A program made the position numbers and the translations under genes. The notes under the pieces were generated by a model. That model searched no databases and was not told the origin of the DNA. It saw nothing but the letters and a program-made list of their open reading frames with translations. A stretch of 56,633 nt of DNA, filler included, from Circinaria calcarea (taxonomy: Eukaryota), in the NCBI GenBank assembly GCA_051942165.1. It is 6 parts of 6 records of this genome, joined end to end, with 100 filler letters (N's around TTAATTAATTAA, not from the genome) between each part and the next. Parts side by side here need not be neighbours in the genome. Positions count along the whole stretch, not along the records: positions 9,501 to 18,882 come from JAVECS010000946.1; 5 more parts are not named here. One strand, 5' to 3'. Positions 1 to 56,633 of this stretch are shown here, piece after piece. Each line of letters starts with the position of its first letter. The stretch's first letter is position 1.

Positions 1-842
1 GGTGCCGTAAGCATCTGGCTGCTGACCAACACAACTTTTATCATGCAGCCTACAACGGCACCCGGATTAACAAAATCGCAACTACAGAACCTGCTCTCCT
101 GCGATTACGAAGTTGAAACAAAGTAACATCACGTATGGTAAGTTGAATCTTCCTTATTCTTATCTATTCGAAAACCAAAGGTAAAAGCATTTGATTATAT
201 TCCTCATAGATTACTTTATCAGACAGTATCCTACCTATTTGGACAGCTACAAGGCAATGAACCCGCCTACCAATGTCTCCGACTACCAGCTTGGAGGTCG
301 GTTAATTCCGCGCTCGCTCGTCGAATCAAATCCCCTGGGGTTAGCAGCGGCGCTTCGGTGTATAAAGAACAACGGGGGCATCGTCTCGGGTGTTTCTATC
401 ACTGTATCCCAGAAAGCTAAAACTGCTGCCAACTCTGTAAACCCAAATTGGCGTGATATAGTGTTTGACACAGTGCTCGGCACGTAAGTTCACCAACGGC
501 TACAAGTCGATTATCAAACTTCCCAATATTATTGGTTACTTACCATATGACTGCAGACCCTAGAGTACTACGGAGTGGGATCAGAATCTTGCCGACCAGC
601 ATTTGATGACGGACACACTGCTTCCGCAGTTGGAAAAGCTAACTCCTGGCGGTGGCGCGTACATTAATGAAGCTGATTTCCGCCAACCGGATTTCTAGCA
701 CGTATTTTACGGAAGTAATTATCAGGCTCTAAATGCAATCAAAAATAAATACGACCCTGATCATACATTTTACGCCCTCACAGCGGTAGGGAGTGAATAT
801 TGGACAGAAGGGGGCGATGGAAAACTATGTAGTTCAGGGTAA
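1..842 (+). pseudogene. FAD-linked oxidoreductase, berberine-bridge-enzyme (BBE)-type C-terminus; 5' part outside window; disrupted
   Basis: Spliced reading gives LGGRLIPRS...SVNPNWR...GGGAYINEADFRQPDF*HVFYGSNY...IKNKYDPDHTFY...VGSEYW...GKLC, the typical fungal BBE tail. In-frame TAG at 561-563 (TP*S) and 696-698 (PDF*H), plus an apparent frameshift near 95-100. Terminal TAA at 840-842. Confidence 0.85.
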
Positions 843-1048
843 AAATCCTGGACAATATATTAGCTTATTACTGCCTAGTAACTAAACTCGTACTTTCTTG
901 TAAAATAATGCATGTGAACCTTTTTCTCCCCCGTAAAATATATATAATCTCTGATAATATTTTCCTGCCTTGGGTTTTCAACCCTTGGACCTCAAACAAT
1001 CTTTATAATTTTAACTTCAACAGAAGAAACGAGAGGAATAAAACAATC

Positions 1049-2240
1049 ATGAGGCCACCGTTTCCATCACCCACACCCACCTGGCACAATGAAACTTATT
1101 CAGCCATCTCGCCTTCCCGCCCTGAACTGAGCGTTGCTGGCAAAACTGTCGTTGTAACCGGCGCGGTAGGATTCTCATTTTTTCCTTTCTAGAAGGAAGC
1201 CAAAGCAATAAGACAACTCCTGCTGATAGGGTCAAAAGGGAAGCGGCATCGGCCGTGAAACCGCTTTTGCTTTCGTGAATGCCGGCGCAAAGCAAATCGC
1301 CCTCCTTGGTCGAAACGAGCAAAACCTCATGGAAACGAAAAACCAGCTGTCGTCAAATAACACCAGCTGCTCAACCTACACCGTAGATGTTGTCGACGAG
1401 AAAGTGCTGAAGGACGTTGCCGCTGCCGTGGGGACCTGGGACGTTCTGATCCTCAGTGCCGGGTTTGTTTCGAGTCCCGCCTCGATCGCGGAGACAGCTG
1501 GGGATGACTGGTGGCAGAACTTCGAGGTGCGTTTTGTGCTCGTCCTTGGCATCCCCGACGGGATAGAATGCCAAGGTCTAGTCTCGGCAACCTGAACCGA
1601 CGCGGCTGGACTAACTTGCCCTCGCCCAGATTAACGTCAAGGGCACGATGACAACGGCAAGAGCCTTCCTACCCACCGCCAACCCATCTCATGCCGCGGT
1701 CCTCGGAGTGACGACTGGCGTGAGCGCTCTTCCGCCAGCGATGCTACCGGGGCTCTCGGCATATATTAGTTCGAAGCTGGCGCAGGTCAAGTTCCTAGAG
1801 TTTTTGGGAGCGGAGAATCCTAATCTCTTCGTGGCGAGTGTGCATCCGGGCATGGTTGACACGACCATCTTTCGAAAGAGCGGGGCACAGCCGGACGCTT
1901 TGCCAATGGACAAAGGTTCGTCATGTTCGGCTCTCGACCAGTTTTCGCTTCCCCATCCGCCTCCCAACCCCCCGCTTCTAAGTTTCTCTTCAATCTCAGT
2001 TCTACAGATGATCCTCTAGTATCTCGAATGATGGTCAACACTGACATTGGCCTGCTTACAGTCCAACTTCCCGCACACTTTATGGTATGGCTGGTCAGCC
2101 CTGAAGCCGCCTTCTTGAAAGGAAGATTGGTATGGGCGAACTGGGACGTTGACGAGCTGAAGTCACAGGCTCAGGAAATCCAGTCCGGACAGCAGATGAC
2201 GGCTGGGATTGTGGGCTGGCCGTACCCACATGTGGGTTAA
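1049..2240 (+). CDS. Short-chain dehydrogenase/reductase (SDR), 4 exons
   Basis: MRPPFPSPTPTWHNETY...GKTVVVTGA|GSGIG (Rossmann motif split by an intron), catalytic YxxxK (AYISSK), VHPGMVDT, and C-terminal WLVSPEAAFLKGRLVWANWDVDEL. GT-AG introns join the ORF pieces. Confidence 0.9.
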
Positions 2241-2465
2241 ACGATGAATGAGACATCATGGAATAAGGACCTACAATTAACGGACGGCATGGTAGCCAGT
2301 TCTCACGATCACTAATTAAATCCACTTGAGTCTACACAGATCCCCGCCAATCCGAACAAATGGTACACAGGAGGAGCAGCAAAGTCCTTGTTATCGAGCC
2401 TTCACGTCATAGGTCTCCAGGGAACCCGGCTGATATTAGTATCTACCGGCTACTTCTCCCCTTAT

Positions 2466-2503
2466 CCCATTCCATTCCATCCCATCCCATCCCATTCCCA
2501 TCC
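2466..2503. repeat. Imperfect (CCCAT/CCATT)n microsatellite
   Basis: cccattccattccatcccatcccatcccattcccatcc read directly. Confidence 0.7.
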
Positions 2504-2943
2504 TAGCCCTGTCCTCTCCTCCCTCCTTTCACTTCCCTCATAGTTAAAAATCCTACACACCTACCTCGCAATTTATACCTCGGGGAGAAATGGTACATCA
2601 TAGTTGTCGAAGACTGGAGCGGGAGCGCCGATATTTCCCTTGAAAATTTTTTTTATTTCGCAAGGAGCGGCCTCAATGTGCCGTCCCTGTCCCCGGACGC
2701 CGAACGTTCAATTCGTGGGCTCTTATAGTAGTTGATATTAACTGTGATGTGATTCTATTAAGGGTTTTTGAAAAGTGGGTACCTGGGGCTAAAAATAAAT
2801 ATTTTCCAAGTTTCCATTTTCGTTACATGTACCGCTTGCTTTTTCGCAGATGGATTGATTTAATTTGATTCCATTTCGTGTCTTATTTATTTTAAACCTT
2901 GGAGATATGCCATTAGATCCTTATAGCAGCCGCGCGAGGTAAG

Positions 2944-4391
2944 CTTCCCAACCTTTCGCTAGTCACGTCGCGTCGCGTCAAAGCGACCCATCAAGCCCCG
3001 TCGTCGGCAGTGGAACCGCGGATTTTCAGCTAAAGGTTAGTAGTATAGTAAGAGAAACTTCAGGAGATAGCATGCTAATAGTTTCATATCCAGCCCTGAT
3101 GCAATACGAAAATACAACACTCAAATACATCGATCAGCTGGACCGCTGTATCGAAGCCGATGCCGTAGCACACAGATTTTCAGACGCTACCGATCTTTTC
3201 TACTGGCTCGGCTTCGATACGATGGGAGAGTTCGTTTTTAATAAATCTTTCGGTATGCTGCAAAACCAACAATGGCATTACATAATTCTGTTACTACAGC
3301 GTGCACTGTCTTTGCTGGGTCCATTTAGTCCGGCTCCATGGCTTGTGCAGGTGGGCTTCAAGCTATTGCCCCGAGTTGGTATCTTAAGAGACTGGTTTGA
3401 TATGGTTGCCTGGTGCGAGAAACAAATGCGGGAAAGAATTGAGGTAATTCCTCATGCCCTGTACTCATCCCACCGAGGTGTTCTGAAGTTTTTTTTCAGG
3501 CACCCAATGACAATATACGAGAGCCAGACGTGGCATATTATTTAATCGAAGACGCCAAGTTAAACGGATTCTCGAAAACAGATTGGATGTGGCTAAACGG
3601 AGACAGCCTACTGGTAATAGTAGCGGGAAGGTAAAAACTGTATATTATGTCCCCCCGGGTAAGCTTTTTTTTGGCTTACTTGTCATATATATTCGCAGCC
3701 AACCCACCGCGTCTGCCCTCGTGGGTATTTTCTACGAGCTGGCACGAAATCCCGATCACGCGCAAAAGATATACGATGAGGTTCAAAGCCTGGACGTGCA
3801 TGACGTGAAGCTTTTGTCGAAGCTTCCGCACCTCGATGGCTGTATCGCCGAGGCATTGCGCTTATATCCTGCCCTTCCTACCGGCGGTAACAGGAAAACA
3901 CCAGAGCATGGCGTTATGATCGGGGGAAGATATATCCCCCCGTATACGACGATTGTGGCTCCCCGCTTTTCGATCTCACGCCGTAAATGTTTTCTGGTGC
4001 CCATTGTAAATTACAAATCTAACAGATATTCTAGGAGAAGATTGCTTTGAGCGAGGTCGTGATTTCATTCCCGAGCGGTGGTATCAAAATCCAGAAATGG
4101 TCCGGAACAAGGCTGCTTACACTCCATTCGGCACAGGTTAGATCTCCCTCAATTTTTTTTTTCCGATAAGCTTTCATATTTGACTGGTTGTTTTTAGGTC
4201 ATCAAAGTTGTCTTGGACGCTTTCTGGCGTTGGACAATATGAGGCTCGTTACAGCAAGACTGGTTAAGAAGTATTATATAAGTTTTGCACCAGGCGAATC
4301 GGCCGATCGCGTAGTAAGCGACTTGAAAGATCAATTCACTTCGAACCCTGGCCGATTACGCCTAGTGTTCAGGCTGAGGGAGAAATTCTAG
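2944..4391 (+). pseudogene. Cytochrome P450, N-terminally truncated and frameshifted (probable pseudogene)
   Basis: Downstream exons splice in frame: RRRQWNRGFSAK|AL, FDTMGEFVF, I-helix AGSQPT, EALR (ExxR), PERW, heme motif PFGTGHQSCLG. Upstream, LPNLSLVTSR..KATH needs a 1-nt shift near 2992 to join KPRRRQW. No membrane-anchor exon is visible 5' of about 2940. Confidence 0.7.
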
Positions 4392-4558
4392 CTTTAGATC
4401 TTGAACAAACAGCATTATTCTGCCGCAACCACACCCCCAGCTCTTTCACCCAAAAGGTGATAAATTTCTTGCCAGGTTGTCGCCAGATATTCTGATGGGA
4501 TGTTAGGATTCCCCCTCCTCCACCACCAACACCCACATCCCCACTGCTCAGCCCATAA

Positions 4559-6772
4559 TTACGGCAACGCCATAAACACCGACAACATCTTCTGATAGTT
4601 CGGCGTCCCCAACCCCGTCACCGGGTCCCAGCCCGTCACAGCGGTAAAGCCTGGGGTGCCGCACCCCTGATTCCCACCGGACGTGATATCGTTCAGCATG
4701 CTTGGGTTGGCATAAAGCGTTGGATTCAAGAAGCCCACCGCGCTCTTTCCGCCGTTAACACGCTGTTCGTTGATGAGCGTGATGATGCTGCCAAGGGTCG
4801 GCGAGGAAGCCGAAGTGCCGTAGATCAGACTGATGGTGCCGTCCACAGCCACTACATAGTTGGCGCCGTTGGCGGAGATGTCCGGGTACCCGCGGACGGT
4901 CTGAGAATTGTTATACTGAGTGGCGGTGTAGGCGGGCTGGTGATTGGTAAAGTATGCTTTAACGGCCGAGGATTGGTACGAGGGCAAGGGAAAGACATTG
5001 CTGAACCCGCCACCGGAGTAAATGACGGTTTCGCAGGCTTCCTCGGGGGCTGTCACGCTGGCACCGGGAACGATTTGGGTGGCTCCCACCGATGTAACGT
5101 AGGGGCAGGTTCCAGGGAAGGAAGGGTTGAAGGTGCCTGTGGCACCGCTGTTGTAGGTACCGCCTGCGCATTTGGCTTTGGTGCAGCATTGACCACCATT
5201 GCCGGCAACGCCGTAATCGCCAGAGGAGTATAGAACACTGACACCAGCCTTCATGTACGGTAAGCATATAAATTTCAACCATCAGTTACTGTCAGACTAC
5301 TTACCAAGCCTAGTTTCATGTACTCGTAGCACTGACGTTGTTCATAGGCAGCACTCAAGTCCGCCTCATTATACCCGTATGAAGTGGAGATAACAGACGC
5401 AGGAGCATATCTGCCACAGTCCTTGCTTTTATACCCACCGGGGCTAGGATCAGGATAGGGAGAATCACTACCGTGGTGTCAGCCTATATCGTTGCTCTAC
5501 GGTAGTCTCACCAATCTACTTACTAGACTGCGCTGTCCCCACCCAAGTATGTACAGTAAGAAGCGTCCAATGCGTCGAGGAAGTTGTTAAAGGAAGCACT
5601 CTCAACCAGATCACCGGTTTGATACAGCGTTACCTTTTGAGGGTATACTAAAGGAGTTGTATATTTAGCCGCCAAAAAGGTCAAACAGTTGAAGTTCTCA
5701 AAATGGTAGTGCCGCTAGATGGACGTACCTAGTGCGATTGCATACTCCAAGTCAAGATCCGATTCTCCGTTGTTACTGAAGCTCTGGGTGGTTGTCTGAG
5801 CCACACCGCCATCGATAGAGGCGAAGATAGGTGCTGTTCCTGAGGGAATCTCACGGGCCAAGTTTGAGTAGAACAGGTTGAGGTCAGGCTGCAAAAATGC
5901 CTGTGGTGTGTATTCGACGATACCATATGAGGACTTGGCCAAAGTGCCGTTGGGAAAGTTGTACAGCGCGCGTAGACAGTCAGGCGTGATGTATTGGTTG
6001 CAATTTGCAAGGGTATACGAGACAAGGGGTGAAGCGGCATTGGGACTCGCAATCACTCTGCCCTTCTTCGGTTGCCAGGCGGTGTTGTCTGGGCTTCCAG
6101 GCTGCAAAAAAGAAGTATCACGCTTCACTTTGTCTTGACTCGGATCTGACACGATCTTGGTATCGAAATGGACTGTGGGCATAATCATGTCAACGTGCTG
6201 TCGAAGCGCCTGGGGAACGCTATATTCATCGCAGGCGAGATGGCCTTGACCAGATCCTTCATGTGCATAGTACTTGTATTTTGTATGCAACAGAGATTCG
6301 ACTTCGGCGATGCTGGCATTAAAGTGTAGCCAATTCCTTCCGTGGGTAAGAGACACGCGTGATGGGTCAATGCCAGATGCTGTGAGCCATGTTCGGATAG
6401 CATCAACCGATTCTGCAGAGGGTGCAAAGGTTTCGGCAATCTATCCATATGTCAGTAAAGGTAGGAGAGGGTACTATGATTCCAATCCAAGTATGGACAT
6501 GGCAATACCTGTTCGGCAGTCCAATGTTTTCCGTAGTTCTCGCTTGATGGGTCAGAGATATCCATTAGGAAATCATGACCCTTGTCGAGGTTATTTTGCG
6601 TAATGCCTATGCGAACGGGAAGTGTGATACGTCCGTCGGGCTTAATGCGGGCAACCTCAGACCAACTGGAAGAGCTACTACGCCTCTCGTGAACCACATG
6701 AGGAACGGAAGCGGGTAGAGCTACAGTACAAACAGCAAGGGCACCAATAACGGTAACGAAGGAGAACCTCAT
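4559..6772 (-). CDS. Secreted S53 serine-carboxyl peptidase (sedolisin / tripeptidyl-peptidase-like), multi-exon
   Basis: Signal peptide MRFSFVTVIGALAVCTVA, prodomain HVVHERR...ISDPSSENYGKHW, catalytic GESDLD, oxyanion SSGDYG, nucleophile GTSASSP, Ca-site WDPVTGLGTP. Confidence 0.95.
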
Positions 6773-9400
6773 CTTCAGGGTTGCAGCAGAATAGTCAAAG
6801 GCAAGGATGGCTGGGAGACAACGTTCTTCAAAGGGGAGATGGCCAGTTCATATATTCTTGCCCGGTAAGGTGAAGGACTGCCAGGAAGCTGCGGAGACCA
6901 CACCTGGAAGAGCCAAATCCTCCGTGGACACTGACTGCATCCTGGACAAGCGACCACCGCCCCATGGGATCTTGGGGAAGCAATAGGAAGGTCAGCAGGA
7001 AGTGTTGGAAGGTGTTGGAGCTTCGGCCGATCTCCACAAGCCAGTGCGGTAGGGCGATCGAATGGACATGTGTTCTGAAAGGAAGGAGGCCCGTTGAGTC
7101 AACCCCATGCGGGTGTACCTTGAGGGAAACGGGTAGGGAGATCCTTAGCAAACCAATCTCGAATAACGGGCATTCACACGAAAAAGGTGTCTTCACAAAC
7201 GAAGGGGTGGGATCAGATCAGGCACACAACGCAATCATTCGGTGGGTGGGTGATATTGACCGAAACGGTTAGTCAAAAATTGGGCTTGCTGCATGAATGA
7301 TAGTAAACGATGAATTAGGATTCGGGGACGGCGATGAGAAACGAAAAGTCCTTCCACTTTCACTTTGAAGCCCGACGCATAGATAGGCTCTGCAGGAAGA
7401 GGAAGCTGCCTCTTTCAGCTCATAGATGTTGTGATAACTCGGGGGTCGGCCAGAATAGATTACCGGAGCCGGAGAGGCGAGGCCGAAGATAAGACACTCG
7501 GTTCGCCTATCATCCTTTTGCTCTATGTTCCCGGGTTGGAGGGGCATTTCGGCTGGCTATCCGAGATCATGGACGGCTTTCCCTTGATCACAGTCATTGA
7601 ACGTTTGGGGGACTGTCCGATTGGTCGAGCTACTTGGGCCTGTGTTACCCCCCACCTTCCATCAGGTGTCTGCATCACAAGATGAAGGGAGGGCCAATCT
7701 CGTGGTCCGTAACTCGGTAGCATCGCATTTTGCAGGCTTTGGTCTGTATGGGGATGCAATGAACCATCATCAAGTGCGTCGGAAGATGGCTTTTTCCGCC
7801 GCTAGCGAGAGTTCGGACTCAGCTCCGTGTGGTGACTGACCTCGTTCTGGTGTCAATGACGTAACAGGTAAATGGAAGTAGAAGCGGGAGAGAGCGGGAG
7901 AGTGCGGGAGGTCCCGCTCGCTCGAAGCATCGCCCTGTGCCACCATCCTCCTGCGACTGTAATCGCCACCCTTCAGACCCTTCATGGACGTGTGCTGCCT
8001 CTCGCCGAGTGTCGTTAGGTTTCACCATAGAATTTGATATGTAGACCCGTGGGGTGTCTCGGATATTGTACGGGCTAGGGATTGGCCTCAGGGCCGTCTT
8101 TCACTAATGAATTCTCTCGGGCAGCATCTATCTTCTCCCACGCGTATCATTTCGGAATCCCAAGGGAGGACCAATTTCCCGGTATGGGGTTTCCTGGTAG
8201 CTGTCAAATAACCTCAACCACAGCGATTCAGGACATCCTCGAGTTCTATAGTCCGGATTTACTACAAGGATCCACGGACAGTGAGTGGTGCTTTCGGGAG
8301 TCTTTCCCCAAAAGTCATTTCACAGCGAACAGGAGCTTTAGAAGAACGGGTATGGGCGGAAAAGCTGGGAAAGGCTTGCAGCTTGAGCCTTTTTACAAGG
8401 ATCAATTAAAACTAACTATTACAGATAAGAGAACAATTTGAAGGCCTTGCAGAGTTTCTGACCATAGATGAAAAAAGCGACTCTAGCATTAGACCAAGAA
8501 TTAAAGAATGTTTCTAAAGCTACAATACAACCTCTAAGTCAAACGAAGATGACTGAGTCCACTGTTACGCAGGAACCTCTATCCGTTCTCGTACCGCAGA
8601 CCTGACAGAGAGTCCAGCATAAGCTTTACACCTTCATTTAGCCACCTCATACAATAGATCCTCGCAGGAATTGGACAGGTCCTCATTACGTAGCCTGGAG
8701 CCACAATGCCAAGGAAATCAAGAAAACCCTCCACCGCGCGGACATAAACAGTAAAGACGACACCGACTGGACCGCCCCCCACCTCGCCTGTACATCCGAG
8801 GACTCGTGTCGAAATGCGGACTCAGCATGTTCTCCGGCTTCGGCCGCCCACTCTACAACCGCTATAAATGGTATTCCGGGCGCGCTCCCTCCAGCCTAGG
8901 GAACAAAAACGAAATAACGCAGTTGCGGGGTGTAGGTTGAAATACTCCTTGCGCAGCGGGGCGGATCCGAACGCTAGCACGGGGAGGGGTGATTCCGCTG
9001 CACCCTTGCATTGAACGGCCAATAGCGGGTAAACCAAGACTGTGAGGGTGCTTGTGGAGGCGGGTGCGACTGTGTATACTGGTTCGGACCACTCACCATT
9101 TTGCTGAGCAAAGGATGGATCTGGGAGTAATCTCCCATCGGCAGTTCTTCTACGAGATCGTCTGGGACCGAGCGGGATGGAAGGGATCGAGGCGGATCAT
9201 AGGCGGGGTCAGTGAAGCAAGATGGATTGAAGGGGGAAGAGAGGGAATAAGAAAGCCAGAAAATCTTCAAGAAGGAGTAAAGTAGATTTTGGGATTTCCT
9301 TAACCTTTGTCAATTTTTCATAAAATTTAAATATAGAAAAGACTATCTATCGTACGGACTTCTTTCTACTCTTCTGGGAAAAAATAATCCTCATTCGAGT

Positions 9401-9500
9401 NNNNNNNNNNNNNNNNNNNNNNNNNNNNNNNNNNNNNNNNNNNNTTAATTAATTAANNNNNNNNNNNNNNNNNNNNNNNNNNNNNNNNNNNNNNNNNNNN
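9401..9500. other. Artificial contig-joining spacer (N44-TTAATTAATTAA-N44)
   Basis: Identical 100-nt spacer carrying stops in all six frames; occurs five times in the window. Confidence 0.98.
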
Positions 9501-10246
9501 CATCGGTTCCGTCACCTCAAACGGACACCCGTGAGGGTAGAACGGCTGGCGTTCGTCACTGGGGATCTTATCTTTGGCCACGTAGTGCTGCCCCATCACT
9601 TCCTTTTCCGCTTCCGCCTCGTACGCGTGAAAACAGGCCCAGTACACAAAAAACCCCTTGAGGCCGCGCTCGCGGAGGATCCGCATCGGCTCGACGATGG
9701 CTCTGTAGGCATTTAACACGTGGGCAAGATCCTCTTCCCGCGCGTTTTGCTCTTCGTAGATGGTGTAGCCGGGCCCGGCATCGAGAGAGAGGATGAGGTT
9801 CTCGAGTTGGAGATTCATGGCGATGAAGTTTATGAGGTCGGCCCACTCGGCTTTCCAGGGTTTGCCGGGCTTGGTCTAGTCTTCGATTTCTTGCGGCATG
9901 AACTTGGAAGTCGAGGGCACGGATATGTCTGACCAGAGATCCTTGAGCGCGGAGGAAGGCAAGGGATTGAGTGGGTGAGCCCCTGAGGACCAGCCGATTC
10001 CGGGAGAGGAGGATGAAGCGAGCGTCGTCGTCCCAAGGTCGGCCCCAGAAGAAGGAGATTGGTCGGTAAGGGGCGGCAGTTACAGTTGGAAGCATCGTGC
10101 CAGTTGATGTCGTGCTCAACCGGGTAGGTGATTTCGCCATCCTTGATGTGAATTCCAGGAATCGAGTCACTGTCGGAAGGGTGGGAAACCAGGTCCGTAT
10201 TGGCCAGGATTTGCTGACTGACTTCTCGAGGTAGTGGAGAAGGCAT
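9501..10246 (-). pseudogene. Hypothetical protein with F-box-like N-terminus; disrupted; runs off contig end
   Basis: MPSPLPREVSQQILANTDLV... continues through a frameshift near 10030 (PTNLLLLGPTL/DDARFILLSRNRLVL), a second frameshift near 9905 (HIRALDFQ/FMPQEIED) and an in-frame TAG at 9878-9876 (ED*TKPGKPWKAEWADLINFIAMNLQLENL). Confidence 0.65.
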
Positions 10247-10784
10247 TTATAGACTAGAAAATTGTGGAAACTAGGACCGAAAGATACATTTATCGAGACG
10301 GCTTGGAAGAAGATGCTGATTTGGAGGTGGTAAGATGCTTAGGAAGCAGTCTAGGATGGGATAATGTCTTGATAATATAACCAAAGAAATGGGAGATATG
10401 TGGCTGAGTATGAGAAGGGGTTTCCAGTCCGCTTTCGTCCATCTTTTCAACTTGCCGTGTTTGCCTAGTTACACTGTTAGAATTAACATTCTGTTAGAAT
10501 GTGCAATCATGGCACGGTGCAAATGCATTGACGTCAATATGAATTGGCAGTTATCCATATATTCTATGAAGAAAAAGTGACAATGTGGGAATAGCCTCTA
10601 TATACCATAATCGTAGAGACAGTAGTATTCGCGCAAATAGCATGGGTAATGGAACCCTAAACCCTGGATATTCCATATACGTACTATGTATGCGCTAAGC
10701 CATAATAGCTTGAATCAAATAATATGGGGCTGAATCGTGACACGGGCAACTAGCTTACCTAATAAAAATCCAGAACCCAGTTTA

Positions 10785-12253
10785 CTACCCCTTATGCGCT
10801 TCGTCCGGTTGAATCTCTTTGTGCACTTTAATCGCCCCATCGCACCTTTCCAAATCCTGCAGCTCCACCTGCTCTACTCTCTCAGACTTGCATTGCGCGC
10901 TCAGTGTCGAGGCCTCGTCGCTGATCTTGCGAAACGCGACCGTGCTCGCCATGGCGTCCTGGCCGTGTTTCGCCCGGTACGGATTCGAATGGTCAGAGCG
11001 TTTGTTACTCCCCTCGGAGCCAACGCTACTGGCAAGACTGAAGACGCTGCGGATGGAGCCGAAAAGGGATTCGGGGGACATGCCCTGGAAGATTGGGCGG
11101 AGGAGGGGGAGGCAGGCGCAGACAACGGAGAGACAGCATTCAGGGACGGTCCAGTAAAAAAGGGGCGCTTCGTCATCTGAGCCGAGACGATTGATGACAT
11201 TAGCTTTCCTGCGTTGATTATCGGGGAGTACCACTCTTATTGGGCTTCTGCTGACCCCAGCGAAGAAACGTACAGGTGAGATCGTGATTTTTAGCTATCA
11301 GGGCACCGACTGTGAAAAACCTATGGCATTTGCCGATGCTGGTCGCGACGACTCTATATTCAAGATCAGCTTCTGCTACTTGTAATCTTGACTGGGTCTA
11401 ATAGATGTAGATTCTTCCACGAGAGGCGTATGAGACGTACATGACACCGAGCATGAAAATGCCTAGGACCGCAATCTTTTGTTTCGCTGCCATTTGCAAG
11501 CGCCACACAATTGGCCAGGGCATGGCCAAGACAATAACATCGAGTATGATAGTCGAGACCGCATAGTAATAGTTCACAGAATCACCAATACAGTGCTGTC
11601 GTTTACTTTGCTGGACCTCCCAAAGTTCGCTTGGAGGTACGCACTGGACCAGGTAGGTAAGGGTAAAGCCAATTCCCCACAACCCGTTTAACGTATACAT
11701 GAGGTATACCGGAATGCGAAAGGCGCGGTTCGTAAAGATTCGAGCGTAGAATAAAAGAATCGAAAATCGAGCGAGACAAACGGCTACCGTCACGATTGTT
11801 TGCGAAGCATAAGCCATCTAGAATCGCAGATGTCTCGTCAGCTCTCAGATGAAGTCTTTGGGATTTTCAACGTACCTTTTCCAATGCGGTAAGCTTAGGG
11901 CCCATTTCTGCGAATCCCGCACGATCCAGGGGCATGTGTTTGCCCAGATTAGCATGGATGGCTCCTGGAAAGTAACTATCAGTAAGACTGCATCATAATG
12001 ATAACACGGAAGATAGCAACCATAAAGCACATTTGCAGCATTCCCTATTGCGAAAAGCTGTTGATATCAGTCAAAGTACTCTATAAGCGGACGGGGAAAG
12101 AATGCAATGTACCAAAGCTACCAGAATAATCCAGTCATCAGCAGCGTATAACGTCTTATTGATCCGTCTGGCATAGAAACGTGCAATCACTGAGAGTAGG
12201 GCAAGAATGGGAAATATAGTACACAAAGCTAGAGCAGTGGAATCTACACCCAT
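10785..12253 (-). CDS. Pth11-like (fungal rhodopsin-domain) integral membrane protein, no CFEM domain, multi-exon
   Basis: MGVDSTALALCTIFPILALLSVIARFYARR..AADDWIILVAL; ARFSILLFYARIF; QCVPPSELW; STIILDVIVLAMPWPIVWRLQM..KQKIAVLGIFMLG; WTVPECCLSVVCACLPLLRP. These are the hallmark motifs of the family. Confidence 0.92.
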
Positions 12254-13777
12254 AATAATTGATATTGAAGGCTTGATCAATAATGGGGAAACAACTTAGA
12301 AGGAAGGGGCATATTGTTAGGATTCTAAATGATATTCTGTTTGTATAACAGGATGAAGGACATGAATTGGAGCCTAATATACGAACGCGTATAAGCCAAT
12401 AGATGATGTATACTTTCTATGCAGGGAAGGGCATGGAAAGAACAGATACCGAGGCTCGCGTTCTCTAAGCCCATATCGTGCCACAAAGGTAATACAGAGT
12501 ACACCAATCAAGGTGTAAACTAGACAAGCCTAATTTGATGCAGTGTATGAATATACAGCGCAGCAGGGGGCAAGGACTGTGAACGGAGTCGTGGTAATGT
12601 AGATGCCGAAGGTTGTTAGGGGACGGAGCAGGCCGTATATAGGCAAGTAGCCGGGGGTCTTAGGCTATCCTGCGCCTCAGTGCTAACACTTGAAGGACCA
12701 ACCAATAACAAGGAGTTTCTTTCTTACATGCTGGCTGCAGCGGTGGTGATGTGGTGGTAAATCCGGACGGGAAGGTAATGGCTTTAGAAGAAACGCAACC
12801 AATCGGAAAGACCAGAGTTATCATCAGCTCTATAAGAAATCGGGTGCAGTAGGTCACACAGCATATTAAATGCTATCGTAGGAGATATATGGAACGGCTA
12901 TATTTCGACACTTTAAGCGAATAGCGCGAAATATGCATGAATGCAGTTCCAGACCCTAGTGGGGGCTACCTTAGCTCCAAATCTATAACATTCACACTAG
13001 GCCTAATAGATTCGTAGGGCGAAGTTCAATATCAATTGGGTGGTTTCGCTGTTTTCTGTCATGTCTATGCAGGGCGCGGAATAACAGTGCTTCCAGCTAG
13101 TTTATACCTTGCTTGTAAAAGGGCCCCAGCTTAGCCTTGCATAGCTCCATTGTGGTTGTACAATGGGAGCTATGATATGCCAGCGGGCCTTGTTTGGCTA
13201 AGACGAGGGTAGATTCTGGGCTACATAGCTGGTCTACCACCCGGGCGTTACGATATCAGGCTTATGTTATCAGCTGCCCGCTCCCGAGCATAACAAATTT
13301 CTAGCGAAACCTCCAAACAACTTTCCCCGGTGCATAATGCAGAGCTTGGCAAAGTAGGAACAGTGCCGCAGTGCGCAATTGCTGACCGTATGAATAAATT
13401 GCAGTACAAATCGTGAAGACGGTAGTAACTGATAGCCATGCTGGGCCATATTTGACCTTGGTTCGATTTCTTTACATTAACTAAAATAAATGCTAGTCGG
13501 CCCTTTACCGTGATTCCAAGGATTTCCGGTATATTTGACATGTCTATTTGGTTTCACTAGGTGTCATCGGGAAGAATTCAGAGTATTATATATACTATCG
13601 AAAATGAAGTAATATTTTCTTTTAATGCATCAGCGAAACAATACTCTATCCATATATCAATAATAATTTCTTCTTTGGCTTTGATGAAAAGATTTTCTAA
13701 ATCCCTATGTTCAGAACCTAGCTAATCAGAACCACCTCTGTATTGTATTATCTCCGAAACCAAAGTGCCCCAACTTT

Positions 13778-14010
13778 CTACTTTGGGTGTCTCCGGGTAT
13801 GCGCCCATCTCCAAATAGCAGCCTCGTCCTCATCAACAGTCGTGGTATTTGAGGTTGGGGTAGCTTCATCTGGTCAATAATAAGCATGGTTGGTTCTTTA
13901 CCGGGTTCAGTGCATCGTTAGAGTTGGTATTACATACCTCTCTTAATAATAACGGGCATGGTAGTTGCTTGCAAGAAGAAGAGCGAAAGCAGAATGAGCT
14001 TGGGATTCAT
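13778..14010 (-). CDS. Small secreted Kex2-type precursor-like peptide, 54 aa, 2 exons; candidate RiPP precursor
   Basis: Exon 1 14010-13938, intron 13937-13870 (GTATGT...CAG, 68 nt), exon 2 13869-13778 ending in TAG. Product: MNPKLILLSLFFLQATTMPVIIKR-DEATPTSNTTTVDEDEAAIWRWAHT-RR-HPK. Hydrophobic signal, KR and RR dibasic sites, acidic stretch before an aromatic motif. Lies divergent from a DUF3328 gene. Confidence 0.72.
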
Positions 14011-14885
14011 GGTGAAGCTAACGTCGAGCGATAACGAATTGAGATCAGTCAACCGAGATTTTTTTGGAATATGAAATTTCGAGGAAGTGTAGTAAAGGCT
14101 CGACTCGAATATGGGCAAGGTTGAAAGAAAGAACGAAACATGCTGGAAGCAAGGATCGGTTAATATACATCTTGACATCATGATATTCAACTTGTTTCGG
14201 ATTCTAATGACTCGTGCAACAGGACATGGGGCGACATCAAGGAACTAATTCGTCGTTTTTACATGCAGATCGCAACTCGGAGCACTCACAATTGAAGCTA
14301 CATGGAACGGCTTTTTCCAGGACCGCAACATATTCACCTATTGGTCTTGAATCTAGGCTTAAGGCTATGAAATCTGTCGCATGATTTTACTACCAGTCAT
14401 CTCAATTTACTACTGTGCCCTGACCCTTGAATTGAGCGATTTTTTAGCCATAGAAACAACCTTGCTCGGCGAAAACAGAGCATTAGTAGCCAAGGCCCAA
14501 TGGTTGGAGCAGGGACTTACCGGATATTGCCGTTGAACGGGAAGTTTTAAGGCACGGAAAGACCTGGGTGAGCAGTTAATTTGCATTAGGACCTTAATTT
14601 CTTAGACTAGAAATTGAGCTAGATTGCGGCATAGCAATCTCAGCCTCTCTATTTTTACAGCGATTACAGAAAATAAAAATATTTTACTCTTATTATTTTC
14701 TCTTCAGCTGTAAACATGGGTCAGAAACCCGATTTGAAAAAAGCGTCGAAGCAGGGATGAATTAAGAAGCGTTGGTGTGCCTCCTAGTTTTAGCTGCAAA
14801 GTTACTCCACTATTAGCTAATACCTTCTGAAAGCCGCTTTGCTCATTGTTCGTGTCCGGGGTTCCTATCTAGGTTCCAACTCGTC

Positions 14886-15713
14886 ATGTTTATGAGATAT
14901 TGGCACTCTGGACGTCATGTTTCCAAGATAAGGCGGTGCAATGCCTTTTCACCACTACCTTCCACCGAACTCGATTTCCATCAAGAAGAGCGTCCTCGGC
15001 TTTCTATTTATGGACGTATATTAATGCTTGCCTTCATGCTCTGTGTCGCTTCTGGCATTGCGGGGTTCATTGCTGGAAGATATTCTAGAGGCGGCAACTC
15101 ACTAAGTAAAGTCAAGCTTTTTCACATGCCGAGTTCAAGCTGGTTGATATTTTGTAGCTCCTGTTGGATCCATTCTTACCACTTTCGAACCCAATGCGTC
15201 ATTCTCAGCGACGACATCTGTAGACTCAGACAAGGCATGGCAGGAGCTTTCCCAGTGTAAGAACTATAAGGCCAGATATATAGTTCTAATAAATAGCTGA
15301 TTATTTGATATAGTAGGGCATGGCTTTATACTTCATCCTTTAATCGCATCTAATATTTCTGGATTCGCCGTTTTTCATCAACTGCATTGTCTGGTACTTA
15401 GCTCTTCGGATCTTACCTCAAACAACTACTGACTGAAACGAAGAATCGTCTCCGTCACGGCTACGACGCTGTCCTAAACCGGCCTGGTACTGATACATCG
15501 CTAGTGGGCCATCAGGAGCATCAAGGAGGGACTTCTCACATTACACATTGCTTTGACTATCTTCGGCAGTCTTTGCAGTGCGCGGCAGATACCAATGTTG
15601 AAACTGTTGATTTCGCGCTAGAAGGCGTGACTGGATGGCGTGTGAAGCGTGTATGTAGGGACTTCGAAGCGGTAAAGAAGTTTGCGGAAGAGTGGAGACC
15701 TAAAAACCACTAG
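14886..15713 (+). CDS. DUF3328 / UstYa-family oxidase no. 1, 4 exons
   Basis: N-terminal TM (ILMLAFMLCVASGIAGFIAG), DKAWQEL..GHGFI, first motif AVFHQLHCL (15376-15390), second motif HITHCFDYLRQSLQCAAD (15537-15551), then G-W...RVCRDFEAV. GT-AG introns keep the frame. Confidence 0.93.
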
Positions 15714-15801
15714 TTTCAACGGAAGATATGTCGTGGAGGAGGTGCCTTCAACAGCGCATCAAGTTCGAGGATAGAAACCCTTATCATAGAGGCTGTCTAT
15801 G

Positions 15802-16987
15802 CTAAGCGAGAAGATGATCAGAATTAATGCCTTCCAACACATCTTCAAACCCTTTCACGTCTCCTTCGGTCACCCCCAATCTCAGATCGTGGTCGATTAA
15901 CTCCCAGTCCTGCACCTCAGGTCGATCCGCCAGAGTATCTAGATTATAAAGATGCACTTTCCTGTCGCCATTCCATGCATCTAGCTTTTCCCAGTTTACA
16001 CACACTTGCTTGTTTATCGAGATTGGTCTAGGCTGGGAGCCAAACCATTTGAATGTGGTGATGGTTTGCGATCCGTGGCACATGGCGTTGAGGCGGAAAT
16101 ACTCGAGGCAATGGTCTGAATGTTGTATAAGAGCCCGCTTCATAAGGACTTGCGATATGCACGATTCATATGGAAGGATACTTACCAATGTGTCGCTTGC
16201 GCTCTTCCAACATAATGCCATCAAGTGCGGGCCAGTAATGATTTCGGTGAATCCATTTTCGAATCCACTTCTACGGAGGTAACATCAGCTGGCGATTCAG
16301 TAACGGGGGACAATCGTGCGCTATGAGAACACGGGGCCAATACGTACAACGCAGTGCAACTCATGATATACACCAAGCTGTGCAACATAGCCAGAGCCAT
16401 CTTTCAGAGCAAGGGATGTCCGATTGAGATTTCGGAGTTCTTCTCCCGAGAGACGAATATGGACATCTAAAGGTAAGCAGAGAGGTGTTAGCTAGGACGA
16501 GTGGAATTGCGTAAGGTGGTGCCTAGGGAGAGTCTAACTCTCTAAGAGATCAGACCAGGCTTTATCATGTTCTGGACGTGGATCCCCAGCATATGGGTTA
16601 CCATCGTAAACTGATTCCAGGGTCTTGACTTCATACTCAATCACGTCTTGAGCTGGCACTAGGAGCACGTTAACTAGATCTCAAAGCTGGGCCCACCTTC
16701 AACTTGCGGTATATCCCAAATTCTGGGTCTTGTCTCTGACCGTGGACCCAAAACAATCCAATTGTGGTAAGCATGATAATGTAAAGCAAGGCTATACAAG
16801 CATGAATCACGATTGGCCTCACCCACAAGCAAGAAAGGGAGTGTTTAGAAATATCGTTCTCCTCGACTTCGGTTTTACAATGATGAGGTAGAAACGGCTG
16901 GTTCACGGCGTCTTTCTCCACTTCGAGAATGGACGCAGGAATAGGCTGATAGGACATCTTACTTCCGAATAAAGATTTTATAAACAT
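15802..16987 (-). CDS. DUF3328 / UstYa-family oxidase no. 2, 5 exons (alternative start at 16957)
   Basis: TM (VIHACIALLYIIMLTTIGLFWV), PAQDVIEYE, YAGDPRPEHDKAWSDLL, GYVAQLGVYHELHCV (16365-16351), RHI|DHCLEYFRLNAMCHG (HIDHC split by an intron), QVCVNWEKLDAW. First intron is GC-AG. Confidence 0.93.
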
Positions 16988-17685
16988 GCAATGAGGCTCT
17001 TCAATCTCCTAGGAGAGTCAAGTATACGAGAAGGATGTTGGGTATGCGTGACTCGAAGTACAACTATACAATGGGAATAAAGTGTTATAACCATAGTTGA
17101 TGACTCTTAGAAACAAATAATAGTGAAGGGGAGTTGATGAAAATGTAATATTTCGGACATAGTTTCATGTAATGGCAAGTATTACAGCGTATCAAAGCTA
17201 AGCCCATTTTTCCCGATGGTAAACCGCAACCGTTTCTACATGCCGTTTTTGTGTGTGACTGTCCGATGCTTGAAGTCTACGCCGTCCTCATACTTGATAT
17301 TCCAGAGCTGCCTTGTGTCTCCTCCGGTCTTTCTTGTCTCAAGTCCAGTGCCCGCAGCTTGCGTTGGCAGCCGAGTGAGTCGGATCTGGCTCAAGGAGGC
17401 ACAGTATGCATAGATTCCTTGCTTCTGCTTTTGGGTGGGAATGTTGCACTGCATGCGCGCATTTTCGGGCAGACACGGTGAGACTTCGGACTATGCACGG
17501 TACATCCCATGGGGCCATTGTTTAGCTGATTTTGTCGTTGCCGGCGAACAGCCGAACCATTTGTCTATTCCAGCCTTTTCAACGCTTTGTGCCTCTTGGT
17601 ACTTATGCGCGGCATCGTCTCCCAATCCCGAGGCACCAGTTGCTAAAGTTTCTTATCAGGAGCATAGTCAAGCGATCTCCTCAGG

Positions 17686-18882
17686 ATGGGGCAAGTCTCA
17701 GGTCTAACAAGTTCATTAATTGTACTCTCAATCTCCTATTACATATTTAGGCGTTTCAGAACAAGAAGGGCACGCTTAAGGCGAATGAAAGAGCTTGGAT
17801 GCAAATCGCCCCCCAGTTACCCTCACATAGATCCCATTCTTGGCCTTGATCTCTTCTTGGAAAATATCAACAACTTGAAGAAGCAGCGTTTCCTTGACAG
17901 CTTCAAAGCTCGCTTTGATAAGTATGGCCAAACATTTGGTGCAATTAGCATGGGCAGAACTACAATCTACACCAATGACCCCAAAAACTATCAGGCCGTC
18001 CATGCCTTAAAGTTCGCCGACTACGGTGTCCAGCCTCTGAGACGAGAGCCGACGCTTCCATTCCTTGGAGAAGGTGTGTTTACGATGGATGGGCCTTTCT
18101 GGGAACATTCTAGAGCTATAATTCGTCCTACTTTTACACGATCTAATGTTGCCAATTTGCCCGCCTTCGAAGTTCATTTTCGGAAGTTCCTTGATTTGAT
18201 CCCTGGAAATGGAGTAACAGTTGACCTGGAGCCTCTACTCTACAGACTGGTCAGTCCTCTTCTACGCTTTATTAAGATGCTGACTCAGATATCTCGCAAA
18301 GTTCGTCGATACATCGACGGAGTTCCTCTTCGGAGAATCCATGAACACTTTATCACCAGCAGCCTCACTCCAGACTCAGCAGTTTCTTGACGCTTTTCAT
18401 TATGCACAGCGTGGTATGGGCACCCGCATTCAGATGGGCAGATTTAGATTTCTACACCAGGACCGAAAATGGCGAGAAGCTATCAAGACCACACATGCGT
18501 TTGCCGACAAGTATGTAGACATAGCACTTGCGTACCGAGAAGAATATATTACCACAAAGAAAAGAAACGAGCCCGACAAAGATACTCTAATTGAAGACGA
18601 TGACGTGAATAACCGCTATGTTCTCTTGCAGGAAATCGCCAAAGAAACAGATAACCGCGTCGAACTTCGTAGCCAAGTCCTCCATGTCTTTCTGGCCGGC
18701 CACGACTCGACCGCCATAACTATCGGAAACGCCATCTTTCATCTTTGTCGGTACCCGGACAAATGGGAGAAGCTGCGCGCCGAAGTGATTGCCATGGGCG
18801 ATGCTCCACTTACGTTCGAGCATCTGAAGGAACTGCACTATCTACAACACATTGTGAAAGAAAGTAAAGCATCCCCCTATTG
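17686..18882 (+). CDS. Cytochrome P450, CYP52-clan-like; 3' end cut off by contig end
   Basis: N-terminal TM, PHIDPILGLD, PFLGEGVFTMDGPFWEHSRAIIRPTF, FVDTSTEFLFGES (after an intron), I-helix HVFLAGHDSTA, start of K-helix LQHIVKE. The heme motif lies beyond the contig end. Confidence 0.9.
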
Positions 18883-18982
18883 NNNNNNNNNNNNNNNNNN
18901 NNNNNNNNNNNNNNNNNNNNNNNNNNTTAATTAATTAANNNNNNNNNNNNNNNNNNNNNNNNNNNNNNNNNNNNNNNNNNNN
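18883..18982. other. Artificial contig-joining spacer
   Basis: N-run/TTAATTAATTAA/N-run. Confidence 0.98.
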
Positions 18983-19710
18983 GGGTTTTGGTGTGCTAAT
19001 GCCCGGGGGAAAAAGGGAAAGGGGGGGGGAGAGGCCTTACGCTGCCGAGGAGGTTGCGAGTGGCGCAGCGCCGAGGATGCTCGAGAAAAGGCTGGGGGTT
19101 GCCATGATAAGAGAGGGCTTTGGGGGGGAGATTATACCGTAGGATTTTTTTCCTGCCCGGATGACAGTGATGCACCTATATGAATGCGTGCGGTGAGAAT
19201 CGCCGACATTGAACTCCTCTCCCCAGCCAAGATGCTGCTCCATAGCCCTGCATCATGCAGTCAAGTCGGCAGGAAGCCATACTCGGGATCAAATGCTACT
19301 GCTGACACAAATGTCAAATATCTCCAAACGATGAGATAAAAAGTCCCCGAATCTCCTCTGCCTTCTCGATCAGGCCCCAACCTGAACCTCCTCACCGATG
19401 CATAATGCAAATAACCATGAAAAGAAGCCGAAGATGCAAAAGGGACGCAAGTGTTTCTCTGGGGTGGAATTTCGGCCGAATGTTCGGACACACCACCCCC
19501 CCACCCCTTTTTTTTCCCTCCGAAACTGACCACTACCCCGAAACTGACCTCCTCCCAAGAAAGGTCACCTCCGCCACCGAAACACCAGGCAAATTCCCCC
19601 TTTTTCCCTTTGGAGAGAAAGCTCCAAGTCGAGCATAATGTACATGTCTCTCGATGGAGTTTCTGGGGAACCTTCGACCCTCTTTTCTCCTGAATCCCCA
19701 CCCGTCCACC

Positions 19711-20982
19711 ATGTTTGGCTTCTTCCACTCGGAATTCTTTGACTTCGAATTGACCCGCCTGCTGGGGACGGCCCCCTTTGGCGGATGCGACATTGCCGAG
19801 TTCCTCGAGGCCGTGGGCCAGATCAAGAGGCACGATGCCGAGAGCTGGTACCGCGCTTGGAAGGAACAGGGAGAGCGGGTCGAGGAGATTGCCCGGGAGG
19901 CAGCCCGCGACGGCCATCCGATCTTTGCCCGAAGGGCCTTTTTGCGCTCTTCCAACTACTTTCGCGCCAGCCCTTATATGCTTCCGAGTTCGGACGAACG
20001 GGTCCTGCAGTGCGCGGAGAGGGCGGTGCGAGACTTCAGACAGGCGATCCCCTTCATGGAAGGGAAAGTGCTGGTGCTGGAGATCCCATACCAGGGCGGC
20101 ATTACCCTGCCCGGTTATCTCTACCTCCCGCCACCGGCTAAGCGCGTACGGGGTAAGATTCCGGTGATTGTCAACTGCGGAGGCGCGGATTCGACCCAGG
20201 AGGAGCTCTATTTCATGTATGGCGTTTCGGGCACGGAACTCGGCTACGCGGTGCTCACGTTCGAGGGACCGGGGCAGGGTCTGGTGCTGAAGAGAGACAA
20301 GGTCACCATGAGACCGGACTATGAGGTTGTGACCGGCCGGGTGTTGGATCATCTTTTCCATCTGGCCACCGTTTACCCGGACCTCGAGCTTGACCTGGAC
20401 CGCATCGCAGTGGCGGGAGCGTCGATGGGTGCCTATTACGCCCTGAGGGCGGCGACGGATCCCCGGATCAAGGCCTGTGTCGCCGTCGATCCCTTTTACA
20501 GTCTCTGGAGCCTGGCTCTCACCCGACTGCCTCAGTGGTACGCCCATCTCTGGCAGAGCGGCTGGATCTCCGAGGCATTCTTCAACTGGTCCGTCCGCAC
20601 GCACATGAGCGTCGACTTCCCCAGTCGCTGGGAATTCTCCTTGGGGTCGTGGATGATGGGGAGATCCACCCCCGGGGACACGCTCCGACGCTTCCAGGAC
20701 TTCTCCCTCGACATCGCCCAGGACGGCAAGATCTTGGACCGCGTCGACTGTCCCGTGCTGGTGACCGGTGCCAAACGCACCATCTATGCGTCGGCGGAGA
20801 CGAGTACGATTCAGATTTACAACTCACTCGTGCGGGTCCCGGAAAGCTGTAAGGAGGTCTGGATCCCGAACGAGACGGGCGGTGGCGGGCTGACGGCAAA
20901 GGTGGGAGCGTGGGGTCTTTTGTCGCAGCGGACTTTTCAATTCCTGGACAAGCATTTCAAAACGGAGCGTGAAAAACCTTAG
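19711..20982 (+). CDS. Intronless alpha/beta-fold hydrolase (2,6-dihydroxypseudooxynicotine-hydrolase-like family)
   Basis: MFGFFHSEFFDFELTRLLG..PFGGCD, RSSNYFRAS, LPGYLY, GGADSTQEELY, FEGPGQG, nucleophile elbow GASMG (20416-20430). ATG 19711 preferred (CCACC context); the ORF extends to 19654. Confidence 0.88.
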   Translation: MFGFFHSEFFDFELTRLLGTAPFGGCDIAEFLEAVGQIKRHDAESWYRAWKEQGERVEEIAREAARDGHPIFARRAFLRSSNYFRASPYMLPSSDERVLQCAERAVRDFRQAIPFMEGKVLVLEIPYQGGITLPGYLYLPPPAKRVRGKIPVIVNCGGADSTQEELYFMYGVSGTELGYAVLTFEGPGQGLVLKRDKVTMRPDYEVVTGRVLDHLFHLATVYPDLELDLDRIAVAGASMGAYYALRAATDPRIKACVAVDPFYSLWSLALTRLPQWYAHLWQSGWISEAFFNWSVRTHMSVDFPSRWEFSLGSWMMGRSTPGDTLRRFQDFSLDIAQDGKILDRVDCPVLVTGAKRTIYASAETSTIQIYNSLVRVPESCKEVWIPNETGGGGLTAKVGAWGLLSQRTFQFLDKHFKTEREKP

Positions 20983-21712
20983 TAGGAAATAGCATGAATG
21001 GATTATTTTTTTACCCGCGACATCTGATTGAAATTGCATCCTGTGTTTTCCCATGAGAGAGCCGAATGGATCCAAGTAGGAGGCACGTAACCGTGTATTA
21101 TATAAAATGCGGGGGGGTTGCCCAGATGCTAACATCCGACCCTCTCCCTCCCTAATCTTCCTCGGAACAAATTCAGCCCCAACATATCTATTCCAGATTG
21201 TGGGTATAAGTAGACCGACGCCCCCCCCCCCAACTAACAATACCCAGGCGTCAGGGAGTTTTCCAGAGTAGCACTGTAGCAGCAGCAGAGAGGTGTATAG
21301 TCAGATTACGAGAATCCTCACCTACTTAGCTCCGCTGTTCGATTCGAATTGCCATAATGAATCCATCCAAGAGGAGATTTTGCCATCTTTCCTGTCTGTC
21401 AAGAAACTACCACCCCCGGGAGGGGGGGCTTCAATTGATTCATTTACGAAAGATGATGGGGCATCAGGGGGTGCAAAATTCGGGCTAAACGGGGGAAAAA
21501 AAGGTTTTGCAGTTTCTCACCCCCGAATCGATTAGCTTTTTCAACTCCCAAAATTGCCCGAAACCAAAAGGGTGTGGAAAGAGTTAAAGCAATTCTTTCC
21601 GATCTCCGTGACGATGGAATAGAACTGTTTGACGCTCTAAGGGATTTTTTTCCGTTCCCCCCCCTTCCCTTCTCTCCCTTTCTCCATTTCCAACCGTTTC
21701 AACCAAACTTTC

Positions 21713-22639
21713 TCAGTGGCCTACCACAACATCCTCATACTTGACCATGTATCCGCGGTCTCCCTCCATATCGTCGTCGTCGTCATCATCATCATCATCA
21801 TCCCCACCATCGGCGTCATCGGGGTCGTAATCCTCATCCTTCTCCGTCTTGTACGCAATGAATCCCATCTCGGCCATACCGTCCAGCCGGAGCCCAATGA
21901 CTTGATGCTTCTGGAGTAAGAATTTGGTACTCCCGAGGTCAGTCACCCGGCTCTCGCGTATCCCGACGACGGCCTCTTCGATCACCAAGGGTCCATGGTG
22001 AGGGCAGCGTCCGATAAGGTCCAAGGCTCGGGAGAGATTGCTGTCGATGCTGATACCGTCGTAGTCGCCGTTATCATCGTCTTCGTCTTCTTCGTCTCCT
22101 CTACCTTCGTCGGGATCCTCATCTTCATCTTCCTCGACCGAGTAGCCGAATATGCTGTGGACCTTCTTGATCTTCTGGGGCTCCTGGGACTGCTGCGCAT
22201 CATCATCATCATCATGAGTCCTTTGGATCTTGTGATTTCCATAGCCGAAGAACTGGACTCGCTCGCTTGTGCATCTCAGCTCTAGACAACCAGTGCCCAT
22301 GTAAAGGCGGTGCCGTCGAACCTTCAAGCCGACCAAGGTCGACGGGTCTCTTCCTTTGCCATCGAAGGGGATGATGGTAGTAGGAGCTCTACACATAGCG
22401 GGTGTCATCCAAGGTGCGTAAGCCTGGTCCGGCGGCAACCGAGCATAGTCGTTAGAAGCCTTGTTGTCCTCCAAATACTTATCGATGTCGACCATTTCAT
22501 CATCGTCTAATGCATCTTCAGGTGCTGATATGCCCTCGTTGTCTGAGATATATCCAGGCCCTGATATCTTATCAGCCTCTGACCGACAATCGATAATCGA
22601 CAGGTCGTGGATATCTGGTAGATCTTCATGGTCGGCCAT
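21713..22639 (-). CDS. Hypothetical Asp/Glu-rich protein
   Basis: Single open frame MADHEDLPDIHDL... with poly-Asp tracts separating short globular-looking blocks. Confidence 0.6.
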   Translation of the reverse strand: MADHEDLPDIHDLSIIDCRSEADKISGPGYISDNEGISAPEDALDDDEMVDIDKYLEDNKASNDYARLPPDQAYAPWMTPAMCRAPTTIIPFDGKGRDPSTLVGLKVRRHRLYMGTGCLELRCTSERVQFFGYGNHKIQRTHDDDDDAQQSQEPQKIKKVHSIFGYSVEEDEDEDPDEGRGDEEDEDDDNGDYDGISIDSNLSRALDLIGRCPHHGPLVIEEAVVGIRESRVTDLGSTKFLLQKHQVIGLRLDGMAEMGFIAYKTEKDEDYDPDDADGGDDDDDDDDDDDMEGDRGYMVKYEDVVVGH

Positions 22640-24039
22640 CTTGTAAACTATTAGTGACCAGAATTGAGCTGAGTCTCTAGCTAAAGGTAGGTCAATGAGT
22701 AAACTGGGAGATCGGCGGGGTATTATCAACTTATCATCAAAACACGTGAAAAGACTACAAATAGACCGTCTGGAATCTTCCGACTTTCTTCAGTAATACT
22801 GGTTGGAGACCGGAAAAAACCGGATTTCTTTGCTGGGTGGACGACTTTGAATTTCTCACTTACCCCAAGATTGTACACGATGCACCTAGCCTGGGTTCCA
22901 GTAATTTCTGCCCGATACTCAAATACTCTGTGGATCGGAACGGCTTCCTATCCATCTCATGAAACTAGATGTTGTTCTGGACTGCAGCCCGCTTCGCTAA
23001 CAATCCTAATATATATAAACGTTTCGAGTTGCAATAGAGTGATAAACTTCTGCTTAGAAGCACAAACGTAAACCTTGGTTACCTTTTGCAACTCCCGTGT
23101 AGATTAAGTAGAATTGCTCCATGTGCCTTACCATTCCTAGGGATTTATGAAGTTCGAAAGGGGCTCCGGGATCATAGCCGCATTGGAAAGCTTTTGTTAG
23201 CTTGAATTCGTCAGAACCCTGGGACGAAGATTCCTCGTAGGAGAAGGTCGACTCCTGGTAGTTGGTGACGGCCGGCCAGCTGGTGTAAGCAAAGAGAGAT
23301 GGTTCTTTCAAGTACACACGTATGGCACTGGGATATAGATCTGATAGGCTTTCTTCGACACTAATACTATTCATACAATAACTAAATAATAATCGACCAG
23401 CGAGGTGAATAATCATATGCTCGTCAAATGATAAAAGATAGAACCGTAACGATCGATGCGTAAAAGCCAACGCAGATAAACCGAAGAGGATGATATTCGC
23501 GTTTTTTGACCACAAGAGGGTATCAGATCCTATCCGTGCAATTCTCCCCATTCATCAATTCAATTCGTTTTAGTTGTACAAGTGTGTATCAATGTGTATC
23601 ACGTGATTGTAGCCGAATAGTTAGTTTCCAACCAGATTATTCGGTTCGCATTGAAGTTATTATTGTATCTTTAGATCCTCGCCCGCCTTGATGGTTTCCG
23701 CGTGGCAATAGCACCATGAGAGTACCTTAGCGCAGACGATGTACTTCGATATAAAGTAGCATCAGTGTATCTGTACGCCGTACACGTCGATGTGCTGGCC
23801 TTATAGTAAGATCGAATAAAACGATGGGTCACGCAAAGCGTTGGTCTGCTCGACGCGAGCGACGGCGGAGCATCATCCCGCAGCTGAGGATGATCAGATC
23901 TCAATCATCTGTGATGGCGCACGATGTTAGCCTCCATGTTGGAAGGTATCAAGGTTTCTCCTGATGCCAATTACTTTGAGCTTGCCAAGAAAATCGTCCC
24001 AGGACTTGAGGGTAAATAAGAAATCCATCTCCAAGAGCC

Positions 24040-27000
24040 TTATTTGGGGCGCTTCACCTGTGATGAATCATTGAAATATGACGGACCCATGTCCCACCGC
24101 CGTTTCAGTCGACCAGGTTCGTATGTGCTTGCGACGGTATCTTGCCACATGCTTGGACTGACAAAAGAATGCCCAATGCTCGAGTAGCTCGAGGTCTGAG
24201 GAAGATTCATCTGTGGCATTTGCGACATGTTAACAGGCATGGGATAAAGGGACTGCTGCGTTGTGTCTTGTAGATGTGGCAAGTCATGCGAGCTGGTGTT
24301 GGACGGTGTGTACATGGTTGGCGATGGTTGATTGATCGAGTTCGTGGGGACGGAGATGTTGCTGGACGGTGTTCCGAAAGCTGTATTCCATTGACTTGGA
24401 TGACGGTTAGCAGGTTTTCTTGGCATACTAACTTGACGCAACGAAATATTGACGGCATACTCAAAGATCCTGGTGGGATTCCACGCCAGACTACTCTCAT
24501 CGTCCAGATGGCTGCTTGGCATCCGCTGAAGGTGCCTCTGACCCGTCGACATCATCGCCAAAGACGCGGCTGCCGTCGAACCATCTTGGGAATCATCGTG
24601 ACCGGCGGAGATGGGCGGTGTGATTGGTGGAGCGTTGTACTGGACGTGCGAGCTCGGCTCATGCGCCGATGAGTAGCCCAAAGTCCGATCTTGGTAGTGG
24701 AGGTCAGCAGGTGGACTCGGTTGTAGGCGGGGCGCCGGGCTGCCGTATGGGAAGCTCGGCTTCAATTCAAACGGCTTCGTAATATCGGCCGAGAATGCCT
24801 GTCGGAGGGATTGAATCTGCATTTGCATCTCCTGCAACGGCCAGGCCGAAATGCAGTTTTCGAGAATCCGCATGTGGCGCTTAAAATATTCCTTCGCATC
24901 GGTATTGAAGTCGGGATCCGGCGACGTGATGGCCACCTCGAGTATGGTTAGCGGCCGAGACGGAGGGGTGTATTCATAGAATAGAGCTTTACCAGATGAA
25001 GCATGGTGCAAGTGAGAATGCAGTAGATGGCGAAGTTGATGCCTGTTGGAGATCAGCCGGATCGACGCATTCAATACGAGAATTACGAGCCTCACCTCGT
25101 TGCATGCAGAGAAGACCATTGACCCCAAAGCCTTGCACCAGGGCTTCCTGTATCCTGCACAGGCTCTTGGCAGACAGATAGCAGAGCGTCATATGCTGCT
25201 TCCAGCTACCGCCGGCCGCAAAGGTCGACGAACACATCAGCTGCGGGCGGTGAAGCATGATAATGCTTAGATGGTAGTAACAATTCACGTTGCCGACAAA
25301 GTGAGACGGCAGCCATGGAGCCGAGCCGTCCGGAGGATAGTGTATTACCATGTCCGAAGGAAGCTCTTCGCGCCACTTCAAGAAACAGGGATTGAGACTC
25401 ATTAAACCGGCATTGGCTCCCCATTCCTTTTGCTTCTTGATCTTCGCATATGTGTCGGTCAGCATTCGTACGTTACGGACCACCTTTACTAGATATGTGA
25501 ACTGCCACGAGACATGGTAGTCGGACTCTTCCACGCCTGGGGAGGGGGACTGTTGAATGCTGACATCCACGGTATCTGTATCGACACCCATATCGAACCG
25601 TCCTAGTCCCTGATCAGCCCCTGTCTGGGAAAAGAATCCGGGCTGTAAGAAATAGCATATTTTATATCTCATACCTTGTGGACCACCAACCATCATCTCG
25701 CAAATGTATATAGTTTGCCAAATTCTGGTTTTGACAAGACATTCAGTGGGGTCAGACCCGCAACTCCGGCCTTCTTTATGGTTCGCGTAATGATCATGAA
25801 GTTCCAAATCCTTAGCCATCGCAACCAAAGTCTTAATAGTCATCCATGAGCGAAAGTAATAACCTCTCTTCGGAGCCGACTCTCGTGCTTTCAACAAAAT
25901 GAGAAGAGCTTGAATCGTGCTTAATCGGGGTACGTCCATGAAACAATCCTCATGCTCTAATGGGTGTAAGTATTAGGTCATCTTAGGCACTCGTTTTGTT
26001 ATTGCACTTACTTGAAGCAAGCGCTAACCATTGTGCACCTTGGGCTGGATCGTTGGACATTCGCCCGGCGCAAGCAAATATTACCTCTAAAAGAAGTGGT
26101 GAAATCTTCCCTCGATCTGTTTGCCACTGTTTATAGAAGTAAGGCTTACTTATCACTGGTACGTAAGGATGGATTTCAGTAAAAAATGTATCAAAGTATT
26201 CTGCAACCTGTTCATCCGAAGGCATAAGCTCTGGAGGGATCCGCACAATAGCACCGGAGCCAGATGTCACAGTTGGCAATGTAACTTCGGAATCTTCAAA
26301 GGCGGCTTCTCCAGCAAGAGTGGTTTTCTGTTGGAAGATGTATGGGGCTTTGTATAATTAGCCAGATCCACCAAACAGAATCTAGAGTATGCCAGCGCTC
26401 ACCGATTCCAGTCTCGTCGATCTTGAGTTCGCCTAGTACTTCGTGAAGGTTTGCCGCCGAGACTTGATCACCGGTCCATGGATCACTGCCGTCGGCTATC
26501 TGAATCGGGTGAACACTTGGCACTTGGAAGCTAGCTTGACGATGAAAGGACAGTCCACTTGCTGGCATCTGCATTGCCGACATGTTATCGTATCCAAGTG
26601 CTTGCTGATTCTCTATCTTCTCTGGATATGGGGGCTGATTATAGGTTGCGAAACCACCGTGATACGACGGCGCTTGAGATGCGCTGATCAAGTCTGGGCC
26701 ACTTCCCATCTGGTACATATTTTGGCCGCCTGTGGGTTGAGAAAATTCCTCGTCTCCACTGCCGCCACTAGAGTTATCGAAATCCAAGACCCTTTCGAGT
26801 CCCGAGACGTTACTTCCACTGGCCTGACTGCGGTTATAGTTTACTGTCGGCGGTACACAGTGTAACTTTAGCCTCACACAGGCAGCGCAAGGCCAAGCGT
26901 TAGTCGTTGCTGCATCGCACTTGATCTTTCGTCTTCGGCAACCTTCGCAAGCTCTCATGACTGTGCGACTCGTTAGACCGGGAGAGTTCAGACGTCAAAG

Positions 27001-27212
27001 GATACCAAACCTTTTAGCCGCTTGTGGCGGTTGTGTTCGTCAACAAACACATAATCTGTATACCATCAGCATTTGTACCATACTCCAAGCCTAATGGCCT
27101 TGTGCCACATACTCTTTTTAGTGTCTCCGAGCCCCATGTTAGGAGGCGCAAACGAAAAGGGCTGCATTTGTGTAGTCTGCGGCAGCAGAGGCCGGCTGGC
27201 TGTCCGGTTCAT
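24040..27212 (-). CDS. Zn(II)2Cys6 transcription factor with fungal-specific TF (middle homology) domain, multi-exon
   Basis: Spliced N-terminus MNRTASRPLLPQ...KKNYVFVDEHNRHKRLK|VMRACEGCRRRKIKCDAATTNAWPCAACVRLKLHC; FFTEIHPYVPVI; STIQALLILL; AKDLELH; YHLSIIMLHRP. Confidence 0.93.
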
Positions 27213-28350
27213 CCAATACTCTTAACTTTCAAAGGGGCTGAACGAGATTTGAGGTTGATGCTGTAATAGTGTCTACTGCTTTAGAGCGGTGACATGTGGA
27301 TGGGGGCTCGAGTCCCGTTTTGGTGATGGTGGAGTTGATATGGCTCCAAAGCTAAAGCCTTCGTGAGGACCGATACTCGTGATGATTAAGTTCATATAAG
27401 ACTGAATCTGCAGGTACACGGGTCTTTGGAGACCAATGGATGGGTACGGAAGCTCTCTGATATTCCTGGGCCGAGGGGCTGCAGCGGCAATGATACGGTC
27501 GGGACGTTAAGCAGGCGTCTTGATGCTCAAAGGAGAACTCTTATCTCGGCCTCCGAGGTAATTTCTCTCAAGCGACAGGCTGCACAGGCAGGGTAAGACG
27601 TGTAAAGATCTGATAGGAAATATAACGGCGATACACGTGGGTCGGGTAATGCGATCAACCGATGGATAGTAATGAAGTTGACAATACTAGCGCAGAGTCC
27701 GCATTCCAAACGGTATCGTTGATGGATAGTAGGGTGTTTGGTAAACGGAGGAAGTCCTTTCTTGGGAATCAGTCCGTCGAGTGCGAGGGCGGCCGATACC
27801 GTCTTAACAATCCTCTGTCGCAGCTCTCGGCATGCGCACACCAGTGTTCCCTCTCCTAACCCCACTGCCAAATCAGTCTCGTAGCTGCACGGCGATACAA
27901 GGTTGCTGTTGTGATTTGAACAGGGCGGCTTGCTCCCTTGCTCCTGGTTGGAAAAAACGGTAGGAGTTTGCACTAATCAGTAGAGGCTGAAGCTTGTTGG
28001 TCTTCTAGAAAGGTGTCGGAAACCCCATGTACCACCCTTCCCGGTCGCAGACTGGATCGCAATATCAGAACGACCGTTGCCTCCACGATGCGCTTCCGTT
28101 ATTCTGGCCGTCAAATGTGCCGAAGGATGTCGCGATGGTATCGCGATCAAAACCGACAAAAGGTGTCACCAATGTTGGTTAGATTCGGATACGACGTCGA
28201 GATTTGGTGACGAGAGTTCGAGGTTGATAGGCGGGGTAGATTCCACCCAACGGTCGGCCGATGCCCTCGGCCACAGGGAGACCTTTGTAGGCTGTACTCT
28301 CCGGGGGGCGGTCGACTGTGGAGAGGGAAGAGGGAGGGGGGGAGCTGTCT

Positions 28351-28450
28351 NNNNNNNNNNNNNNNNNNNNNNNNNNNNNNNNNNNNNNNNNNNNTTAATT
28401 AATTAANNNNNNNNNNNNNNNNNNNNNNNNNNNNNNNNNNNNNNNNNNNN
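28351..28450. other. Artificial contig-joining spacer
   Basis: N-run/TTAATTAATTAA/N-run. Confidence 0.98.
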
Positions 28451-28613
28451 TCTTTCTCAGGGGATGGAAAGTATAGTAGGGGCTGTTGGACAGAAGAGGC
28501 GTTACTTGAGCAGGGTGATCGAGCGAGCATTTTGCAGATGGTTGTCTAGATATGAGTTCGGGGAGGGAGGCCTTTGACAGTAGAGATGGCCTTTGTATGA
28601 GGTCTATTATGTG

Positions 28614-28745
28614 TGATGCATGCTAGATCAGCCAAGTCTATCTATTCTATAATTCCTAGTTCCAGCAATCTCGTTGATGCATGCTAGATCAGCCAAGTCT
28701 ATCTATTCTATAATTCCCAGTTCCAGCAATCTCGTTGATGCATGC
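28614..28745. repeat. Direct tandem duplication of a 61-bp unit (two copies plus 10 bp)
   Basis: tgatgcatgctagatcagccaagtctatctattctataattcc[t/c]agttccagcaatctcgt at 28614 and 28675, one mismatch; partial third copy at 28736. Confidence 0.95.
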
Positions 28746-28861
28746 CAATACAACATCTCACCTTCCCAAAAGCCCTCTTATAGTTTCCAATCTAATCCCT
28801 AACTCCCCCCAAACCTCTCCAAATCATACTCCCATCCCCCCTACCAAACCCCGAACGACCA

Positions 28862-29086
28862 TCACATCTCTTCCAACCCCGCTTCCAAAGATAAAAACTC
28901 TCCACAATCATCGCAGTAGTAATCATTGAAGCCTTCGCACTCGGCAACCAGAAACGGACACTCGGTGCTGTCTTCGTAGCCGGGCCCGTCCGGGTGGAGA
29001 ATACGGTTGGGGCAGGACTCGATGTCTTCGGTGAAGATCAGCGTGCCGTGGTTGCAGGCGTAGTGGGAGTAGAGGAGATGGCACAT
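28862..29086 (-). CDS. Small Cys/His-rich protein, 74 aa, possibly metal-binding
   Basis: MCHLLYSHYACNH...C...C...CDDC: the MC-x8-C-x-H...CxxC pattern typical of small fungal proteins. ATG at 29086 lies within the listed 108-aa ORF. Confidence 0.55.
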   Translation of the reverse strand: MCHLLYSHYACNHGTLIFTEDIESCPNRILHPDGPGYEDSTECPFLVAECEGFNDYYCDDCGEFLSLEAGLEEM

Positions 29087-30426
29087 TGTGGAAGGGCGGA
29101 CCGGGGTTGGAGTGGTTTGGGGGAGAGAAACGTGGTGACTTGAGACCATCGACGTATTCGGAGTTTTAGGAGTTTGTCGATATGGCAAGAGGAGGAGAAG
29201 TCGGCACCGAAGCAGTGTGATAGCGAGCGGATATCGTGAGTTATGGATATGTATTTAGACAACGAGCGTGGAATGGTGGATGCGAATGAACATATGAGGA
29301 GGAAAAGGAGGCAAAACGGTTTGCAAGATGCAGCATGATATACTGCTGCCTGCTGGATCTGTGTGTCATTCTGATTGAATGATACCGCGATGAGTCCTAG
29401 ACTGTAGCAAGAATCATCTGTCAGAAGATACTTTCGAAGTTATATCGAGAGATTGCCGGCTAAGCATATGCTTCATAATACGGGTTGAATAGGAAGCCCA
29501 ACCGCCTCCCAATATGTGGCAGAATCGTAAGTTTGCTTCCGGCTGTAGAGTCATGGAACAAGACAGAGATCTTCTTTGGGAGAGGCTTCACCGCTATGAC
29601 TCTTCGGGTGCGCCACATTCAGGCAGCATCGGGCTACCGGGGTAGATCACCAATCAGTGGTCTTCAGGTATCCATGATTTGTAATACCCGCCAGAGACAG
29701 TACTCCTATAAGAGAGTAGACACACCCCTTGCTTAGACCGGAACACAGCCTCATGAATTATAAGTACACTGAAAAAAACTTGAAAGGTCATCCCCGTATA
29801 GTGTGGAGTTAATGGAGATATAGACAGTCCAGCTCTTCCTTATACTGCAACGACAAGAAGAACTATAAAGTTGCCACCAAAAAGCAGGAAGAGACCCCAT
29901 TCAGTCATGCTGATCGGTTGAACGGGGTCAGCCGGCATCGCGGGATCATTCACTGTTTTCAAGCTATATCAGTCGAGAGATATAACTCTCAGCGACATAC
30001 ATAGACAATTCATTTTAGGTCAAATTTTCCAGTAGAGGGAAATATTGCCTACATACTACAGGAAAGATAAAATTTGCCACTTTGAAGTCGATTTAGGACT
30101 GATTGATAACCGTTTTGGGACTAGTGCCAATTAGCCTCTATCGAAAATCTCTTCGATGCCCCATGTCATTTGTTTCCTCCATCCTTTTATCTGCACTCCT
30201 TTAACTTCCTTCATATATTTTATTATTAGTCTTCGGGTTCTATACGGATTGGCCTTCTTTGAAATATTCGGTACTTGATTGGTTCCCCGGGCTTCGAGAA
30301 TCTTGATTTACACTCATCATGTGTTCGTTGCCAGACCCCTTTACTAAGCGTCTTGTACTTTATACAGTCAGCTTTTAGTGTCCTGTTATTCTCATCCATC
30401 AACCTTTTGCGTGACTTTCTTTGGAG

Positions 30427-33074
30427 ATGAAGTCACGTATTTTATTCGTCGATGCATACGACTCCTTTACCAATAATATTATTTCTCTTCTGGAAACACG
30501 CCTCGATGTTGAGGTGACTCAGGTGAAGATTGACAGCAAGATCGACAACCTCGGAACTTTCTTGCGCCCATTTTCAGCCGTGATTGCTGGACCGGGTCCA
30601 GGCAATCCCACAAATGATGCCGATATCGGTCTGATCAGAGACCTCTGGAGGCTAGAAGGACCCGACCTATTGCCCGTTCTCGGTATATGCCTCGGACTTC
30701 AAAGCCTCGTTTTGGCCTTTGGAGGGACCGTCAAGCCATTGGTACAGCCACGACATGGTGTTGTGACTCTCGTGAAGTCTAGTGATAAATCTATCTTTAC
30801 GGGCATCGGCGACTTCTACCCTGTTCAGTACCACTCCCTCCATGCCTCCTTGGGACATTCGCATGCAGAACTCTCCAACTGTACCGAGGATTTATGGACA
30901 ATTACTCCTGCCTGCCCTGATCTTGAACCTCTTGCTTGGGACCTGCCATCTGGTGGCCTATATGACGGATGGGTTCAGGGCAACCCACAGAATCCATATC
31001 CCATCCTGATGGCTGTCAAGCATAGACTTAAACCATTCTTTGGGCTTCAATTCCATCCAGAATCCATCTGCTCCGATGCCAAGGCCCAGATGGTTATTGA
31101 ATCCTGGTGGAGTATGGTGAACAAGTGGAATGGAACACACTCGCGGACTCCCTTTGTCTTCGATTACAAGGTCAAGGCATGCCCTGCTAATAGCGCCTAT
31201 GCACCTTATACAACAGAAGAAGCCTTGTGTCTCCCGCAGATGTTGAAAAAGTATCCTGATCTCGCAGGCCTTGATAGCCCCAGAATATCTGCTTCGTCTT
31301 CTGTTTTCCATTCGACACCGTCATCGTCTCGATCGCCCTCTCCGTCTTTTACTTCTTCTTCGTCGGCGCCGACGTCGCCCCGGTTAGCCAAGATTGGAAG
31401 CCAAGAGTATGGGGTTACGTCAAAGGCTTGTACCCTTGGCAACCTTGATATTCCTGAAATTTGCAGTCTACTTGGACTATGCTCGGATGAAGTCATTTTG
31501 CTTGACTCGGAAATGCGGCAAACGCCCGAGGTAGCCACTCACAGCATTGTTGGTATAGTAACAGCCGATACTATGAGGCTTGAGTATACTGTTGGTACTC
31601 ATTTCGTACGACTGATCCACAGTAGAAGGAGTGCTGTTGAGGACCTTCGATACCATGGTGGGACCATTTTCACTTATCTTAAAGAGTTTATAGGAAAGCA
31701 CGCAGCCAAAGGCTCGTGTGCAGAGATACCATTCTGGGGCGGCTTGATGGGATACATTACATACGAAGCGTGCTTAGAGACCATTGACATTCCCCAAGAT
31801 GGAGATTCTAGCAATCGACCGGATATCTGTTTTGCTTTTATCGAGCGAAGCATAGTCATAGACCACCAACGTGGACTTGTACACATTCAGAGCATAAAGT
31901 CTGATGATCACGTTTGGGTTATGGAAAGCTACGACGTGTTAAATAATTCTAATAAAGGTTATTGCAAATGTACAGGTGGTTCCGAATCCATAAACCAGGA
32001 CGATATGATAGTAAGGGACCTTATTACCTGTTTAAAACTGAACTAATCCAACTGCTACAGGCCAGTACCTACCTCTCATCCCCTATAAGCGTCAATCATC
32101 CAATAGAATCAAAGTACAAAGCCAAGATCCGTGCTTGCCAGCAGTCTGTTCGCGCTGGCAACTCTTACGAGCTCTGCCTCACTAATCAGGTTTCGGTACA
32201 GGTCAATTCTCCCCTCGCTTCAACGTCATGGCCCCTTTATCTTCGACTTCGACGCCTCAATCCTGCTCCTTTTGCCGCATACCTTCGCCTTGGCCCGCTA
32301 ACACTCCTCTCTACCTCCCCCGAGCGTTTCATGTCTTGGAGTCGTCCAACTTCAAGTAATTCTCACCAATCCGAAATCGTTTGTCAGTTCCGTCCAATCA
32401 AAGGGACAGTGCGCAAGCAGCAGATCATGAGCTCTAATGCTACACACACTGTGACTCTCGCCGAAGCTATAGCACTATTATCAACCACGAAAGAGCGAGC
32501 AGAAAATCTGATGATAGTGGATCTCATACGCCATGATCTTCATGGTGTTGTCGGATCAGGTAACGTTCACGTAAGAAAATTAATGGTGGTTGAGGAGTAT
32601 GAAAGTTTGTTTCAGCTCGTGAGCGTCATCGAAGGCACATTGCAGTCGCCATCGTCCCATTTGGAGATAGGTAGAAATAATAAAAGAGAGAAAAAAGATA
32701 TGGAAGAGGCTAAGACAGGCATTGACGTGCTCGCAGCAAGCCTCCCTCCTGGCAGTATGACAGGAGCTCCGAAGCGCCGATCATGTCAACTTCTCCGTGC
32801 CATTGAAGATTATAAGCCTAGGTCTGTCTACAGCGGGGTCCTGGGTTATATGTGTGTTGGAGGCCGAGGTGATTTCTCAGTCGTGATACGAAGTATGTTC
32901 AAGTGGGATACCGAAGGTCAACAGCATGCGAGTCGGCGTTGTATGGGAGACACATGGCAAATAGGTGCTGGAGGCGCAGTGACATCCTTGAGCACTGAAG
33001 AAGGGGAGTGGGAGGAGATGAAGACAAAAGTGATGAGTACAATGGGCCTGTTTACGGGCTCTCAGCCCAGTTGA
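30427..33074 (+). CDS. ABZ1: Aminodeoxychorismate (PABA) synthase, fused glutamine amidotransferase + chorismate-binding domains
   Basis: ILFVDAYDSFTNN, GPGPGNP, GICLG (catalytic Cys), YHSL, QFHPES; then PFWGGLMGY, GNSYELCLT, KERAENLMIVDLIRHDL, SLPPGSMTGAPK. Intron 32011-32060 (GTAAGG...CTAAT...CAG) joins the two ORFs. Confidence 0.95.
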
Positions 33075-33863
33075 TGTAACAGCTTCCAAAGCGACGGGAC
33101 AATACGAGTACCTAAGCCAACAGCCGGATCCCTTCCGCAAGTTATGACTACGGTTGATATATCATTGGGCCCCTTAGTCTCAAGTCTATGCTACGGTGCT
33201 GTTAATAGGCAGAGATATTAGCAAGTTCGCTTCACAGATATTGCCGGGTTTAGGCGGGTTAGCAGATATGGTAAAACACCAGTCCCCGGCCACGACTGCA
33301 CAGTGGCGCTAACCCCTTCCTTTCAATAAGAGAAATATCATGGACCTACTTCGACAACTGAAATAGGGGGATATTTTCCCTTGTCGATATCTAAGTAGGT
33401 ACAGAGTATTGCAACTGGATTAGTGCGAGTGTTTGAGAGCATCCTGGTTATGGGAGAAGGAAACGTGGCATAAAAAGGGAAACATCCTGAAGAGTGGACG
33501 GGGAAGGAGGAGATTCTACTCCATAGGAATCCATAGTGACCTACAGCATATTGGCCAAGCGGCCGTAACAACAATCAGGATGTCTGATACTCTGTAGCGA
33601 ATCACAGCACATTGCGACCTCACTGCATTAGTCCGTGCAGGCGCATTGCATTACGGAGTACCTCACACCACTCGCCCTATTCTCGCTCTCGCCCTTTTTC
33701 AGCTGGGGCATTGTTAAAGCAGCGGGCAGCCTCCAGACGATTTCATTAAGACTAGACTCTCCCTCCCCTTCACGACAGCGCACCACACCAGCAAAACTTC
33801 CTTCCCAGATCACACACTTTTCCATCTAGCCTTACGATTTCGCACGCCGCTTTTCGTCGAAAA

Positions 33864-35825
33864 ATGTCGGAGCCACCGCATCAGGTGCCGTTTGACGCCT
33901 GGAACAGGCAGCTTCGCCCGGATGGCTGGGATGATCTTGGCCTTGTGCTCCAATCAGATGATTTGGAGGGCGGGGACAGGTGAGTAAAAAAAAAGAGAGT
34001 TGCTAACAAAGAGGGCGATGTCAGACATCCCGCATCGTCCTTCAACTTTAGCGCTACTATTGATAGTGACCAATACAACAATGTGTCGAATGGTACCGCT
34101 GGTGATGGCAGTTCAATCTCGCACAACGGATATAGCTCCTATTCGTCCAACAACATTACTACTCCTGCCATTCCAGTACCAGACGCATTCATCAACTACA
34201 ATTCAAGCGCATTTGATCATCAAGCTGTACCATCGTTTAGCCATGTAACCAGCGACTTCAACCGCAGTACCGGCGTTATTGAACATGCAACGCCGTCGAC
34301 ATTTGGATACAACTATATCAACACTGCTCACTTCTGTCACGAAATTAGTGATGGACCACCGTTGCGAGATGTGAACGGCGGTTTTGCTTCCACTTGGCCA
34401 TCAGCGCCATTGGTGGAGGGAACTACTGATCTTGTTGCAAGTACCTTCAGTCATGGCTTGGCACCAAATCTACTACACGAGTACGGTAGCTTTGTGCCTA
34501 CTGTACCAATGGCTGGTTCTGCGACCATATTAACGAACGCCTATGGAAGCTGGGATCCAAGGACATCTGATCAGAATACTGCACCGCCATTATCCACTGC
34601 ATACAGCAGTTTTACTCCTACCACCAACTTTACCAGCCTACCAACACCCTCTTTTGATGGCTACGACACCTTTGATCCAACTTACAATGTTGGATATCCG
34701 GCACTGTCAATGCAAAGCCTGCATGTAGAAGACACCATTGTGCCAGAGGATGGACTTTCTTCCAACTTATCACCCATGCCAATGGTCGCCAATTTCGAGA
34801 CAGATATATCATTAGGGGGAACATCCGTAGCGTCGAAGGAACTGAACAGGTATGTTCTACCGAAAGTTGCTTTTTATCCTAAGCTAACTTAAATAAGTAA
34901 ATATGTATGCGCTGTCTGTAACAAGGATCAACTCTATGAGTGGCGCTTAAAGGATCATGCTAGAACAAGCAACCATGCCATATATCAGTGTATACATGAA
35001 GGATGCTATGAAAAGTTCTGCCGACCGGCCGAGCGAAGGGATCATCAACTTGAAGCCCATGTGACAGATCATGCCCGCATCCGATCAATCTCCGCACTTA
35101 CCTGTGATGCCTGTGATGAAGCATTTGATTCACATGCAGACCTCCATCGTCATGCAAGGGAGCAACGTCATGGGTCATATGCCTGCACGTGTACTCAGAC
35201 ATTTTCAAGAGTCGACGTTCTTCAACGACACTTAAGTCAACATCTACCAGGGAAACCTAAATATCCCTGTACACACTGCAAACGTCACCGAGGGGACAAT
35301 GGCTTCAAGCGTAAGCAGCATTTGACACAACATTTACGCAACTATCATCATATTAGCCCAGATGTCAACCCTCCCTACTCGTACTTCTCGACATCTCAAG
35401 TATGCCCACATCCCGAGTGTTCTGAATATCGTGGCCCAGCGTTTCAGGAACTGAGCCGTTCTGAACAGAAGAACCAGAAGCCTTTCAGGAACCAAGGGGA
35501 GTTTACGAAGCATATGCGTGAAGCTCATGACGAGTCCTCTTTCCCATGTGATATTGCACACTGCCCCAGGGTTGGAGGGAAAGGGTATTTCAGAGAGAAT
35601 GACTTTTTGAAGCACCGCAAGAATCAGCATCCTAATGCTCCCCCGTATGTTCTTAGCGAGCGCAGCGTTCTTTATCCATGCCGCAAGCCTAACTGTCGTC
35701 GTGAAGGGAAGAATGGCTTTAAAGATCCACATGGACTGGTGCAACACTATATGAGTTATCATCAGTACGGTTGGGAGAAGTCTCAGTGTTTGGTCGAATT
35801 CGCGAACGTAGGTGTGGTCGAATGA
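33864..35825 (+). CDS. Multi-C2H2 zinc-finger protein (about 8 fingers), probable transcription factor
   Basis: S/T/P-rich N-terminal half, then CAVC..H..H, CIHEGC, CDACDEAF..LHRHAREQRH, CTCTQTFSRVDVLQRHLSQH, CTHC..FKRKQHLTQHLRNYH, CPHPEC, CDIAHC, CRKPNC. Start codon tentative. Confidence 0.85.
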
Positions 35826-36799
35826 AAGACGAATTAGCTGGATTGTTGGTGGTATTAGGAACTCAGAACATACTTGGCTATGTCTTATGATTATGATTAT
35901 GTTTTCCCTAGTCACTTTCTTTAGAATACAGATTGGAGTTCCATAGATTGTTTAGGTATCCGTTAAGCTAGCAATGTCACTCGCTTCTCCAGCCACTACT
36001 TACTCTTTGGAAGTATCTCAACTGTCTGCCTGCCAGTCGCTCTTCCTATAATCTAGTCCCGAGTCAAGCAATCAACCCGTCATCCCCGAGTATTGATGAC
36101 CACCCCAGACATACTGATTTAATCGTCACGCTCTATCTAGTGCATACAAGTCCTCCCTCTTCCATTTGGGGCGCATGGTATTCCTTGCCTCCTCCTCGTC
36201 ATGGGAAATTTAATTTTGGTAGAACCTATATTTAAGATTTTGGAAAGGGGTTACCTGTGTTGTATATCTGATCGAGTGTGAAAGCTGCGATTGCTTTACC
36301 GACTATAAATCTCTGTAAGCGAGGACTAGGGTTTTCGGCTTTAGTTAGCGAGTAAACCGCGCTAATATTCATCAATGTCTGCGACCATACTATGGTCGGA
36401 AGAGTATTAATTGCTAGCGTGGCATTAGCTAAATCAATGCCTAATACAGCCAGAGCCTCGCTGTCCACCAGTGAAACCGGTCAATTGATATGAGAAATAA
36501 ATGGCTTTAGCGTGGCGCTAGCAATAAATACCCTTGCGACCAAAGTAGATAAGTGTCACATGTTTATCCCGCGTGAGTTATTTGAGGGCGTATTTCTGTA
36601 GACCGATACGTACGCAGCTACACGTAAATTTGAAGCCTTGTTTACGTTCTTCAGCTGGTGCCAATTACAAAGGTACGTGGGACCCAGCCGCATTCATATG
36701 ACATTCTCACAGTCAACTCAAAATTCTAGCTACCGCTCGCCAAGCCGACGCTGACGCACCTCAATCAAAAATGACTCCTCTAATGATACCCCCACAACA

Positions 36800-37781
36800 A
36801 TGACAACCCCCATCTCCAATCAATTCCCCTCCCACACCAATCCGCGCGCCTGGTTCATCACCGCCGGAGCCAGCCCCATTGGCCTCGCCCTCGCACGTGC
36901 CGTCCTTGCACATGGCGACTCGGTGATTCTGGGATTTGAGTCTTCAGATGTGGATAACGGATTCAGGAATTTGGGGGAAAGAGCAGAGGAGTTTGGGAGG
37001 TTTGTGAGGGAGGAGGTTGGGAGGGAGGGATGGAGGAAGAGGTGTAGGGTTGTGGGGTTGGATGGGAGGTGTGAGGCCCCCCATTATCCACATTCAATAC
37101 ACGAGAGGGATAATCGGTCTGGAGGAATATCGGTGTCAAGAGAGATGGCTGACTTGCGACTACAAGCAGGAATATTGGTCAATGCCAAGCAGCAGTTGCG
37201 GAAGCTGTTCAGTTCATGGGCAAGATTGATATTCTCTTCTGTTGTACTAGCGAAGGTAGGCCCCCGCTACCATAATAAATTATTCTATTCATTAATCGCT
37301 GACTATGTGTACACCTATAGCTATCATCGGCACGGTCGAAGAGCTCGCTGCATCTCCTCAAACCCTAACCTTAGTCCGCTCCCAATTCGAAACCAACTTC
37401 TTCGGCCCTGTCAACATTATAAAAGCCACCCTTCCTGCAATGCGGCACAAGCGATCCGGTCACATTATCGTCCTAACAGGCATCAGTTCGTCTCACCCCT
37501 TTCTCTCCCACCCAATTATCCACAGATACTAAAGCCCCCTTCCCAATAGCAAGCCACATCGGCACCCCCGGCCTGGGAATCTACTGCGCCTCCGGCTGGG
37601 CCCTAGAAGGCTTCTGCGATGTTAGTAAATCTGCCCCTCCCAAATTCCCCCTCACTGACACTCTCCCCCGAACACCAGTCCCTCGCCTACGAAATCGCCC
37701 CTTTCAACATAAAAATCACCATCCTCCAACCAAACCTCGAAACCAACGTCCTCACCAACCCCCTCACCTCCGCCCCCGTCC
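36800..37781 (+). CDS. Atypical SDR-family protein; 3' end cut off by contig end
   Basis: RAWFITAGASPIG, GKIDILFCC, GTVEEL..QFETNFFGPVNIIKATLPAMR..SGHIIVLTG, GIYCASGWALEGFCD|SLAYEIAPFNIKITILQP. Confidence 0.85.
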
Positions 37782-37881
37782 NNNNNNNNNNNNNNNNNNN
37801 NNNNNNNNNNNNNNNNNNNNNNNNNTTAATTAATTAANNNNNNNNNNNNNNNNNNNNNNNNNNNNNNNNNNNNNNNNNNNN
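37782..37881. other. Artificial contig-joining spacer
   Basis: N-run/TTAATTAATTAA/N-run. Confidence 0.98.
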
Positions 37882-38715
37882 TTCCTCGAAGTATGGTATC
37901 ACAAGCGCAGCTTCGAAGCTCTCCAAGATGTTGTTACCGAATACAAACTTCGTCTAGCCCTCGAAACATGGGAAAAGTCCTTGGACCTATGCGAGCCCGA
38001 GACTATTGTGGTGCAGTTAAGCGCGCCCCACAAGGGACACCCTCTTATCTTCAACGCCATGGCTGTATATCGAAACACTCGAGCTCGACTGGAAGTGGAT
38101 CTAAAGGCGATACAGGAAGTCCTTCGATATCATGAATCCTACGAGGTGGCCGCTGCAATGTCTACCTCCAGGGATAAGATAAAACGATCTCAAGAGATGA
38201 TCAAGGTCATCCAGGTATGCTTTGAATGCATTGAGATTGTCGCTTTGCAGGGCATCAAGTGGGTCGGTCGGACTTGTGCAACAAACTGGAGCATTGAACA
38301 TCCCCTCTGCGGTCTGGACCTGATGGTCATCTTGAGTATGTGGCTATACCGTCTGGAACATGACGAGGAGCCTGCGACTGAAGAAGAACTTGCCATGTAT
38401 AACAAAGTTCGCAATCTCTTTGACGATGATTCCATCGGTATATACGGTTCAAAGCTAAGCTCAACTGTTGCGCGCCTTTGGGGGAGTATGCTGGATGAAG
38501 TCGTTGTTTGGGGGTAGGCCTTCACAGACCATCTCATATATATGCTATATCTAACCTGATGCAGGATCACCAAATTAATGGGCGAGTCCTTCAGGTTACA
38601 TTCCGAGGCTCTCGACGGCTTCCAAGACGCCGTTGCGTCGGGCTCCAGTGCCAGTACTCCTACGATGTCCTCCCAAGCCGCCCAAGAGCTTGATATAGAA
38701 ACGCCCGTATATTAG
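37882..38715 (+). CDS. C-terminal part of a fungal-specific transcription-factor-like protein (5' end missing)
   Basis: Open frame from the contig start: HPLIFNAMAVYR..ARL..DL...WSIEHPLCGLDLMVILSMWL...VARLWGSMLDEVVVWG|ITKLMGESFRLHSEAL...PVY*. Confidence 0.7.
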
Positions 38716-39852
38716 GCCGACAACAACATACAAGGAAGACGATTTCAACTCCTCCAAAAGCCGACGTCCATATCTCTCATCTATCCTCTCTCACTAATCC
38801 GACTTGACGATCGCAACGACTTCCCTTTTCGTATAGGTGTCAACGGTGCTGCATACTAGATTGATACCACCCCCCCTACTCTGTCCAAAATGGCGTTAAC
38901 GACTCGAGATTTCCTGATTCCAGCGATTGCATTGATCATGGTGGCGGAGCAGGAGGTAGTCTGCAACAGGATGCTAGTCAATCCTACACACGCAGGTTCG
39001 GTGGACGGGCGGGCCCTCCTCTTGATCTCCCGCTTCCGTCGCACCATCAATCTTTGGTCTAATAGTGCTTTCGAGATACTCCTGTTCGCATACCTGCCCG
39101 TGCTAATTGCTCTTATTGGGGATTTGCGGGCGTGCTCCTTGGCGTGAGAGTGTTGGCTAGGAAAAAGAACGGTCCGGTGGATAGGGCAGAGATAATGGCG
39201 GGCAGTGAGCATGTGGCATAGCATCAACTTTGCGCAGTGGACATATCATCCATTTTCATGGCAATCTTACACGCTTCTTGATGTTGGTATACTGCTGTTG
39301 GCTGGCTTCTTGGCTCTCTTTCATACTTGTGTTAAATAGCTCATCTACATAATCTAAAATATGAATCCGTGTGGCTGGCATGCTGTTACGTGAATGGAGT
39401 CTCTATTGTCTGTCATACGGGGCTGCCTTTCTCCCTGATATGTTAACGGACCTGGGAATGGGAGAGGTAGAGAATCTCGTGATCCCACGGCGCCCAACGC
39501 TGCACGCCAAGAGTACTAGCGCAGCGGCCTTTGGAATCCAGTAGTCTGGCACGGAGTAAGGCGGAAACTTGTAAATGTCGCACTCCGCCCCCGCATTCTG
39601 CCTACATGCAGCTCAGCTACATTTCGCCTCAACCGAGTCTCCCATCCCACATATCACATCCAGACTGCAGGTCGAGAGCTGTTACTAAAGGTGACAACCA
39701 GGAGAAGCTTCAACTGCGCAGGTAGGTACGGGAAGTGGATCGAGCATGATTGTTATCCCTCTCACATTCACGCTGGCCTGGCTGACACCATTCTTTGCAA
39801 CCAGCAAGACGACCACCTTCTTGATAGCCTCACGCAAATAAATTTCCCCATC

Positions 39853-40391
39853 ATGTCTACTCCGGAAGCAGCTCCTTATACGCCACCTCCTTCGATTGGC
39901 CATGAGATAGGCGTCATGTTCGGCTTTGGCGGGGCGATGGTGCTGTCGATGGTGGGGTATTGGGTGTTTTGGAAAAGTATGTGAAGGGGCTGTGGTACAT
40001 TTTCGTTGTTGTGTCTTTCGTTATGATTACTCTCGAGCTCCAGCAGATTCAATCGTTGGAGGCCTAGTCAGCTCCCGCGCATGTTCCTTCAGCCGTCTCT
40101 CCTTGAAAGCCTTTCTACTAGTGCTGTCCACCCCAGGCTTCCTACGGATACTCACTCCTTCAATTCATTCTTCCATCCTTGCATCTTTTACCGGTCTGCC
40201 CAGAAGAAACAACAAAGCTAACGTCTTTCACCCTAGTGGCAAACAAGCGCTCCGCAAAGAAAGAAAACGAACGTCGTGAAGCCTTGGCCCAAAAGGGCAT
40301 TTATGAGGGTTCCACCATCGGAGGCGGCTATTCTGATACTAAGCCCGAAAACGAAACTATCGTGGAGCGTGTGGAGTCAAACACACTTTGA
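39853..40391 (+). CDS. Small single-pass membrane protein, 92 aa, 2 exons
   Basis: MSTPEAAPYTPPPSIGHEIGVMFGFGGAMVLSMVGYWVFWK|MANKRSAKKENERREAL...; intron 39977-40236 (GTATGT...GCTAAC...TAG). Confidence 0.75.
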
Positions 40392-41902
40392 GGACCTTAT
40401 GGGTGGATAATCCAGCAGCTGTGTTGATGGACCAATGCTGGAATGGAAAACCGCGAGCGATATATCAGGAGGTCGGTTAGGGAGTTAAGAACAAGGAAAG
40501 GATGTGGGATCAGGAGTAGCCGTGTGTGTTACGGATATTCATCAGCAGGCCGTGACTTTTAGTCGACAAATCGGTAATTTGTCATGGTAGGGTTTCAGGG
40601 CGTATGCGCATGGGCCGAAATAGCTATTGCGCATTACTGTTCCTATTTCATTCATTCAAAGCGGGGTGTAGAAAGTCACCGCCACACCCCAGTCTACTTT
40701 GGTATCGTCAGCCCCTAGTTAATTTGACCACTTTACATAACAATTCACATAGATTGTGATGTGTAGTCGTTATGCTAGTCCTTCAAATACAAGCGAGACA
40801 ACAATGAATTGACGGCGACATAACTTATGGAATTTGTGGGAGGTGTTTTGTAGCTTTGCATAGAAGTTTCCACCGTGGTCGCAGGCATAACAGATGTTGA
40901 CGCGGGGTTTCGACCAACTCCGGTATACTCAGCAAAGGCTATATAAATTCTTTTCAAAAAGAGGTATAATATGGAGGGCATCCTCCGGTGTATATTCCGT
41001 TTTTCTATATGGAATCAAACTATCAATTTGGGTCTTGTCTAATTATTGCAAGACAATAATATAAACCAAATCCTATATCTATTATTTATGTTATTAAGTT
41101 TCCTTAAAGTAATAACGTTGCTGAAATCCGGTGTGGTCTACGGTAGTTTATTTCCTTTCGTCTGCTTTGGTTCTTAAAGTGCCTTTATATAGGCAAGGGA
41201 TTGGACAAGTAGGTATAAGGAATCCGGTTCCCCGCGGTCTTTTCCCAATCAAATTACCCATAGATTTCAATGCCCAAAATGTTTATTTATACAGATAGGT
41301 AAGATTTGCCTTTCCCGGAGTTACGGACTTGTTCACGGGCCGAAGTTTACCGAGAGCATCGTGATGAAATTCGTCCTCCAAATTGATCGTTGGAATTAAA
41401 TCTCGTCCACGATAATTCTTTGTTGTGTTCTATAGAGAAGTACCGAAAAAACGTTCCAGAGATTTTCTATCGGCGCCACTTATGCCTGTAATGGATCGAA
41501 TCGCTGGGGATAAGTTATGATTGCCTGTCACGTCCAGCATTCAACGAGATAGCTTTCTAATAGTATTGCTGAAACGACGAGTCTCTGTTAGCAGCTGGAA
41601 TGAATCTTGAAGGGACGACTTTGATGCTGACACTCGATTCGCCTGTTATTACTTGCTTTTCGTTATTCGATCTTCTCTAATACAATTCACTCATCCTTTA
41701 TCAATCTTACCGCAAAACTCTTAAGTTGATTATACGCGCGCGGAAGGGACCTGAGCAGGCTTCTCAAACCACCCTAAAACATGCCAATCAGGCTATCTAT
41801 GCGACGCGTGGGGTCCGCCTTTGACTCTGTAAAAGAGGGATCTCGAACCAAAGAAAACCACCGACTACTCCCCATTTTCATACTTGTTACCTGACCTACA
41901 AT

Positions 41903-43203
41903 ATGAGTCGACTATGGAACGGTCCCGTTCGCCCCGACTTCCACTATTGCCACGCCGAGTATGGAGAAAGGCTCTTAATTGCAGATTGTATCCAGGCGGT
42001 GAATGCGATCCCAACATATATGTCGCCTAATCATCCAAGTATATCTCAACCTATGCTATACCATGTCGACCCTAACAGAGTGAACGTGCCCTTATCTCTA
42101 CCGATACGGAAAGACGTAGGTCAGCCATCTCAGTGCATTCTGTCTATGACGCTTCTGGGACTAACTGTTGGCAATGCAGGTGGCTGTTTCGTTTCCGTGG
42201 ACGTGGCAGGGCATGCAAACGCCCGGACCGTCGAGGGAAGTGGGGACCTATTTCGCGCAATGGCAAACCATGTCATCACCAAATGTGTGGTGCAAGGAGG
42301 CGGCGTTGGTGGCTTCATAACACAGGGCTTGACGGGCTTGGCTCGCTATGCTCTCGCAGGCGGGGGCACAACTTCTAACCCTTACAACCCTAACATCCCA
42401 TTTCGTAAGTTACTCATCCATGCCGAACGCCAAGGTTCAAGGTCACTAACGAATTCCCTTGAATGACTTTAGCGCCTTCTCAAGGGTTCATCACAGTGAC
42501 TGTAGGTGGCCCGGCGTCCGTAGATCGAAAACCGGGTGACTACGATCCAACCGTTCCTTTGTATATGGCGGCTATCCTTGGCCACGCAGCACAAAACTCA
42601 CTACCAAACAGTAATGCCGGTATGTCATACCTAGCAAATGGGCGGAAATGGTATACTACAGCTGTGGCAATGCAAGGGCCTAACGCTGTGCCGTGGTGGC
42701 AGCGATATCCCCTTACCACTGTCCATGATGAAATGACTTACGAGTGTGACGAGAATCTGGGAAACCCAGCGGCGGCCGATTGCACCGATATAGAATGGAA
42801 TCAGTTGGGTTCCCCGTCCGACTCACTCACGCTTGAGTCGGGAAACACCAAATTTTTCCATTCCGGCACTTGTTACCTGGCGCTCTCCGCCAGCCTGACC
42901 ACGGTACTCGGGTGGGACCAGATCCAGACTGCCCTAGCTACCCTGATGAAGATTTGCATCCAGCTTCCGTCCCAGGCAGCGCATGGAGGCAGGGCTCATT
43001 TCGGATCTTCATCACCGCCAGCTGGTGGGAGAAGGAAGAAGCGGCAGAGCAGCCTTACTGGACTCAATGCTCTTCCGCCACACGTCAACTTGACCATTTT
43101 CCACCAAACCGAGCCGTGGACCAATGCAGCAGAGGAGCTCACTTCCTGTACCTGGAAGGCGGCCTCGGATCGCAAGGCGATATCAAACTGTCAGACTGCA
43201 TAG
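41903..43203 (+). CDS. Hypothetical Cys-patterned two-domain protein, 3 exons
   Basis: Two similar modules: C-x4-G-x6-DC...C-x-V...VITKCV..GGVGGF, and C-x4-G-x5-DC...CYL...W..I..A...L...C...GGRA. GT-AG introns with CTAAC branch sites. Confidence 0.7.
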
Positions 43204-44230
43204 ACAAGGGGTTGCCGCATGAAACCGGACGAACTTATTACGCGGTATAAGTCGATAATTGTGACATTTGTCCCCAGAGGGAACATGTAGCGGCAGAAGT
43301 CTCCGGCTTTAGTAGTCGATTAAGATATGATGGCGTCTCATAATCATTAATATATATTTGGGAGGTTTAGCAAAATTCAGTAAGAGGTGTGTTATATACG
43401 GAAGGCCGGCACCGATACCTTAAGCCTGATGTGGGAAGACCCAAGTGACAGGCATATCATGCTGGCTCAAAATCTGCGCCTCTGTATTGATTAGAAATAG
43501 TCCCACTAGCATAACATAGCTCCGTTGTTAATAACATTGGAGCTACAATTATTCCGCGCCTGCCTAATATTCTCCGAGCATAACAAAATTTAGCTAAACC
43601 TCCCAACTGCTCCATGAGAGTGGAGCTGTGGTTCAGCAACATGAAGTTGACCTCGGCCAATGACGGAGGCGGAGGAATGTTCTTCCTAACGCATATCCCA
43701 CCTGCTTTTCCTTTCATTGTTGATTTCTCACCACCCTCCACCCCCTCGCGCATGAGAAGAACAATGACCGAGTTGCTGTTCAACCGGGTGACACTCGAAC
43801 CCTAGAGATCGACGCCTGACTTTGACAGCTCACGAACACTTTTCGGAGCCGGTTCGACCCCGCGCTTCTTCGGTCCCAAACAAGGCCGGGCATGTCATCA
43901 CTTGTTCCGGCAGTTTTAGGTAATAAATATTCTATTGCCAACACCTAATTCGATCGCAGCTTCCCTTTGCATGTCTACCATAGTAAACTGTCAAATCTTA
44001 CGTGCTATGCCTTCCCACTGTGGTCCGTTTAACCGGCAGCTGACGAGATTTTCTACTCGCCCTTCTCTTTTCTCCCTTGTAGACACGTTCTCCCGTTTCC
44101 CTCCTCTCCCGGTCCGGTGTAGCCATGGAACGCGGAGCATTTGCGAGCTGTGCGCTTGCTCCATGAGGAATTCGGATTCGGCCCCGCGACTGCATACCAA
44201 CAGCATCCAAACTCGACCATCGCCGCCCTC

Positions 44231-45137
44231 ATGGCATCTCCTGGCCGCCTCTCCCGCCTCCCACTTTGGTTGAGTCGCTGGTTTGGATATCGCACTGAAG
44301 CTCCTCGGAAGATCTCAGACCTTAGTAATGCCCTTTGGTCGTTCATCGGCGCTTTCTGTGGTCTCTCCATCCTGGCAGCCGTCTTCGGACATACGCATTA
44401 TTTTATCGAGCGTCACGTTCCCGAGGTGGTTGCCTCCTTTGTAAGTCACCCGGCTTCAATCCCGCGTTGTTTGATGGAGACTTCGTGGGCATTTCTCTGA
44501 CCAAGGAACACAGGGAGCTTCTACTGTCCTGCTTTACGGGGCTATTGAGTCCCCCCTCGCACAGCCACGAGCTCTCATTGGCGGTCATATCATTTCCTCC
44601 GTTATCGGCGTGTGTACGAGCAAGGTCTTCGGCCTCATTCCCTCCGAACAGCGTCTCGAGTCACTTCGCTGGCTAGCAGGAGCCCTCTCTACCGCCACGT
44701 CAATAGTCCTGATGGAAATTACAGCTACTACGCATCCGCCAGCGGGCGCTACAGCGCTCCTTGCTGCGATCAATGCCGACGTGTACAACATGGGCTGGTA
44801 TCTGATTCCAGTGATCCTCTTGTCAACGATGCTTATGCTCGTTTTGGCAATGATTATCAACAATATCCAACGCCGATACCCCATGTTTTGGTTCGAGCCT
44901 GCAATTCCACCAGTGGCCCAATCTTCGCCTGGTCTCGGCGCACCAGAGAAACACCCTTCTACCCTCAAGGCATTCGTTCCAGATCGGTTCGGATCAGCTA
45001 CGGATGTGGAAATGGGCTTGTACCGGAAACCTCCCTTTTTGCCAGTCTCATCAAGCCACACCGTGGTCGACCCGTCGCGACTGTCTACTGCCTCGTCAGC
45101 TAAGACTGCCCGCCTGACTCGTCGGTACTCCATGTAG
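44231..45137 (+). CDS. HPP-family transmembrane protein, 2 exons
   Basis: WSFIGAFCGLSIL, ASF|GASTVLLYGAIESPLAQPRALIGGH, THPPAGATALLA, MIINNIQRRYPMFW. Confidence 0.92.
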
Positions 45138-45605
45138 TCTAGAAGTTGTAGTCTGAACGGGAAGGGGGATTCAAGCTATCAATTTAGCGTTGGTGGCATC
45201 CACACGCTCGGATGGTCCAGCGCATAGCTACCCTGAAGTACATTTGCTCGGTTAGCTATTTCCTGGGGAAGACTGCAGACCATGCATCTAATGTAGCTTG
45301 TCCACACTAATAGTCTAAATCTTCCATATAAAAAGCTTACGGCTCACGAAGCATAAGTCACTGGATTGACGACTTGAAAATACATATATCCCTTAACGGG
45401 AGTAACACTAGGGCTTTCCAGTATCCCTATTCCCCGGGACCCGCCCCCCGAAAGAAAGTGTAGAAGATCCAGGTCCAGATCCATAGCAATGGGGATAGAT
45501 AATTCTCTCCGAGTTTTTTTTTTGCCACACAGAAAATATCCCCGCAGCCAATTTGTCTTTTTTATTTTATTTTTAAATACCCTGAAAATAATAACGAAGG
45601 AATGA

Positions 45606-45660
45606 GGAAAGGAAAGGAAAGGAAAGGAAAGGAAAGGAAAGGAAAGGAAAGGAAAGGAAG
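45606..45660. repeat. (GGAAA)n microsatellite, 10 perfect units plus 1 imperfect
   Basis: Read directly. Confidence 0.95.
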
Positions 45661-45711
45661 AGGTGTTTTTGTTTATTCCTCTATGATATCGGCGCCAGAA
45701 TGAAATTTTTT

Positions 45712-45740
45712 CCGAAACCCGAAACCCGAAACCCGAAACC
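45712..45740. repeat. (CCGAAAC)4 tandem repeat
   Basis: ccgaaac ccgaaac ccgaaac ccgaaac read directly. Confidence 0.85.
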
Positions 45741-46330
45741 GGCCCCAAAAAATTTAAAGCTTATAGGAAAAAGGGTTTTATGGTAGATTTTTTTTCGCTC
45801 GATTGGGCTTACTGTGGTAGGTTTTTTTCGTTCGAAAAAGAAAGAAAGAGGAAAGGAAGAAAGAAGGAAAGTTTACTATAATTCCAGCGTATTATACACG
45901 GCAATCGTTGTGTATTACTGATGTGTATTACTGTACGCTTAATGTGCCACTCGTACTAGTAAGTGGGTGCCTTATGCTGCGTGCTTTCTCTATGCTATAC
46001 TGCGTGTTATTGCTATGCAGCAGCTCTATGCTATCACAGCTTTTAAATACGCGTATACTAAATATAATATTCGTTTCTAGGGCTTTTGCGCGCTCGCGGG
46101 GCGATTACCAGTTTAATATTAAAATCGAAAAATTGTTTTGTGCGCTAATAAACACTCCCTTCCCTTTCTTTCTCGCTTTTTTTTTTTTTTTTTAATACTC
46201 GTATAATCCTATTAAAGCATTCCCCTTTATGTGTATCCGAGGACTCAAACTCCTTAAATACGCTGCACCCTCCATGGTATCTGGTGGGGGAGGCCATCGT
46301 AATCGTATGCTTCCAAAGACGGCTCTGCCT

Positions 46331-47211
46331 TTATAGATCTTTTGCTCTATTATTCGCAGCCGAAATGAATCCATCGCGCTGTTCCCGGGCCCAGTCTCTG
46401 GCATTCCGCAAGGCCGTCGCACCCTGCCGGAAGGAGTCGGGGTCGTTCGTCAAGTCAAAGCCTCGGGCCTGGGTCATGTGGTATTCGGGAGTACCGTCTT
46501 CCGCTTGAGTGAGATGGGTGGTGTATAACTTGAGGGTGCCAGTCCCGGCGTGATAGGTTGAGGTGATGGTATAAGCGTTGCCGTCGTAGACGGGCTCTTG
46601 ATGGTACGACTGCAAACTGTGCATTGCCCTCGCTCCGAGAGCACCGTCGTAACAAGCCTGTCTTTTCGCCACGTCCGCACCTTCGTTGGGAGCTTTCGCC
46701 TCCAAGAAAAAATTGGGTGCGACTGGAGCCGTTCGATGTCTGGTAGGAACGATGAAAGGTCGCAAGTCATCTCGGATCGGCTGGTCGATGTCCTCCGGGC
46801 GAGCTCCGTCGTAGAAATCGGGTTTGGCATCAACAGTGGTATCATTGGCGATCGGTTCGAGCCTTGTAAATAGTAGGTTCTGTTTATTTGGAATATCGGC
46901 GTTGCCACATATAATGGGGACGACGTCTCGCATTAACTCTCCCTCATCAAGCACCCTGTCGTTTCTTCGGTTGAAATCCTGGAATGATGAATCGGGAAAA
47001 CTGGAGGGTGTTAGAGATGGTCTCGGTTGTTGCAGTCTTTGATGGAACCCTTTCAAAGTGTTGCCGGGTTCTGGGATTTGACGGCCATCAGGATAGTCAT
47101 ATCCTTTTGGGTAGATATTGAAGTCGATCAGATGCTGTTCGAAATTGTCATCGTAAGCAGAAGACCTTTTGTTGCTAGTCCCAGAGTTTGAATGGCTTGT
47201 CGGTCTTGTAG
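46331..47211 (-). CDS. Fungal hypothetical protein with PD-(D/E)XK nuclease-like motifs (5' end beyond contig)
   Basis: Frame is open from the contig end: SSAYDDNFEQHLID...RPSLTPS...AKPDFYDG...PNFFLEAK...AKRQACYDGALGARAMHSLQ...YHMTQ...FRQGATALRNARDWA. Confidence 0.75.
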
Positions 47212-47311
47212 NNNNNNNNNNNNNNNNNNNNNNNNNNNNNNNNNNNNNNNNNNNNTTAATTAATTAANNNNNNNNNNNNNNNNNNNNNNNNNNNNNNNNN
47301 NNNNNNNNNNN
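47212..47311. other. Artificial contig-joining spacer
   Basis: N-run/TTAATTAATTAA/N-run. Confidence 0.98.
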
Positions 47312-47662
47312 CGGGCTTCCTGTTCACGGTTGGCACCACATATGGCATGGCATACTCATGGGTTTGCTGCGATTGTGCCTCGCGGTTGCCTACGGAAGTG
47401 ATCGGATCGAGAAGCAGCGGCGCGCTCGAGAGCAGGGGGTGAGGCGCTAAAGAAAAGTGTCCTTTTCAGCTGCTTCTTGTCCCGTCCCACGAGTCAGCAT
47501 TGAGACCATATATATAATTTCCTGCAGTGCGCTTTATTCAGAGTTGAGATAGTTGCTACTCGTATACGTCTTGTCAAAAGGTGAGTTTCATCCCATCAAT
47601 TCCTCTTCAACGACTTCGGATGAAATTACTGAACCGAATGGGGATCATTAGCAAAGCAGAAG

Positions 47663-49896
47663 ATGGGTGTAAGTGTCTCCAAATCTCACGCTCTTACCCC
47701 TCCAAACCCCGCCATTTGAAGCTGGAATCGCATTTTACAGTCCACGCAAGCCAAACGCACAACTGACAATTCCACCTTTATAGCTTGCTTCGAAGCTCGC
47801 AGCGGCTCAAGGTCCAGGTGGATATCCTCCGCCTGGTGGTCCTCCGCCAGCTGGTGGATATCCTCCCCAATTGCAAGCGGGCGGTGCTCCGAAGCCTGGG
47901 GCCTACGTATGATGACCCTGTCCCAAGGCTCAGCCGCCCACATGCTAAGCCTTCTTAGCCCGGACAAGGTCAATATCAACCTTATCCCGGTGCCAACCCA
48001 GTAAGCATCCTTCTCATTACTCTTTTCATGCGACTCAACTTTCATCCCAACTCGGCGAACCACCATCGACTTTCTCGTCCATTATACCGCTTAGGCTCGC
48101 TGTCGCAATGACACAACGGCCTTTCCAACAGTATCCCGGACAATACAACGCGCAACCCCCGTATCCGACGTCTCCGCAACCGCCGTACGGCCAAGGCTAC
48201 CAGCACCCTCCACCAGGCCAACCACCTGCCTATGGCCAGCAGCCTCCCTATAATCCAGGATCACAAGGCTACAGCAGACCGCCTCCCCCACCTCCACAAT
48301 CATACGGCGGTTATCCTCAACGACAATCGTATGGACAGCCCGCCGCACCACAATACCCACCCCAAGCACCTTACCCCCTGGCACCAGGATCGGGTTATGT
48401 TTGTTGATCTTCTATTTGGATCTGATTATTGAAGATGTTGCTAACTCTTATTGAAATTAGAATCCGGGTACTCAATACCCTCCTCAGGGTGCTCCGCAGG
48501 GACAATATCCTCCCCCCGGCGGTCAGCAATATGGTGCTTCACAAGGCCAGCCGGCTGGCCCACAGGAAGTGGCTCAATACAAGCAGCTTTTGCTAGCAAC
48601 CGTCCAGGAGAAAGGCTTGCAAAACATGTATCCCCCGAACGATCGTCGTCTCGACGAGTTAGCAAGTCGCGCTCCAGCGCAAGTCGCCCAGTTATGCCAA
48701 AGATGGGGAGTTCCGCGAGAAATCGGACAAGACATAGTCAAGCTTGGCCTATTCAATATCATTATCTATATTGGTATTCTTCAAGACTTCTTATCATAAT
48801 TTAGGTGCTAATAGAACCAGACAACAGTGGTTCCATGGCATTCGAAGAAAAAGGTGAACGCATCAAAGATCTCAAACTTATATTGTCCCGAGTTGCATAT
48901 GCAGCTTCGTTGTTCGACTCGGATGGAATTAATCTTCGCTTCATGAACTGGAAATTAACCCCAGCTGAAACGGAGAGAGTTCTTGACAACATAAGGTCAG
49001 AACAACAAGTCGAGGCTCTTGTTGCTCAAGTACCTTTCAAGGGTCTTACCCCAATTGGAACTGAACTGCGTAACCAAGTAATCGACCCTCTCGTTCTCGG
49101 TAAGGCTCGGAAACAAGCGTTAGAGAAGCCAGTCTTGATCATCACCATCACCGATGGTCAGCCAGCTGGCGAGAACCCGGGTACTTTGGCAGAGACCATT
49201 CGCCATACGGCCAACGAGCTGTCCCGCATGCCCCAGTATGGGCGTGGTGCTGCTTCATTTCAATTTGCCCAAGTTGGAAACGATAAACAAGCGCAGGAAT
49301 TCTTATCGTCGCTTGATAGTGAACCAGGAATCGGCGATGTGATTGACTGCACGTCAAGTATGTCTCCATCCTGTTCCAACGTGTTGAGTTAGGAAAGTTA
49401 ATATATCCAGATTTTGAAAACGAGCAGGAGCAAATGATGAAGTCAAATCCGCCTGTCGATCTGACTCCGGACCTTTGGGTACGTGAGAGACTAGAGATTT
49501 ATCAATGTGTGAATACTAATACCACTGCAGCTGATTAAGCTCATGCTCGGTTCAATTGATTCTTCATATGATACTCAAGACGAGCAGAGCGCTCGTCCCC
49601 AAGGAGGACAAGGCTATGGTGCTCCACCTCCAGGTCAGTATGGTGCTCCTCCTCCAGGGCAACATGGTGCTCCAGGCGGATATGGTCAGCAACAAGGGGG
49701 CTATCCACCTGCGGGCCAAGGGTATGGTCAGCCTCCCGCCCAGCAAGGCTATGGACAGCATCCGCAGCCAGGGGGCTATGGGCAACCTCCGCCGCAGCAG
49801 GGTTATGGACGTCCACCGCCACAAGGAGGTTATTCACCACAAGGAGGTTATCCGGGCCAGCAGGGTTATGGAGCTCCTCCTCCACCCAGGTACTGA
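47663..49896 (+). CDS. vWA-domain protein flanked by P/G/Q/Y-rich low-complexity arms (resembles proteins annotated RfeF-like), multi-exon
   Basis: 6-nt first exon ATGGGT|GTAAGT gives [16 protein letters not shown]-like [48 protein letters not shown] repeats at both ends. Confidence 0.85.
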
Positions 49897-50710
49897 GGAT
49901 ATCAGGTACGCTTAGATCAGCAAAGGGGATACACGAGCATCATTTGAATGCTGGGACGAGCATGATAACGAAAAAGTCTGCTGTCTGTTCAAAATGAAAT
50001 TAATCAAGTATATTATCACATGAGACAACGGCGGCTAGCGTGACATGCTCGGAAGTGCAGCATCGATCTTTAAAGAGTACCCAGGACCTTGTATTCACGT
50101 AGATACTTGATTTGACATTGTGATTTGTGAGAAGGGCAGATTCCCTGTAGGCCGGTAACTCCTGTGCAATATTTTTTTTTCAGTAATGAAGGCTTAAAGA
50201 TATGATTGGCTGTGTGTGCCAAGTAAGCCTCGTTGTCCAAAGGCCTACTGCATTGCAGGCGGGTGGCATCGCCGAACTCCAGCAGTGTGTGGAGCATTCC
50301 AGCGGGAAGCACTCCTTAGAGGAAATATGTGTTCCTTAGCCTTGCATATTTATATAGCCCTCGACTTCAAGGATTCCTAAGAGTTCTACTTACATATGTC
50401 TCTCTATGTTTATGGGTTTATAGCACCGTCCTAAATAGCCCCAAATATCCAGCCGGGCGCTGCTAGTTACACAAGGTCTGTGTAACCTCATATGCAAGTA
50501 ACCGCCCACCTCGGCAGGACTGTTCGAGATGATTGGCAATCGGAGATCATCTACCTTTCCCTAGGCACCTTCTTTTCTGTTTAGGCATCATATCGTGCCC
50601 TCCTTAGCAGCTGCGACGCTTGGTGCTCTCCTTTTCTGTACTTACATATAGTACATAGTTACCACTTTCACATATACCTTACACATCGCTGAGCGCATGC
50701 TACAAACGTT

Positions 50711-52936
50711 ATGCCACTCGATAGCCAGTTCTCCCTTTCATTGGAGCTCAGCAAGGTGATTCCCTTTGGATCGACTCTCACTGCTGCCAGCCGTGGCATG
50801 CTCCATCTTGTTAGGGAGCTCCAGAATTCAGGATCTAACATCGTCACCGAGGAGGATTTGGCCGAAGTTTTCGGGAGAAATTTCATTGCACCGCATTTTG
50901 CTAGTACATTTCGGACTGCAGTCAAGACCTCTGCCATCTATCGCTTTTCTGAAATCGCAGAGCTTGTCCTTGAGGCTGGAGCAGGGCCAACTGTTCGACG
51001 CGCTGTGAAAGATTCACTTTATTTTCCCACAGTCGTACAGCTGTCTTTGCTGTTGTGGCCCCATGATATTAATACCCTCGCGAGAGCATTGGCAAAGGCG
51101 TTGGAACACAGAGCGCCGCAAGGTGCCTGCAGTGTTCCTAGAATCGATGCGTTGCTAGGCACGTTGCGATGCATCCGTCAGCAAACTAGCGGCTTCATGT
51201 GGGAGCTGCTATTCGCCGCGGAGGAGCAGCGATTAAAGGATCATCTTCTCCTAACAGCGCCGTTTGAATCCCGGCCAATTCCATACATAATTCTACAGAG
51301 TCTTCTAGATGCCTTAACAGCAATCCAAAGAATGCCTGACAGTTATCACCTGCAGGTCCGTACCATACAGGGTATCGTTACCTTGGTAGTATGGGCCCAT
51401 CATGTGCTTGGGATAACGCTAGAAGTTCAATCAGATCACGGTGTAGTCAAGATTGGCAAAGACACAACAAGAATGACTATCGATTGCAGATCGGAGTCTT
51501 CGACTCCCGAAGTCATTTTGTTCAATGAAGTGCAAGATCTTACCTTTCGAGCTGTGGCAGACGCAAACGAGGATCCAATGCTGGATCCTGATTGCCGGCA
51601 TCCCCTTCACGGTTATGGCTCTAAGACTATTAGTCTTCAGTTTGATGATACATCTTATGCACGAGACCTCGTCCTTCACGTTGTCAATTCGACTTTGCGA
51701 ATCGCCGAGGAATCAGTGGCAGAACAGCAAAGAGAAGGTCTCGATGTCTTGGGCAATATTCACACCCCGTCCAAGCAGCAGATCATTGCGGCAGCGAGCG
51801 TGTTGTTCCCGCAGTATGATATCTCTATGAGCGAGTTAGACTCGTTGGCCCAGGAGATATGTTTACTTCGGTCAGACTGGCAAATCGACAAGCTTCCTTC
51901 TGCACTTATCAAGGCTTCTCCAGCAAATATTCATTCAAACAAGTCATTGCAGCGTCTGGCGAAGGATTTGTCTCATCTTATCTTTGCTCTATCTATGGTA
52001 GGTAATGTGGAGGAGTTGAAGCGCGTTCCATTGAGTCTATACTCTCTGCCCGCGTACCCTGCTCCTACAGTGCATTGCCCAACCGCACGGGACGCATTCG
52101 AGACGATGGCCATTCTTCTTTTAGGCGAAGTACCAAGTAAGAAGAAACTCGCAAATGCAGCCGTTGTTAGTGCCTGGGGATGGAGTCTCTGTGTCAGCTC
52201 CATTGTTGCTGTGGACCCGGGCGACGTAAGGTCAGATTTTGCTATTGTGGAGGGAGTTCCTTCAAAATTTGGAGAGCGCAAAGAGTGGGTAGAGGATGCA
52301 GCTTGCAGCCTCATAACTGATGATGATAGTAACCGCTATATTCGGGGTAAAAACTTGAGGGTAGGGACGGTATTGGCAAGATCTGGAGACGCAGTTGCTT
52401 TGAAAAGCTTTATTAGGTTCTCATCCTTGCAATACTATGTTGGCTTGACAGAAACTACCTTCAGTGTGTTCAAGAAGTTCACATATGACTTCGAAGCGCG
52501 CAAAGAAGCTGTGATATTTCGAATCGGGTTTCGAAGGATGCAAGACCTTTACTGGGACACGTGTCCGATACGAAGCTGTGATCATGACATATATCCTGAA
52601 TCTGAGTTCATTGTACCTGAAGACACGGAGGTCTTCGCAGGCTTGGGTCGGCCACTATTGACAGACGAGGAAGCAGATTACTATTTGGCGCAGCTACATC
52701 TAGATGGACGGCCTGCCCCGATCGTACATCTTTTACATATCATTATTGGCGCCGGGGAAAGCCCTACACGTTGGGTGCTGCTTTATAACATGACTGTGTG
52801 GTTGGGTCCAGAAAAGCGCCGAAAAGGTCACAAAGCCATCTACATAAGGTGTGGAGGATGTTGTATAGAATGCGCGATAGCAACTGTCAAAAGGAACATG
52901 CTTGGTAACGACGTCAAGATGGGATTGCTCCTCTGA
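50711..52936 (+). CDS. Intronless 741-aa hypothetical protein with C-terminal CxxCCxxC motif
   Basis: Uninterrupted long ORF; N-terminal SGSNIVTEEDLAEVFGR...GPTV...VVQLSLL; C-terminal IYIRCGGCCIECAI. Confidence 0.85.
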   Translation: MPLDSQFSLSLELSKVIPFGSTLTAASRGMLHLVRELQNSGSNIVTEEDLAEVFGRNFIAPHFASTFRTAVKTSAIYRFSEIAELVLEAGAGPTVRRAVKDSLYFPTVVQLSLLLWPHDINTLARALAKALEHRAPQGACSVPRIDALLGTLRCIRQQTSGFMWELLFAAEEQRLKDHLLLTAPFESRPIPYIILQSLLDALTAIQRMPDSYHLQVRTIQGIVTLVVWAHHVLGITLEVQSDHGVVKIGKDTTRMTIDCRSESSTPEVILFNEVQDLTFRAVADANEDPMLDPDCRHPLHGYGSKTISLQFDDTSYARDLVLHVVNSTLRIAEESVAEQQREGLDVLGNIHTPSKQQIIAAASVLFPQYDISMSELDSLAQEICLLRSDWQIDKLPSALIKASPANIHSNKSLQRLAKDLSHLIFALSMVGNVEELKRVPLSLYSLPAYPAPTVHCPTARDAFETMAILLLGEVPSKKKLANAAVVSAWGWSLCVSSIVAVDPGDVRSDFAIVEGVPSKFGERKEWVEDAACSLITDDDSNRYIRGKNLRVGTVLARSGDAVALKSFIRFSSLQYYVGLTETTFSVFKKFTYDFEARKEAVIFRIGFRRMQDLYWDTCPIRSCDHDIYPESEFIVPEDTEVFAGLGRPLLTDEEADYYLAQLHLDGRPAPIVHLLHIIIGAGESPTRWVLLYNMTVWLGPEKRRKGHKAIYIRCGGCCIECAIATVKRNMLGNDVKMGLLL

Positions 52937-54319
52937 ATTAGGAATGCTAGAAACAGTCGTGTATCGGACCTATCAGAAAGTGAAATCAATACAAAGGTTC
53001 ATGCTCGACTGCATCGTAAAGGCCTTCAATTAGATTCGCCAAGAGTGTACTTTGATGTACAGTAGATGAGGATCTACATACCGCTATCCTACTGTTCAGT
53101 CGACTCTTCCGATAAAGCTGCAGCAAACACAAAATTTCAGCTATGAACATAGTGAATTATTCGATCTATTATCACTCTAGCAAAGATAGCCAGGGACGAG
53201 TATCAGCTGTTTGCGTTGATAGCCTTAGAAGGCTGGCCATTTGGTGACTGTCTATAAAGGAAAAATTTAGGCTTTCGGTGTTTACCATTAAAACGTTCAT
53301 TGAACACCCTTGTCTGCCAGCTTCGTTTGAATGACCTGTACGATAGAATTGGACTCTCGATCCGAAGATGTCTAGGGAGAGGAAACTATCCAATATGGCC
53401 TGCGGAGAAGTCGATCCAACATACAATGCCACTGCCATGGGACATAAGAAACGTACCAACCTAACCTCTCTGGGTTGAAGGCATGGATAGAAACGGTAAT
53501 CGACGGAGTACCTGCCTCAGATGTCGGATGATTCTTCTCGAGTACTGGGAAGTGAATAGCTACGGGATCAAGCAATAGAAGGATATTGCCGATGCACGCT
53601 ACAGACCTTGAATGTACCCGTCACAAGCCAGAAAAGATATGAAAGACCAGTCGATACCCACTGACGCTACATTTAAGATCCATCCTAAGGTATAAGCAGC
53701 TCACCGATCTCCGTAGCAAGTTATGGCCGAGTACCAGAACCAGACCGGACTTTGCAACCTAAAGAATGAGTCCTATCCCGAGAAGAATACGATCTGGACA
53801 GCTTTACTGGATACTTTACTAAGGACATTCATCCTGAAGCCCGCTAAGCTACACAGAGGAATGCTGAAGACATTGCGGAAAATGGCAAGCACAACGACGC
53901 TGGGAGTATCTTCCACAGTAATATAGAAAATGAAGCCGGATATTCTACTGAAGGTCCATGACAAAGCTCGAAATGGAAGGTGTTTGATTACGAACTGAGC
54001 TGGTGGTACTCTCCCTAGGATAGAACGTTAGTAGGTAGGTAGTTTTCAGTTGCTATGCAGAAGAGTCATTTGAGCAAATATGCCCCCGGCAGTTTTCTTT
54101 GAATGTAGATGGACAATTTCTTGGGATGGAGATTATAAAACGGAGGTTATCTCAATGTCACATTTTAGTATATACTACTGAGAAGCTCGCAATGCATGAT
54201 TTGAGTGCCTTTCTCCGTTGTCCCGCAGATAGGAGCAGAACTATTCATTTAATATGCCGGCATCTTCCGCTCCTTCTACCGTCCATCCGCCATATTAGTA
54301 TCGTTTCCATCCTCCCTTC

Positions 54320-55567
54320 TCACATCTCTACCCCCTTTCCATCTGTCGTGTCCTTCTCTAAAACCCAGAACGCATCAACAATATCCTTTGCACTTTCGGG
54401 TTCCTCAACTGGAGGCCTCCGCCTTCGTCTTCCCCTATGCGTACGTTTTCGCTTCTGTCCCCTGGAATCCGATGGTCCGTCAAGGAGATCTGCTAGCTGC
54501 TTTTCCTCGGTCTCGGTGGCTGGCTGCTCCTCCTCGGTGGCGAGCTGCTCCTCCTCGGTGGCGAGCTGCTTTTCCTCACTCTCGGTAGCTAGTTGCCTTT
54601 CCTTGGTGGCTGGTGCCTTACGTCTGCGCCTACGTCTCCGTTTTCTTCTTTTGTTATCCGGCGGCCCCTGAGGAAGATCTGCTGGCTGCTCTGTATCAGT
54701 GGCCGATGCCTCCGTGTGAGTATGCGTGGTTGGGTTAAGGCTCATCGGTGAGTGTGATTTCTCGGCCTCCGGAGCTGGCATCCCTTGTGATTTTGCGACT
54801 CCCGATGCCGAAGGAGGATCGTCTCTGGGTGGGGTTGCTGCCCCCATTTCTCCTCTACTTCCCGTGATCCTGACCTGCTTCTCTTCTTCTCCATCCCTCT
54901 TGTTGTCTTCTGCCTCTTTCTCTTTCCGTAACTCTGCTCCTTCCTTCCCTTGCCTTTCTCCCTTCACAGTCATCCCATCCCCTCTCACACTCACCTGCAA
55001 TCCCTCTGCCAGTTTCCGAAATTTTCTCACGCAACTTTCCGTCCACACCCTCATTTGCCCAAGTTTGACCTCGGGCAACGCTTTACTCGCCTCTATTCGA
55101 TCCATCGCTCTCGCCATATACCCCGCCGTGTCTCGGAAAAACGCAGTCGCTTTGGTAACTCTTTGTGTCATTCTTTCGCGTTCTGCTTCGAAATTTGTTA
55201 TAATGAGGTTGGCGGTGATACTGCTGTTGGAGGTTTCGAGGGAAAGTCCTCCTTCCAGGTGATTGGTCGATGGAGTGGGGTTTGAGGACGGGGAAGGTGT
55301 TTCGCGTACTCTGTTTTCTGCAGGCGGAAGATCGTGGGGCAATAGACTTGATTTGGATGGTGGATGTTCCTCGATGTCCAGCGACTTCGCGTCCGAACTC
55401 ACCCTCTCAAATGGATCCACTTCTTCGGAAGGTAGAAGAATTTCTTCTGATGCGCGCTCTCCAGCCACCAAACAGGTTCGACCACTGTTACCATTCTCCA
55501 CCACCACCCCACCATCAGCTGGTGTCATCCCGTTCAGATCCTCCGGAGCAGTGTCATACGAAGCCAT
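54320..55567 (-). CDS. Hypothetical low-complexity protein with internal EEQLATE repeats and Arg-rich basic tracts
   Basis: Long open frame from MASYDTAPE; central helical segment; KRRKRRRRRRRK; 21-nt tandem repeats at about 54495-54610. Confidence 0.55.
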   Translation of the reverse strand: MASYDTAPEDLNGMTPADGGVVVENGNSGRTCLVAGERASEEILLPSEEVDPFERVSSDAKSLDIEEHPPSKSSLLPHDLPPAENRVRETPSPSSNPTPSTNHLEGGLSLETSNSSITANLIITNFEAERERMTQRVTKATAFFRDTAGYMARAMDRIEASKALPEVKLGQMRVWTESCVRKFRKLAEGLQVSVRGDGMTVKGERQGKEGAELRKEKEAEDNKRDGEEEKQVRITGSRGEMGAATPPRDDPPSASGVAKSQGMPAPEAEKSHSPMSLNPTTHTHTEASATDTEQPADLPQGPPDNKRRKRRRRRRRKAPATKERQLATESEEKQLATEEEQLATEEEQPATETEEKQLADLLDGPSDSRGQKRKRTHRGRRRRRPPVEEPESAKDIVDAFWVLEKDTTDGKGVEM

Positions 55568-56118
55568 AGTCACTTAGGTAATAATCCTCTGCTTTGTAGT
55601 TTGGTGATATTCGGAAGATAGATACTAGCGAACGGTAGCGGTGATGAACAAGACGGTTGATGATATACAGCTCGTGCTTGACGAAATTCGAGAGGTATCA
55701 GGAACCACCGTGATGGGCAGATGGTTGGTGAAACGAACGAAGAACGGAAGATAAGCAGGTTCCGGAAGAATCTGGAGATAAGTGGAATCCCAGCGTGAAA
55801 TGTCCGACGTTTGTATCACGCCTTCCAGCACGTTCCGTGGCAAGAGGATGCCGTCAGTGTTGTCTTTCTATTATCGATGTCACAAACTTTGTGCTCATTC
55901 GGTTTCAGTACATGTTTGTCTCATGTTGTTCTTTCAACCGATCATGACCGTACTTGATGGTGCTGGAAAGTGGTAGGTTGGTGTTGATATTGGTATTAAC
56001 TCAGTTGCCGTTTAGCTGTCAGCTTTCTTTACCTCGAAACAGACGCAGAGCATTTTTTCTTCATGTCAACAAACACAAAGCACACAACATACTCAATACC
56101 CATCAGCTAACCCCAAAA

Positions 56119-56633
56119 ATGACTCATACAGCCCCCTCTCAATCTTCAAATCCCCTCAGCGGAGAAGAGCCATGCCTGCAACAAGAGCACCATCTATCTG
56201 AGAAAAGAGTTCGAGCCATCACAGGCGCACCAGAAAACCCGCTTCAGAAAGAAAACGAACTGCTTAGGAAGTCCAATGAAGTACTCCGGGAGATGAATAA
56301 CCTGCTCAAGGAGTCCAATGAAGCACTCTGGAAGTCCAACGAACAATCCCAGGAATCCAATAGAACACTCAGGACGACTAATAGAGATCTCAAGAAGACC
56401 AATGGATTTCCCACGAAGACCAACAAAATACCCAGGAAGGCCAATGAAGTTCTCAGGGAGTTCTTAAACCGACTCCAGGCATTGAACGAATCATACCAAG
56501 AATCAACCAGCATCCCTACCACTCTCCACAAATTAAACTCCCCCAGCCTCAAAAACCACAACCAAACCGACTCAAGCCCCCAAACCCCGAAGCGTCCAAC
56601 AAACCCCTTCAACGCTCCCAAGAGCCCATGCAC
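56119..56633 (+). CDS. Partial ORF with Asn/Leu heptad coiled-coil repeats (no stop before window end; absent from ORF track)
   Basis: MTHTAPSQ...ENELLRK-SNEVLRE-MNNLLKE-SNEALWK-SNEQSQE-SNRTLRT-TNRDLKK-TNGFPTK-TNKIPRK-ANEVLRE...; frame open to 56633. Confidence 0.55.
   Translation, partial: MTHTAPSQSSNPLSGEEPCLQQEHHLSEKRVRAITGAPENPLQKENELLRKSNEVLREMNNLLKESNEALWKSNEQSQESNRTLRTTNRDLKKTNGFPTKTNKIPRKANEVLREFLNRLQALNESYQESTSIPTTLHKLNSPSLKNHNQTDSSPQTPKRPTNPFNAPKSPC

What the first reader, a model, noticed from the sequence alone, without database searches (positions are those of the whole stretch)
13778..18882. Candidate fungal RiPP (dikaritin-type) cluster: precursor + two DUF3328 oxidases + P450
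Seen in sequence: within about 5 kb on one contig lie a small secreted dibasic-site peptide (minus), DUF3328 no. 1 (plus, divergent from it), DUF3328 no. 2 (minus, convergent, stops only 88 bp apart) and a P450 (plus, divergent from no. 2). Both DUF3328 genes keep intact twin HxxHC motifs (HQLHC/HITHC and HELHC/HIDHC). Established: a secreted Kex2-processed precursor beside UstYa/DUF3328 oxidases defines the ustiloxin, phomopsin and asperipin-2a pathways, and the ustiloxin cluster also has two UstY proteins and a P450. Inference: this locus makes a cyclised peptide whose core matches none of those (YAIG, YVIPID, FYYTGY). The contig ends inside the P450, so more genes may follow.
Basis: partly seen in the sequence, partly recalled or inferred. 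Interest (0 to 1): 0.92.

Follow-up and report, generated by a model that had tools for sequence, protein, structure and literature searches.

The report
Orphan fungal UstYa oxidase pair locus
Two genuine fungal copper-oxidase genes of the kind that cross-link peptide toxins sit beside a P450 gene on a short broken contig, but the tiny secreted-peptide gene proposed as their substrate cannot be verified, so this is an ordinary orphan locus with an interesting but unproven twist.

Summary
The three enzyme genes are real. UstYa-1 (14886-15713, +, 222 aa) and UstYa-2 (16957-15802, -, 284 aa) match Pfam PF11807. Each has an N-terminal membrane helix and twin HxxHC motifs, and their stop codons are 88 bp apart. 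A P450 (17686-18882, +) is cut by the contig end.

The window is six unrelated contigs joined by N spacers, and the finding lies on the 9.4-kb contig 9501-18882.

The 54-aa "precursor" exists only as a two-exon model. It has a signal-like start, one KR site, no repeats, no Tyr and no detectable relatives. Its IWRW core depends on a splice acceptor that fits the local intron geometry less well than an alternative acceptor, which gives an unrelated 80-aa product. Codon scoring does not decide between them.

The visible contig holds no repeat-type (KEP) precursor, tyrosinase, methyltransferase, transporter or peptidase. Twin HxxHC motifs also occur in DUF3328 enzymes of non-ribosomal pathways (CctR, ApnU), so they do not mark a RiPP. 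The P450 belongs to a conserved "alkane-hydroxylase"-named group, 70% identical to a lichen-fungus protein.

Comparative and expression tests were not possible with the collections at hand. Verdict: an orphan UstYa locus with an unidentified substrate gene. I put the single-core RiPP reading at about 0.2. Orphan UstY clusters without repeated precursors are already described in lichen fungi.

The parts
13778..14010 (-). Candidate small secreted-peptide ORF, unverified. Model A: exons 14010-13938 and 13869-13778, 54 aa, with a signal-like N-terminus, a KR site at residues 23-24, then a 30-aa tail holding IWRW, an RR site and HPK. Model B uses the same exon 1 spliced to 13895-13726 and gives 80 aa without IWRW.
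   Evidence: Models built from coordinates. ATG in a CACC context and GTATGT donor right after KR. No Pfam hit, no relatives and no paralogue. Codon score 0.073 per codon for model A and -0.032 for model B, against 0.171 +/- 0.11 for coding and -0.017 +/- 0.10 for intergenic windows.
14011..14885 (.). 875-bp divergent intergenic region between the candidate ORF and UstYa-1.
   Evidence: Coordinates. No k-mer shared with the UstYa-2/P450 intergenic region beyond the shuffle expectation. No Pfam domain in its ORFs.
14886..15713 (+). UstYa-1: UstYa/DUF3328 gene with 4 exons, 222 aa. Membrane helix at about residues 45-63; HQLHC at 128 and HITHC at 165.
   Evidence: PF11807 at 7e-15 on exon 4. HMMER gave 734 relatives at E<=1e-3. 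41% identity over residues 11-218 to P0005. Family-conserved W, GF, HxxHCL..R, HxxHC..Y.R....C.AD...E, C and W columns are all present.
15802..16957 (-). UstYa-2: divergent UstYa/DUF3328 gene with 5 exons, 284 aa. Membrane helix at about residues 49-67; HELHC at 147 and HIDHC at 179; acidic C-terminal extension of about 60 aa.
   Evidence: PF11807 on exons 2, 3 and 5. Atlas nearest clusters are all UstYa, score 0.93. Model; introns 1 and 2 have weak donors GTCAGA and GTTAGA. It lacks the GF and C.AD columns of the UstYa-1 group.
17686..18882 (+). Cytochrome P450, 5' part only (381 codons; about 140 residues including the haem-binding loop are missing), with an N-terminal membrane anchor.
   Evidence: PF00067 on both exons. 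70% identity over 357 aa to a Varicellaria rhodocarpa protein and 52-60% to proteins named alkane hydroxylase or n-alkane-inducible P450.
18883..18982 (.). Artificial spacer (N44-TTAATTAATTAA-N44) marking the end of the contig.

Best explanation
This is a truncated, orphan UstYa-type locus.

Shown: two real, distantly related UstYa/DUF3328 genes lie tail to tail. Each encodes a protein with a short N-terminal region, one membrane helix, and a C-terminal domain carrying the HxxHC(x)nHxxHC motif plus the conserved downstream cysteines.

Inferred from the characterised family members CctR, ApnU and AprY: they are disulfide-linked dimeric, binuclear-copper, O2-dependent enzymes. Their catalytic domain faces the lumen of the secretory pathway, where they hydroxylate, halogenate or cross-link unactivated C-H bonds of a peptide-derived metabolite.

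My reading: the gene that supplies their substrate is not identified on the visible 9.4 kb. It most likely lies beyond the contig end, either as a repeat-type Kex2-processed precursor or as an NRPS or PKS-NRPS. The 54-aa ORF is only a candidate. The neighbouring P450 belongs to a broadly conserved group named as alkane hydroxylases, and it may or may not act in the same pathway.
For: - Pfam PF11807 matches on both genes.
- Membrane helix, twin HxxHC and conserved Cys columns.
- Full-length alignment of the UstYa-1 model to annotated fungal homologues.
- 734 relatives of UstYa-1 exon 4 at E<=1e-3, none above 62% identity to a cluster representative.
- No tandem repeat and no repeat- or KR-rich ORF anywhere on the contig.
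- None of the 36 intergenic ORFs of 40 aa or more that I picked by hand (12.3-14.8 kb and 17.0-17.7 kb) has a Pfam match at or above its curated cut-off at E<=0.1; two sub-threshold hits (E 0.015 and 0.051) were seen.
- The contig ends inside the P450.
- Mechanism of the family: CctR is a membrane-associated homodimer with two Cu per monomer bound at HxxHC(x)nHxxHC and needs O2 and electrons. ApnU (halogenase) and AprY (cyclase) behave likewise (PMC12435403, passages read).
- Base rate: only 31.8% of 9399 DUF3328 genes lie within 15 genes of an annotated Kex2-processed repeat protein (PMC7329392, passages).
- Lichen-fungus UstY clusters likewise lack repeated precursors (PMC12048977, passages).
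Against: - A signal-peptide-like ORF with a KR site and a consensus GTATGT donor sits exactly where precursors are most often found: next to, and divergent from, a DUF3328 gene. By the crude screen such an ORF is expected only about 0.07-0.09 times by chance in this intergenic DNA.
- The 2.6-kb gap between the rhodopsin-domain gene and UstYa-1 is long if it holds no gene.
- Nothing beyond the contig end can be seen, so the claim that the substrate gene lies off the contig is untested.
Confidence: 0.5

Rival explanations
1. One reading: a single-core RiPP cluster. The 54-aa peptide enters the ER and loses its signal peptide. The two lumenal UstYa copper oxidases oxidise or cross-link it around the I-W-R-W-A-H stretch. 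Kex2 cuts it at KR and RR in the Golgi, and the P450 may tailor the product.
For: - The ORF has a hydrophobic signal-like start, KR at residues 23-24, an ATG in a CACC context and a GTATGT donor directly after KR.
- It is divergent from UstYa-1 across 875 bp.
- DUF3328 gene counts peak at the position next to precursor genes (PMC7329392).
- Its codon score (0.073) is above the intergenic mean and above model B.
- A single core has been proposed, but not shown, for lichen UstY clusters (PMC12048977).
- Copper-dependent plant BURP cyclases cross-link Trp in cores such as QLLVWRGH and QLLVWKW (PMC12056006). The DUF3328 copper site is said to resemble the BURP site (PMC12435403).
Against: - No repeats and no Tyr. 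The precursors described in the passages I read (ustiloxin, asperipin-2a, phomopsin, epichloecyclin) are repeat proteins.
- The model-A acceptor is 48 nt from the only CTAAC. In 7 of 8 confirmed local introns a YTRAY motif lies 10-24 nt from the acceptor. An AAAG acceptor 22 nt from the CTAAC gives another frame without IWRW.
- 20% of open intergenic 29-codon windows score as high as model A.
- No relatives, paralogues or Pfam family were found.
- No tyrosinase, methyltransferase, transporter or peptidase is on the contig.
- Twin HxxHC is not specific to RiPPs.
Confidence: 0.2
2. There is no biosynthetic cluster. The two UstYa genes are stand-alone family members with an unknown substrate. The P450 is a conserved fatty-acid or alkane hydroxylase-type enzyme that happens to be the neighbour, and the small ORF arose by chance.
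For: - About two thirds of DUF3328 genes are not near a known precursor (PMC7329392).
- The P450 has relatives at 52-70% identity across lichen-forming, Leotiomycete and Sordariomycete fungi, some named alkane hydroxylase. UstYa-1's best full-length relative is only 41% identical, so the neighbours do not look as if they evolved together.
- The upstream genes are a fungal rhodopsin-domain membrane protein and an unknown protein, neither typical of a cluster.
- No promoter motif is shared between the two divergent intergenic regions.
Against: - Two distant UstYa paralogues placed tail to tail 88 bp apart recall the UstYa/UstYb pairs of real clusters.
- The identity comparison is weak, because the HMMER library lists only 50%-cluster representatives.
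- Every DUF3328 enzyme described in the papers I read acts in a natural-product pathway.
Confidence: 0.25

Closest known systems
Ustiloxin B cluster (ustA, ustYa, ustYb, ustQ, ustM, a P450, FMOs, ustD) of Aspergillus flavus and Ustilaginoidea virens
   Same: Two mutually homologous DUF3328 genes together with a P450, and a signal-peptide-bearing ORF with a KR site beside them (PMC6514808 and PMC12048977 passages).
   Different: UstA carries 16 YAIG repeats, each flanked by ED and KR. Here there are no repeats and no Tyr, and no tyrosinase, methyltransferase, FMO or PLP enzyme is visible. The contig is truncated.
Asperipin-2a cluster (aprA, aprY, aprT, aprR)
   Same: A minimal cluster in which a DUF3328 oxidase alone makes the macrocycles. 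AprY is reported as copper- and O2-dependent and dimeric.
   Different: The FYYTGY core is Tyr-based. No transporter or reductase is seen here, and this locus has two DUF3328 genes rather than one.
Orphan UstY-type RiPP-like clusters of Lecanoromycetes (Clans R1 and R2, PMC12048977)
   Same: DUF3328 signature genes with twin HxxHC. Signal-peptide and Kex2-site ORFs are present but without repeated motifs, and a single core has been hypothesised. The P450's best relative here comes from a lichen-forming fungus.
   Different: R1 has a tyrosinase and a methyltransferase and no P450. R2 has GNAT acetyltransferases. Neither matches the gene set seen here.
DUF3328 tailoring enzymes outside RiPP pathways: CctR (cyclochlorotine hydroxylase) and ApnU (atpenin B halogenase)
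   Same: The same family, the same twin HxxHC copper site, and membrane anchoring.
   Different: Those enzymes sit beside NRPS or polyketide-type core genes. No such gene is visible on this contig or on the five other contigs of the window.
Plant BURP-domain copper cyclases (moroidin and stephanotic-acid burpitides)
   Same: This is an analogy of mechanism only. They are copper enzymes that cross-link Trp to other residues in short cores such as QLLVWRGH and QLLVWKW. The candidate core here holds I-W-R-W-A-H.
   Different: They are an unrelated protein family from plants. Their cores start with QL and are repeated. No chemistry is known for the present peptide.

Membership tests
UstYa / DUF3328 (Pfam PF11807) | Profile match above Pfam's gathering score | tested here: met
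   UstYa-1 exon 4 scores 55.9 bits against a cut-off of 25. UstYa-2 exons 2 and 5 score 27.8 and 41.6 bits, and exon 3 scores 24.9 bits, just under the cut-off. Exons were scanned singly because spliced proteins could not be submitted.
UstYa / DUF3328 (Pfam PF11807) | HxxHC(x)nHxxHC copper-binding motif | tested here: met
   HQLHC and HITHC in UstYa-1; HELHC and HIDHC in UstYa-2. The second motif of UstYa-2 depends on the chosen intron-4 acceptor.
UstYa / DUF3328 (Pfam PF11807) | Single N-terminal membrane helix, with the catalytic domain and conserved cysteines C-terminal to it | tested here: met
   The best 19-aa hydropathy windows are residues 45-63 (2.45) and 49-67 (2.33). Two Cys follow the second motif in both proteins, in conserved alignment columns.
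UstYa / DUF3328 (Pfam PF11807) | Copper and O2 dependence, and a disulfide-linked dimer | not testable with these tools
   Known for CctR, ApnU and AprY (PMC12435403). Spliced proteins could not be sent to the folding tools.
Dikaritin-type RiPP cluster (Kex2-processed repeat precursor plus DUF3328) | Precursor with a signal peptide and repeated core peptides flanked by Kex2 sites | tested here: not met
   No tandem repeat on the contig. No six-frame ORF has repeated 4-mers together with KR sites. The candidate has one KR, one RR and no repeat.
Dikaritin-type RiPP cluster (Kex2-processed repeat precursor plus DUF3328) | Tyr in the core, for the Tyr-O ether cross-link | tested here: not met
   There are 0 Tyr in the 54-aa model. 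65.6% of DUF3328-associated repeats contain Tyr, so Tyr is not obligatory (PMC7329392).
Dikaritin-type RiPP cluster (Kex2-processed repeat precursor plus DUF3328) | One or more DUF3328 genes next to the precursor | tested here: met
   Two are present, the nearer 875 bp from the candidate ORF.
Dikaritin-type RiPP cluster (Kex2-processed repeat precursor plus DUF3328) | Tyrosinase, methyltransferase, and a transporter or peptidase (criteria of Ding et al. as quoted in PMC12048977) | tested here: inconclusive
   None was found on the 9.4-kb contig. However, the contig ends inside the P450, and later definitions drop these genes.
Dikaritin-type RiPP cluster (Kex2-processed repeat precursor plus DUF3328) | The precursor gene is transcribed, spliced as modelled and conserved | tested here: inconclusive
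   Splice geometry and codon score are ambiguous. No relatives were found. Exon 2 is too short for the large protein search.
Cytochrome P450 (PF00067), group named alkane hydroxylase | P450 profile match; haem-binding Cys loop | tested here: inconclusive
   The profile matches both exons and covers profile positions 12-331 of 462. The haem loop lies beyond the contig end. The 'alkane hydroxylase' names are database labels on relatives, not tested functions.

The most novel reading that the evidence does not exclude
The small ORF is a genuine single-core, tyrosine-free precursor. The two UstYa copper oxidases would install Trp-centred cross-links (Trp to His, or Trp to an aliphatic carbon) in its I-W-R-W-A-H stretch. 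That would be a fungal counterpart of the plant BURP-made moroidin and glechomanin scaffolds. It would be a UstYa-dependent RiPP class that repeat-based genome mining cannot find.
Probability: 0.12. Interest if true: 0.8.

Novelty: new member of a known kind. Interest (0 to 1): 0.35.

Why it matters
DUF3328/UstYa enzymes have recently been shown to be binuclear copper oxygenases that functionalise inert C-H bonds. Most of the thousands of family members have no known substrate.

If the small ORF were a true precursor, it would show that these enzymes also act on single-copy, Tyr-free cores. Current mining for fungal RiPPs relies on Kex2-flanked repeats and would miss a whole class of such peptides.

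As it stands, the locus adds one more orphan UstYa pair, from a poorly sampled fungal lineage, to a list that is already described. It also shows how strongly such calls depend on a single splice-site choice.

Tried and rejected
- **Whole genome.** None is held for this window.
- **Public sequencing runs for 13500-18882.** None was listed, and no RNA holder was listed.
- **Earlier scan notes.** There are none for this genome or for this sequence.
- **Metagenome contig scan with UstYa-1 exon 4.** Of 176 pattern matches, 2 encode relatives. Both are distant (39% and 33% identity), on 1.2-kb and 6.7-kb contigs, and neither holds a similar peptide. No orthologous locus was found for a synteny test.
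- **UstYa-2 exon 5 in the word-indexed protein search (longer proteins).** 33 candidates, 0 significant.
- **Peptide exon 2 (31 aa with two intron-derived residues).** It was too short for that search. The overlapping 63-aa ORF of the model-B frame found no candidate. The Atlas gave only sub-threshold look-alikes for the peptide, at 0.85.
- **Locus tags of UstYa-1 relatives (20 proteins looked up) and of P450 relatives.** None showed adjacency between a UstYa gene and a P450 gene in another fungus.
- **Shared promoter words between the two divergent intergenic regions.** 2 shared 10-mers against 1.35 expected. Rejected.
- **Pfam on hand-picked intergenic ORFs.** The 36 ORFs came from the list of ORFs of 40 aa or more, between 12.3-14.8 kb and 17.0-17.7 kb. 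Only two sub-threshold chance-level hits were found.
- **Spliced proteins.** They could not be given to the family, search, fold or complex tools. Family scans were therefore done exon by exon, and no structure or complex was predicted.
- **Argument considered and rejected.** The idea was that the P450 is 70% identical to a lichen-fungus protein while UstYa-1 has no close relative, so the genes are unlinked. I kept it only as weak evidence, because the HMMER library shows only 50%-cluster representatives.

Full report
**What the window is.** The 56,633-base window is not one locus. It is six contigs of 9.3-9.4 kb, sorted by length and joined by N44-TTAATTAATTAA-N44 spacers. The finding lies on the second contig, 9501-18882. 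The other five contigs carry ordinary fungal genes: a short-chain dehydrogenase, another P450, a sedolisin-type protease, an FrsA-like esterase, a Zn2Cys6 regulator, a p-aminobenzoate/anthranilate-synthase-like gene and an HPP membrane protein. They hold no NRPS or PKS, and they are not linked to the finding.

**The enzyme genes are real.** I built gene models from coordinates.
- UstYa-1 (plus strand, four exons, 14886-15713) encodes 222 aa, with HQLHC at residue 128 and HITHC at 165.
- UstYa-2 (minus strand, five exons, 16957-15802) encodes 284 aa, with HELHC at 147 and HIDHC at 179.

The second motif of UstYa-2 reads HIDHC only with the intron-4 acceptor at 16116. The uninterrupted ORF reads HSDHC.

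Spliced proteins could not be submitted to the family tools, so Pfam was run exon by exon. PF11807 (UstYa) matched exon 4 of UstYa-1 at 7e-15. It matched exons 2, 3 and 5 of UstYa-2 at 2.7e-6, 2.1e-5 and 1.7e-10. PF00067 matched both P450 exons.

An exhaustive HMMER search with UstYa-1 exon 4 found 734 relatives at E<=1e-3 and 94 at E<=1e-10. None was more than 62% identical, and the best hit is a 67-aa fragment. The named relatives are hypothetical or "Tat pathway signal sequence" proteins from scattered ascomycetes: Eremomyces, Stromatinia, Sclerotinia, Aspergillus, Pyrenophora, Xylaria, Metarhizium and the lichen fungus Lambiella.

Inside the script box, the spliced UstYa-1 model aligned over residues 11-218 with a 224-aa Stromatinia protein at 41% identity, which validates the exon structure. 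An alignment with 12 relatives shows that UstYa-1 has every conserved column of its group. UstYa-2 keeps the two motifs and the two downstream cysteines. It lacks other group columns and carries an acidic C-terminal tail of about 60 residues. The two are therefore distant paralogues, as UstYa and UstYb are.

Both have one strongly hydrophobic N-terminal helix.

**The P450.** The spliced 5' part (381 codons) is 70% identical over 357 residues to a protein of the lichen-forming fungus Varicellaria rhodocarpa. It is 52-60% identical to Leotiomycete and Sordariomycete proteins, several labelled "alkane hydroxylase" or "n-alkane-inducible". About 140 residues, including the haem loop, lie beyond the contig end. 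This gene is much better conserved than its UstYa neighbours. That is weak evidence that it is not a dedicated partner, because the HMMER library lists only 50%-cluster representatives.

**The peptide ORF.** The 54-aa model exists as described. It has an ATG at 14010 in a CACC context, a hydrophobic signal-like start, KR at residues 23-24 and a GTATGT donor immediately after KR. A 68-nt intron follows, and then a 30-residue tail with an NTT sequon, I-W-R-W-A-H-T, RR and HPK. Everything beyond that is uncertain:

1. *Chance.* A crude screen for "Met, hydrophobic stretch, dibasic site" found 9 raw hits at 5 places in the real window. Shuffles gave 1.42 +/- 1.30 per 56 kb. From that rate I calculate that roughly 0.07-0.09 such ORFs are expected by chance in the intergenic DNA around the UstYa genes.
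2. *Splicing.* The eight confirmed introns of the locus are 50-82 nt long, and 7 of 8 have a YTRAY branch motif 10-24 nt before the acceptor. The candidate intron's only CTAAC is 48 nt before the model-A CAG acceptor but 22 nt before an AAAG acceptor. Two of the eight confirmed introns (UstYa-1 intron 3 and the P450 intron) also end in AAG. That alternative gives a 42-nt intron and an 80-aa product in another frame with no IWRW. The CTAAC is also only about 20 nt from the donor, closer than the branch motif of any confirmed intron that has one, so neither model is comfortable.
3. *Coding potential.* Model A exon 2 scores 0.073 per codon and model B scores -0.032. Coding windows average 0.171 +/- 0.11 and open intergenic windows -0.017 +/- 0.10. 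20% of intergenic windows score at least as high as model A.
4. *Relatives.* No Pfam family, no paralogue in the window or in the two metagenome loci, nothing in the Atlas above lead level and no relative of the overlapping model-B ORF. Exon 2 was too short for the large protein search.
5. *Architecture.* No tandem repeat or repeat-bearing ORF lies anywhere on the contig, and the model has no Tyr.

**Comparison with what is known.** From the passages I read:
- UstA has 16 YAIG repeats flanked by ED and KR. The asperipin, phomopsin and epichloecyclin precursors are also repeat proteins. ustQ, ustYa and ustYb are needed for the first macrocycle, and the full ustiloxin pathway adds a P450, FMOs and a PLP enzyme (PMC6514808; PMC12048977).
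- Across 1461 fungal strains, 22% of Kex2-processed repeat proteins have a DUF3328 gene within 15 genes. DUF3328 genes peak at the adjacent position, but only 31.8% of 9399 DUF3328 genes are near such a precursor (PMC7329392).
- DUF3328 enzymes are now known as membrane-associated, dimeric, binuclear-copper, O2-dependent enzymes whose copper sits in the HxxHC(x)nHxxHC motif. They include a hydroxylase for an NRPS product (CctR), a halogenase (ApnU) and a RiPP cyclase (AprY) (PMC12435403). ApnU belongs to the atpenin B cluster and has both motifs (PMC12625553). Intact twin motifs therefore say "active enzyme", not "RiPP".
- UstY-type clusters with signal-peptide and Kex2-site ORFs but no repeated cores have already been reported across lichen-forming fungi, with a single core offered as one explanation (PMC12048977). 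A note from this scan on another genome describes a similar unproven single-core candidate.

**Weighing.** I take adjacent pairs of DUF3328 genes to be more often biosynthetic than single ones. The ORF sits in the favoured position, and a 2.6-kb gene-free gap would be long for a fungus. Against that:
- the passages I read describe only repeat precursors;
- chance or an unrelated small gene can explain the ORF;
- its defining core depends on the less-favoured acceptor;
- half of the neighbourhood is unseen.

I put an orphan UstYa biosynthetic locus whose substrate gene lies off the contig at about 0.5. I put "no cluster at all" at about 0.25.

**Most likely mechanism, with steps marked.**
- Shown: two membrane-anchored UstYa proteins with intact copper-site motifs and a P450 with an N-terminal anchor.
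- Inferred from CctR, ApnU and AprY: each UstYa forms a disulfide-linked dimer in the lumen of the secretory pathway, binds two coppers per monomer, and uses O2 and electrons to abstract hydrogen from an unactivated C-H bond of a peptide-type substrate. The result is hydroxylation, halogenation or a cross-link.
- Not known: the substrate, the order of action and whether the P450 takes part.

**Most novel reading not excluded.** The small ORF could be a true single-core, Tyr-free precursor cross-linked through its Trp and His residues. This would be analogous to plant BURP copper cyclases, which act on QLLVWRGH and QLLVWKW cores (PMC12056006). I put this at about 0.12.

**What could not be done.**
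- No genome is held for the window.
- No sequencing run was listed.
- The one metagenome scan gave no orthologous locus.
- The contig look-up for database proteins is closed.
- Spliced proteins could not be sent to the folding or complex tools.

The decisive tests (transcript structure, contig extension, synteny in related fungi and co-expression) all remain open.

Noticed in passing
window 9401-9500, 18883-18982, 28351-28450, 37782-37881, 47212-47311: The window is a concatenation of six contigs (9400, 9382, 9368, 9331, 9330 and 9322 bases, in descending order) joined by N44-TTAATTAATTAA-N44 spacers. Features on different pieces are not physically linked.
   Followed up: yes
window 10788-12295 (-): A fungal rhodopsin-domain (PF20684) integral membrane protein gene lies upstream of the finding, in at least three exons (1.5e-32 on the middle one). 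A 125-aa and a 138-aa ORF at 9501-10246 (-) have no Pfam family.
   Followed up: partly
window 12296-13777: About 1.5 kb of AT-rich DNA (GC about 0.43) lies between the rhodopsin-domain gene start and the candidate peptide ORF. No recognisable gene or domain was found in any frame.
   Followed up: partly
window 18983-19060: The third contig opens with an odd G-rich, low-complexity stretch (runs of G and A) before a FrsA-like esterase gene (19639-20979, +). This piece has a higher GC content (0.55 at 20-22 kb) than the rest of the window.
   Followed up: no
window 50693-52933 (+) and 54323-55573 (-): Long open frames of 747 aa and 417 aa have no Pfam match even at E 0.01. The region 54-56 kb has a strong AT skew (-0.24).
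   Followed up: partly
window 1230-4047 (+) and 5718-6847 (-): The first contig carries a short-chain dehydrogenase, a second P450 and a sedolisin (pro-kumamolisin activation domain) gene close together. This could be a small tailoring-gene group, but it is unlinked to the finding.
   Followed up: no
window 30415-33071 (+): A fused glutamine amidotransferase, anthranilate-synthase-N and chorismate-binding gene, of the p-aminobenzoate synthase type. It is an ordinary primary-metabolism gene.
   Followed up: no
window 16659-16740 and 16467-16538 (-): Introns 1 and 2 of UstYa-2 need unusual donors (GTCAGA, GTTAGA) to keep the frame. The P450 intron uses GTCAGT, so GTNAG-type donors may be common in this fungus.
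   Followed up: partly

Follow-up and report, generated by a model that had tools for sequence, protein, structure and literature searches.

A probable single-core precursor gene beside a convergent pair of UstYa genes in Circinaria calcarea

Gene content of the locus

The window, by which we mean the whole stretch of 56,633 nucleotides of Circinaria calcarea DNA that was analysed, carries a small two-exon gene beside a pair of UstYa/DUF3328 genes. The features at this locus, as predicted from the sequence, are the following:

10785 to 12253, minus strand: gene for a membrane protein with a fungal-rhodopsin domain (PF20684, E 1.5e-32), downstream of the putative precursor gene and on the same strand
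13778 to 14010, minus strand: putative precursor gene of 54 codons plus stop (exon 1 at 14010-13938, intron at 13937-13870, exon 2 at 13869-13778)
13790 to 13795, minus strand: candidate dibasic site Arg50-Arg51, preceding the C-terminal HPK; not conserved in the single-core relatives
13805 to 13834, minus strand: family motif DEDEAAIWRW (residues 37-46), an acidic recognition-like run and core
13870 to 13937, minus strand: intron of 68 nt, GT-AG, phase 1, reading GTATGT...CTAAC...CAG and carrying the stop of the unspliced ORF
13939 to 13944, minus strand: candidate Kex2 site Lys23-Arg24 at the end of exon 1; relatives carry KR before their units
13960 to 14010, minus strand: signal-peptide-like N-terminus, MNPKLILLSLFFLQATT, followed by MPV
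14011 to 14885, no strand: intergenic region of 875 bp common to the putative precursor gene and UstYa gene A, which diverge from it
14886 to 15713, plus strand: UstYa/DUF3328 gene A, with exons 14886-15105, 15158-15256, 15314-15393 and 15444-15713, encoding 221 aa
15802 to 16987, minus strand: UstYa/DUF3328 gene B, convergent with A (PF11807, E 1.5e-12), with motifs HELHC and HIDHC
17686 to 19250, plus strand: cytochrome P450 gene (PF00067), cut by N at 18883-18982 and with an approximate end; a possible tailoring enzyme
19654 to 20982, plus strand: FrsA-like alpha/beta hydrolase gene (PF06500, E 3.7e-12); a possible accessory

The product of gene A is membrane-anchored and carries HQLHC and HITHC motifs, and PF11807 was found in all 14 homologues listed for its last exon. 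In gene B the HIDHC motif appears after removal of a 70-nt intron; three introns were placed in this gene, the first junction being uncertain. The models of both genes are open and between them keep all four HxxHC motifs; the genes look intact and lie 0.9-3 kb from the putative precursor gene. When 43 ORFs of the window were scanned against Pfam, a scan outside which shorter exons fall, no PKS, NRPS, tyrosinase or methyltransferase was seen. Neither a tandem repeat between 7910 and 21666 nor an ORF with KR repeats near the UstYa pair was found; if the pair acts on a clustered substrate peptide, that peptide is not of the repeat type.

Some other features of the window are recorded here for completeness. 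The N runs (9401-9500, 18883-18982, 28351-28450, 37782-37881 and 47212-47311) are paired 44-base runs recurring at intervals of about 9.48 kb. They have the look of masking and not of gaps in the assembly, and one pair cuts the P450 gene beside the cluster. A 61-bp tandem repeat of 2.2 copies, 98% matching, is present between genes at 28614-28745. Genes found within 1230-4050, 5715-6847, 24040-26994 and 30415-33074 include a short-chain dehydrogenase, a second P450, a sedolisin-type protease, a Zn2Cys6 transcription factor and a PABA-synthase-like fusion (GATase plus chorismate-binding).

Structure and splicing of the putative precursor gene

The gene begins with the ATG at 14010, and its first exon closes with ...AAG AGA G at 13938. 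Read without splicing, the frame from this ATG ends ...IIKRGM (ORF 13930..14181). An earlier note on this DNA had placed that stop inside a 68-nt GT-AG intron, and this is indeed where it lies, between the GTATGT donor at 13937 and the acceptor ...GACCAG ending at 13870; the coordinates and sequence given there for the 54-residue model were all correct when the DNA was read again. Joined in silico, the exons make 165 nt that run to the stop TAG at 13780-13778 and encode 54 residues, MNPKLILLSLFFLQATTMPVIIKR-DEATPTSNTTTVDEDEAAIWRWAHT-RR-HPK, in the order already proposed in that note: signal peptide, KR, acidic run, AIWRW, RR and HPK. The signal-like stretch scores 2.48 with a Kyte-Doolittle window heuristic, which is a heuristic score only, and has Lys in the n-region; its A-x-P-V end is similar to that of the relatives in the family alignment described below. 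The codons of the two Trp residues are at 13813-13811 (Trp44) and 13807-13805 (Trp46) on the minus strand, and Tyr is absent from the whole spliced model.

The splice of the 54-residue model is inferred from the sequence and from the relatives, and the choice of acceptor bears directly on whether a DEDEAAIWRW peptide is made at all. The only perfect CTAAC of the intron is 49 nt before the CAG, and an alternative AAG acceptor lies 23 nt past it, so that the AAG may be the one used. Its use would put the exons in a different frame and would leave an intron of 42 nt, which is shorter than the 49-68 nt found in six genes of the family. A second AAG acceptor (74-nt intron) keeps the frame and costs just Asp-Glu.

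With one core, one KR and one RR, the gene does not have the repeats by which dikaritin and KEP precursors are recognised. The earlier note had said that there is only one core and that repeat-based mining would miss such a gene. We agree on both counts, the second because the published pipelines demand repeats, as described in the available text of two sources (PMC7329392, PMC12048977). The most likely product of the two-exon gene is the peptide from which a modified, secreted peptide is made.

Relatives of the gene pair and a family of precursors

Using the last exon of gene A as a query, 14 UstYa proteins were listed, with identity of up to 59%, from a Lecanoromycetidae species, Cudoniella, Bacidia, Aspergillus and others. 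Eleven of the 14 were aligned with the gene A exon and 80 metagenome loci (L numbers below) were fetched with this alignment. A convergent A/B pair is present in 24 of the 80 loci, which make up five lineages with long flanks, of at least 5 kb on both sides (L001-L010; L011-L013; L022, L023 and L025-L028; L051; L076-L078), and five short contigs. Direct searches of the 80 loci with the 54-residue model (tblastn) and with the intergenic DNA (tblastx) gave nothing below E 0.1. A de novo scan found a two-exon gene in L012, divergent from gene A and ending ...KRSPRAEPEEDADEAIAYAWFTEETEGTA, and the remaining family genes were found by pattern and then by profile. The pattern was close to the one suggested in the earlier note, D-x-D-E-x(2,3)-[WY]-x-W near DUF3328 genes, and it is this broader pattern that brought the family to light.

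In each of the five long-flank lineages a precursor of the family lies no more than 6 kb from the pair, and none was found in the five short contigs that have the pair (1.4-6.3 kb). The precursors of the five lineages are:

L001-L010: 5 cores, unit KREAADADDKVVYTWSLPEEK
L051: 3 cores, unit ...EDADDAVAYAWVVGPP...
L011/L012: 1 core, unit ...DADEAIAYAWFTEE...
L077: 1 core, unit ...PDADDVVVYAWAQDAAE
L023 and L025-L028: 1 core, unit ...VRADADAMVASSWSSG..., found by the family profile

The proteins of the single-core relatives simply end, with no counterpart of the Arg-Arg. A remoter relative was seen at L015:3169-3500 (plus strand), having two units DADEAVVYPAKVDQSW and a phase-1 intron after the signal peptide; it has no Trp two residues past the Tyr and adjoins two A-type UstYa genes.

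Profile searching of protein databases added 17 small proteins (P numbers below), two of them from lichen fungi, and the strict unit is present at least once in 16 of the 17. Two deviations show that the positions we call invariant are not absolute: P0024 has Tyr for the first Asp, and the first unit of P0031 is degenerate (ALYTSSLPEKR, with Ser for Trp). The splice models of the relatives are backed by database proteins, since P0029 (Pleopsidium flavum) reads ...QNSGIDAIK... over the junction predicted for the L012 model and P0021 (Acarospora aff. strigata) agrees with the L001 type. Units are repeated with KR between them, as in KEPs, in L001 (five units), L051 (three), P0032 (four) and others. 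Taken together, these genes form a precursor family with the unit D-x-D-[DE]-x3-(Tyr)-x-Trp, and the acidic run before the core, to which the earlier note had drawn attention, is the conserved part of it.

Two sets of candidates were set aside during these searches. A search with the 30 residues of exon 2 against 1.84 billion representative proteins gave no true relative, the two repeat proteins that were matched being unrelated on inspection. A 40-residue ORF, MASLLSL...AAEDH[DG]VV, scores 8-10 bits against the family profile and is present in seven loci (L033:9150, L035:16139, L043:7221, L046:6746, L048:16140, L052:6110 and L039:7379); it has a stop and no usable intron, and looks like the antisense of another gene.

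Shared gene structure and synteny

Genes of the family are built alike in the window, L001, L012, L051, L077, L015 and L023: the signal-peptide exon (61-82 nt) is followed by an intron in phase 1 (49-68 nt) and this by the core exon. The first exons of the five long-flank lineages measure 70-82 nt, and a length of exactly 73 nt is shared by the window, L077 and L023. The phase-1 intron of the relatives (49-60 nt) is in the same place as the 68-nt intron of the window. The donors of the relatives include GTAAAA, GTGAGG and GTACAT, and the gene-model filter was relaxed to admit them in three of four relatives.

The position relative to the neighbouring genes is shared as well. Precursor and gene A diverge in the window, L001 and L012, with 1.35-1.53 kb separating the precursor ATG from the last exon of A; in L051, L077 and again the window, the rhodopsin-domain gene comes after the precursor on the same strand. 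A PF20684 rhodopsin-domain gene is near the UstYa pair in all six lineages, the window included (homologues at L001:17766-18170, L012:13810-14364, L023:7975-8313, L051:15656-16051 and L077:8804-9397). An O-methyltransferase gene (PF00891) is beside the pair in the three lineages with a Y-A-W core (L012:16308-16796, L051:12798-13352 and L077:5480-6268), and the Tyr is its possible substrate; the window (W-R-W), L001 (Y-T-W) and L023 (S-S-W) showed no such gene. A P450 gene is beside the pair only in the window (17686-19250) and L051 (6009-7661), the two being 36-40% identical, and each is flanked by an alpha/beta hydrolase gene, the two hydrolases being unrelated to each other. The FrsA-like hydrolase of the window had no homologue in the 80 metagenome loci at E 1e-5. 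Given its presence in only two of six lineages, the P450 is not the conserved enzyme of these clusters.

This linkage bears on whether the product could be a signalling peptide like alpha-pheromones or small secreted peptides, secreted without modification and only by position associated with UstYa genes. A signal peptide, dibasic sites and a short Trp-rich peptide would all suit such a role, and Kex2-processed pheromone precursors are described as common in fungi in the available text of PMC7329392. Against this, the family is linked to the UstYa pair in six of six lineages with enough flank (the window among them), whereas the pheromone-type KEPs described in the same text are, with three exceptions, without DUF3328 neighbours. 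The gene of the window also has a single unit, where alpha-factor-like precursors repeat the mature pheromone. We consider a signalling peptide of this kind very improbable.

Strength of the assignment to the family

The motif of the window aligns without gaps to those of the relatives (DEDEAAIWRW versus DADDKVVYTW, DADDAVAYAW, DADEAIAYAW, DADDVVVYAW and DADAMVASSW), the only invariant columns being the two Asp and the Trp that lies nine residues past the first Asp. Across the window and the 80 loci, which give 1.86 million residues in six-frame translation, the pattern D.D[DE]x3[YW]xW has 57 matches, all of them within precursor genes, against none in five shuffles; the Tyr position was widened to [YW] after the window had been seen, so this count is partly circular for the window.

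Tests made with profiles that leave the window out were mixed. A full-length family HMM put the 54-residue model first among the 80 signal-peptide-like models of the window, with 6.3 bits and E 0.035, a score that would correspond to E of about 3 among the 7,536 models of the 80 loci. By profile score the peptide of the window is the most divergent member (6.3 bits), followed by L023 with 12.9 and the others with 38-225. In a 16-column leave-one-out unit HMM the window ORF scored -2.5 bits and ranked 550 of the 1062 matches listed among 2239 ORFs. BLASTP against P0029 gave 5/10 identities and E 0.024. A match with hhalign was discarded as support because it is circular, the window being a row of the alignment behind the profile. 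With these mixed results, sequence similarity by itself is weak, and the case for membership is carried by sequence, position, strand, exon length, intron phase and neighbours together.

The same combination has to be set against the possibility that the gene is a chance ORF or that another acceptor is used, in either case with no DEDEAAIWRW peptide. Besides the placing of the AAG acceptor mentioned above, this reading gains from the absence of the 54-residue protein from all of the protein collections searched and from the frequency of signal-peptide-like models, of which the filter used finds five in the 2.6-kb intergenic stretch. Only the 54-residue model among them has the family features. 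A chance ORF would also have to yield an in-frame phase-1 intron at the family position and D-x-D-E-x3-aromatic-x-W, and to do so next to the right gene pair, with the rhodopsin-domain gene downstream; from the 6.3-bit score, the chance estimate is about 0.002 for the intergenic region. We regard this possibility as quite improbable. Our conclusion, held with good confidence, is that the 54-residue gene is the precursor gene of the cluster, a divergent single-core member of the family although the resemblance is weak by sequence alone.

Core residues and possible chemistry

The second Trp of the core (Trp46) is kept throughout the family alignment and the first is not. The place of Trp44 is taken by Tyr in 30 of 30 units of the 17 database proteins and in the L001, L012, L051 and L077 lineages, and by Ser in the L023 lineage; the residue between this place and the conserved Trp is A, T, S or R. 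No other W-x-W member was found among the 17 database proteins or the 80 loci. The earlier note had taken the W-x-W spacing to suggest a Trp-based cross-link of three residues. As the first Trp place is variable, the W-x-W pair is not a conserved unit; WRW is not conserved in the syntenic homologues, an outcome that the same note had named as refuting its narrow WRW reading. A Trp-Trp cross-link as a conserved feature is thus not supported. The lack of Tyr had likewise been called unusual. It holds for all 54 residues, yet Tyr-free units are no rarity, making up 34.4% of the repeat units beside DUF3328 genes in one survey (PMC7329392, available text).

The missing Tyr, which the database units have without exception, means that the peptide of the window may be a poor substrate or none. 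It could belong to a real family gene that has become a decayed or orphaned precursor, with Trp for Tyr, whose product is no longer modified and is secreted as a linear peptide or not made. That the peptide is the most divergent member, and that no second W-x-W member turned up, are both in keeping with decay. On the other hand, there is no damage to the frame, the signal peptide, the canonical splice sites, the KR, the two Asp or the conserved Trp, and both UstYa genes retain open models with four HxxHC motifs. The L023 lineage is also Tyr-free, and its Ser form is kept in five loci, so Tyr is not indispensable to the family. A decayed precursor is unlikely on this balance.

If the peptide is modified, the chemistry may centre, by analogy, on the conserved Trp, with Tyr, Ser or Trp two residues upstream as its partner; all three residues carry an O-H or N-H group. 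The link in ustiloxin and phomopsin, Tyr1-Ile3, has the same i to i+2 spacing, and UstY/DUF3328 enzymes have a dicopper site and make O2-dependent cross-links (PMC7329392 and PMC12186524 respectively, available text). A specific version of this idea is that the UstYa pair joins the invariant Trp to the side chain two residues upstream, through Tyr-O, Ser-O or, here, the indole of a second Trp, which would give a three-residue Trp-Trp macrocycle. We put this forward tentatively and think it rather doubtful. Alternatively, the cross-link partner may be elsewhere, for instance an aliphatic residue three or four places upstream, as in plant peptides of the stephanotic-acid type.

Proposed pathway

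We think it probable that the 54-residue gene supplies the precursor peptide for a small RiPP cluster that depends on UstYa enzymes and works along the following lines. The cluster would consist of the precursor, the convergent UstYa genes A and B, the rhodopsin-domain membrane protein and perhaps the P450 and the hydrolase. The signal peptide would take the precursor into the ER, where the acidic D-x-D-[DE] run would be the segment recognised by the membrane-anchored, lumenal UstYa oxidases. These would oxidise the core around the invariant Trp46, most likely making a side-chain macrocycle, in which, as our best guess, residue 44 would be bonded to Trp46 (i to i+2) through its heteroatom side chain (Tyr-OH, Ser-OH or, here, the Trp indole). 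Cleavage of the Kex2 type after KR24, and perhaps at RR51, followed by exopeptidase trimming would then release a short secreted peptide.

Comparison with known systems

The cluster is of a kind already known, the UstYa-dependent fungal RiPPs with secreted, Kex2-processed precursors. It resembles the ustiloxin and phomopsin systems (UstA, PhomA; UstYa/UstYb) in the signal peptide, the candidate dibasic Kex2 sites, the acidic residues before the core and the two UstYa-family genes next to the precursor. The spacing also agrees, being three residues in Y-A-I and Y-V-I (PMC7329392, available text) and in [Y/W/S]-x-W here. Unlike those systems, the window has one core instead of many repeats, no Tyr for an aryl-ether macrocycle, and Trp instead of Ile as the third residue. 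The five-gene definition of dikaritins (Ding, quoted in the available text of PMC12048977) includes a tyrosinase and a methyltransferase, which the 43 window ORFs did not yield, while the rhodopsin-domain gene is the constant neighbour here.

The nearest mechanistic model is asperipin-2a (AprA plus a single UstY-type enzyme), in which oxidative cyclisation is achieved by UstY alone, without a tyrosinase. Its enzyme is dicopper and O2-dependent and makes a Tyr-O to C-beta ether (PMC12186524, available text). It differs from the cluster of the window in having a repeated precursor with a Tyr-rich core, one UstY gene instead of a convergent pair, and no involvement of Trp.

The lichen UstY clans R1 and R2 are also similar, in that the available text of PMC12048977 describes UstY-type genes of lichen fungi with no repeat precursor found, and raises a single core peptide as one possibility for them. 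Neither layout matches that of the window: clan R1 has a tyrosinase, an O-methyltransferase between its two UstY genes and an FGE-sulfatase, and clan R2 has one UstY gene with GNAT acetyltransferases. No precursor sequence is given in that text.

Two further systems are analogous only. Plant burpitides, made by split BURP-domain copper cyclases (e.g. ArbA2/ArbB2), come from secreted precursors in which a recognition sequence directly precedes each short core; the cores are single or multiple, and the side-chain cross-links are copper- and O2-dependent and can involve Trp (PMC12186524, available text); these cyclases are an unrelated enzyme family from another kingdom, and no homology is claimed. 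The bacterial P450 cyptides and biarylitides contain a small cyclophane made by linking aromatic residues at positions two apart (PMC12288599, PMC12797325 and PMC13185096, available text). Their motifs are Y-x-W, W-W and Y-x-H, and a P450 gene adjoins the cluster of the window too; they differ in being bacterial and leader-dependent, with the P450 as sole cyclase.

Implications for the family

In the literature searched, whose coverage leaves most subscription journals outside, we found no description of this precursor family or of its link to a convergent UstYa pair and a rhodopsin-domain gene, nor of coexisting one- to five-core forms or of Trp or Ser at the Tyr position in it. UstYa (DUF3328) clusters are often without a recognisable precursor because the mining tools look for Kex2-bounded repeats. 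Since precursors with one, two, three, four and five cores accompany one and the same enzyme pair, single-core precursors do exist, and gene structure together with a short acidic motif can serve to find them.

If the proposed Trp-Trp macrocycle were true, it would be a bond type undescribed for dicopper UstY enzymes in the literature found, and the family would represent a natural set in which the partner at a single position has been exchanged, with the gene of the window as the Trp end-member. The family is in any case a natural experiment, in which the place of the cross-linking Tyr of the ustiloxin type is held by Tyr, Ser or Trp and the Trp two residues on is kept.
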